From assembly GCA_051294905.1 (NCBI GenBank), contig CM119372.1, forward strand, positions 12,092,001-12,156,000: DNA of 64,000 nt, written 5' to 3'. The notes beneath the pieces were generated by a model. The model did not search any database and was not told the DNA's origin. It worked only from the letters and a program-made list of their open reading frames with translations. Below are positions 1-64,000 of this stretch, piece after piece. Origin of the DNA: Botryllus schlosseri. Taxonomy: Eukaryota. Both the position numbers and the translations under genes were made by a program. Numbering within the stretch: the stretch's first letter is position 1; every line of letters begins with the position of its first letter.

Positions 1-624
1 TCCTATGCGGGGCTGTTCGGGTATAGATATTCTATTATACTTGATTCCGACTTCCAATTGAATTAGATGGAGAGATTTCCATGAATTACTACTTTTCCCG
101 GTCACTTAAAGCTAGACGTGCAAAAATTATAGCGCAATCGTTTTATCTCTCGAGAATTTAGCTTTTACGCTAGACAGTAGATGAGAACATGCTAATGAAA
201 CGAAAACTGAATTTTTTGAAATTTTCGTATTAAATTATTCATCGTAAACCCGAAATAGTCATTTTTGCATTCAATGTTTCTATATAATAGGTATATAGGA
301 CTATCGTTATAGACACTCAGTCGCAGATACAACGCAGCTTTCCTGCCTGTGATCTGAAATTGCACACTTCGCAGAGGGCTTGGGGAGTTCAAATTTAATA
401 CATCGGGGCTTAGGCTGATGCCATTGTCGCAGGAATTCTGCGCTTTGGGATCGATATAATTTTCCAAATTATTCAAAATGTTACCATCGAGACTTGCTAA
501 TGAGTAAAAGTGCAAGAAATGTGCACCGATTAGAGATGGTGCCTGAGTACTAATTTAATCAATGTATTTAAAAATTCAAATGTATTCGAAATAAGTCTGC
601 AGTGCTAATTCGATGTGTTTTTAG

Positions 625-3600
625 GTACATCGGAGTTCTTTTTCCAAATGTATATGATGACATATTCTCAAAGAAGAATCTTATTGCAATTGTAATATTT
701 ACGTGGCTTCTTGCACCTGCTGTGATGGTAGTGATGTTCTTCATTGGAGATCCGCCTAATACTATAGGCTACGGTTGGATCAGTAAATTTTCCCTGTGCG
801 TGATCAATATATCGCAAGGTGAAAATGAGTTGGTTTACCAATACATGATAGTAAGTAAATGGCAAAGCATGGTAAATGTCGATTCATTATTTCAGAATGA
901 TATTTTGCAGTTCGTTCGGCTTTTATTTCAACTTTTCCCGTTGATCATCATGCTGATCATGTATACTCACATATTTGTATCAGTTCGGAAAAGTGGTCGC
1001 ACTGTCGCTAAAATGTCTCTAAAAAGTGCGGAGTCTGACACTGGGTAGGTATAGCATGCAGAATGCGTAACAGGTATATATTATGCATACTTACATATGG
1101 TAAGAATAGCACATAGAAGTGTAAAATTAGGATTAGGTTCCACAACTGTCTCCAGATATTTTTGGATTTACAACACACCTGGCCGGATTCCTATTTCAAA
1201 AGCGATGAATCTTTCGTTTCCTTTACTGAAATTATGGAGCCAAGCAACTGTTCAATATCACCAATTACCTTTCGCTTTTATATGATGACAAATTACGATA
1301 CTGTCATGCAGACGCGCAGCCAGTCTGCCGCCGGCTGAATTGATCGAATTTGATATCAAATTTACCAAAAGGGGAATGAATTTATTACGGTTATCGCAAG
1401 CACCAATGCCGATAATACATCAATCGGGTCAGCTTCCTCGTGTTGACGAACTCGCATGTATGATATATTATATACTGTACTCGACACCTCACTCTACCAT
1501 AACACAACTGGCGAGTCAGTCCGACTGCAGTAACTTAGCAATCTCGCAAACTCCAGTCAGAACGCGACATGATTGCCAACGCGCGTGACGACAATCACCG
1601 GGTTTCAATCACTCCGTCCCGAGAACAAACGAATACGTATCTTCGGCGACGACTAATAAACTAAAGCTACAGGGATTATTTTCACGAATGCGAAGTCTGT
1701 TCTGGACTGTGTGTGTTCAGTAGTGACACTAATTTCAGAGGAGTCAATTAACTTTCGATATCAAGAACCAGCAAGACATCTTCTGATCGTTATGTTTTGG
1801 TATTAGTGCAGCGGTTCTCAACCGAGGGTCCGCGGACTCACATGATTGAAATGGTCGTCTGGGATGAAATATCCGACTGCAAACTCAATTTAATTGTTAA
1901 ATTGCCAATAGCCTGCCGATACAAACATATTGCTGTTTCGAGATGTTTTGTTGGCGTTTGTGGAAAAATGTAATATTGGAGATAGCAAGGTCAAACACGG
2001 TGATTTCGAAATGTTTGCAAAACTTTTGGGATTTGGAGGTATCAGTCTCAGCGAATTAGTAAACTATCGTTTGAAGTAGAAATTCCTGAATATTATTCCT
2101 AATCTGTCCTAATGAAGAAATTGAAACCTTGGCACGAAATCCATTTTCTCCTGTGATAAAGCCACTAAATAACTTCAAGATAAGATGCTAAATAGAAATG
2201 ACTGGGCTGGGCAGTGGGCATGATATATCACTATGTTCATTAAAAACTCACACCAAAAGCTGTCGTCGGAAGCGTTACGCGCTAACATAGTATTCGCCGC
2301 CAACTATCTTTGTGGAAATGGATTTTCGGCACTCGTTCATATCGAACCGAAAAGCGATTTTCAAGACAATAAATACAGCTGCAAAATTCGCTTCTTTATA
2401 ATAGAATTATACCAAATTTCTACATATAATGTGATGTTATTTTCAATAACTGTCATTTTTTGGCAGTTTATCACTAGCCTACAATGAATATTTGCACAAG
2501 ACAGACGACGGTTGCACGGTAATTGAGCTAATTTTGAACGAAAATTTGAGGCTTCCGTGATGGTCCAAATGGGGTCCGCGAAGACAAGAAGGTTGAGAAG
2601 AGAACCACTGTATTAGAGCATATCAAAATAAATTACGCCGCTTGCGTCTGTTCACAGCCAGTACGTATTTCAGTCAATTTCGTCCACATTCAATTACTTG
2701 AGCCAGTATGACATCACATTCAAGGCAGAAGCGATAGTTCCGGCCGCCGCTTCAGATATCATATTTCTAGACAGCACATGACAATCGCTACATTACCTCG
2801 TGTATAGAGCAGTGGTCCCCAACCTTTTTGTCTTCATTCCCCACTTCAGATTTACTCCGAGCCTTCATTCCCCACTACCCAAAATTTCTGTGATTACGGA
2901 GCAGCTATTGGCTTGTTTGAGTACACAAGACACACAACTACACCAGTACGCAATACAATCGCCTATAACTGCAACATAAAACGTATGGTGAACCGATACT
3001 GCTAACCCTCCAAATTTTGCGAAAGCGTTATTTCACGTCATACTGGTCGCGCTAGATGCGTTTGTGACGCCAAGATAGGTTACCCGGACTTAAAAAATGA
3101 GATTTTGTCAACAACACGCAATGAAATTTTCAATATACATTCCAGACCAGAGCAGTTAACTGGTAACGGTAGTTGCGCATGTGTCTCCGTAAATATGTAG
3201 ACTGTCCCGTAGATAGGGTTCAACAAATGGGTCTATTCCCCACCAAAAACCATTGTATTCCCCACCAGTGGGTAATTCCCCACCGTTTGGGAACCACTGG
3301 TGTAGAGATTGACATCAAGGGTTCGGTCTTGTCGTCTCGGCTTCTAATTACTCGCATTCGATCAAAGTATTGGTCCGAATTTGCTCTGCTCACACGAGCA
3401 GCAGAATTACGAAATACATTGCTTTATTTCTAAATCACACAATTGACCAACTAGTCAGGCAGTTACATGCCTAACGGAATTCTGGGTATGCCGCATACCC
3501 AAAATATTCCTATAGCATACCTGAGCATACCTGGTCTCTTACACTAGCATCCATCTCGGCCTACTGCTCGATGTCACAGTCTTCTTCGATGTTAATCTTT

Positions 3601-6600
3601 CTTCGTCGGTATTCTTGCTCTTTTCACTGTTGGATAGCATCGATACTATTTGTCCAGTAAATAATATAGAAGCAGATTTACAATGCGTGCCACCGATTTA
3701 CTTAAAGCAGTGGTTTTCAACCTTTTTGAGGTTCATTCGCACTTTTTAAATACATTCGCATCAGCCAGCCGAAATTTATTACACGAAAGAAAACGAAGAA
3801 AATTATCACTTTTGTATTCGAAGAGCTTCTTGGAATTACAGAGCTTCATTATTTTACATTCAGCGTATGCGCATCGTATTACTGATTGATCAAGTACTAA
3901 AATCACTGCAGTAGAAAAATCACAGATATCGCCTTCCCGTTGTTCTCAAGGTGCATGTCCGTTGCTTTTTCCGGGTGTATCGTGCAGTGCTTTCCTTCGA
4001 AGCTTAAGGGCGAAACCAAGAACAATATTCACGGTGGAATATCGTAAGGAATACCGTAACACATACGTCTTGGTGGATTTGATTTTGCTCTGCAGAGGGT
4101 GCCCAAGTTAAATCGGTAGAGTTCGCAATATTACAAAGTTTGCAATACAAACAAAGTCGGTACGAATACGAACTATGCAAATTTTTTTCTCTGGATCAGC
4201 AAGCTTAGTGGCATCACCAATTAATTATATATAGGCCTATGCCTTAACGATCTGTACTCGGTCTGAGACCATCAGTCCAAGAACAGGAAAGAGTGTCTAG
4301 GCCTAAATGGTGTAGTTCCCATTACAAACATGGTATTGCAATAGTCAGTAGATAAACTGCCCATCAGTGCCCAGTGACTTAATAATTCGATGTAATGCAA
4401 GATAAGGATTCATTTGACGTAAGACACCAATGCGCTTACTGTAATTTTATTTTTAACAGCCTCTAAATTGCTCCTGTCCTGGGTGGCTCGGCTCTGAAGA
4501 CTTTGTCATATCGAGCCTCCCGTCTACCTTGCATGTCGCATTTCACTGTTACATTTTTGTAGCGTAATGTTGATATGTAATGTATACGAATAAAGATTCT
4601 CTCTCTCTCTCTAATGCTTAGTTAGGTACACCCGTACACGAGTAAAGAACACTTGTCACAGATCTAATGTGATAATTGTTATAGTAGAAGGAAGTCGAAA
4701 GTGCCAACGTAACAAAAGCAAAATTCTGGTGCCAACCAACATGAATATGTGCCAAAATTCCAATACTTTTCATTCAAATATGTCAAATGTCAACACTGGC
4801 ATCGGCTGCTATTACCTACAACAGGGGTGTATACAATATACATACGGCCCGCCAGACGATTTAGTCCGGCCAGCGAAGCAATGTTGAGCAAATGCAAAAA
4901 AACTTGTAATATCCAGCACATTTCTAACAAAAGTTGAGATTTAAATAAGAAATACTTCCAGTAAATATTCCCCCAAGACGGCAAATGTCGAACATGTTGA
5001 TTGTTCTTAAGCCACATTATAATAAGTCTAGGGATGGTGTGAACCTCTGAAAGGTTCAGGTTGGTGTGAATGCGAACCTTTCTGGAAGGTTCTGTGTGAA
5101 TGCGAACGTGAACCTCATGACGTCACGTGACGTCATATCGCTAGTTCCAACCCTAAATTTAAGTGAAATGATAGCCTCTATATTAATGTGCACGATGCCT
5201 AGCGACGACTCGGGCTACATAATGCCACAATGCTGAAGTACATATTCACGTTTTAAATGTCGCCAAATGTATCAACTGGGGCAATCAAATGATATAATAA
5301 TCCCATAAAATCAATATCTTCCGTCCCTCTGCCAACAACTTCGACGAGGACTTGCAAGGAAATATACGCCTACGGCCAGACAGGAAAATGTACTCGGCAT
5401 CCGAGTATTGCTACGTTGATATTGAGCAGAGTGTAATACGGGTCTCAAGCTCAACTTGCTACCGAGCTAACACCCCAATTGCACGGATCTTGTTTTTATG
5501 ATACAATAAACATATGAAATCGAGATTGACCCCGTAGGCCTGCTAGATTTTTTACATCAGACAACGATATCAATTTCATTGATTGTTTGAATAAGCATCA
5601 TTCGCTGACTACCTATATGTTGTGTGTTTCGCTCTTGATGTTGTGTGATTGCGGGTCAAGGTCACAGCAGAGAGTCACTAAATATTCACAAAAGTTGAGC
5701 TGGATATTTCGAGCACACTTTTGTACTAAAGCAAGTAAAATATTTGAAAGTTTCAAGGTGCATGCTCGTTTCGTGTTGATTTTTTTATGCTGCCAGTGCC
5801 ATCCATGCATAGATTGGTACATAGTTGAAATGCACTAAATTTCAACCAAAGATTTTATATATTGAGGCGGAAATTGTAATACATGAAAAATGTTCACAGT
5901 GCAGAACCTACCAAGGTTCGTTTGTGAACGTGCACCTCTAAATTTCCGAGGTTCACACACAGAACGCGAAAGTGAACCTCACGCTCACACCATCCGACAG
6001 CGTTGTTGCGGTTTCAATCTAGGCACCATTAGGGACAAGTCGGTGATATTCATCACAGAGTTGAAAACGCCAATACGAAACCGTTATATGTAAGGTACAT
6101 GGATCATAGAATACTTACACGAAAAATGCAATTCAAATATATTTGGTCGCAACGCTGAATACCGTATTCTGACCCAGGGGCCCAAGCCTTGTTCTGCAGA
6201 GATACCCGAATCGTGACATTAAAACAATGAAACAAATTCCACCGCCCGCGTTTACAATAAAATCTCTTGGATAGGCCTACCTCACAACGAAAATGCAGGG
6301 TCAACGCCGTATCACGACTAAAACAGAGGGAGGAGCATAGAAACATGCCAACTTATATCGCGGTTACAGCTCCACGGTTATAGTGATTCATAGCTGTATT
6401 CAATCGGCCGATCATCGTGGTTTTGTCATATTCCGCTGTTTGTGAATAACGTCATTGCTAGCATTGGCCTTGTTTATGATATGTAATATAATGTATATAC
6501 AGAGGTGGTCAGTAACGAGGTACTTCTACTTTTTGGACGTACTCAAGTAGTTTTCCTCTACTTCTGGTACTTACTCAAGTAGATATGATTTTTTCTACTT

Positions 6601-9600
6601 CTACTTCGTAATATTTTGTGATCTACTTACCTACTTTTCGCTATTTTCAGTTTTCAAGTAGAAGTAGTTTAATCCCCCTATAGGAAAGATAGCCTGAGGA
6701 ATTTCGGGGCTGTTTTCACGGGGTAATAACATTTAAAATTCATAAAAGTCAAGTTATGCCCAGAAATTTTGTTGCGCTTCGCGCACAGTAGTTATGTAGT
6801 GACAAATATGTTTTCACGAAAGTATCAGTGAATATAATTTAGGTACCGGATTGCTTGGTTTCGCTCATACCGTATTGTCGCCCATATCAAATATTTCATC
6901 ACAGTAAATATGGCCCACCATAACGTTTGGAACTACCGTTTCGCAATCTAGCAATTACCTATATCATATCGTAATCTAGCAACCCATCCCCTGTCCTGCT
7001 AATCTGGAAAATCCGGCTTTTTTGAACGTTACACCTGTTTTAGCAGATCACCTTTGAAGCTTTATGGACAAAAGACTTGAAATATATTTCCCGCTTTTTA
7101 GAAGTGGTGATTGTATTTCACTTTCAATTCCGAATATCATACTTTGAGTTCTAATTTCTTTCAGTTGTTTTGTCTGCAGAACATACATGTGGAAGCATAA
7201 AAGCAAGTGCAGTATTGTCTCTATTTTCCGAAAATAAAGCTACACTAAATATAAATTTTACTATCCACAATATTTGTCATTAACGTATACTAATCGCGCA
7301 AAGTGTTGCAACTATATCCGATACAACTTCTCCTTATTGCTCTTCGCCTAAACTTGGGGCCTTATAATATGGGTTATAGGGCGCTATGCCATTATATTCC
7401 CTAAAACGAGGTCTTCCAGTAAACAAAGGGATAGTATCGCAATTTCATATTAATACTATAATTTGCATCCCATGATGCGAAAGAATGCTTATTCCGTCGG
7501 AAATTGATACCTCCTGGAATGCATCAATACGAAGCTTCTGACAGTCCATGCAAACGAATTAAGACTGTTTTCAAAACTACTTACTTACTTGAGTAGATTT
7601 AAAGTCAATCAATTCTACTTCTACTTCAAGTAGCTTTAGATGGCTTATGGAAGAAGTACTTCTACTTGTACTTGAGTAGATTTTTTCGTCGCTTCTTCTA
7701 CTTCTACTTGAGTAGCTTTTTTGACTACTTTGACCACCTCTGTGTATATATTACTATTATGCACTGCTTTGATAATGAAGCATTCCAGTGAAAAGCAACA
7801 GTATGAATATGAAGGTAACATTTCGGGATTATTTGACTGGTGCGGCCCGCGAGCGATCAAAATGTTGGAATCCGGTCCGCGACCCAAGTTGAGTTTGACA
7901 CCCCTGACCTACTACAAGGTTCGTGGTTCGTACACGGCGGATGTTTCCGAGCAACTGATACCGTTTCCACTACCTCTTTTTTCTGGGCAGTGACGTAGTC
8001 CTCTCGCGCGGAAAAATTCTCTCAAACTTTGCAATATAACGCACTAGGGGTGTTCCTCACTTGTGAACTAGAAAAGCACAGCTACCAACAAGTTTTTAGA
8101 ATTGCGTCCAAGCGACAATATTTACGGCCTCACTCTACTTAATATCTTATTAAGTTTATTTGAATTATTCCATGTCAGAAAAAGTGAGAAATATGGACAA
8201 TTTTCATTCGCACCACGCTTGTCATTCGCCCTGAATTTTTGTTTTTTCATTCGCACAAGTGCGAACCGTAAGAACTTGAAGTAATCTATATGCATTCTTT
8301 GCATTGTATTCTGTCAGCCTGGATTGTCCTATATTCAATATGATTACTTGTTAATTTTAGCTGCAGCAACGATGTCACCCCTAATATCACTCCGGTACTG
8401 GCAAGAAAATACAACGCTGGATCAGTTGATAACATGGAAAAGATATCAGTTTCATCGTTGGGAATACTGAAGAAAAATACTTTTATGAGTTTGTCCGTGG
8501 CATCAGCTCTCAACAGATCAACTGTGTCATTCGAGGACAGCGGTTCAGGCTCGGTTGTTCATGAAGCAACGAAGGGGTTTTGCACTGACAAGGCTCTGCC
8601 TTTAACCACATTATACGGAAGCGCGCCATCTTTGCGTGAGTATAGCAGATAATTCAAATTGTCGAGTTTGGATTCCTGAGTATGCTATTCTATGAATTTG
8701 TTCATTCGCAGACAAAAGAGCACCGACACCGTAAGAAATTTTCTTTGAGTTATTCTTTCTTTGAGAAACAAGAATATTCTAAATGCAGAGACTTTACCGT
8801 TCATCGCTACCATATTATATGTGCGACGTTTTACCGGGACTGGGGGTCAGTTCACTTTACATCCGACTCCAGACATTTTCAATGTTCCGGCTCCAACTCC
8901 AAAAACTTCAAACAGACCGACTCCTAATGTTTTCTTCGCATAACTCTGACTCAAGCATTTTTATTATTCTACTCGGAAAATTATACGTTTATTACATTTT
9001 TAGTTATTATTATTACCAAGTAAATCAACAAATTCTTCTCGCGAAAAAAATTGAGTTTGTGAACTTGATCACTTCTGTAACTTTACCAGCTCTTTTTAGT
9101 AACATTTGAGAACATTTCATTCAATTATAAAGTAGTTGGAGTCGGATTCATGTCATTATAACAAACTCCTAATCTAGCCGGTATGTCAGGAGTGGGCAGA
9201 CTTTCTAGATCGCGGATCGCATTCAACAACTAATTCCATTCGCGGGCCGCACTACTGTAGCAGACCACTGGTCCTTTTAATCCATTGTCCCTAGTTAACG
9301 CCAGGTATCTGTTATGAAGGAAATATACTGTGCTTATACTAGGATTTGACCATATGATAGGCTTACCATATTTTGGAAATCTAAAAAGAGGACACTTTTT
9401 CAGAAATTTCAGACTTGCAAAACCGGAGAAGAATTCTCAAAAACCTGTGAATTTTTCCCACTTTGTGATCGACTAAAAAAAAAAAAGAAGTCATCTTTTC
9501 CGCTCAGAGCTCAAAATATCGTTTTTCTCTCCACATTGCCAGGTGGATGACTAGAAAAAAAGGTCATCTTTTCGCTCAGAGCTCAAATCACCGTTTTTCA

Positions 9601-12600
9601 CTCCGAAATACCCGCCGGAGCTTCACTTCTGTGCTAATTTGCGGCATATCACTCGCAATTTGCTCTAAATCTGACCTAAATTTTCAAAAAAGAGGACAAA
9701 ATCTCAAAAAAGAGGACAAAAGGGCGTCCTCCGAGGACACTTTCAAAAAAGTCAATAAAGAGAACTAAAGAGAACAAATCCCCTTAAAAGAGGACGTATG
9801 GTAAGCCTACCATATGACAACTATTATAACTCTACTATCTCTTCTAGTGTTGCGCAAGCTTAGTAACCGTTGTTACGCCAAACATAAGTTCTACCTTTTT
9901 CGTATCACTAGTAGTTTACAACCCGTTTCAAATTGGCTCATTAAGCTTCACAATCACATTCATTGTTACTCATTTTCGGGTATAAAAACCCACGTTTTCT
10001 CTGTTGCGGCCCTTGAGATCTGAGATTCACCTCAGCGCCTGACGTACCATTCTCTGCAATACATCCGACCGAGTGAACTCGTGTGAGTTAAGGAATCAAC
10101 GCCTAAGACAGCAAGCTACCAACAAGTCGTTCAGCTACCTACTGCTCCAGCACGACACAGCCTTGCTGTTACATGATGCCATTGAGTTCGGTAACACAGC
10201 TCACTGTTACACTGCATACAATTGGGATTAGAAGCCAAAATTCAATATTGGTGTTTGATTATATGGTGATGATACGTCAGTGTTGGGATCTAATCATTAC
10301 CTTCGAGTCACAAGTCATCTCGAGTCATTGCAAATTCTGACTCGAGTCAAGTCAAGTCAATCGATTTTTGAAGGTGACTCGAGTCAAGTCAAGTCACTCG
10401 ATTGTTGGAGGTGACTCGAGTCAAGTCAAGTCACGAGTCAAGTCGCAATTCAAGTCAAGTTTTCTTTTCGAAGTACGAGATATGATCTTGTCATTGCATT
10501 CGCCGTTTATTTTAAATCGAGGACCACATATATGGGCAAAGGCGTTGTATAGTTTACGCATGCATAGGATTGCTAAGTAACTGTATACAATTGTCTACAA
10601 TTATCCACTAAAATAGAGAATAGAATACGAAACTTCAGGTAGTTGAAACGATCTGATATGATTGCATTACTCGATTACATATATCAATGGGATACGATTT
10701 AAGCCTGCGCCAAAGGTTGACTAGTAATATAAGTATATTCGAATTCAAGAGGTTTGGTCAAGGTAAGCACTGGGCAGCAATGACCACTGACCAGTCTATA
10801 AGAACAGAGATGGATACTTTCCCAATATATTGCTTTCCTACTAGATAACGACAACATAAGCAGTAAGCTCCAATCACTTCGCTGCGGTCTTGTGAAATAA
10901 TAATGAAGGTTCAGTAAAATGCAAAATCATTGAATGAATGAAATCGGTCGTTCTCACAGGTCACTCCAGCGTGTCGAGAGCAATCCCAACATATGAAAGA
11001 TACAGCGATTTTTATAAACACCGATTACTTGATGACTTGAAATTGACTCGTAAATTTTGCTTCGAGTCACGAGTCAATCCACATTTTTGAAACGCTGAGT
11101 CAAGTCAAGTCATTTTTGCAAAGTGAATCGAGTCATCCCAACACTGGGATATGGAGATAATATATATGTATATTTTAAACAAACCAAACATTGATTTGAT
11201 GATAACGTATGTAGTATACGTAATATTATATGTACACCATAGTATTTTGGGGAACGTTTTGGTGTGCAGGAAGGGTAAGAAACAATGACTAATAGCGTGA
11301 CAATGTGGCGTTGAAGTCATGAAACAAGCTGCGAGGAAGAGGGTATCCACTTCAATCTTGTATTTATTTGATCAGTGGTATATCATTCGTTAAGTCAAAA
11401 TCGTTTTGTTGGTTCGACTTACATCTCTGATTGAGAACGACGATGTCCGAGAAAAGTTTGATAAACTGAAGTCTATATGAATACGACCATTGTCCGGCAT
11501 ACGTTATTCACGGTATTTTTTTATTCTCAGGTCCTCTACAATAAAAAAGAGTATGCGCAAAAGGAAGGTAGGTCTACAAACATCGACCGGTTTTGTATTT
11601 TGTTTGATTTTGTGCATATGCGCAGCAATACCAGATTAACATTCTTCACATTCTTCCGGCAAATCGTGAATTTCATGGTCCCATCCCTCTAGCGAACTGC
11701 AACCATATTCAACCATTTAAAATGATGGTGAAAGAGGTTGTATATATTATGTCATTTGATGGTAGGGGCCCACAGTCCACTGCCTTCATCATCACTCCAA
11801 TTTTGCGACCCCGCCTGTGGCTGAAAATTAGACAAAGCGGACGGCGACGGCTTTGATTTACAGAGCTTACGTTTTCAGGATTATGTCCTCCTCTGGGGTC
11901 CATGAACTCCTTTGGGGCCCGTGAGAAGTCATTTGGGGGTCCGTGATTACCTTATGATTTTTTGGGAAAAATGAAAAGCTATATTTTTACTTTCATTTCT
12001 CTCTTTAAATACACATGTGTCAAGCTAAAGTGCGCGAGTATAAACTGTACCAGAATGTATTAAGATAAATTGATGCGGCGGCCTATACTGCGTATTTGTA
12101 TGTTGGCCTACATTGACCTTACACTACAATACTAAATATATCACAACGTATGTCGATTTCAGTCAATGCAGTCTATTACAATTGGCATTTCGTCCCCCTT
12201 TACAGATTTTACAGCTAGGTAATGGGCAGAGTCAAGTGGAAATGTGCATAAATGACGTGAAATAGGTAATACGGACGTTCGAGCGTTCAACTAACGTTTA
12301 ACTAACTTTTATGATTTGGTAAAAGTGCCCCGATTTCCCGATTCCAAAATATGGTAACCCTAAACAACAGTCCTTTATTTGAGTCCTAAATGTGCTAGGC
12401 GCAACAACAGCTAAAATCCTCTGGCCCGCCTCTCCTTCTGTGTAGATGTTTCGTTATTTTAGTATTATGTCAATTGCTTATTCAATTCTATGCCAATGGT
12501 GATTACAACTTTTGTTCTTTAGCTCGGTTGAACAACAATTTGACACAGTACAGTATAGTTGAGAATCATAATTATTACAATATGGTCAATAGCATGTTGA

Positions 12601-13127
12601 ATGACTTTCAGACAAAATTTAGGCAGGGGTGCGCATACTTAATAATTTGTCTAAAGTGGTCCGTGACAACTGAAAGGCTGGGAACCACTGCCTTATACCT
12701 CTACCGGTAATGCCTAGTTATCAGCCTGGCGTTTTTGATTGCATATAGTTGATTCATGCCGCACATTTTCAGAAAATGGACCGAAAGCTACTATCGATGA
12801 GCGTCGCAATATGTCTGGTGTTCTGTGTGGTCTTTTATCCTAGCGTCATAATAAACCTGTATCCGTCGTCGAAGCAGTGGGATCCAAATATTCACAAGTT
12901 CGCGAGCTTTATCACTTGGCTGAATTCCTGCTTGAATCCAATCATTTATTGTTTTATAAATCCCAAGATTAGGTTTGTATATTGGAATTGGAATTTCATT
13001 TAACTTACGCAAGCAAATCAACAATTCTGCTCATTTTACATTTAGATCACAATACAAAAGGAATTGGTATTCATTATGTCGTGCACTACACCTTCACCAC
13101 TGCAAAGAACTACCCGTAGCGAACTGA
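625..13127 (+). CDS. Class A (rhodopsin-like) GPCR, melatonin receptor/GPR84/moody-like; 5'-partial (TM1-TM3 upstream of window). Exons 625-850, 911-1044, 8361-8635, 8712-8730, 11531-11567, 12773-12972, 13046-13127
   Basis: The first exon begins inside the R codon of the [DN]RY motif (RYIGV...YDDIFSKKNL...TWL). TM5 FQLFPLIIMLIMYTHIF, TM6 VAICLVFCVVFYP, TM7 WLNSCLNPIIYCFINPKIR (NPxxY). All introns are GT-AG and phases chain without stops (0,2,1,2,0,2) to TGA at 13125-13127. The subfamily call is by motif resemblance only. Confidence 0.88.
1809..2610 (+). mobile_element. hAT (Buster/Charlie-type) internally deleted element with transposase C-terminal remnant
   Basis: Ends CAGCGGTTCTCAACC...AGAACCACTG; 8-bp TSD TATTAGTG/TATTAGAG; internal frame LSSEALRANIVFAANYLCGNGFSALVHIEPKS resembles the hAT dimerisation motif (TTYLCExGFS). 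Confidence 0.8.
2810..3299. mobile_element. hAT MITE
   Basis: TIRs CAGTGGTCCCCAACC / TTTGGGAACCACTG; TSD GTATAGAG/GTGTAGAG; subterminal ATTCCCCAC motifs. Confidence 0.8.
4480..4612 (+). repeat. Non-LTR retroelement 3' tail with (CT)n
   Basis: TCGAGCCTCCCGTCT...TCGCATT motif resembles other tails in the window; AATAAA followed by a (CT)n run. Confidence 0.45.
5029..5997. mobile_element. hAT-like MITE ('GAACCT' family), copy 1
   Basis: TAGGGATGGTGTGAAC...TCACACCATCC ends, repeated GTGAACCT motifs; homologous to 31999-34487. Confidence 0.7.
6500..7742. mobile_element. hAT MITE ('AGTAG/CTACT' family), copy 1
   Basis: TIR CAGAGGTGGTCA...TGACCACCTCTG; perfect 8-bp TSD TGTATATA; homologous to 15438-16285 and 16883-18171. 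Confidence 0.9.
9358..9809. mobile_element. hAT MITE ('GAGGAC' family), copy 1
   Basis: TIR TAGGCTTACCATA...TATGGTAAGCCTA; perfect TSD CCATATGA; near-identical to 51613-52062. Confidence 0.9.
10278..11146. mobile_element. hAT MITE ('GACTCGAGTC' family)
   Basis: TIR CAGTGTTGGGAT...ATCCCAACACTG with many GACTCGAGTCAAGTC motifs; related segments at 14830-15434, 23682-23802 and 44535-44760. Confidence 0.8.
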
Positions 13128-13543
13128 ACCTGTCTCCCGAGGAATGATTTGACTTCTGTTATGAATAACTGATAATACGATGCCATGTGATGTAGTTGCA
13201 GACAGACAATGTACACTTCCAGTCGGGTCCGTCTACTTTGTGCATGTCTACTATGCCGGCTATGTTGATAGTGAATCAACCCCGAAGATATTGGAGTGCA
13301 TCTTATGTAAAATGCGTGCAAAGCACATGACTACTTTGCCTGAAACATGTCAGCCAACGTCAAAATTCAAATTAATACATAATATGGGCGAGGTTGGGGT
13401 GGGTTGGGGTTAAGGTTGGGGTAAGGGTATCCCAAGATTAGGGTTGGGGTGGGGGATATTAGGGTTGAAGGGGGGGGATATTAGGTTAGAGGTGGGTTAT
13501 GGTCAAAATTGGGGTTAGGGTATCCCAATATTAGGGTTGGGGC

Positions 13544-13950
13544 TAGAGTTGCATTCAAAACAAACTGTGTTTTAAAACACTTTGTTTTAAACAGTGTTTT
13601 CAACAAAGTCCTTTTTTAAAAAAACAAAATTGTGTTTCTTTTTAAGTTGTAAAATTATGCCATAATTGTGTAAATACTTTCCAAAAACATGTTGTATGAC
13701 CCTACGGACAATTACCACCCGATATAGCCGACGTATATCGATATGGGATGGTTGGAACTCTCAAAATAGTCGGTTCAACAGCAATAGTACAGATATTTCG
13801 TCAAAGGAGCTATATTTACCCTATATTTTCAATTGTCAAAGTCAATCCACTATGACGTCACAATTGAATATTCCTGACGTCATGTATTAAAAAAATGTCT
13901 TAAACAAGGGCCAATTGTTTTAAACATGTTTGTTTTAAAATGCAACCCTA
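13544..13950. mobile_element. hAT-like MITE inserted in a GGGTT-rich element
   Basis: TAGAGTTGCATT...AATGCAACCCTA; TSD GTTGGGGC/GTTGGGGT. Confidence 0.7.
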
Positions 13951-14157
13951 GTTGGGGTGAGGGTCACGATACTCTCAACTCAGGCCTAATATCCGTCACC
14001 CCCAACACTAATCTAGTAATATGCTTACCACAACTTTAACCTTGACCCACCTCCAACCCAAATATTCCTCTCTTCCGTTCCAAAATGCGTGCACAGTACA
14101 TGGATACTTTGCCTGAAACATGTCAGCCAACGTAAAAATTAAACTTATTACATATAT

Positions 14158-14400
14158 CAGTGGCGGACAACATCCGGCCCGCGAAGGGATTTTGAGCGGC
14201 CCGCCGAGAGTTTCCGGTCGTACATGATAATGTGGCCCGCGGCCGGAGAAAGAGGGCCATGAAACTAGTTTTTCTGTTCAGGTCTACGTACATCTGCGAA
14301 CAAACATTTTTGACCATGAAACGAACAGACAAAACTGCGTTCCAATCTAACTGATGCTCATATGCCGTCTTTAATAAGGGTTCTTCGTCCGACATGCAGC
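14158..14400 (+). mobile_element. hAT (Charlie/GTF2IRD2-like) fragment
   Basis: CAGTGGCGGACAAC end, GGCCCGC motifs, and frame FRSTYICEQTFLTMK matching the hAT C-terminal motif FGSTYxCEQxFS. Confidence 0.65.
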
Positions 14401-14461
14401 TATAGAGTTCAAAGAGCTACATTTTTTAAATATTGTCTCTGGTGATAGTATCGAGGACACG

Positions 14462-14830
14462 TCAGTAGGAAATGTTCGACAGTTTCTCTGGTACGCTGCA
14501 CGTTTCGCAGAGACCACTGTCGTGACAACTCATGCGGTGGAGGTGATAGTTCAATTTACAGTGTCCAGTTTGTAGTCGCAATATAATGGACGATTCCCTT
14601 CGCGATAAATTTCGTGGACGGGGAATGCATGAGAATAGTGTGTGTAAACGTACGTAGAGTCTTGCTGGATGCCGTTTAATTCCGTCATCCACTTCTCAAT
14701 ACATATTCCATTGGTGTGTGACTTCATTTCGGCAAGTGACAGAATGATTTCGTTTTCGTCGTTGGATCCAGGTGTGCTAGCTGCGAGTTTTGCGAGTTCA
14801 TCCGCCCTTTCAATGCCACGTATTCCCTAC
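14462..14830 (-). mobile_element. Decayed RNase H-bearing LINE (I-group) ORF2 C-terminal fragment
   Basis: Minus strand reads GIRGIERADELAKLAAS (RNase H GIxGNExADxLAK motif), then RRESSIILRLQTGHCKLNYHLHRM...CETCSVPE (RLxTGH plus zinc-knuckle region). Confidence 0.8.
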
Positions 14831-15434
14831 ATCTAAAATTATCCGCCAAAATAGAGAATAGAATACGAAACCTTAGATAGTTGAAACGAAGTGATATGAT
14901 GCACTACCCAATTACATATCCATGGGATACAATTTAAGCCTGCGCTAATGGTTGACAAGTAGCCTAATATAAACTATATTCAAATTCAATTTAAATCATA
15001 CCAAGGCTTGGTTAAGTTGAGCACCGGGTACCAATGATCAGTCTATATAACAGAGATGGATACTTAGCTATTATATTGCTTTCCTGTTAGTTATAACAAC
15101 AACGAACGCTGTAAGCTCTAATCGGTTCGTTTGTGGTAAATTTATTTGTGATAGAACAATGGAGGTTCAGTAAAACGCGAAATCATTCATTGAATGAAAT
15201 TGGTCGTTCTCACAGGTCACACGAGCGTATCGAAAACAATCCGAACATATGAAAGATACAGATATCGACACAAAATATTTGATGACTTGAAATTTACTCG
15301 TAAATTTTGCTCCGAGTCACGAGTCAATCTGCATTTTTGAAACGTCGAGTCAAGTCAAGTCAAGTCAGTTTTGCAAAGTGACTCGAGTCAAGTCAAGTCA
15401 TTCGAAAAAGGTGACTCGAGTCATCCCAACACTG
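14830..15434. mobile_element. Partial copy of the 10278-11146 MITE
   Basis: Colinear similarity to 10600-11146, ending ATCCCAACACTG. Confidence 0.75.
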
Positions 15435-15437
15435 GTG

Positions 15438-16285
15438 CAGAGTTGGTCAAAGTAGTCAAGAAAGATACTAGTGTAGAAGTAGAAGTAGCGAAGAAAAAAT
15501 CTACTCAAGTACGAGTAGAAGTAGAATTGGCTGACTTCAAATCTACTCAAGTAAGTAAGTAGTTGTGAAAATGATCGTAATTCGTTCGCATGGATTGTCA
15601 AAAGCTGCAAATTGAGCTATGCGAAAGGTGCAGAGCTTGATTCATATTGATGCATACCAGGAGTTATCCAATTTTCGACAGCATAAGCATTCGTCCACAT
15701 CATGGGATGAAAACGATAGTATTGATATCGAAATGCGACGCTAATCCTCTGTTTACTCGAAAAGCCCATTTTAGAAAATATCATGGTATGACGTCCTCCC
15801 CCATACTATAAGGCTCGTAATTTAGAGCAATACCGAAAAGTTATATCGGATACGGTATGAACACTTTGCGCCAATAAAACGTTAATAAAAAATATGGTGG
15901 TTCGTAAAAATGCCATATTGCGTAGCTTTATTTCCGGAAAATAAAGACGTTACTACAATTGCTTTTATACTTCAACATGTATGTTCTCCAGACAAAAGAA
16001 CTGAAACTAATTAGAACACAAAGTATGATACTGCGAATTAAAAGAGAAATTTGAATATTACTTCTAAAAAGCGGAAAATATATTTCTCTGGAGATCTTTC
16101 TGATAGCAGGATTAAACTACTTCTACTCGACAAAATGAAAAGAGCGAAAAGTGAGTAAATAGATCACAAAATATTACGAAGTAGAAGTAGCAGAAATCAG
16201 ATTTACTTGAGTAAGTACCGCAAGTAGCGGAAAACTACTTGAGTACTTCGAAAAAGTAGAAGTACTTCGTTACTGACCGCCTCTG
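15438..16285. mobile_element. hAT MITE ('AGTAG/CTACT' family), inverted, internally deleted copy
   Basis: Reverse complement of the 6500-7742 ends; CAGAGTTGGTCA...TGACCGCCTCTG. Confidence 0.85.
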
Positions 16286-16882
16286 CGCCGAAGCCGCTGT
16301 CTTGGACACAGGCGAATAGCTTATTCCGAAACAAAACAACAGCACCCCTGGTATAGTGCAAAACGAGCCAAGCTTGGTGTACAGACGTTAAACATTCTCA
16401 TGCTTATGGAAATGCACTGTGATTTGATATAAACTGAACTTGGTTTTTGCTGTAATTCTTCCTAATTCATAATTTCATTCAATTTCCAAGTTTTCGCGAA
16501 TTCAGTAATTCTAATTCTAATCTAATTTGGAAAAAGCTTTTCATTATATCGGAATCTTGTGATGTATTAATTTGATCAAAAATGTTAATAAAATGATGTC
16601 CGACGATCATTACGATTAGTACTTTTCGTACGTCCCTTTTCTACTCCCACTTGAAGTAGATTTGATGACAATACTTCGAAATGGATACCACTTGTACCTA
16701 CTTTTGAAAAAATTTACGTCGCTACTGGTAATTCTACTTGAGCAGTATCAGTTTATTAATATTTTCATCATTTCAAAACACCGGAGCGGATCACTAGATA
16801 GGAATTTCAATTATTTGCTCATCTGTGATTATGTTAGAGAGAGAGAAAGAGAGTCAAAGAGTCAGCCCACTATAGTTGCTAT

Positions 16883-18171
16883 CAGAGGTGGTCAGTAACG
16901 AAGTACTTCTACTTTTTCGAAGTACTCAAGTAGTTTTCCTCTACTTCTGGTACTTACTCAAGTAGATCTGAATTTCACTACTTCTACTTCTACTTCGTAA
17001 AATTTTGTGATCTACTTACTTACTTTTCGCTATTTTCAGTTTGTCAAGTAGAAGTAGTTTAATCCTCCAATCAGGAAGATAGCCTGAGAAATTTCGGGGC
17101 TGTTTACACGGAGAATCGACATTTAATTTTCATAAAAGTTGAGTTAAGCCCAGAATTTTCGTCGCGCCTCGCGCGCGCTGAATGCGGAGTGTCCAGTATG
17201 ATTTCACGAAAGTATCGGCGAACGTAATTTAGGTAGCGGGTTGGCGTGGTTCCGTTCATACCGCATTGTCGCCCTTCGCCATATGAAATATTTCATCACA
17301 GTATATATGGCTTATCATAACGTTTGTAAATGATGTTTCGCAATCTAGCATTTACTTATCATATCGTAATCTAGCTGTCCATGGCGAGTCCTAATCTGAA
17401 AAAGTGGACTCTGACTTCTTTTCTAGTTTTAGAGCTGTTTTAGCATATCAACCTTCGAAACTTCCCGGACTAAAGACTTTATATACATGTTCAATTTTTA
17501 GATTAATATTTCACTTTCAATACCCAATACCATATATTTTGTTTTCTAATTAACATCAGTTCTTTTGTCTCGATAACCTGCATGTTGAAGTATAAAAGCA
17601 AGTGTAGTAAAGCCTTCAATTTCCAGAAATAAAGCTACAGAATATAGCATTTTTACGGTCCACCATATTTTTATTAACGTTTACTAATCTCACAAAGTGT
17701 TTACACCGTATCCAACACAACATCTCCGTATTGCTCTTCGACTAAAGTACAGGCCTTGTAATATGGGAGAGTGCGCAATACCATGATATTTTCTAAAAAC
17801 GTACTCTTTGAGTAAACAGAGGATTAGTATCGCATTTCCATATCAATACTATCATTTTCATCCCATGATGTGGACGAAAGCTTATGCTATCGAAAATTGG
17901 ATACCTGCTGGTATGCATCAATATGAATCAAGCTCGTCACCTTTCGCATAGCTCAATTTGCACCTTTTTGCAATCCACGTGAACGAATTAGGATCGTTTT
18001 CACAACTACTTACTTACTTGAGTACTTTTAAAGTCAGCCAATTCTACTTCTACTTCAAGTAGTTTTAGGTTGCTCATGAAAGAAGTACTTCTACTCGTAC
18101 TTGAGTAGATTTTTTCGTCGCTACTTCTACTTCTACTTGAGTAGCTTTCTTGACTACTTTGACCACCTCTG
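16883..18171. mobile_element. hAT MITE ('AGTAG/CTACT' family), copy 3
   Basis: TIR CAGAGGTGGTCA...TGACCACCTCTG; perfect TSD GTTGCTAT. Degenerate relatives near 36878-37125, 43440-43665, 47833-48000, 48457-48875 and 56410-56825. Confidence 0.9.
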
Positions 18172-18189
18172 GTTGCTATTTAGTTGCTA

Positions 18190-18510
18190 ATGAACCAATG
18201 ATAGTTTACCGGACCACCCACGACCTGAGATATCGATCTACCTTCCGACACATGACACCTCTTTTTGTCGCCCGTCCTTTTATATTATCTTATTTTACTT
18301 TTCATTCAGTGTGGATTTTGCATGTGAAATGTGAATGCCTCCTTTTTTACATCGCCTAGCTAGGCCCTAGGCCAGGTGGGTGTCTGATTTCGAAGACTAG
18401 GCTACTCCAAGTCGTTTCGAAGCCTGCCTGCCTGCCTTCACTCCTATCATTCATTGTATCGCAGTCTTGTGGTGTATTGAAATGATGAAATTGTTAAATT
18501 GAATTGTTAA
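18190..18510 (+). mobile_element. 3' UTR of a 5'-truncated LINE (CR1/L2-group), dispersed family
   Basis: Homologous to 50140-50441 (-), 52400-52690, 20775-21012 and 57735-57869 + 59582-59650 (-). Confidence 0.7.
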
Positions 18511-18993
18511 CATTAATTGAATTGAGAAATGAGAACCGAAAGGCCGATATGGCTGAAGTCTTCAGGGCCGGAGTCATCCGCACATATTCGGTTGTAGTAA
18601 ATCACTTTCTTCCATCAGTTAAATAGGAACATCAGCGAGCATAGAGACGAATACATAAACAATTAAAGATAGCCTAAATCAGTATTATTATTGATATGAA
18701 GGAGCTTCCGTTGAGACACTGTGATGTGTGTAGCATGGCAGACAATAACTTTTGACCAAAGTACACAGCTAGTGTTGATATGTTCAACGTCAGGTTTAAC
18801 ATTGAGTCCTTTACCCAGCATCAAATTATTTGCCTTTTTCTCGGGGTAATAAATACATCGATTAATAACCATATTTATTTATAAAAAATATACCATGCAA
18901 ATGTATTTTACCTCTGACCTTTACAGTCTGCCGGACTGCATGGTTGACTGCTCAAGACAGAGATGAGGGGATTTGAAATTTCTATGTCCTAAC

Positions 18994-19400
18994 CAGAGAT
19001 GAGCGGATTTGAAATTTCTATGTCCTAATCCAATCCAAATCCAAATCCTAATCCATAACTTTTTCATATTCAAGTCCATGTCCAATCCTAATCCGATTCC
19101 AACTGGAAATTCAGAAAAAATACTAATTTATGCAATGAAGGGATTCGAAAATTTTCTTTCACAACCAACGATTCACTTGATTCAAGATAACTTAGTAACC
19201 ATAAGTACATTAATAACTGATCTTAATAAAGTTTGTCGCCATTCGCCACACGGCATTTCAATCTCCCAGAAAATAGGTAAATCCAATCCAAATCCTAATC
19301 CGTTCTGAAAAAAATGTCTAATCCAAATCCAATCCAAATCCGACAAAATTTCACAAATCCTGTTTTTTCAAAACCTAATCCTAATCCATGCTCATCTCTG
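18994..19400. mobile_element. hAT MITE ('AATCC' family) nested in a copy of its own family (outer copy ~18958-19805)
   Basis: TIR CAGAGATGAGC...GCTCATCTCTG; perfect TSD GTCCTAAC. Confidence 0.85.
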
Positions 19401-19945
19401 GTCCTAACCCAATCTAAATCCGAAGCTTCAAATCCTAATCCTAAACCTAATCCAGAAATTTTGGGTATTCCAGTCCTAATTCATATCCTAATCAGATTCA
19501 AACTTGGAATTCCACTTAGAAAGCAAATATTTCCGTGAAAAGAAATAAAACGCATGGTGAGTGCCAAATTACATGAAGTAACTTTGGTAGGACGAGACAC
19601 GTTGTCGCCATTCGCCACATTCTTCCGAATGATCTTCTGAATGAATACTAGTCAGCCCTCACCATTTACGGGACCACGACCTGACATATCGATCTCGCCT
19701 TCCCTCACTTGCCACTATGTATTATCTTCTTGTCAGTGGTGGCTTTTGGGGTGGGCGAGCTGGGCGGTCCGGTTTACCCAAATCCTAATCCTAATCCATA
19801 CTCAGGAAGTGGTCGGATTCCCAAATTTTAGTATAATAATTTATCCGGCTCGGCTGGTAATTGGAAATTCAGAGTCCGAAAAATGCTGCGAAAATCCTGC
19901 TATTTTTTTTATATTTTTAGTGAAAATATCCTGCTGAAATCCGAT

Positions 19946-20300
19946 CGCGGGGGAGATAGTGTGGTGGTTGCGGTAAGCGCTCACCAATCTGACGGACTGC
20001 GTTCGATTCCCGTCGGAGGTTTATCTGGGCTCCTCTTCCCCGCTGTTGCCGTTCTTACGGCGACAAAAAAGCCCAGTAAAAGACCCGACGAAAGAAAGCA
20101 CTCATAAGGAATGGAAAGAACAAGTAGAAACGGCCGCGGCTTCAAAAAAGATCTGTGACAACGGGCACCCTAGGTCGAAGTGTATGTTAGAGTAAAGGAT
20201 CGCTACCCATGCATGTCGTTCGACATCCTCCTATCTGTTCATGACATCGCATTGTGTCTTATCGCATTGTACATTGTGTGTGACTTGTTCAGATAAAAAT
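19946..20300 (+). mobile_element. tRNA-derived SINE-like element
   Basis: A-box-like TAGTGTGGTGG (19957) and B-box GTTCGATTCC (20001); no complete cloverleaf; 3' tail resembles the LINE-type tails elsewhere in the window. Confidence 0.55.
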
Positions 20301-20553
20301 TATATCCCAACGATGTTATGTTACGTCAAAGCAAATTCCAAATCCGGATCCAGTCCGGCTACGTCAACATCGATGAAATCCTGCTCTGGCTCTGGATTGT
20401 GGCCATCTGCATAAGTGTCATAAGCACTGAGCTATATAAGTGACCGACTGACTCTCTTCGCATCACGAACGAAGCTTATATTCAAAGAAATCCTCGATAA
20501 TACTTCGCACGTGACGACATCTAGCGAATATTCTTTTGCAGTGCCTGCCTGCA

Positions 20554-21233
20554 GTGGAAAAGCCGACAATGAAAAAAGCTAGCGCAAAAATTCACGATGT
20601 CAGCGGTATCGGCGAAGTCAGCGAAGTCACCGGTGTCAAAATATACTTTCAAAATGTAATGATATATTTTGGCAATTTCACGATGTACGACTGTTGAGGT
20701 TGGGTAAAGTTGGGTTAAGCTAAGTGATGGGTGAATTTGGTTAAGTTAAGCTTTTGGATGAGTTAAGGTGTCGTAGCCTAGGCCAAGGTGGGTGTCAGAT
20801 TCCAGACTACTCCTTGTCGCTTCGACATCTTCCTGTCTTTTCATAGTATCGCATTTTTTGTGGTGTATTGAACTGATAAAATTGCTAATAAACCAATGAT
20901 GATGACTCAGTTATAGCAATAATAAAACGGAGCCCAGTTCTTTCCTTTTCATTGTATCGCATTTTTTGTGGTGTATTGAACTGATAAAATTGCTAATAAA
21001 CCAATGATGATGAGGTATAGCTATTATTGACCTTATCTTAACCTACCCAAAATCCTAGCCAGACCAAACTTGCCCTCTTAATTAACCTATCAAAGTTCAT
21101 CCAACCCTTGAAAATAACATATCGTGACATCAACCGAGTATATTATTTCATCGCCAAAGTAGACTATATGGTGACATCGCCAAAGTATACACTGACATCG
21201 CTGACATCGTCGACATCGCCAATATATTTCCAC
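20554..21233. mobile_element. Degenerate inverted-repeat element (GCGATGTC/GACATCGC arms, GGTTA/TAACC core) interrupted by a LINE 3' tail
   Basis: Left arm is rich in CGATGTCA/CGAAGTCA and GGTTAAG; right arm is rich in TAACC and TGACATCG; ends GTGGAAA...TTTCCAC. Confidence 0.5.
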
Positions 21234-21684
21234 CCAAAAAGGTTTATGTCAGATTGCCAGTCCATTGTTCCCTCCAGGCTCTAGTCACACAGAATGGAGT
21301 GATTTAGCGTCTTGGGAGTCGGCGGGCAGATTGACATATATATTTCCCCTTGCAATAGGTACAATGTAGATTGTCAAATTATGACTTACTGTTGCTTTAG
21401 TATTTGCGGTGATGTATAAACTGGTTACCAGTATGATTCTTCTCAGACTATAGTCGGGTCGAAGGAGTCTTTCATCAATATTTACTAGTTGGGTACTATC
21501 AGGTCATAGAAGAAGGAATGGAATATCAAATGAAGAATCAAGTTACCCTGACTGACTGATATTTAATGTTTATCTAGGGTACAAGTACATATTTATTTCA
21601 TTCATCAATTTGATTGATTGAATTTGATGAATATTGATGATTTGGCTGGAGGGATCGTATACCTCCTACTAGTCCAATGTTAGG

Positions 21685-21912
21685 TAGGGTTACCATACGT
21701 CCTCCTTTTTCAGGTTTTTGAAAATGTCCTCCGAGGACGCCTAAATGTCTCCTTTTTGTGAATTCATCCTCCTTTACATCTTTTAGAGCTATGAAATTGC
21801 TAATAAACCAATGATGATAAATGACACAGTCGCTTAATAGGAAATTCGTGGTCCGAACAAAAGTCACAACCTTTTACAAAATCGGGAAAAATTCCAAAAT
21901 ATAGTAACCCTA
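21685..21912. mobile_element. Short hAT MITE related to the 'GAGGAC' family
   Basis: TAGGGTTACCATA...TATAGTAACCCTA; perfect TSD ATGTTAGG. Confidence 0.85.
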
Positions 21913-22569
21913 ATGTTAGGACTAGCTAACATGAGGGAAGTAATCTTTTGATACCCGCATTGGCATATTTAATACCCGGGTTGGAATCCCGGTACGTTTA
22001 GCGTAATATATTTAGTGTGCCAAGACGATCCCTATCGTCATACTTGTGTTCTGTGAGTAGTATCTGCAGTGTGCACGAGACACCAATTCCATATTGGTTT
22101 ATTACATTGCTTGCTTGGTGCCAGCAACCTAACCCAAGGAAGTAAGCTGTATTAAAGTCTAAAACAGTGATTTGGGCACATGAATTTCAGAAACTTGATC
22201 AACTATATTGTGGTATTCAGTTCGAATTGTTTCGTTCGGTTGTTTCATTTGAGTTAGAAAGTAGGCTACCAAATATGCCTTCTTGACAGGACATACTTGC
22301 TGCGCTTGCACATCATGTTATATTATATTACACACAGTGTAATCAAAAACTTGTAGTTAACAATTAACATTCATTGTTTTAAGGCCTGTATGGACCAACT
22401 TCAGGCTACTTTCCATAATCTATACGTCACTCGCTCCACACTGTAGGTGTCCAACAACATAGAAAAGAACGACTCTCGCCTGGTCCTTGATAACCAGTCA
22501 TTGAATATGTGTCCTGTGTACCAATATGGACGTTTGAAGAGCTTCTTGGAGGTACAGAACTTCAATATA

Positions 22570-22790
22570 CAATTAAATAGTATATTCATATTGAAATCAA
22601 CCCGAATATTTTCGGCTGACACTCGTCAGGGGTAATCGTCAGCAACTAGTAGAGAATTGGAAAGAACATTGTATATCAACAATCGTATCACAAAATATGA
22701 CGTCACCAGCATGAAATTTCGAATGAGAGAGCGTTCAATGTACTATTTTTAGGTGATACACGAACTTCTTTTGTTGACAGACGTTGTGGA
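22570..22790. repeat. Dispersed repeat, second copy at ~45558-45770
   Basis: Near-identical ~200 bp including CCCGAATATTTTCGGCTGACACTCGTCAG. Confidence 0.75.
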
Positions 22791-23854
22791 TCATGTAAGC
22801 CAACTTATTTAATGTTGTCTAAAATTAGGTCATAAAAATTGAATCAGTATATTAATATGTATAATCAGTATTGTTTGCGCCTTGCACTAGAGTAGGGGTT
22901 AAACCCGCTCAGAGGCCAAACGCCAGACGCCAAACGCCGAGCGGCGGCCGAATGTCTATACGGCGTTTGGCGTCTAGTTTTCTGAGACGCCAAGTAGCTA
23001 TACGGCGTTTGGCGTCTGATATGGTGAGACGCCGAGTAGCTATACGGCGTTTGGCGTCTGCTATGTTCAGACGCCGAGTAGCTATACGGCGTTCGGCGTC
23101 GGGTATGTTGAGACGCCGAGTAGCTATACGGCGTTTGGCGTCTAGGTAAACTGAGCAGAGGCTAAATCCTTTCATGGCGCGACTATCAAGTTCCCGCAAC
23201 TATATGATACCGAAGATCCATATTGTCACATTTTTTTCATAATAAGCGTTGGCAGAATCCCAAATGATGGTATGTTCAGATTCAAAAAAGACCTACTTGA
23301 TCACCTCCTGTCGTTATACTACTAACTCGACTCACAATTTTTTTGCTGACCTGAGTTATTTTCATAAAAATGGATTTACTCATTCTATGGCTTATCCAAG
23401 AATGGTATATCACGACTAATAAATGAAAAATAGGCCCTAAACCTGCCTTTTATCTGTTACAATAAACATGTTCAGAGTGGGAAAAATGAACATATGAAAT
23501 ATCCGAGGCCTTCGATATCACCCCCGAGAGTTCCATAGAAGTGACCTAAAGCTGAACTGGATGGGGGAACATTAAACACCATGACTTGGACTCAACCCAT
23601 TGCTCTCGGACTTGACTCGGCGTGAATTGAAAATGTCTCAAGTCAAATTGACTTGGTTACAACCCTGTCACCACCCCATATCAGTGTTGGGATGACTCGA
23701 GTCATGACTTGACTCAAGTCACTTTGCTAAAATGACTTGACTCGAGTGAGTCAAAATGTGCAATGACTCGTGACTCGAAGGTAGTGACTTGAACACAACA
23801 CTATAATTGTACACTCACAATGAATTTCAGACCCAAGTCTGTAGATACAGTATG

Positions 23855-24040
23855 TAATGAAACCACAATAAGAAATATGCAACGAATACCACAGTAAAAG
23901 TCATTAAGAAACAAGCAACGAAACCACAGAAAAAGTCACAAAGAAATAAGCAGTGGAACCACAGTAAACGTCATCGAGAAATCAGCAGTGGAACCACAGT
24001 AAAAATCACTATGAAACAAGCAACGAAACCACAGTAAAAT
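23855..24040. repeat. Minisatellite (~35-bp unit, about 5 copies)
   Basis: Repeated AAGAAAxAAGCAACGAAACCACAGTAAAAAGTCA-like units inside the 22890-26259 element. Confidence 0.75.
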
Positions 24041-24069
24041 GTCCCCAATAAATATATAAACATCAGAAT

Positions 24070-25425
24070 TTACTTCTGGGTACATAGCATGCAATAAAAA
24101 TCAGGATCAGGTATCTGCTGTCCCGGGCAACAGTGCTCGTGTGTCCATCGACCACAGCTATCACACGCAACCTGGAAACAAGTTAGAATCAATATACCTG
24201 ACAAATGTAATCTCGTAATTGCATAGGAAAGATGCGGTACCGATGGATCAAAAATCGCAAAATGATCTCTGGCCCTCAAATCTTCAGCCGAGGATATATC
24301 TTTGCTGGCTCAACACTTTGATCCAAGCTCTACGTATCTCGGAAATTTACAAGAATATCCGCTTTTTCAAAAAATATTTATGAACGTTCAAAATTTGTTG
24401 CTCGAACGCATCATTGGTCCCCACCCGGTAGGTCCAAAGGCACACGAGTGACACGACCATGGGACCTAAGAGATATACGTTCAAAAACTCAGATTTTTCA
24501 TATTGTTTTGTTGTGTAATATAATCTAAGCTACAGCAAGTCAATGAAGAATGTTTCGTCGCCACCTTCAAGAATAAAATAGATTATTTGATTATATCAAC
24601 TCAAATGTTGGAGTAAAATCACGTTTCGATTTACGCCCAAAATAACAAAATTATGGCACATTCATATTACCCGTAAATCGACATTTTGACTTCCAATTAC
24701 CTCGTTATAGCGATAAAACACCACAGGAAACTATGATTTGCAGCCTCTATATGTTTAGGCGTGTTTCTGTTGTTAAGTGATTAGTTGATTCAAACATTTT
24801 GCTTGATTTGGTTATGGTACCATAGGCCCCCCACCCTATAAATATTGGAATTTAATTCAAAATAGGCAACTCGAGGATGGTATTGAGTTAAAAAAGATGT
24901 GGCATTATATACCCTGATACAAGCCCTACACTTCACATTAAAAATAATGGCTGGTTTGTTAGTGTGAAAGATTCTGCCAGCATGCATTTGTAGACAAATT
25001 CGCGTACTGTAATCATGGGATTATCTCAGATAATATTTCAAGTATTTTCGGTCACACTGTCTCATCGGTACCACATCTCCCCTACCCATTTCATGTCTTT
25101 TTTCATTGGGTCTGGACTACTGCATTCAATGCAATAATCTCCCAATTCTTTTTCATCTGCATGCAAAACATACTACGTATTTTAAATGGTTTTAATCCAA
25201 CATTGACTAACATACCCGTCGCATCAAGCAAGATTTGACCAAACTGCTGGCGGTAGCTTTCGCAAGCTCGTCGAAAATGATCAAAATCCAGGTTTGCATC
25301 GGGTAGAGTTCGGCGGCCTATTACGTGAAAGTAGATTGCAAATCAATTTTCTCAAATCTCAATACGTGAACGCATCACAAACCTTCAAAGCAAGTACTCC
25401 ACAATTTCACCCATCTTTTGGAACA
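24070..25425 (-). pseudogene. Decayed spliced Ulp1/C48-protease + PHD-finger coding remnant; exons ~25425-25383, 25317-25216, 25156-25086, 24171-24070
   Basis: Spliced minus-strand reading PKDG*NCGVLALK | AAELY(frameshift)..DANLDFDHFRRACESYRQQFGQILLDAT | DEKELGDYCIECSSPDPMKKDMKW | VACDSCGRWTHEHCCPGQQIPDPDFYCMLCTQK*. Complete C4HC3 PHD pattern; Ulp1-type DGxNCG motif interrupted by TGA. Confidence 0.78.
24226..25082. mobile_element. TA-flanked MITE inside the PHD intron
   Basis: Imperfect TIR GGAAAGATGCGGTACCGATG / CATCGGTACCACATCTCCCC with TA on both sides (24224-25, 25083-84). Confidence 0.7.
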
Positions 25426-27479
25426 TCAATCCTGGTCTTCAACCTTGAACTTCTCACAACCGAAGATCATTTGTAGTATACTTGTGTTGTGTAGAACTTT
25501 GCGGAGTAATATCGAAACGAAATATTAGGTGTGTCTTGAATACGATCTCAGTGACGCGAACTGTTGATTTACCCCAGCATACGTGAAGTGGAGATACAAA
25601 GGATTTTGCAGCTGTGTCAGTGTAGTCTAGAATCAATCACTAACAAACTATACTAGAAAACAATAAAATATCTTGTTACTACACGTCACATACTGTAATC
25701 TTCTTGCGGTGGTTAAGTTCCCAGCAACAAATCATGCAGTATCTGTAGTAACGTGACTGACGACCTGTCTAATACGAAACGTGTATGTTCTCAAGCAGCC
25801 AGATATTCAGTGTCGACCTAGCACCGAAGCACACGCGATGTCGTCACCTAGTAGCGTGTACTGTACAGTGTACAGTCAGTGTACGCACGAAACAACCATC
25901 AAATCTCTTGCCCACTGGCCAATGATTTGACATGCTTTGCTTAGATTTAGCTGCAGAAAACTCCTGTTCAAGCCTCAACCTTCAAATCAAACCCTATTCT
26001 CAACATACCAGATGGCGAACGCCGTATAGGTATAGCTACTCGGCGTCTGAACAGACACCAAACGCCGTATAGCTACTCGGCGTCTGAACAGACACCAAAC
26101 GCCGTATAGCTATTCGGCGTCTGAACATAACAGACGCCAAACGCCGTATAGCTACTCGGCGTCTCAGAAAACCAGACGCCAAACGCCGTATATACATTCG
26201 GCCGCCGCGCGGCGTCTGGCGTCTGGCGTTTGGCCTCTGAGCGGGTTTAACCCCTGTTGTTGCACTAATGTCAGAGCAGTTATAGTTTATGCAATCTCAT
26301 TCAGAAAGTATCTACAATTTCTATAGAACTTGACTGAGCTTGGAAGGTTGGAAAATAGTCAACTATTCCACAGTACAAAATAGATTTTATAAAATAGACC
26401 CAGCGGTTTCTGATCAATGAGGGAATCTATAATTATGCTTGATTGCACTATAATATGCAAGTATATAAACTCCGTCTCAAAAAACACCAATATCAATTTA
26501 TCAATCAATTCCTTTGCTCTAGTTCACCTTATATTTATATGTTTTCAATAATTTGCCTCAAATATGAATTTGAATAAGTATTTATGTTCCTTCAGTACAA
26601 TGATCGGGTTTGATATACATCAATGACAATGTGAATAATTGTAATGCTTGCAATCATTTCAAATTTTGTCTTGCATGAATATAATCCACTTCGTAGGGTA
26701 TAAATGACCTTCTTGTATTCAAATTATACACATAGTACACCTTGTCGGTGTGATCTATATCAAGGAAGTATACCCAAGCTCAATGTATCAACTTGACAGG
26801 CTGTGTCAGTGAATATCTTGATATAAGACGTGCTCTGCAATAAAATGCATTCAAGATCAAGACGCTTGCTGATTGATTTTCGGAAATCATTAATGAAGGG
26901 ATGTCACAATGATCCACCATATCAGAAAGCAAGCAGGTGGCTTCACATACCAGTGGTGTTGTACACCAGACCTGTTTCAAATTGAAGCCTGGGACCAGCT
27001 TATTAAGCCTATGTCTGTGCTAAAATCTTAAGCCCTGTAACTGTCACGGCATCGTTGTGATCACCTACCTATGCAATGTCCTAAAATTAAATATGTTAGT
27101 TAAAACATGTCACATACTTCTTTTGCGCATATATGCGTACTGTGATATTCTGTGCGATGTTACATAGTTTTATATCTATAACATCACTTAGATGGGCTAG
27201 CCTAATAGCATTTGGATGTGATTTATTGTGTGATAAATGCATCATTTCATATCGAGTCACTTTAAAAACTGCCTACTCAATATATCTTTGCTTCCAGTGA
27301 GGATTTAGATGTGGCGGGGCTTACTGCTGATGCTAGCTTCTTGTTTTACGTACTACATTGTACTTTTATACTTTCATAGCGATATCTGGTCGTGTAATTT
27401 TGACTGCCGCCTAGGCAATCACTTTACTTCATTAATGAATTAGTGATAAATATTCTACTTGTTGTGTGCAACAAATAGA

Positions 27480-30400
27480 ATGACAGCAGTGAACCATGAC
27501 CATGCTGCAAGACTGGTGAGTTGATTTTAGTGATAGGAGCTTGAATGCAGGTAACGTTTCAAATGTCAACGTTCTTCAGGTGACCCACCTGTCACAGCAA
27601 AGATCCTCCGGAAAATACTGCGACGTGTGTGTCTGTGTCGCTGAACAGAGGTTTCTAGCTCACAAATGCGTATTATCAGCTAACAGCGACCAACTGGATT
27701 CCCTTATTCTGGTGAGTTTACAAGCTATTTGAACTGATCACTGCCATGTTTTTTCTGGTGTAGATCTGAAAGTTACTCGTATTTTAGCTTCTATCATATA
27801 TATATATCAGGAATTGAAACGTTTTGTATATTATTAACTGAATCTGGAAATTGGGGACTTTCCACACTGAAGAAAGGCACTGATGAGTAGAAACGGCTAT
27901 TATATGGATCATTGATCCGCTGTAGCAATCCCTATGCCAGAAAATAGTTTAGAAAATGATTATAGAGTGTTGTTGTACGATGGGTAGCCTATATGTCCGA
28001 TCATCAGCCTCTTTTTTGCGGGGTTTTGGATGCTGCATATCTATGCACTCATCTTAGGGGCTCATCTAACAGAGGTAAAATATATTTTATAGGATGCTAC
28101 TGATGAAGACAATGCCAGCCATGATATAGAAATAGAAATCCATGGAGTGAGCCCCGTTGGATTCGAGGTAGGTGCTATTTCCTACAGGGTTGGTTCGATT
28201 ATGTTCACAATAAGAACAATTTCGTTCACAATAAGAACAATCTCATGTTCACAATAAGAACAGTCTCATGTTCACAATAAGAACAGTCGTTAAATTCGCA
28301 ATAACATCATTCGCAGCACCAACACATCCCCCGGACACGATGACCGAGTGGCAACATAGTTCGAACACAACCCAGACATGATGTCCGAACACCCCCAGAC
28401 GCAATGTCCGAGTGTCAACGCAGTCCGAACACACTCCTGACATGATGTCCGAACACCCCCAGACACGATGTCCGAACGCCCCCCCCCCCCTTCAGACACA
28501 CCCCAGACATGATGTCCGAACACTCCCCCCCCCCCTAGACATTATGTCCGAGTGACAACGCATGCTGTCCGAACACACCCAAGACATGATGTCCGAACAT
28601 CCTCCATACACGATGTCCGAACTCGCCACGCCCCAGACATGATGTCCGAGTGTCAACGCAGTCCGGAGACCCCCCAAACATGATCTTATGAACACACCCC
28701 AGGCTTGATATTTGAACACAGGCCGGGGCATGATATCCGAACACGATTTCCGATTGACAACGCAGTGCGACACCTGGCTCATGATATCCGAACACCCCCA
28801 GACATAATGTCCGAGTGTCAATGCAGTCCGAAGATACGTGTAGATAATACGTTACTCAATGAGAGCAACGCTAATACTTGTGATGTCATAAATGGAGCAG
28901 TGGAGTTTGAAAATCCAACGTTTCTGCGATCAATGACCTGATTGTTAATATCACACTATAGTGTACGAACTGCATTGACACATCGGACATCATGTCTTGG
29001 GTGTTTTCGCACTGTGTTGCTACTCGGACGTCGTGTTTGGCATATGTTGGTGCTGCGACTGACATTGTTATGAATATAACGGCTGTTCTTATTGTGAACA
29101 TGAGACTGTTCTTATTTTAACCATGACAGACCATATTGTGAATTGGCACAGTCCGATCCTACCTCAGACATCGTGTCTGGGGTGTCTTCGGACTGCATTG
29201 ACACTCGAACATCATGCCCGGGGGTGTTCGGATATCATGACTAAGGTGTCTCCGCACTGCGTTGCCAATCTGAAATCATGTTCGAACATCATGCCCCGGC
29301 CTGAGTTCAAACATCAAGTCTGGGGTGTGTTCATAAAATCATATTTGGGGTGTCTCCGGACTGCCTTGACACTAGGAGGACATCATGTCTGGGGCGTGGC
29401 GAGTTCGAACATCGTGTCTAGAGGGTGTTCGGACATCATGTCTTGGGTGTGTTCAGACTGCGTTGGCACTCAGACATCATGTCTAGGGTGTGTTCGGACT
29501 GTGTTTTCAATCGGAAATCGTGTTCCGTCATCATGTCAGGAGTGTGTTCGGACTGCGTTGACATTCGGACATCATGTCTGGGGGGTGTTTAGATATCATA
29601 TCTGGGGTGTGTTCGGACTGCGTTGACACTCGGACATCGTGTCTGGGGGTGTTCGGACATCATGTCAGGAGTGTGTCCGGACTGCGTTGACACTCGGACA
29701 TCATGTCTTGGGGGGGGGTGTTCGGACATCATGTCTGGGGTGTGTTCGAACTGCGTTAACACTCGGACATCGTGTCTGGGGGTGTTCGGACATCATGTCT
29801 GGGTTGTGTTCGGGCTATGATGCCGCTCGGACATCGTGTCCGGGGATATGTTGGTGCTGCGACTGATGTTATTGTGAATATAATGACTGTTCTTATTGTG
29901 AACATGAGACTTTTCTTATTGTGAACATGACTGTTCTTATTGTGAACATGAGACTGTTCTTATTGTGAACGAAATTGTTCTTATAGTGAACATGAGATTG
30001 TTCTTATTGTGAACATGAGATTGTTCTTATTGTGAACATGAGACTGTTCTTATTGTGAACGAAATTGTTCTTATTGTGAACATGAGATTGTTCTTATTGT
30101 GAACATGAGACTGTTCTTATTGTGAACGAAATTGTTCTTATTGTGAACATGAGATTGTTCTTATTGTGAACATGAAACTGTTCTTATTGTGAACAAAATT
30201 GTTCTTATTGTGAACATAATCGAACCAACCCTCCTCGCTATTTCGGCTATTTGTTCTGAGCTCTACATGTTTTTCTATCAGGATTAATACTTTTTTTCTC
30301 GCTTGGAGTTGTTTGCTTGTTTACCTGCTTTGAACCAGACGGTCAACTTCGGCTGCACTTATTTATTAATTTTTTTATTCGGATTTGGAGCATTTGGCTC

Positions 30401-33400
30401 TGCCACTATAATATATTTTGAATGCGATGAAAGGATTAGATTATTTTTTGTCTGCACCATCATGGTACCTAGGCGATGGAGATGCAATGGAGCCATTGGG
30501 TTATTGAGTGTTTTGAGCGCCTAGCGTGGGGCCTAGTTGATTCTAGCCATGACCTACTGATTGAGAAGTCGATGCTTTAGCCTACTATTGCACAATCTCT
30601 TTCGTGCTGTACAAATTTCGTGGGATCATGGATCCAAATTACCAACAAACTGACTGTGCAGATCTATATACGAATTTGACAATACTGTGAGATGTTGAAT
30701 TCTCGTATTTCAGATTGTTTTGGAATATTTTTATACGGGAGTGTTAAGATTAGAACCGTCGACCGTTACACACACTTGGATGACTGCCGTTTACTTGGGA
30801 CTACCAGATATTATCAACCGTTGCAATAGTTATTGTCAGCAATCGGTCTGTGTCACTGCGCATGCCAAATTGCCGACAGCGCCAAGCAATACGCTCACTA
30901 CAGCAAATCAACAGGTAGGCCTATATTGTCTGCACTCTTTCAGACTGTAGATTTCATAATAGCACAACAGTTCCTAGTTATAGGTATGCGACAAGTGATG
31001 TATTAGAAGCACATAATAGTGTGGGTAAGGGTGGACTATGCGCACCAGCTGATTTTTGTGGCATCGGTATTATGATAAAGATGAGGCCTTCACTACTCGA
31101 GTTGTGACTGTGTAGCAAGCTGAACTGGGCAGACATCCTGTAGCTATATCAGCCCGAACTACTATTCGTCATATAGTATTATTTGAATGCCTGTTATTTA
31201 ATAAAACATACCATGTAGAGCAGGGCCGGCCAACCCATGGCCCGCGGGCCACATGTGGCCCGCGAGAAGGTTTTGAGTGGCCCGCGAGGTAATTTCCGAA
31301 ATTGGTAATGTTATCAAAATTGAATTGCACAGATTGAACTTGCAAGGCCAACCAAAAATTTGATTAGTCTCTCAGCAACACTTGAGATGTGATGACTAAA
31401 ATATCAGTTACGACGCATTGGCATTTCCATGAGCCGGTCACACTTTGGTAGATCTTCGTACATTTCAATAAAGCAGAATAATTTGCGATAAATTTATCAA
31501 AAGTAAATATTTTCTACACGCTTCGCGCAACATGCTGTCACTCGATTTCTTGCTTTTAATATTGTTACCCCTATGTGAAAATGAAAGAACACCTATAATA
31601 CATCAGATTGAGTCTAACTATATTCTCAATTACGAGACAAAGTGTCGTTCAACATATGCGACCTGGCGTTTGCGCTCGCAGAAAGATCGTCGACTATGAA
31701 ACCTGGGCACAAAATGATTGATGCATGTTGGTCGAAGCTTTCGAAATTGATATGTCCAGGCGCTGAATAGTCCAGTCCTGGCAGACTGAGTCAAGTGATA
31801 TACCGCAGGCCCGCAATATAGTCAAGTGACAATAATATTGAGCTACGAGCTTCCAAAAATTTTCGCGCTTCGCGCGGCTAGTGGCCCGCGCAATATTTCG
31901 TCGATCGCATGTGGCCCTTTGGCTGAAAAGGTTGGCCAGCCCTGATGTAGAGGGTAGTGGGGAGCGGATACCATGGAAAGTAACTGCACCCTCTAATGAA
32001 GGGATGGTGCGAACCCCTGTAAAGTTCTGGTTCGTGTGAACACGAACCTTTGCGGAAGCTACCGTGTGAACGTGAACCTATGACGTTATGTTACTAATGA
32101 CAACCCTACATTTCCGTAAAGTTATATGTTAATGTACATTAGGGCTGTTCAAAAAAAAAATTTTTCCTGAATCTTGCTGGTTACGTGATTAAATCGTTAG
32201 GTTGCCTTAAAAAACGACGCACACCAAATTTTAATTCATTCCAACCAATAATCGCTGATTTCGTACAGTTTGAAAATTTTGAATTTACCCAAAAATGCAA
32301 AAAAAAATTTTTGTCAGATTTATCTGTTAACCCCATGAAATCGTTGCGCTGTCTTCAAAGACGATGCAAAACAAATTTGACTCAATTCCAACCAGTAGAA
32401 GTGGAGCTATTTGAGTTTTTATTCGATAATTCGGAGATTATTCTAGATCTGTGGATAATCCAAGAATTATCATCGAAAAACTCAAATAACTCCGGTTCTA
32501 CTGGTTGGAATTGAGTCAAATTTGTTTTGCATCGTCTTTAAAGACAGCGCAACAATTTCGTGGGGTTTACAGAAAAATTTGACAAAAAAATTTTTTTGCA
32601 TCTTTGAGCAAATTCAAAATTTTCAAACTGTACGAAATCAGCGATTATTGGTTGAAATGAATTAAAATTTGGTGTGCGTCGTTTTTTAAGGCAACCTAAC
32701 GATTTAATCACGTAACCATCAAGATTCGGGAAAATAAGCTATTTTTGAACAGCCCTAATGTACATTATGACTAGCCACGACTCTAGGCCATATTGTGCCA
32801 CAATGCTAAAGTACATGCTGACTTTTTAAACGTCACCTAATGTATCAACTGCTAAAATATTTCCACAAAATCGTTTGCCAATAATTTTTTCAAGGACTCG
32901 GCTAGACCGTACAGATGTATTCTTACTAGTGTAAGACCGGTTTCTATGCTTCCACCAAATATTATCTTAAAAACAAGTTTACAGTAGCCTACACCCCAAT
33001 CGGACAGATTTGGTTTTGATGACACCATAAAGGCTGCTGCACACTGGCTTTGCGACACGACTAAAACAGGTAATTCCCCGATCATGTCGCGCTCACGATC
33101 GCGGTAGTTGCGTTCTTCTGCACACTGGGACACCGAGTCGTAACGTCGGCCTATCTGTTCTGTACCAACTTAATGATTTCGTAACAGTATAGGTTCTTGG
33201 TTATTACTATTGAAGGACACATCAAGATACCTCCTACACAACACATGTGTTTTCAATGTGTACTGACAGCATATTGCTGATGCTCCGAATTTTGATAAGG
33301 AATATACACCATAATGTCACTAATATATTCTCAAATTCGTTTAGTATTTCAACTCAAACTCAAGACGCAGATGCACAATATACAGTACCCAAGATACAAA

Positions 33401-36400
33401 GAATATTAAGTAGAAGGAGTCTAATCGTTGAAACGCCCTGACATAGTCCATCAATCAGATATTTTTATAATATATAGGCCTACTCTTCTTGGCCTACCGG
33501 TACTTTAGTAATGTCAAGCATGTCAGTGGCATTGGCGGGCTAGCGGTCATGTTCTCTGTTATTCATCTTGTATTGTGAACATAGAGTAATCTAATTATCA
33601 AATATATCTTCATCTTTAAGTTATCAAGTTGAGGTTGAATCATTCTTTTTCTGGACTTGTTGGATATCATACAGCGCACTGCGTCAATCCCGCACAGCCT
33701 TCACTGTGTAACCCTAGATAAATTACGCATCTGGTACACGAGAATGTTAGATTAGGAAGTTTAACGATTAGAAAAGATTGCAACAGCACCGCCGAACTAA
33801 GAGCAAGTGCTTTTTTTCTACTGCGACTGAGCCCGCAACTCGCGACAAAGTTCAAAATTTTCAACTTTGTCGGCGAGTTGCGCAGCCCACTCGCTGACGC
33901 TTTGTTGCGTAGTCTGGCGACGCGGTGTGCATGGTTTTGTCACAGACAGCCGCGATTCCCTCGTTTTGTTTTGAGCCAGTGTGCAGCAGGTTTAAGGATC
34001 TCAAATCAAGATAGATCCCGTACGCCCGATAGATTTTTTTACATTAAACATTGATGCATTCTTTATATCAACTTCGTTGATGTAAATAACTGATTGATTG
34101 ACTAAACACAATTCACTGACTCCCTACATGTAGCGTGTTTCATTCTTGCTATTGTGTGATTGCGGGCAAAGCTCACAGCAGAAAGTCACCAAAGATTCAC
34201 AAGCAGAAAACTGAATATTTCGAGCGAATAGTTTTGGAAATTGGCAATGTGCATACTCATGCTCATTTAGTGCTGAATTTCATGCCGCCAGAGCCATGCG
34301 GAAAGTGGTTCGAAGTTGAAATGCAAAGAATTTCAACCAAAGATGTTATCATGTCGTGAAAAATTGAATTACATGAAAATATTCACAGTGCCGAACCTAC
34401 CATGGCTCGTTTGTGAACACGAACCTCCAAATTCCAAAGGCTCACACACAGAATGCGAATGTGAACCTCATGTTCACACCATCCCTACTGCTATGGCCCG
34501 CCTCATCCGCAGCACTACCGTACCTGATTGATTTGTTTGTGATGACAGTTAATCGAACTTCTATTTGCTTCTGTTATCCGATACAGCACACTGCTTTGGT
34601 TCCCGGCAATAATACTAAAGCACAACCACAATCAAACGGGGATCTTGTACAAGCGCAACTCACCACCAATACCGTATTGTCCACTGCGACAAATCAGGTA
34701 AGGGTTCTGTACGACTAGTTTTTATCCGAATAATCTTTCATATACAACTTGTTGACTTACAATAATGAATGCATGCTGTGATACTCATGCTCCTCATTTT
34801 CCAGCCGAAAGTCAATAGCATGGTGAAGTTTAAAGAAGAAGCCACCAGGCAAAGCATGGTTGATGCCGCCGCCAAAGGTGAAGTTATTGAGACAATAGCT
34901 CGTTCCATGGTTTGAGACTGTCTGAATTTTTATACTGCACTATTATACTAATTTCAGTCGAACTTATTCAACTTGTAAAATACAAGGAGGCAAAAAACTT
35001 CTTGGGTCAACTGGACGGAATAGCATGCTCCATCATTACTTAATGCAGTGGTTCCCAACCTTTTCCATCTCGTGCCTCCCTTGGCCGAAATTTTAGCCAA
35101 AATTCCCCCCTTAGGATAAATCTGCCCGATGAATAAAAATGCTCATTTTTTCCGCGTAAACACCTGTTGACTGTGAGAATAAGACGGGCGGTATCGAGTG
35201 TTTGTTTCTAGCAGTGCTGTAATAACACTTTGTAGAACTCCAAAAACCATGGTCTTGGTCCCAATCACACAAATTCTGGAAGGCTTGACTCAACAGACCC
35301 CCACACTTCCATTTGTGTTTTCGGCTTACCGTGCACCAATCGCTAATATAACTACTGTGAAAAATCAGTATCCATAAATTTACTGGTCTCGCGATTTTTT
35401 TCTCAAGTTTGCGTATGCATTTGGCCAACAATAGTGGTACTTTCATATATAGAAGGGTTGACCAGACTCGAGTTTGACTCGAGTCACCATTTTCTGATAC
35501 CTAGACTTGATCGAGTCATTTTCTCAAAATACGGAAACGACTTGAGACAATCTGGGTATTGACTCGACTTGGACTCGAGTCATTGTGCATGACTCGAACC
35601 AAGTCATATGACTCAAAACTATAACACGGCCAAGACCGACATTTCATTGTAATTTCGAAGAACAGTAAAGTGACAACCCTGTTGGAATTTTGTCTATTTA
35701 TCCTGGTACTTGACAATGTGAAGAGAAACTGCTCAAAGTGAGGAAAATTATTATGTCATAAATCCAAATCATTCAATATCACCAAACAGTGTTGACTTGA
35801 GTGGGACTTGGACTCGTTCTCGAGTCATAATACCATGACTCGGACTCGACCGTCTGCTCGGTGACTTGGACTCGGACTTGACTCAATGGTGAATTGAAAA
35901 TGACTCGACTTGACTCGAGTCAAAACTATGAAAGTGAGATTGACTTGTGACTCGGAGCCTCATGACTGGGTTACAGCCCTGATATATAACATACACGTGA
36001 TCAGATTCCCTGCTGGAGCGCATTGAAATTTTGGACACCCATTACGTTTCGGCAACATTGCACCAAGTTTACCACGTCTTTTTTCGATCGGGTAGCTGTT
36101 CACTAAAAATAAAGCAATGCTAGCGATCTCTTTGACTTGAATTGATAACGTTGGAATATTTAGTCACTGTCTGAAAATGTTGACTTGAAAATATAAGATA
36201 AATACTTTCACTAGAGGCCTTGTTGTGATAGATTCGGCACGACATTTACTCGCTTAGGATATATTTGATTGAGAAGCCGTCGCTGGCCTACAAAATTGTC
36301 TTGCGAACTGCAGCACATCTGAACTAGTTAGAAAGAAAAAAAAAGGGTTGGGGGGGATTTGTATATGAAAAAGAGATTTTAGATAGCATTTGAACATACT

Positions 36401-39400
36401 TTCAGCAGACAAAAAACAGCCATAAGGAGCATACGTTCGGATATAGCTGGTTGTCTACATGACATCTCGAACATGAACAATTTGGGAAATCCGTTACAAT
36501 TCTAAAGTGGAATTCCTCCCTAAAAATTGCAAAATTCCCCCCAAGGGGGGAATTCCTCCCCGGTTGGGAACCACTGACTTAATGCCTCTAGGATGGGGCT
36601 AAACGTTATTCATTTGCGTTTTGATGCCGAATTCTTGGACATTGCTTGTCGTGTTACTGGTAGTGCTACAAAAATTGAGGTTTCTTCTATCATCAGTTGA
36701 TCTCGTCATGGCCCGCAAGACTAAGATTCCAAGGGAGGAGACGTTTTTCCGAATACAAAATGCGTAATGCAGCATCGTAGCAGGGAATAGTAGTTCATAA
36801 ATACCATCGGCGACGTATTGAGCACTTGCAACTTGGCAGTAATTGCCAGTAAAATTCCTCAGATTTGTGTCATTTACAGAGGTGGTGAAAGTAGACGCTA
36901 TTGGTACTCGAGTTGAAGTAAAAGTAACAATGTAAATTTTTACTCGGGCAGAGGTAGTGATTACGAGAATACGAGTAAGTAAAAAGTAAGTCAGTATCCT
37001 CTGAAAACTTGAGTGGAACTAGTAGTCTAAAGTCATGACCGCTTGAGGTAATGGTGCAAGCAGACGAAAAATTATTGGAGTAGGCCTACTTCAAAAATGT
37101 AGAAGCACTTCTTCGCTGACCATGTCTGTTCACATTTACAGACATCAAAAACCAGCCCGTTGAAATAAGGGAGAAGCAAGGCGAATCGGAGACGCCGGAA
37201 AGCAAAAAAGCAAAGTACGCGACGATGGACGAGGTACAGCCTATTGGTGCAATTGCCGGTTTCTACCCGTGACAGAAAGTTTCACGTTGCAGAATGCCAT
37301 TGCGTGGAACCCGCACTCGCAGCAGAACGCCGGTGCCGCACAACCAGCCGTAGCGGTTCCCAGCAGCGCGGTGTCGCAGGTCGTCGTCAATTTCGTGCAG
37401 GGTTACGGGGGATCTTATCAGTGAGTGCAGTACATTCTTACAGTTACCGGTGAATTCGGCACTTGGCTGCCCCTAACCTGAATACATTACTAAAGCAGTT
37501 CTTAACTGGGGTTCACACAAACCACAGCGGTTTGCTGGTGGTCAAGGCACACAGCCAACTCATACAGCAGAAGTGACACAAATTTTCAATAAATATTCAA
37601 AATCATTTGTTTGTTTTGTCTGGAAATCATGTTTTAATGGTTTTGTTCATTTTACATCGAGGGTTGGGAGCCTTTTTTGACCGAAGAGCCATATTGACCC
37701 GATACGTCGAATTCTAACTCCCAAAGAGCCATAAATGTCAATCAACTGTTACAAAAGTGGTACATCAAAATTGAAAATTCGTGACGTATTTGTAGCACTA
37801 ATATATGGGATTCGTAGTGTGCGCAATATTTTTGTGCCCACATGCGTAGGTGGAACCGAACATGTTCACTACAGCAGTACATACTTAACTTACCGCAGGT
37901 TGTGATACGTCAGTGACGTGATGTTAGGGGAGGCACGTGAGGCAGTGCCTCGCATGTCAGGGATGAGTGAGGAAAAACTGTGAAACCTTCAATGATTATA
38001 ATTGGTATTTTTTTTATCGGTGTTTATGAATAATTAGATTTTAGACATGTCTATCCCCAAAATCAATTTTCATATTTGTTCGAAAATAAAGCGCGAAAGG
38101 AGAGGCACGGACGGGCCAAGCCTCACTCATGATAGCGGAACTTATTGTAAATAAGTTGATATTATTGATATTGATATTTATACTGATATTATTCAAATGA
38201 AATTGTCGCGCTGATTTCGAAAATCTAAACATTGATCGACTTCTAAAGTATTCGGCGTCACATAAATTCACCAACAGGTTGCTGAAGTATTGATAAATTA
38301 TGTACAAAATTTAAAATTTGTCAAAGCGCCATATCTTCTACCCGAAAGGGCCATATATGCCTCGCGAGCCGCAGGTTCCCGACCACTGTTTTACATTGTC
38401 GTTGATGCTTACTGCACAGCTCATTTTGAACACCGACATTCTATAGTGGGCTACCGATAATGTTTTAAACGGTTAATGCGATAGGTTTTTGTGACTGGAC
38501 GAAAATCTGGGGTTCGCAGATTAGCGTTATGGCTCGGCAGGTGAGTAAAGGTTGAAAACCGTCTCATTCGCCGATGTTCCGAATTCACAAAGTGCCATAT
38601 ATTACAATTAACGCTCATATTCAGTGAAACATTCATTATAGATTATTAACGCAATATGCATCATCGCTTTTATAATAACAATAGATTACATTTCTAATGC
38701 CAAATTCACCGAATGCCGAATAGCTGACATCGTCCTGTGTGTTGTTTTGCAGAGCCGTTGATTGGCCCGGTAACGCAAACCAGCCGTGGACGCAGCTTCA
38801 AGTGGGGAAAGGCCAGATCGTCGCCACCGGCATGATACCGATCGCGTCGCAAGTGAAATCTGAAAGCGTTCAGAATTCGCCCGTGCAAATCCTCGCGGCA
38901 GGTGATACAATTCGTTTGTATCAAAATTTTCGCCGTTGTGAAACGCCGAAAGATTACAGTACGATAAAATGATAGTAACGAGTCGAAACGACTTCAAGAC
39001 GATATCTATCCGTCGCAAACTTTCACCATGGCCTTAAATGGAGTGAAAAAGTAAATGATTGTGATAAAATAGGCCTGCACGCTAGGGCTCTTCAAAAATG
39101 ACTTTTTTCCCAAATCGTACTGGCTACTTGATAAAATTGTTAGGCTACCTAATTTAAGCCTACACACAAAATTTGGTTCAATTCCAGCCAGTAACCGCTT
39201 TGCTACAGGAGAAGAAAGTTTCTATTTATTATATAAAAATAAATAATAAAAAATTTGAAAATTTTCTGTTCACCCCATGAAAGTGTTAGGCTGTCTATAG
39301 AAACGATGCTCACCAAATTTGGTTCAATTCCAACCAGTGGAAGCGGAGTTATTGCCGTCGAAAAATTTGGATTTGAATAAAATAGTATTTACGGTGACCG

Positions 39401-42400
39401 ATTCTTTGTTTATTTATTATAGTTGTGCTCACCGTAAATACTATTTTATTCAAATCAAAATTTTTCGACAGCAATAACTCCGCTTCCACTGGTTGGAATT
39501 GAACCAAATTTGGTGAACATCGTTTCTATAGACAGCCTAAATTTTTTCAAATTTTTTATTATTTATTTTTATATAATAAATAGAAACTTTCTTCTCCTGT
39601 AGCAAAGCGGTTACTGGCTGGAATAGAACCAAATTTTGTGTGTAGGCTTAAGTTAGGCAACCTAACAATTTTATCAAGTAGCCAGTACGATTTGAGAAAA
39701 AAAGTCATTTTTGAAGAGCCCTACTGTACGCGTTTGCAATTCAGAATGCCCACTATTAACCACTAAAGCCATGTGACCCCTTGACCAAATCTAGTGATGC
39801 TACTTACTCCAGCACTTTCTGTTTACTACCTGTACTCAAAGTAGTTGTGACTGGTCTTGAAAATCACTACTGTACTCGCAATCGAGTAGAAGTTTACGAC
39901 TGACTTTTGGCAACTTTGACCACCTCTACTTGAAGGCGGTAGTAATCGAGGATGGCTCGATATCCAGCACACGCTTCCTCTGCCTTGCTCTCCACCACAC
40001 TCGCACTGTAACGAGCATGACACTCTTGTTGTTCAGATCAACAAATCAGTAACGCTGCTTCGGAGGGAGCGGCCGGTGCCGGTTCAAGCTCACCCGTGTC
40101 GTACACTACCCTGTCTTTGGTATCGCAGGATGGGCAGCCCGTTGAGGCTAGGACTGACGGTGATTCCGTGTCGGCCGACGCGGTTAGTTTACTTTTGTTT
40201 CCTGTTACTTTATAACGGGTTTACGACTAGGGCTGTGCAAAATGGACTACGTGAGGGGTTTGATCCAGAATCGCGTGTTGCGGTTCGAGCTGCGTGTCAC
40301 TCATGGTAACATTATAATAGTATGGATGGTCTGGAAATTTAAAAAAGTGTATCTAATATGCGGCCGCATGGGAAATAATGCAGATTTCACACCACATAAA
40401 GTTAATTTAGTATTTTTTCAACAATGTTGCATTGTGCTTGGTGACAATGCCGCAGGTTGTAACGCGTGTGACATACGACTGGGTGAGGTTTCTAGGCTTC
40501 CTCGTTTGGAAAAAAAGCATCAGACGTGTTACACTCGTTGATAGCTCTACTGGGAAAGGGCGTGTAATTATAGTAGGCTGCTCTGAAAATTCTCTCCAAA
40601 AACTCTCTCTTGACTCAAAATCATTATACAATTAGTAGGCCTACTCGAATCGTTGCACCAGGTCACAAGGTTCCGAGTCACAAGTCGATGTTGCTTTTAT
40701 AGTTTTGACTCGAGTCGAGTTAGAATCCAAGTCATTACGGTCACTGTTCGGTTTTCAGGACAATCCGCTTCAACCCACTTTTTTTCAATTCTGGTCGAGT
40801 GATATAGAATGGCTCGCATTCATAATGTGGTATTTTACTCAGTCGACAGTTTTTGGCCCTATTTTTTATCAAGCCTGACAGACGAAATACCAATAATGTG
40901 GTAACATAATTATTTTTTTAAGTTAAACAATGTAATGTCTGTCTTGACCGTCCTAGTCTCGAGTACAAGCTGCATCAATACTGAAATTGATCGAGTCAAT
41001 TTACGCATTTGAAAAAATGACTCAAGTCGAGTCACCAAAAAATCGTTAGTCGAGTCGTTGCAACCCTGTGTTGTATCCAGGCTGATTTGCGGCGTTCTGA
41101 CGCCTCTGCGCTTTTCCCAGGCCACGCCGGTCTTAGCCACGCCGGCGGCTGCTGAAGGGACGACAAACATGCAGATCTCGATACCGGCCGTCGGAACGCC
41201 GAACCCGCGAACGCAAGCGACAGTGCGGGCACAGGAGTTGAACTTGGACAACATTCATTTCACACAGATCAATAACGACAACGGCGAGCCCAGGTTGGTT
41301 TACGCGTTTCTGAAGGTCTGACTTTTGGGGTAGAGTTCCGGGCAGAGGCGGTCAATGTGGAATTACTTCTAGGTTTGCACGCTTGCTCTGCTTCCTCAAG
41401 GGGTTATGATTTTAGGTTGCTACTAGTTGTAATTCACAGTTTTCATTTTTTTAGGCAACATTTTTTTGAAAATCGCTACTGATACTTGTATATAAGTAAA
41501 TATTTATGGAATTATCAGTACTTGAGTACCAACAAAGCACTGGCTACTTCGATCACCCCTGATATCCGGTGCTACTGTCAATTTTCAGCGTCTCTCGTCG
41601 CGGTAATGTCTGATGCTGGTCTTGAAAATTTTAGTGTTTCTTAACTACCAAGGAATGCCACGTTGTTTCTGTAGTGCGTCACGATTCTTTTTTAGATTTG
41701 AATTTTGTCTCTTACTAGTACTTGTATACTCGACAATATTCTGTTTCGTGAGTTGCTAAGAGTCATCATCAGGAGCAGACTTGGACAACCGAAAATTTTT
41801 TAGATTTTTTAACTTTGATTGGAGTTTGAATTATAGCTATAAGTATTTTACAAATCAGACTAGGATTAGAATTATAGCTTCACTGTTTTTCCAAATTACG
41901 TTGTAACCAGAATTACCGAATTCGTGAAAACTTGATATTGAAACAAGCTCAGTTCATATGATGTCTGTGTTCGTTCTCGTTAGAGATTAGCAAATGTCCG
42001 TACAGCGTTTCGCACCGTGCTGTTCTGTATCATTTGCAGGAAACCATAAATAGATTAGAATTGAAATTAGAGTGTGGAAACATTCCACAAATTAGATTGT
42101 CAGCATTCTGCTCTAATTAGTCTAAATAGACCATTAGAATTATCCAGTTTTGCGATCGTTTTAATCTTTACACGCTCCTAGGTTTGCAGCGGCGCAGTCC
42201 GTCGCCACGACGTCCAATTTCGTCCATCCTATCATGATCAACAACATCCAAATAGCTAACGCCGACGGCACGAAAGGCGACACCATGCTCATGCAAGTAC
42301 GACACGGTGCCGGCGTGAATTCTAATCCCCTGTTTGCTACGTTTGTTGTGTTTTGTCGTGTCAGAATCAGGTGGAGCAGCTGCGCATTCAACACCAGCAA

Positions 42401-45400
42401 CTGCAGCGACTGAGGCAGCTCGAGACCGGGGAAAGCGTGGAGATTGCGGTCGGTGTCGATCATACGAAAGTGGCGATGCCGCCGTCTAAACGGAAAAGGA
42501 AGTACGTCGTGTGTACACTTGCGAAATTAATTTTGTGATCTTAGGGAGGAGGATGGGTCGGCACCAGGGCTTTGTAGTCGGTTCACTTTACCACCAACTG
42601 TGACTTCAATATTCCAGCTACGATTTCGGAAACTTTAACCTAGAGCCCGACCCATATCAGTTCGCCGATAATATTGGCAATTTTAGCGACTTTACAGTCT
42701 GATAGCAGGAAATCAGATAATTATAATTTCTGAGTGCTAGACTGGGGATATTGATGCATTTCTTACAGCTTACATACACACTTCCAGATCTATCCTCTAG
42801 TTTATTTCATGTCCAAGTATAGCACTGGCTGTAAAGTTGTTCAAATAAATGCTGTGAGGTATCCACAGATCTCCAACATTAATGCTAATCGACCAAGTAA
42901 ATTAAACATTCATTGCATTTTGACGTATTATTATTATTGCCAAATGAATCGAACTATTGTTTTGAATTGAAAGGAACGTTGTTCGCGAAAAGAAATTTGT
43001 TATGTGAAAGTCTGCCTACGTGAAATATTTAATGACATATGTAAATGCAACCCCACTGTTTTGTAGCATTTGAGAGCATTTGGCTCGATTTTAGCAGTAG
43101 TCTAAATGGGAGCATTTTACCAAATGCAGCTCCAGCCAGTCTTTCTCAAGTCTCGACTCCATCAACAGAAAATTTAACGAAACCCCACCGACCATGCATC
43201 AGTCGACTGTTGGTTTTTCAGAGCCCCGACGAGGGTGGCGAAATCTGAAGACGGCTCTCAGAGCATTCACGAAGTTCACACCCACAATAACGTCAGGAAA
43301 ACAAAGAGCTTGGCAGGTTCGACTTCAGTTCTATATTCTGTAGCTATAGCAGTAAATGTTGTGATGTAATTGTTTCTTACACGGTTAAGATTCGATGAGA
43401 AAGAGGCTGTCTTGTCAAATAGTACTTTGCTTGCAGTAGTGGTGGTCAGTAATGAAGCACTTACACTTTTTGCAGTACTCAAGTAGGTTTGCTTTGCGCT
43501 ACTTACTCGGCTGATTATGATTTGAGAGTATTTAGTTTTTCAGGCACTACAAGGCCGTGAATATTCACTTTTCTAGTTGGACATTCGCTAGCTCTACTGT
43601 ACTCAAGTAAACAGTTACGGTGTTACTTCTACTTACTACCAGCGATGACTACATTGACCTCCTCTTTTTGTCTTTACTTTGTACCCTCTTTATCCTACTA
43701 AATGTCAAGTTTGCTGGAGTTACTATTCTATTGTGCAGCCTATTAGAAATGATATTTATTTTATTTCACTCGGTTATTCGAAAATCGTCCTGCTTCGATC
43801 AGTGCTAAGACCGTTGTCTTTCGTATTGTTCAGACTCTGTGCTAGTGACAATTACCAACGATCACATGGAGCACCTGTACAAGAAATACCCCGAGATTAA
43901 AAAGGTGACTGCGGCTGCCCCCCATTCATAGCCGCTGTTGAATCAAATCTGTGTTTTCTTTTTGCAAAAGGAATCGCCCGTCGGCGGTACTTGCGACGTA
44001 ATGCAGTTGCTTCAACACGGAAAAGCAAGGCAAAGAAAGTCGTCGGAGCAAAATGCTTTAAACGTATGTTAGAGACTGGTTGTATTTAGGTCATCACATA
44101 CTCCATTTGCAATTATAGTTGTTTAGCGTTGGGACCCCGGGATCCTGGGATTTGAAGCAATCCCGATCCCTGGATCAATCCCGATGAAATCCCGGGATTT
44201 GTAAACAGCATCTACCAAGGATTACGTAGCGCCATATCTCTTATTTTGGTAATAATGCAGTGTCACAAACTCGGCTGATTGTCTAAAACAGTGGTCTCAA
44301 ACATGCGACCCGCGAGAACATTTTCTGCAGCCTGCGTCACAGCGTCAGCATTTTGAAATTTCAAGTTTCGCCAATATTTAACTGGAAATTTCTTATTTCG
44401 GATTTGACAACGTAAAACCACTCCAAACACCCGAATCGCTCTCACGTGTCATATGTCCGATGGCTGCGATCTTTTGGCGCAAGAGTTTTTACGTTGATAT
44501 GATGCAATTGTCGTCTAGTATATGGTGTCTAACGGTGTTGGGATCAAGTCAATACCTTCGAGTCACGCGTCATTTCACATTTCGACTCGAGTCAAGTCAA
44601 TCGATTTTCAAAGGTGACTTAGGTCAAGTCAACTCGATTTTTGGAGGTGACTCGAGTCAAGTCGAGTCAAGTTAAGCCAAGTCAAGTCACGAGTCAAGTC
44701 ACAATTCAAGTCAAGTTGCCTTTTCGAAGTGTGAAGCATGATAACGTCATTGCATTTTGCTAGCTGTCTGAAATACTGATGGAGTGGTCATTGATATTGA
44801 ACCGATGAACGAATATAGAGTTATTATACACGCAAGAAGGCGCTGTATCGCTAACTATAAACCTCTTTCGATGATAATTCTTGGGTTATACACCGATCAA
44901 GGATAATCCCAAAATTATCGAATAAAAACTGATATAACTCCGCATCTACGGCTTGTAATTGAGTCAAATTTGTTTTGCATAGTTTTTGAAGACAGCGCAA
45001 CAATTGCATGGGGTTGGCAGAAAAATTTGAAAAAAAAAATTTTTGCGTTTTTGGGCAAATTCAAAATTTTCAAACTCTACGAAACCCACGAATATTGGTT
45101 GGAATGAATTCAAATTTGGTGTGCGTCGTTTTTTAAGGCAACTTAACGATTTTATAACGTACCCAGCAAGTTTCAGGAAAAAAGGTTATTTTTGAACAGC
45201 CCTATTGTGTAGCTTGTATGTGTATTTTAATACTTATCCAATCCCGGGAAATCCCGGGATTGAGAAGCGAGAATCCCGGGAAAATCCCGATCCCGGGATT
45301 TCAAATTTGATCCCGAAGTCCCAACCCTAGTTGTGTTATCAACGAAATATGAAATTGTAGATCGGCCTTGTCATCTGGCCAAGCCTGTATAGCCGAAAAA

Positions 45401-47440
45401 AACAATTTCTGTGTCCAAATTTTTGAAATGTGGCCGTGTTTTCGGATGGTTGGCTGCAAAAACTTTATAGCTAATTTATCTGGCAGTATATTTCCCAGAT
45501 GCAACACCGAATGGCACCAAATTACTTGGTGACTAGAAATTCAAACACGGTAATTATTCAATTGAATAGTATATTCATATTGAAACAAACCCGAATATTT
45601 TCGGCTGACACTCGTCAGCGGTAATCGTCAGCATCTAGTAGAGAATAGGAAAGAACATTGTATATCAACAATCGCATCACAAAATATGACGTCACCAGCA
45701 TGGGAGAGAGAACGTTCAATGCACTATTTTTCGGTGGTACACGAACTCCTTTCGTTGACAGAGTTTGGATTGGTGCATTTTGATAAAAGTCGACTCCAAG
45801 GCACACAAGTGGAAGTGTGAACGGCCCCTCCCAACGACACGAAATCTGTCACCTGTAATTATTGTAATGTGCACATATGCTCATTCAGCTTTCTGTGATA
45901 CTCATACTTAAATTCTACTACCAGAAAATACCTGTATATATGAATATGAAATCACTGTTCGGTGCTCACGTCTGGCTGTAGAAACTGGCGCGTTTGACCG
46001 CGAAGGCTTGATGTTGCCTATTAATCCTTGATCATGACCGCTGTTACTATAGTTAATCATGTATCGTCATTTATTTTTCGTTTCAGAACACAATTCGTAC
46101 TATATTAGACACGACAGGCATCGTCGAATCTGGAGACGTCCGGGTCCAGGACGCAGTCTGCTTGGTAAGCGGTCTCTCTTTCACGGCGCCCTCTCTCTTA
46201 TTGTAATTACCTCTGAACGCTTTTCGCAGATCATGGACCGTTTCACAGTGCTCCAGGAGCACATGAACGACGCCTACGTCCGCAAGCAGTTGACTATCAA
46301 AGTCAAGCACTCGATACACTGCAAGAAGTGGCGGCTGAAAAGGCATAAGATGAGTGAGTTCGTTCGTTCATTTAGAATTTTTATCAATTCAAAACACCAA
46401 AATAACGACAGAATGCACCTTTATGGTACCACATAGAATATTATGCCAGTTCTACATCACGTTAATGATAAGTTGGTATTTTTTTACCATTTCATTGGAG
46501 TTTGTGACAATGCTGTGGGTTGATCACGGCCTCACAGATATGTCATTTGCTACATGCTACATGTTTCGTCTGTTGCGATTTGATCAATCAAGGTTTCAAA
46601 GGCTGCTACAGTGGAAAATTCACTCTTTGTGGCATGGAACGTATAATTTTAGCAGTCGAAAAAATCATCTCTCGCCAGGGTTGCATCCAGGTCACTAGGT
46701 TTCAAGTCACGAGTCAATTCTACTTTTATGGTTTCACTAGAGTCAAGTCAACTCCAATTCCCCGCCGAGTCAAGTCAGGGTTCAAAGGTTCGAGTCTGAG
46801 TCACAGTGCTGAGGCTAGAGTCCAATTCATTGTGTTGACTGTTCATTTTCGATATCAAACCTGTTCAGCTCACTTTTTACAACTATGTTTGCGTGATATC
46901 GAATGCCTCACGTTGATAATATAGTCGTTTTCCTCGCTGTACGCGGTTTCTGGCCCTATCTAACAAATATCAGGAATAATTGACGAAATACTAATAATGT
47001 TGTACCTCGTTGCATTGAATATATTGTCCGAGTCTCGAGTCATATGACTTGGTCGAGTCGTGTGAAATGACTGGAGTAAAAGTCGAGTCAATACACGAAT
47101 TGCCTCAAGTCTATAGTCGACTCATTTTCCATATTTAAGAAAATTACTCGAGTCGAGCACTCGGAGCATCTAAGGCGGTAGTTAACAGACCTAAATATGG
47201 CGACAACACGTCATTTAGCGGGTCGTTGTTTCGTTTTTTTCAGAGCAAATGGAGATGAATTCGGGATCGTCGCCGGACGCGCATTCGTGGAACACCAGCA
47301 AGTCGTCCGTGTCGAGTTTCAACATGGACGCGGACATGTCCGCCGCGTCTTCGCCGGACGTGCGAACGACGTGGGTAGCCGATTCGAGCATGAACAATTC
47401 TAGTAATTCCATCATCGTGGACGACGGAATGCACAGTTGA
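27480..47440 (+). CDS. BTB/POZ-domain nuclear protein, ~710 aa, 18 exons: 27480-27515, 27580-27711, 28093-28167, 30714-30914, 34587-34697, 34805-34877, 37142-37233, 37293-37420, 38753-38901, 40037-40182, 41121-41293, 42182-42296, 42365-42501, 43222-43316, 43834-43904, 46087-46164, 46230-46353, 47244-47440
   Basis: N-terminal BTB: HAARL-VTHLSQQRSSGKYCDVCVCVAEQRFLAHKCVLSANS...GVSPVGFE-IVLEYFYTG...AVYLGLPDIINRC. All introns are GT-AG, phases chain, and total CDS is 2133 nt with no internal stop. NLS-like PPSKRKRK. Middle low-complexity exons are less certain than the BTB exons. Confidence 0.82.
28182..30236. mobile_element. Foldback DNA transposon (non-coding), arms built from tandem repeats
   Basis: TIR AGGGTTGGTTCGATTATGTTCACAATAAGAAC; 20-22-bp GTTCACAATAAGAAC units (~4 left, ~15 right); inner CAGACATGATGTCCGAACAC arrays inverted between arms; exact 8-bp TSD GCTATTTC (28174-28181, 30237-30244). 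Confidence 0.9.
31221..31944. mobile_element. hAT MITE ('GGCCCGC' family)
   Basis: CAGGGCCGGCCAACC...GGTTGGCCAGCCCTG; perfect TSD ATGTAGAG; second copy at 63587-64000. Confidence 0.9.
32140..32757. mobile_element. Palindromic (hairpin) MITE
   Basis: TAGGGCTGTTCAAAAA...TTTTTGAACAGCCCTA; the two ~300-bp halves are near-perfect reverse complements; perfect TSD ATGTACAT; half copy at ~44870-45204. Confidence 0.9.
33031..33992. mobile_element. PIF/Harbinger (Tourist-like) MITE
   Basis: TIR core CTGCTGCACACTGGCT / AGCCAGTGTGCAGCAG flanked by TAA on both sides. Confidence 0.65.
35046..36576. mobile_element. Composite hAT MITE (CAGTGGTTCCCAACC) containing a nested GACTCGAGTC MITE at 35453-35981
   Basis: Perfect TSD ACTTAATG; inverted near-copy at 57870-59581. 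Confidence 0.9.
37658..38388. mobile_element. hAT MITE ('GAGCC' family)
   Basis: Ends ...GGTTCCCGACCACTG; perfect TSD TTTTACAT. Confidence 0.75.
39083..39723. mobile_element. Palindromic (hairpin) MITE related to 32140-32757
   Basis: TAGGGCTCTTCAAAAATGAC...GTCATTTTTGAAGAGCCCTA; TSD CTGCACGC/CTGTACGC. Confidence 0.88.
44124..45329. mobile_element. 'ATCCCGGGAT' hAT-like MITE with several nested MITE fragments
   Basis: TAGCGTTGGGAC...GTCCCAACCCTA ends with ATCCCGGGA motifs; contains pieces of the GACTCGAGTC and palindromic families. Confidence 0.65.
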
Positions 47441-50139
47441 GACGGACACGGGGAAAACGAAGGTTCCCACGGAAACGGAGTAAGAATCTGGAGAATGGAC
47501 TCTCTGCGCACGACCGAGCGATCCGCTTTCACGACTGGATGAAAGCGAGAGTTATGAAATGTTGTCGGCCGATAGACAACGATCGGTCCTGCGTCGATCC
47601 TTTTTCGACGTTTTAGTAGCCGATCACTATTTATGTATAACATCATCCTTGTCCATTGTCATCGTTAGGGCTGGGCGCGATCGAGTGTTCGAGCATTTCG
47701 TTTCTGTATCGAGTATTAGCAGTCGGGTATTTGATTGTGACTCGTTGTGACGTCACGAGAGTGTAGATGTCGCAGAAAGTTTGAATATGCCACCATAAAG
47801 AAAATAACCCCAGTCTCCTTCGACCGCATTTCCAGAGGTGATCAGTAAAAAAGTACAACTTTTTCCAAGTACTGGGGGTGGATTTTGCCTACTCGCGTTA
47901 CTCGCACAACTAGGCATAAAATACTTACTTTATTACTTAGAAATCGATACTTTTTAGTCGGGTAGAAGTTGATGTTGTTACTTCTTGTTCTACTCGAGCA
48001 CCTGCAAAGGCTGCTTCGTCCGTCTCTGCGTATTTTATTGCACATTGCTGTTGGTTGATTGTGACTTCAGAAAAATGTGTGTGACATTGTTGTACGTGTT
48101 TTTAACGATGTGACATGATTGGTCTAGCTGTCAAATGTTGAACAGTGGGGAAAAAAGCTGTTAAAACTCCATGGGGGCGTGTATTTACAGTAATCGAAAG
48201 GGTCGTCTCTCGTTACTCGACTCGAATCATGAAAATTAATGCTCGATTAGGATTCAGAGTGCGCGAATCATGCCCAGCCCGAGTCATCATCGTTAGATTG
48301 GTACATCGTTTTACGCCACGCGTCCTGTTTGCTTTTCCTACTTTTTCATTGAGGTTGTTCTTGAGTCTTTGTTCTTGCGTTTGAGTTGCATCAACTTTAG
48401 ACAGGAAATTACACTGCGAATCAGCGTCGCCGATCCGATTTGTTGGTTCTCACTATCAGAGGTGGTCAATAACAAAGTACTACTAGTAGGCTTTGCCTAA
48501 TGGCACTGCTTGTGTGGATAAGTTTTCAAAATACTTACACTACTTGACACTCTGCTTACTTTTTACACTTCTACTGTTGCAGAGTAGAACGTGGTTTTGG
48601 GATTGGTTTGTAACACTTTGGTGAGTGAAATTATCATGTTCACTGGATGAAATACGTCCATATCATGGCAGTAGAATGTATTTTCTAAAACTGCTCTATT
48701 CATGGAGTCGTTAGTCGCCAAGATGCATCTTGCGATTTTGGAAGCAACCCTTTACGATTTGCTATTATGAGACACTTTTCATACCCTCCATTTTCTCCAT
48801 TGAATAGAACTGTCTTAAAAATCGCTGGTTCTACTTATATTGAAGTAGAAATACTGACCACTTTGACCACCTCTGCCCATAATTCGACATGATCCGTAGA
48901 GCCTTGCTACAGATTTGATCTCCCCGCTCGAGTGGCGCAGCGCACATTTCATCTAAGTACTGTTTTGTGAATGATGTCCTCGTTTTATCCATATATCTTC
49001 ACCTACTGCCTATCTTATGGAATGTTAATGTTACCTGTTGCGTAATCATCACCCGAACAATTAATCGATGTAGTATCAAGCGAAGGAGTATCGATTTATT
49101 CACTTTCACGCGGCTTCAGCGCGTCTGCCGCCAGCACATCATGTCTTCTGCAGGCAGTCGTCCTGGTGTTGTCGACTCTAAACTGTTCAATGCAATGGAC
49201 TATTTTACATATTGATCCACTTGACCGGCTCAATAGCTAATGAGATGGTTTTCAAAATCACTTTGTGGATCAATCGAAGTTTTGAACGCATTTCAGACTT
49301 CTTGCGAGATCTATTGTTTGGTGCTTTAGGGAATTGCCAGCGTTAGTCGCTGTTGGGACCTTCGAAGGTCCCCATGTTTTCAAACTGATCTGATTCCATC
49401 GTTGTAAAATATTTTCTTAGCTTCTGTAAGATGTAAATAAATGCGTTTTATAGATGTTGGAGAATTAGCAGGTTAAGGATTGCGTGACTCAGGTATTGCC
49501 GCTACATGCTCTTTTACATCATGCTTATTCCTTCGTTTGTTTGTCAGGTTTGATCACTGAGACAATAGGTTGTTGTGCTGCAGATTTGAAGTACGGGATC
49601 GTGCGAGTTTAGACGCGGCCACCATAGTGTAGGTGTAATTATTTGCCGTGTGTATACGATTTGCGTCGTTACTGGGAGTGTGATGAAACGTCATCCCTAA
49701 TGCATTTACCAAGTACTTACAATCTTCGTGGCCACAATGAGTTAGCAGGGCATAGTTTTTTGTTCGCTTGACAATTTTCATCTATTCATGTCACAAGACT
49801 GCGGGGACATAGCAATACGCCACGAGACTGCGATACAATCGAAAGTTGGAAGGTCTCGAAACGACTTGGAGTAGTCTTTAATCAATGACAAAATCAACAA
49901 AGAGAACGCCTTGAAAAAAGAAACATATTTATAAGATTGAATATTGGTTCTTCGGACATTAGGTCGAGCCGGGTACCAGTTTGAGGGATCCTACTTAGCT
50001 GTTCCGGCATCCTCCTGTCTGTTTCTTACATCGCATTGTGTCGTTTCTCAAGCAGGTGAAGGTGATGGTACCGTCGTTTCTGCGCTCGGTACATGTGTCG
50101 TTAGAACAGGGGCTCAGTTCAGTTCGGTCTATTGACAAT

Positions 50140-50441
50140 TTTTATCAGTTCAATACACCACAAAAATTGCGATACAATTACAAGAAAGGAAGGTGTCGAA
50201 ACGACTTGAAGTAGTCTGTGGAATCAGCCACCCACCTTGGCCTAGGCGATGTAGGCTAAAGAGGAGGCATACACTGCACACTGAATGAGAAGTATAAGAA
50301 GATAGCAAAAAAGCAAGCGACAAGTAATGACGTGGCATGTCCCTGAAGACGAGATCGATAGGTCAGGTCGTGGTCCGGTAATCTTGAGGGCGTACTAGTA
50401 GCCTATTCATTTAGTAGAAATTGCTTGTATTTCGACTTGAA
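50140..50441 (-). mobile_element. 5'-truncated LINE (CR1/L2-group) 3' end
   Basis: Minus strand reads FKSKYKQFLLNE* (resembles the FKxxLKxxL ORF2 terminus), followed by the 3' UTR shared by several copies in the window. Confidence 0.7.
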
Positions 50442-50821
50442 TGTGGACAATGGACATGCCCAAACCACAACTATGGGCGGCATGTGGTCTGCTCCGCCGC
50501 CTTAGTTACACTATGTCAGTTAGGGTTTTGTTAATAGGCTACTTTTCAACACTCTATTCCTATCAAAGTTACAATACGGAATTCTTTACTGGGGTGCTGC
50601 TTGCAAGAATACGATTGACCCTCTGGAAAAACAACAACATCGGATCATCCTCATCATTGGCAAAGTTCACGGGGGCCTGGTTGTGCAACTGATAAATCGC
50701 TACTCAAAAGATTTGGTGTTCTAAACATAGAAGATATGAGGAAACTGGAAACTGCAAAGTTTATGTATCAGTTCCATTGCGGTCACTGTTCCTCAAATTT
50801 CAACGACTACTTCACCTCGGA

Positions 50822-51065
50822 CCGAGCGAGATAGTGTAATGGTTATGCGTCCGGCTTCTCGAGCGGTAGGTCGTGGGTTCGATCCCCGGCCGGGTCATAC
50901 CAAAGACTCGAAAAATGGTATCCGCAGCTATCCTGCTAGGCGCTCAGCAATCACGGATAGCATGGAGGAGAAAAAAAACGGGGGCGCAGACTAGATGACC
51001 TCATGGGGCCGTATCGCAACTCCGTCGCCAAAGCATCTCGATGGTGCAGGCGAGAAAGAATATCA

Positions 51066-51097
<32 letters not shown>
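50822..51097 (+). mobile_element. tRNA-derived SINE with a Meta/MESC-like central domain and (CT)n tail
   Basis: A box TAGTGTAATGG, B box GGTTCGATCC, then GGGTCATACCAAAGACTCGAAAAATGGTATCCGCAGCTATCCTGCTAGGCGCTCAGCA, which I recall as resembling the MetaSINE domain. Confidence 0.7.
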
Positions 51098-51100
<3 letters not shown>

Positions 51101-51612
51101 GTCAATGGTGCACAAGTACGACACACGCGCGCCAACGAAGAACAACTACCATATGATCAGGGCGGAATACAAGAAAACGCATTGCTCTAAGTATGCCGGA
51201 CCCCAATTGCGGAACAGCCAGGGCCGTAACAGCCGTACCCCGAACCCCCAATTGGGGCGGGGCTATAGTTCGAAAGGGACCCAAAATTATTTCGTGAATT
51301 AGCATGAATTTTTAAGAATTCGAAAATTTATGCAACTTCGAAAATTTATGCCCGATTTCTACTCGCCAGTTGTCTTGATTATGGGGTACTCTTCCCCCAA
51401 GAAAAATACGCAAGATTTATAGAAATGGCCATATCAGCGTTTTGGCCATTACCGCGGCACGACGCACCAAGACATATAAAGTTTTAGGCCATGTAACATG
51501 CGACTCCAAGAAGTGTACCAGAACGATCGGCAGCGAGAAAACCTTGGCCGGAAAGGACTGCCCTTATGCTGACCGAAAACTTCGTTATACGAAATACATA
51601 TAGGTTTATTTG

Positions 51613-52062
51613 TAGGCTTACCATATTTTGGAAATGTAAAAAGAGGACACTTTTTCAGAAATTTCAGACATGCAAAACTGGAGAAGAATTCTGAAAAACC
51701 GGTAAATTTTTCCCACTTCGTGATCGGTTGACTAAAAAAAAAAAAAAAAAAGGTCATCACTTTTGCTCACAGCTCAAAATAACGTTTTTCTGTCCACATT
51801 GCCAGGTGGATGACTAAAAAAAAAGGTCTTCTTTTCGTTTAGAGCTAAAATCACCGCTTTTCCCTCCGAAATACCCGCCGGAGCGTCACTTCTCGGCTAA
51901 TTTGCGGCATATCGCTCGCAATTTGATCTAAATCTGACCTAAATTTTCAAAAAAGAGGACAAAATCTCAAAAAAGAGGACAAAAGGGCGTCCTCCGAGGA
52001 CACTTTCAAAAAAGTCAAAAAAGAGGACAAATCCTCTTAAAAGAGGACGTATGGTAAGCCTA
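51613..52062. mobile_element. hAT MITE ('GAGGAC' family), copy 2
   Basis: TIR TAGGCTTACCATA; perfect TSD TTTATTTG. Confidence 0.9.

Positions 52063-64000: not shown

Follow-up and report, generated by a model that had tools for sequence, protein, structure and literature searches.

Within the stretch of DNA analysed here (the window, 64,000 nucleotides of Botryllus schlosseri contig CM119372.1), pieces of a Ulp1-like protease and of a PHD finger lie between two inverted, repeat-built arms, which raises the question of what this locus is and where its coding pieces came from. We consider it very probable that it is a non-autonomous, multi-copy cut-and-paste transposon, derived by internal deletion from an autonomous parent with a Ulp1+PHD tail. 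Positions 22890-26259 form a 3,370-bp element with tandem-repeat inverted arms, flanked by an exact 8-bp target-site duplication (TSD), TTGCACTA, which is the sole 8-mer placement near the ends (an exact 8-mer by chance: ~0.0016, 81 placements). The arms are 94% complementary across 167 nt (22894-23060 against 26089-26255), with 4.6 copies of a 42-bp unit on the left and 4.1 copies of 37/42-bp units on the right. Arm pairing, unit counts and TSD placement thus confirm the outline given in the sequence-only reading, namely a 3.37-kb element with tandem-repeat arms and an exact 8-bp TSD. The element has the inverted repeats and TSD of a cut-and-paste TIR transposon, with the four outermost bases unpaired (GAGT versus CAAC) and followed by AGGGGTTAAACCCGC at both ends. 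These tetramers were absent from the earlier description. An unrelated second foldback element in the window, at 28182-30236, also has an 8-bp TSD and asymmetric ends, and the ends of the two families read C(A/T)AC-AGGG and GAG(T/G)-AGGG. A hAT placement, with the ends at the inner TAGGGG/CAGGGG, was rejected because it yields no TSD and the second element reads GAGGG there. A 24-mer from the arm had no matches in the metagenome contigs searched.

Table 1. Features of the element, in window positions
Feature	Position	Strand	Description	Remark
Left TSD	22882..22889	+	TTGCACTA	8-mer placement
Left arm	22890..23148	+	3' end in gene orientation; GAGT unpaired, then inverted repeat, 42-bp tandem units 22956-23148	
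Nested short repeats	23575..23810	.	AGTCA-rich; limits approximate	alike stretches at several other window places; high DNA depth
Minisatellite	23869..24054	.	35-bp unit, 5.3 copies, directly behind stop codon	RNA reads of element family cover array
Exon D	24070..24171	-	C-terminal PHD half (VACDSC...WTHEHC...CMLCTQK*)	
Nested insertion	24226..25082	.	857 bp, ~20-bp inverted ends, TA either side, 3 nt into exon C donor	
Exon C	25086..25156	-	N-terminal PHD half (DYCIEC...KW); skipped in RNA joint seen	
Exon B	25216..25317	-	helix after protease Cys; frameshift follows AAELY	
Exon A	25383..25652	-	decayed Ulp1-like protease; recognisable part only (P/Q)KDG*NCGVLALK Cys motif	
Right arm	25998..26259	-	5' end in gene orientation; 37/42-bp tandem units, inverted repeat, CAAC unpaired	
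Right TSD	26260..26267	+	copy of left TSD	8-mer placement

The coding remnant consists of four minus-strand exons, A to D, all with GT-AG borders and separated by introns of 65, 59 and 914 nt, the last being a 55-nt intron plus the nested insertion, whose DNA depth is much above that of its host element. Exon A apparently starts at the acceptor at 25652 and contains five stops when read in one frame. Most of what had been proposed for this remnant from the letters stands: the four exons are collinear with intact Ulp1 (C48)+PHD proteins (33% across 107 aa), the PHD finger is indeed split, with exons C and D together supplying all eight ligands of the Cys4-His-Cys3 pattern, the copy has both the in-frame TGA (DG*NCG) and the one frameshift, which lies near the start of exon B, and no transposase is left in the element, a Pfam search of the six frames of 24000-26000 giving none and no CxC, KDZ or SAP match. 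The peptide end, proposed as FYCMLC*, is corrected to FYCMLCTQK*.

Exon D matches the Pfam PHD family (E=0.0013, under the curated cut-off), and all 12 of its 12 matches in a PDB search are PHD-finger chains, whereas Pfam C48 gave no match for the window's own exons; the proposed Pfam check for C48 and PHD gave a match below the cut-off for the finger and none for the protease. The Tyr before Cys1, the Trp before VACD and the Trp before His resemble the H3K4me3 cage. A search with exon D and its intron lead-in returned no candidates, and among proteins of 82-2000 aa none had three 5-residue words in common with this exon; against 1.84 billion representatives it had no close relative and recovered three unrelated multi-PHD proteins. 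Homologue searches and metagenome contigs likewise gave no close intact relative for the window's own pieces.

Of the protease, no part can be recognised except the end with the catalytic Cys. The Ulp1/SENP motif Gln-x-Asn/Asp-Gly-x-Asp/Asn-Cys and the following helix are found when the family letter is used, which gives Gln: position 25420 is T in each of the four runs, in reads and contigs alike (138 of 140 RNA reads in X24), and this T yields Q-K-D-G-*-N-C, spaced like the Q-x-N-G-x-D-C of C48 proteins confirmed by Pfam, while the window copy has Pro in place of the family Gln in addition to the in-frame stop. The motif match in the relatives is not independent, because they were collected with a pattern built on the motif itself. 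The spliced reading gives unbroken alignments with the intronless Ulp1+PHD loci L052 and L115 (tblastn E=1e-7 to 2e-7 over 105 aa), which are the top two of the 90 loci compared, L052 having Pfam C48 (E=1.8e-8) plus PHD. It also matches the proteins P0006 and P0007 (48.5 and 42.7 bits), which carry C48 and PHD by Pfam and whose PDB matches are SENP1/Ulp1 and PHD chains; the AlphaFold model of P0007 has a mean pLDDT of 35. With a profile from three such Ulp1+PHD relatives, A-B-C-D scored 37.5 bits with the frameshift and 12.0 unshifted, and A-B-D 19.8, and over 3,186 window chunks the top five all lay inside the element. Exons A and B scored 18.1 bits with a 31-sequence Ulp1 profile, a value reached by none of 1000 plain and 16 of 1000 motif-kept shuffles. 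With a five-sequence viral Ulp1 profile the score was 7.2 bits, and 25 of 1000 motif-kept shuffles reached it. The catalytic His/Asp part was undetectable upstream with the 31-sequence profile (best upstream frame -1.0 bits); YSLLVID, considered as the strand after the catalytic His, had no score support and is not claimed. Exon A had no PDB matches, a homologue search with an A+C read-through confirmed none of 87 candidates at E<=10, and among the viral contigs scanned none had the family motif and 0 of 120 were confirmed for A5.

A protease-PHD pairing of this kind is not new, having been described in transposons in 2010: in Bao et al. 2010 (PMC2836005), the DDE transposase of Ginger1-9_HM carries at its C-terminus, as the gene tail here does, a PHD finger together with the catalytic domain of Ulp1, introns interrupt its coding sequence, and Mutator transposases stand in the same alignment. 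Ginger1 differs in its 4-bp TSD and TGT ends, against 8 bp and CAAC/GAGT in our element. Rehavkus and other animal Mutator-like elements (PMC6446971) resemble the element in their long TIRs, PHD finger and minisatellite before the 3' TIR (here the 35-bp array and the PHD match), and the MULE TSD range of 8-11 bp includes the 8 bp found; however, the TSD tabulated for Rehavkus is 9 bp, the terminal four bases are unpaired here and the copy has no DDE domain. The Mutator membership suggested in the sequence-only reading is not demonstrated: no transposase survives, the same tail lies behind a KDZ transposase (L069/L076) and the Rehavkus TSD has a different length. For the parent's superfamily we give a Mutator/Rehavkus-like parent somewhat under an even chance and a Zisupton/KDZ parent a slightly smaller one, with some other superfamily improbable.

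As a sub-case of the preferred reading, the parent may have been a Zisupton/KDZ element (SWIM-CxC-DDE-SAP-Ulp1-PHD) and not a Mutator-type one, a version to which we give appreciable but less than even weight. L069 has a KDZ-associated CxC4 domain (E=1.5e-6) upstream of its Ulp1 motif, which has a phase-0 intron in the position seen here, the next exon likewise starting AAEL, and L076, a 95%-identical twin of L069, has a PHD behind the protease. Inverted repeats that start four bases inside the ends also fit the repeats of Zisupton, which Bohne reportedly called "subterminal" in 2012; the same work is said to give the Zisupton domain order, with a C-terminal SUMO protease. The 8-bp TSD is the Zisupton/KDZ value (PMC12730594), and Zisupton genes are multi-exonic (PMC9297572), as here, but this feature is not specific, since the SWIM-bearing L060 is also spliced and has the same intron site. 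Against a Zisupton/KDZ parent, the best protein matches, P0006 (raw 123) and P0007 (raw 116), carry a SWIM-like finger ~120-190 aa ahead of the protease and no transposase in the intervening stretch, which is the Mutator-like order of SWIM-like finger, Ulp1 and PHD, whereas the Zisupton/KDZ loci are less similar to the element, spliced loci scoring <=85 (a rough search in which L076 was not completed). The copy itself retains no CxC, KDZ or SAP domain. The SWIM-like finger has no Pfam match, and a profile comparison supports it weakly (probability 3.8%, E=0.011). The MULE TSD range and the Rehavkus minisatellite speak on the same side, and the 5' ends of the fungal KDZ elements examined (PMC12730594) are unlike those of the element. 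Scoring 92 targets exon by exon gave no separation of the superfamilies (151 versus 149, 136 and 128; median 117). The literature search gave no match joining Zisupton to Ulp1+PHD or to a SUMO protease, for foldback elements in Ciona, for TIR transposons with Ulp1 and a PHD finger, or for a transposon-encoded SUMO protease and PHD linked to silencing.

We regard it as unlikely that the polar ends are a lineage signature and not decay, marking a distinct foldback group whose transposase would use an H3K4me3-reading PHD finger and a SUMO protease to direct insertion towards active chromatin and to reverse the SUMO-dependent silencing there. Among 13 selected loci examined, the asymmetric end motifs were not found behind the protease. 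A Pack-MULE-like capture, in which the arms acquired 3' exons from a SENP-PHD gene of the host and no such tail ever belonged to the parent transposase, is very improbable. Although it would suit an intron-containing fragment within a non-autonomous element, Pack-MULEs do carry host fragments (PMC6446971), and the atlas has chordate clusters of C48+PHD proteins, of which one bears the automatic name "sentrin-specific protease 1-like" (score 0.83) and is no more than a lead, the closest relatives are preceded by a SWIM-like finger or by a KDZ transposase, Ulp1+PHD is already published as a transposase tail (PMC2836005), and homologue searches found no close host-like protein.

The summed contig depth in X1, which is not a copy number, is 2,400-5,900 along the greater part of the element against 13-21 in the right flank, and this more than 100-fold excess, with presence under a second species label, is a rough indication of many dispersed copies. 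A contig of organism B spans 25271-25709 with no gaps, hence the exon-B frameshift is common to both. Nearly all RNA reads come from other copies or alleles of the element family. The proposed spliced gene is upheld for the A-B joint (25316/25382; 47 reads in X24 and one X15 contig), but not for exon C, since the joint listed after B runs directly to D (62 reads) and skips it. Among the joints listed, the dominant RNA of the family is thus without the first PHD half; because exon C with its insertion-bearing donor is skipped, the dominant transcript has no intact PHD. No empty-site joint occurred among the 15 joints listed (533 more exist). That this spliced RNA is functional, as a 61-aa B-D peptide with one zinc site or as a co-opted RNA, is very improbable: both joints are well supported and an ATG-started frame runs across B and D, shifted B being in frame with D without exon C, but that B frame is not ancestral, the peptide lacks two of eight zinc ligands and exon C's Tyr and Trp, the word search with exon D found no related protein of 82-2000 aa, and leaky transcription of a high-copy element accounts for the reads.

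In the deletion-derivative reading that we prefer, an autonomous parent would have encoded a multi-exon transposase ending in a Ulp1/SENP-type (C48) protease and then a C-terminal PHD finger. An internal deletion would have eliminated the transposase along with most of the protease and kept both arms, so that the element presumably remained mobile in trans and multiplied; arms, TSD and many copies are observed, whereas the mobilisation is inferred. The coding remnant then decayed (stops, one frameshift), and a TA-flanked element landed in the splice donor of the exon encoding the first PHD half. Family copies are still transcribed and spliced, mostly without exon C, such that the dominant RNA can make neither a working protease nor a working PHD. 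The skipping probably reflects the damaged donor, possibly aided by decay of stop-containing forms. The earlier view, in which a cut-and-paste element gave rise by deletion to a dead copy with a Ulp1-like+PHD gene tail, is supported. For the tail of the intact parent, the likeliest role, which we hold tentatively and at less than even odds, would be that the PHD docked the transposase on chromatin methylated at H3K4 and the protease stripped SUMO from the transposase or from local silencing and repair factors; the anti-silencing or targeting role proposed for the tail is hypothetical.

As found, a decayed non-autonomous family is of limited importance, and since the protease-PHD pairing has already been described in other transposons, the element is mostly ordinary mobile-DNA debris. 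It does offer an example of a nested insertion in a splice donor that accompanies exon skipping across a transposon family, and the asymmetric ends, common to two families, could be diagnostic for foldback elements with 8-bp TSDs once they are tied to a transposase. The arms provide a handle for locating the intact parent in this genome, and there the idea that a transposon-borne SUMO protease and PHD finger serve to guide insertion or to counter silencing would become testable.

The 3,370-bp foldback element is real, a new non-autonomous transposon of an already known type, and the tandem-repeat arms and exact 8-bp target site duplication (TSD) described in the sequence-only reading are borne out. 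The chance probability of the exact 8-mer is about 0.0016, given 81 possible end placements, and the arms, made up of tandem units of 42 bp and 37/42 bp, are 94% complementary over 167 nt. A 35-bp minisatellite comes after the stop codon of the gene remnant. The outermost four bases are unpaired, the ends being GAGT-AGGGGTTAAACCCGC and CAAC-AGGGGTTAAACCCGC. Because a second foldback element, whose repeat units are unrelated to those of the first, exhibits the same asymmetry (CTAC-AGGG and GAGG-AGGG), unpaired terminal bases are more likely a feature of the lineage than a result of decay, on the basis of two cases in one window. The third foldback element is Mutator-like.

Features of the window and of related metagenome loci (window positions unless a contig is named)
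Feature	Positions	Strand	Length	Remarks
Foldback element	22890-26259		3,370 bp	flanked by two copies of TTGCACTA
TSD TTGCACTA	22882-22889 and 26260-26267		8 bp	exact copies
Exon A	25652-25383	-		GT-AG intron after (65 nt)
Exon B	25317-25216	-		GT-AG introns (65 and 59 nt)
Exon C	25156-25086	-		GT-AG introns (59 and 914 nt)
Exon D	24171-24070	-		terminal, GT-AG intron before (914 nt)
Nested insertion	24226-25082		857 bp	~20-bp inverted ends, TA each side
Second foldback element	28182-30236		2,055 bp	8-bp TSD GCTATTTC; 23-bp and 64-bp units
Third foldback element	53063-54111		~1,049 bp	9-10-bp TSD GAGGTTAAT(G); paired GGCCC ends; 9/33/42-bp units
Short repeat	22530-22790			left of element; very high copy, summed depth in DNA-type run X1 in millions; second copy at 45555-45762, 89% alike
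Inverted repeats	32134-39729			start TAGGGCT, 65-71% alike, separated by ~7.6 kb; perhaps one older element, or else the same repeat present twice
Dispersed repeats	6500-18171		200-700 bp	several, alternating orientation, 70-88% alike
Host-like exon frame	60249-61889	+		presumably nucleotide-sugar-transporter-like
Host-like exon frame	572-1048	+		presumably membrane-receptor-like
Metagenome locus L069	whole contig	-		intron-rich KDZ/Zisupton gene, apparently near-complete; CxC4, C-terminal Ulp1 motif
Metagenome locus L060	1100-6400	+		Ulp1 motif then PHD-like finger; SWIM upstream
Metagenome locus L079				intronless; Ulp1 motif then PHD-like finger
Metagenome loci L073, L034				spliced; Ulp1 motif then PHD-like finger

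The element belongs to a repeat family, as shown by its summed depth in X1, which is 2,400-5,900 on most of the body versus 13-21 on the right flank (not a copy number); in all, four of the 24 listed runs were analyzed, at 85% likeness. The gene remnant contains the in-frame stop in DG*NCG and the frameshift after AAELY that had been read from the sequence, with five stops within the reading frame of exon A. A 439-nt contig from X8, a run labeled as a second species, covers 25271-25709 with 13 differences and without gaps, and hence the exon-B frameshift is shared and older than that copy. The remnant does end near CMLC, the actual terminus being CMLCTQK* and not FYCMLC* as proposed.

The PHD finger is indeed split over two exons, all eight zinc ligands coming from exons C and D combined. 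In the Pfam comparison of the peptide the PHD half of the earlier assignment stood, with exon D alone matching at E=0.0013 (under the curated cut-off), while the window's own pieces gave no match to C48. All 12 PDB matches of exon D are PHD-finger chains, and its Atlas neighbours are mostly PHD clusters. Since three homologue searches with the window's own pieces also returned no close relative, metagenome contigs were scanned for the protease motif, yielding 90 loci; these relatives were chosen on the motif itself, which limits the independence of a motif match. Two loci without introns, L052 and L115, which are nearly identical to each other, align unbroken with the spliced reading across its four exons (105 aa, 29%; E=2e-7 and 1e-7, the next of the 90 loci at E=0.005). 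Pfam finds C48 (E=1.8e-8) and PHD in L052, and both domains also in its two longer protein relatives, P0006 and P0007 (2 of 6,626 candidates). In the PDB, P0007 matches chains of SENP1, Ulp1 and PHD fingers; P0006 aligns to the spliced reading over 107 aa at 33% (48.5 bits). When L052, P0006 and P0007 are combined in a profile, A-B-C-D scores 37.5 bits with the shift, versus 12.0 without it and 19.8 without exon C, and the best five among 3,186 six-frame window chunks all lie inside the element; this confirms the proposed four-exon model as the ancestral reading.

Exons A and B score 18.1 bits on a 31-sequence Ulp1 profile, a value equalled by none of 1000 plain shuffles and by 16 of 1000 motif-kept shuffles. 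No stretch upstream of the Cys motif scores on this profile, so the part with the protease His and Asp is unrecognisable. Position 25420 is T in all four runs (138/140 RNA reads in X24), which replaces Pro by Gln; the resulting Q-K-D-G-*-N-C has the spacing of Pfam-confirmed C48 proteins. This read-based Gln supports the protease motif independently of the motif-chosen relatives.

The nested insertion, which is high-copy with a depth far above that of its host element, lies three bases into the exon C donor; removing it would leave a 55-nt intron that starts GTATGC rather than GTAGGG. An X15 contig (24561-25144) bridges the insertion and exon C, and therefore the insertion is present in one or more other copies or alleles. 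For giant transposons, KDZ among them, PMC12477816 describes nested insertions that have become fixed in multiple copies. In the raw RNA reads of X24 (unstranded, some 6% of the run), 47 reads, along with one X15 contig, support the A-B splice, and 62 join B directly to D, a joint absent in X1 and X8; this is among 15 of 548 joints listed, and rare forms with exon C could lie outside these. The exon-C bin reaches a depth of about 6, against some 95 for B and 184 for D. The RNA derives from other copies or alleles, as 133 of 134 reads disagree with the window at 25410. RNA depth drops steeply close to the 25652 acceptor, perhaps owing to splicing to an exon missing from this copy. With exon C skipped, shifted B is in frame with D, and the ATG-started frame reaches 61 aa at most and lacks the first two zinc ligands. 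Skipping may have arisen from the damaged donor, the skipped form perhaps being enriched as stop-containing forms decay.

The transposase is missing, and we infer that an autonomous parent would have lost its internal part by deletion, the derivative then spreading in trans. There is a nearly even chance that this parent was Mutator/Rehavkus-like. According to PMC6446971, the TSDs of MULEs range from 8 to 11 bp, and Rehavkus resembles the element in its PHD and in a minisatellite ahead of the 3' TIR, but differs in its tabulated 9-bp TSD versus 8 bp here. The best matches, P0006 and P0007 (raw 123 and 116, with roughly spliced loci reaching no more than 85), contain a CxC-x5-CxH finger that lies 120-190 aa before the protease with no transposase between; by profile it weakly matches the Pfam-SWIM stretch of L060, although it gives no Pfam SWIM match itself. 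A Zisupton/KDZ parent is a serious possibility, somewhat short of even: Zisupton reportedly has subterminal inverted repeats and a SUMO protease at the C-terminus. The group shares with the element an 8-bp TSD (PMC12730594) and multi-exon genes (PMC9297572). L069, with CxC4 at E=1.5e-6, is interrupted by an intron at the position seen here, with AAEL next, and a PHD follows in its twin L076; SWIM-bearing L060 shares this intron position, and hence the Ulp1-PHD tail does not decide the superfamily. Ginger1 is excluded by the TSD and ends.

An Ulp1 and PHD tail at the transposase C-terminus is in print for Ginger1-9_HM, which is aligned there with Mutator transposases (PMC2836005). No closer description was found in the literature within reach, most subscription papers and Repbase reports lying outside it. 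SUMO has a role in silencing, and aromatic residues stand at what we take to be the cage positions of the PHD. Neither the window copy nor the dominant family RNA can dock on chromatin or remove SUMO. For the tail, Bao et al. (PMC2836005) proposed a part in post-transposition repair. In an intact parent, the role that we consider likeliest, at somewhat less than even odds, is that the PHD would anchor the transposase to H3K4-methylated chromatin and that the protease would take SUMO off the transposase or off silencing or repair factors.

Follow-up and report, generated by a model that had tools for sequence, protein, structure and literature searches.

The window analysed here is a stretch of 64,000 nt from Botryllus schlosseri (GCA_051294905.1, contig CM119372.1, positions 12,092,001-12,156,000, forward strand). 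It contains two foldback elements, A (22890-26259) and B (28182-30236), both flanked by an exact 8-bp target site duplication (TSD). The following features were found.

22882..22889, left TSD of A, TTGCACTA
22890..22893, plus strand, G-type tip of A, GAGT, at the downstream end of the gene remnant; identical to the tip of Pristionchus family OG0000357
22894..23129, plus strand, left arm of A, 236 bp, 90% identical to the right arm, with 42-bp tandem units
23682..23803, nested fragment of the high-copy GACTCGAGTC repeat with hAT-like ends (CAGTGTTG...CAACACTA) and without a matching TSD
23869..24054, 35-bp tandem array directly downstream of the gene remnant of A
24070..24171, minus strand, last exon with AG acceptor; codes for the latter half of a PHD finger and contains the stop codon
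24226..25082, 857-bp insertion in the PHD intron of A, high-copy, flanked by TA and missing from other A copies
25086..25156, minus strand, AG/GT-bounded exon with the first half of the PHD finger (CxxC...W)
25216..25317, minus strand, AG/GT-bounded exon, frameshifted in this copy, resembling by eye the tail helix of an Ulp1-type protease
25383..25427, minus strand, decayed exon, 3' part, carrying a DG*NCG motif and a GT donor
26030..26255, minus strand, right arm of A, with 37-bp tandem units
26256..26259, minus strand, C-type tip of A, CAAC, at the upstream end of the gene remnant
26260..26267, right TSD of A, TTGCACTA
28174..28181, left TSD of B, GCTATTTC
28182..28185, plus strand, C-type tip of B, CTAC; a further copy, in a different flank, begins at 28182
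28186..28837, plus strand, left arm of B: a 37-bp perfect repeat, then 3.8 copies of a 23-mer, then 64-bp units
28838..28960, centre of B, short and low-copy, no coding trace seen
28961..30232, minus strand, right arm of B, longer and partly duplicated, with 64-bp units and 15.6 copies of the 23-mer
30233..30236, minus strand, G-type tip of B, GAGG; identical to the tip of Pristionchus family OG0001158
30237..30244, right TSD of B, GCTATTTC

Element A reads TTGCACTA-GAGT-AGGGGTT...AACCCCT-GTTG-TTGCACTA and element B reads GCTATTTC-CTAC-AGGGTT...AACCCT-CCTC-GCTATTTC. The perfect inverted repeat starts at position 5 and covers 39 bp in A and 37 bp in B. Outside the inverted repeat, one end of each element bears a G-type tip (GAGK) and the opposite end a C-type tip (CWAC). 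The tips are non-complementary; GAGT and CAAC of A pair at one of four positions and GAGG and CTAC of B at none. Among the 169 offset pairs compared (0-12 x 0-12), an 8-bp direct repeat was found at offset 4/4 only, in both elements. An exact 8-mer repeat occurred by chance in 0.34% of about 200,000 random position pairs when any offset pair was allowed, in 0.04% at equal offsets and in 0.002% at offset 4/4. The agreement between A and B, at least three of the four positions at both tips, has a p of about 0.006. Coordinates, TSDs and tips given in a sequence-only reading of the window were re-derived exactly. Its further claims, that the inverted repeat begins 4 nt inside the TSD boundary, that the outer four nucleotides do not pair yet are alike between the elements, and that the left tip differs from the right in both A and B, agree with these figures. 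A and B were each inserted as a unit with an 8-bp staggered duplication of the target.

Both elements have the structure that defines foldbacks, with long inverted arms, variable tandem arrays, a middle part and a flanking TSD. The arms of B are 81-83% identical internally and 96% identical over the outer 100 bp. A blastn comparison of A with B gave no match better than E 0.25 and the arms are therefore otherwise unrelated, as had been claimed. The joint 24223->25083, across the 857-bp insertion in A, is present in sequencing-run contigs at a depth of about 1170 (run X1) and 1155 (run X9).

The gene remnant of A consists of decayed spliced exons, AG/GT-bounded and recognised as four splice-bounded pieces, with a protease-like piece first, then the PHD finger and then the stop. 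The C4HC3 pattern of the finger is satisfied once the exon at 25086..25156 is joined to the last exon. These PHD-finger exons were overlooked in the sequence-only reading. The last exon weakly matched two Pfam families, PHD_2 (E 0.007) and PHD (E 0.017), neither reaching the curated cut-off, as well as the PHD finger of PHF23 in the PDB (E 0.003), and its best matches in the Atlas were PHD (0.89). The protease-like piece had no match in Pfam or the PDB, and profile and protein searches gave no database support for an Ulp1-like tail in the exon at 25216..25317. The DG*NCG motif resembles, by eye, the catalytic cysteine region of Ulp1, a SUMO protease. Bohne and colleagues are said to have reported in 2012 that Zisupton genes end in a C-terminal Ulp1 protease.

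The 13 open reading frames of A that were scanned, out of 34, gave no transposase domain, KDZ (PF18758) included, and the same holds for three read-through frames covering 25085-25653; in six frames of B read by eye no coding trace was seen. Because the KDZ domain was not found, neither A nor B is taken to be an autonomous member of Zisupton/KDZ. Word-index searches returned no protein homologous to the fragments of A, the queries being decayed pieces of 33-189 residues for which such searches are weak. The sole HMMER match was to an unrelated repeat protein and was considered spurious, and the Pfam rows for other reading frames of A (AFT, AvrPtoB_bdg, PIF, Transposase_21 and DUF5557; E 0.05-0.2) were dropped as chance. 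A appears to derive from a multi-exon autonomous element by internal deletion, with the last exons kept, the protease-like piece followed by the PHD finger, and B consists of ends and arrays only.

Other copies were sought in the contigs of 4 of the 17 listed sequencing runs, where the signal is swamped by a repeat of very high copy number around 22533-22790. A and B both come from multi-copy families. The interior of A lies on contigs with a depth of 1717-1947, compared to 54-86 for the flanking contigs (run X1), and is present also in runs whose labels name two other organisms. Among the matches listed there was one extra end for B and none for A. The extra end, seen on one contig, starts exactly at 28182 (CTAC) in a different flank; the preceding sequence is a host repeat, and the uninterrupted copy of this repeat in the window continues with ACGT at that point. 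The CTAC tip therefore belongs to B, and this further end bears out the claim that the element includes its tips. The end pattern of A was found at 0 loci in metagenome contigs and that of B at 0 loci in both metagenome and viral contigs.

Scanning the window for an 8-bp TSD, a 4-nt mismatched tip and an inverted repeat gave nine candidates, of which three had exact TSDs: A, B and one pairing of MITEs. The last was rejected, being formed by internal segments of two related palindromic MITEs (32130-32767 and 39083-39723), as were the six candidates with inexact TSDs. Two other CAACAGGG sites, at 4819 and 35684, lack a second end with a repeated TSD and were set aside as resembling hAT ends. The window also contains five control elements with hAT-type ends, in all of which the TSD abuts the repeat, and a MULE-type foldback at 53063-54111, whose ends are symmetric (GGCC) and whose TSD is 9 bp long.

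The comparison with published elements indicates that A and B are probably non-autonomous foldback cut-and-paste transposons moved in trans by a transposase of the known superfamily Zisupton (KDZ group). Two Zisupton families of Pristionchus pacificus, OG0001158 and OG0000357, end in GAGG/CACC and GAGT/CATT (PMC9297572 Fig. S6B). Because these nematode tips are nearly identical to those of A and B, the latter are probably passengers of the known Zisupton family and not a new kind. Among the six possible pairings of A, B, OG0001158 and OG0000357, the G-tips always agree at three or four of four positions and the C-tips at one to three; the chance of GAGK with a C-start in two families is about 6e-6 at window composition. 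Over the first 11 nt of the G-ends a hand count gave 8/11 both for A against OG0000357 and for B against OG0001158. The Repbase rule for non-autonomous elements is at most one mismatch in positions 1-11, and three were found against each of these distant nematode ends.

The likeness to the Pristionchus elements extends from the GAG(G/T) tip and the opposite C-start tip, CA(C/T)(C/T), to the repeat, recessed by 3-5 nt, and the multi-exonic gene (PMC9297572). They differ in having long transposase genes and short imperfect TIRs, whereas A and B are gene-less or deleted and have long arms of tandem arrays. The polarity is also reversed, the GAG tip being labelled upstream of the gene in Pristionchus and lying downstream in A. 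No TSD was detected by the authors of the nematode study, and its available text does not remark on the tip asymmetry (PMC9297572). An 8-bp TSD is shared with Zisupton/KDZ more generally, as it is produced by Zisupton (PMC12730594) and is known from Cryptococcus KDZ1 and KDZx1, and TIRs in this group are described as present, short or absent (PMC12730594; bioRxiv 10.1101/2024.08.15.608186; PMC13652916). Unlike that group, A and B are without a KDZ domain in the frames examined. The fungal KDZ ends, of which only the 5' ends were compared, have no common tip (CAGA, CGGA, GCCT, GGGG, GACC, CACA, CAGG, CACC and GAGC) and lack the tips of A and B. No description of Zisupton/KDZ elements built as foldbacks with satellite-like arms was found in the literature available. 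Nor was a printed statement of the tip asymmetry found in a literature search that stopped short of the Zisupton-defining paper and of the Dfam logos for the 5' and 3' terminal HMMs of Zisupton, the library being described in PMC7805219 without them. Novelty of the signature is not supported, with nearly the same tips printed for the two nematode families (PMC9297572) and the terminal motifs of Zisupton identified already according to a cichlid study (PMC13652916); non-autonomous derivatives in fish have been assigned by such motifs.

Foldback elements are known from other groups, such as sea-urchin TU, of which TU1 has an 8-bp TSD, and Galileo, assigned to P. MuDR typically starts with GA, which would suit a Mutator/Rehavkus-related transposase as the mover, with A and B as MULE-type foldbacks with one altered tip. 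Mutator is also the usual assignment of foldbacks, among them FB and Tetris of Drosophila, which resemble A and B in their long modular inverted arms, variable number of tandem units, non-coding or variable middle and TSD of 8-10 bp; recessed asymmetric tips are not mentioned for them in the text available (PMC4079207). MULE TSDs are 8-11 bp long, and Rehavkus has a PHD finger, a minisatellite near the 3' end and long TIRs (PMC6446971). The Rehavkus TSD is however 9 bp, and MULE TSDs lie directly outside symmetric TIRs (PMC6446971), as in the MULE-type foldback of the window, while those of A and B are 8 bp long and 4 nt outside the repeat. The two-tip pattern also agrees with the elements annotated as Zisupton in the nematode (PMC9297572), and a Mutator origin is therefore considered unlikely. 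No trace of a MULE DDE transposase was seen in the reading frames of A that were scanned, as expected for any non-autonomous element.

Still less probable is an undescribed transposase lineage, either a new superfamily or a group unrelated to KDZ. Neither word-index nor HMMER searches gave a protein relative of A, the literature search gave no publication stating such a signature, and the polarity of the tips relative to the gene is unlike that in Pristionchus. The queries were however the decayed fragments described above, and TSD length and tips agree with a named superfamily, Zisupton.

That A and B are hAT elements with YAGGG ends, the outer 3-4 nt and the 8-bp repeats being flank or an old footprint, is very improbable: because position 4 of A is T or C, YAGGG can be read at both of its ends (TAGGGG/CAGGGG, like the ends of the five hAT-type controls), and the two other CAACAGGG sites resemble hAT ends that happen to follow CAA, but at that boundary the flanks match at 2/8 positions in both elements, the other end of B is GAGGG, TSDs abut the repeat in every control and the CTAC tip recurs in another flank. 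The combination of YA...TR ends with an abutting 8-bp TSD is absent, a hAT identity is largely refuted, and the earlier warning that a hAT label would be a mis-call was sound.

With Zisupton as the preferred source, the transposase probably binds the inverted repeats and the adjoining tandem units, and makes its cut 4 nt outside the repeats. In that case the 3' ends transferred from the two sides would be unlike (...CTC-OH and ...GTWG-OH). Either the ends would then be handled unequally, with cleavage or strand transfer taking place in order, or the lineage would have kept the tips as end-specific contacts. A wider proposal is tentative. Zisupton transposases of animals as far apart as nematodes and this marine invertebrate might share a conserved left/right tip code, GAGK against C-start outside a recessed inverted repeat. 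This property, not stated so far, would reflect unequal end handling, and some animal foldbacks filed as Mutator or TSD-less hAT, possibly sea-urchin TU, might be KDZ-driven.

A and B define no new element class; their novelty is modest and their use lies in annotation. An 8-bp TSD, GAGK and C-start tips and a repeat recessed by about 4 nt form a classification rule for gene-less elements, which structure-based TIR finders would miss or mislabel. The recessed tip may also explain the lack of a TSD in reports on nematode Zisupton. Zisupton is a known but little-studied family, and no biochemical study of a KDZ transposase was seen among the papers listed. A and B, being unrelated to each other and each retaining a left tip unlike the right, are a substrate set for testing unequal end processing.

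No clean empty site was present among the matches listed. In record 26 of run X9 (depth 72.8) the right flank of A is preceded by 588 other letters; the same depth recurs at 22810 and 22826, and this hints, by coincidence of depth only, at an allele without A.

The two foldback elements A (22890-26259; tips GAGT and CAAC) and B (28182-30236; tips CTAC and GAGG) are 3370 bp and 2055 bp long, respectively. In both, a perfect inverted repeat (39 bp in A, 37 bp in B) starts at position 5, and the outer four nucleotides pair between the ends at 1/4 positions in A and 0/4 in B. In A as in B, 4/4 is the single one of 169 offset pairs tested that gives an 8-bp direct repeat; for random position pairs the frequency of such a repeat is 0.002% at 4/4 and 0.34% when any offset is allowed. 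The boundaries, 8-bp TSDs and mismatched 4-nt tips proposed in the sequence-only reading are exact. The tips of A and B agree at 3/4 positions on each side (p ~0.006) and the remaining sequence is unrelated (best blastn E 0.25), as had also been claimed.

The surrounding DNA is repeat-rich and eukaryotic with ~40% G+C. The following features were located in the window:

572-1048, plus strand: rhodopsin-family GPCR exons (7tm_1, E 9e-7)
61350-61889, plus strand: UAA-family nucleotide-sugar transporter exons (E 5e-5)
9358-9809, 51613-52062, 31221-31944, 35046-36576 and 57870-59581: five hAT-type control elements (TAGGC, CAGGG, CAGTG ends), canonical in that the 8-bp TSDs adjoin the repeats
53063-54111: a third foldback of 1049 bp with symmetric GGCC ends, a 53-bp perfect inverted repeat, the 9-bp TSD GAGGTTAAT and 33-42-bp arrays

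An old duplication (5030-5995 and 32000-34484, 71-80% identity) is interrupted in its second copy by later insertions.

The multicopy state is seen on contigs from four sequencing runs compared with the window, part of which is present in 14/17 runs. In the run X1 the contigs of the A interior have a depth of 1717-1947 against 54-86 in the flanking contigs, roughly 20-35-fold, a figure that is not a copy number. In two runs whose labels name other organisms, the A interior recurs on contigs that are 596 and 657 nt long and have 16 and 22 other letters. Depth over the centre of B rises only ~3-fold, against values in the thousands over its arms. An X1 contig of depth 185 passes from a host repeat into B, the junction falling at 28182 on the initial C of CTAC. 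The preceding letters end AAAATATG, after which the uninterrupted window copy of the host repeat reads ACGT; the CTAC therefore came with B. Among the joints and loose ends listed, this extra-copy evidence on tips covers one end of one family (B), beside another flank. B occupies the same site in a second sample (X9 records 28 and 31).

Another X1 contig (depth 147) joins the left 33 nt of B (28182-28214), 17 other letters and the right 34 nt (30203-30236), possibly a minimal B-family MITE of ~84 bp. In X9 a contig depth of 72.8 recurs in both flanks of A (22810-22826, 26281-27284), with 588 unplaced letters; this coincidence of depth may point to an allele that lacks A or carries another insert. 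The left side of A is adjoined by an extremely high-copy short repeat (22533-22790, also 45555-45770); hundreds of contigs with differing flanks start at 22533-22537, and one copy elsewhere carries an inserted B.

B is nearly all arm, with a centre of ~120 bp; its arms comprise a 23-mer (x3.8 left, x15.6 right) plus 64-bp units. The arms of A are 236 bp with 90% identity and units of 37-42 bp. Four splice-bounded gene pieces remain on the minus strand of A; CAAC lies on the upstream side of the gene and GAGT on the downstream side. The first contains a DG*NCG motif, which we take to resemble the Ulp1 catalytic cysteine motif; Pfam and PDB searches gave no support for an Ulp1-like piece. The second is an exon with a frameshift. 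The last two, when joined, satisfy the C4HC3 PHD pattern and are followed by a stop; the last exon alone gives Pfam PHD_2 at E 0.007, below the cut-off, and in PDB it matches the PHD finger of PHF23 (E 0.003). The PHD intron holds an 857-bp TA-flanked insertion that other copies lack.

In the supplement of PMC9297572 two Pristionchus Zisupton families, OG0001158 and OG0000357, end GAGG/CACC and GAGT/CATT, the repeat beginning 3-5 nt inside. A TSD was not found for Pristionchus Zisupton in that study, and the tips draw no comment in the part of it considered here. Zisupton generates 8-bp TSDs, as described in part of PMC12730594. When A, B and the two nematode families are compared pairwise, the G-type tips (GAGT or GAGG) agree at 3-4/4 positions in each of the six pairs; the C-type tips (CAAC or CTAC in A and B) agree at 1-3/4. 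The chance of the tip pattern in both nematode families is ~6e-6. However, only 8/11 terminal bases match, which is under Repbase's rule, the tips sit the other way round with respect to the gene than in A, and fungal KDZ 5' ends, so far as covered, are unlike the tips of A and B.

Because the nematode tips agree and Zisupton makes 8-bp TSDs, A is probably a deletion derivative and B an ends-only foldback, with a Zisupton transposase moving both. The elements behave like Zisupton-mobilised foldbacks; formal membership is probable rather than established. The transposase would bind the inverted repeats and arrays and cut 4 nt outside the repeats. The two ends would be treated unequally, the transferred 3' bases being C and G.

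Movement by a MULE/Rehavkus transposase is unlikely, even if the PHD finger is a Rehavkus feature too (PMC6446971, in part) and foldbacks are mostly filed under Mutator (PMC4079207, in part); the third foldback in the window has the appearance of a canonical MULE-type element. The 13/34 ORFs of A scanned and three read-through frames yielded no transposase domain, and protein database searches found no relative; an undescribed lineage as the mover of A and B is somewhat less likely still. A hAT assignment of both elements, with the ends read from position 4, was rejected as highly improbable, as the flanks then match only 2/8 and the hAT controls have abutting TSDs.

A and B are genuine, clearly delimited elements that add members to a kind already known. 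No statement of the asymmetric tips was found in the literature searched, outside which lie Bohne et al. 2012 and the Dfam motifs. Since PMC13652916, in the part considered, credits these two with identifying the Zisupton terminal motifs, the tip signature may already be catalogued. A bolder view, less likely than not, is that Zisupton shares the tip code across phyla as an unstated property and that this code marks a class of misfiled foldbacks.

Two related near-complete palindromes of ~640 bp with TAGGGC starts are found at 32130-32767 and 39083-39723, with a partial relative at 44866-45208. A 2.7-kb element with long inverted arms and CAGAG ends (15438-18171) has a partial direct copy at 6500-7742.
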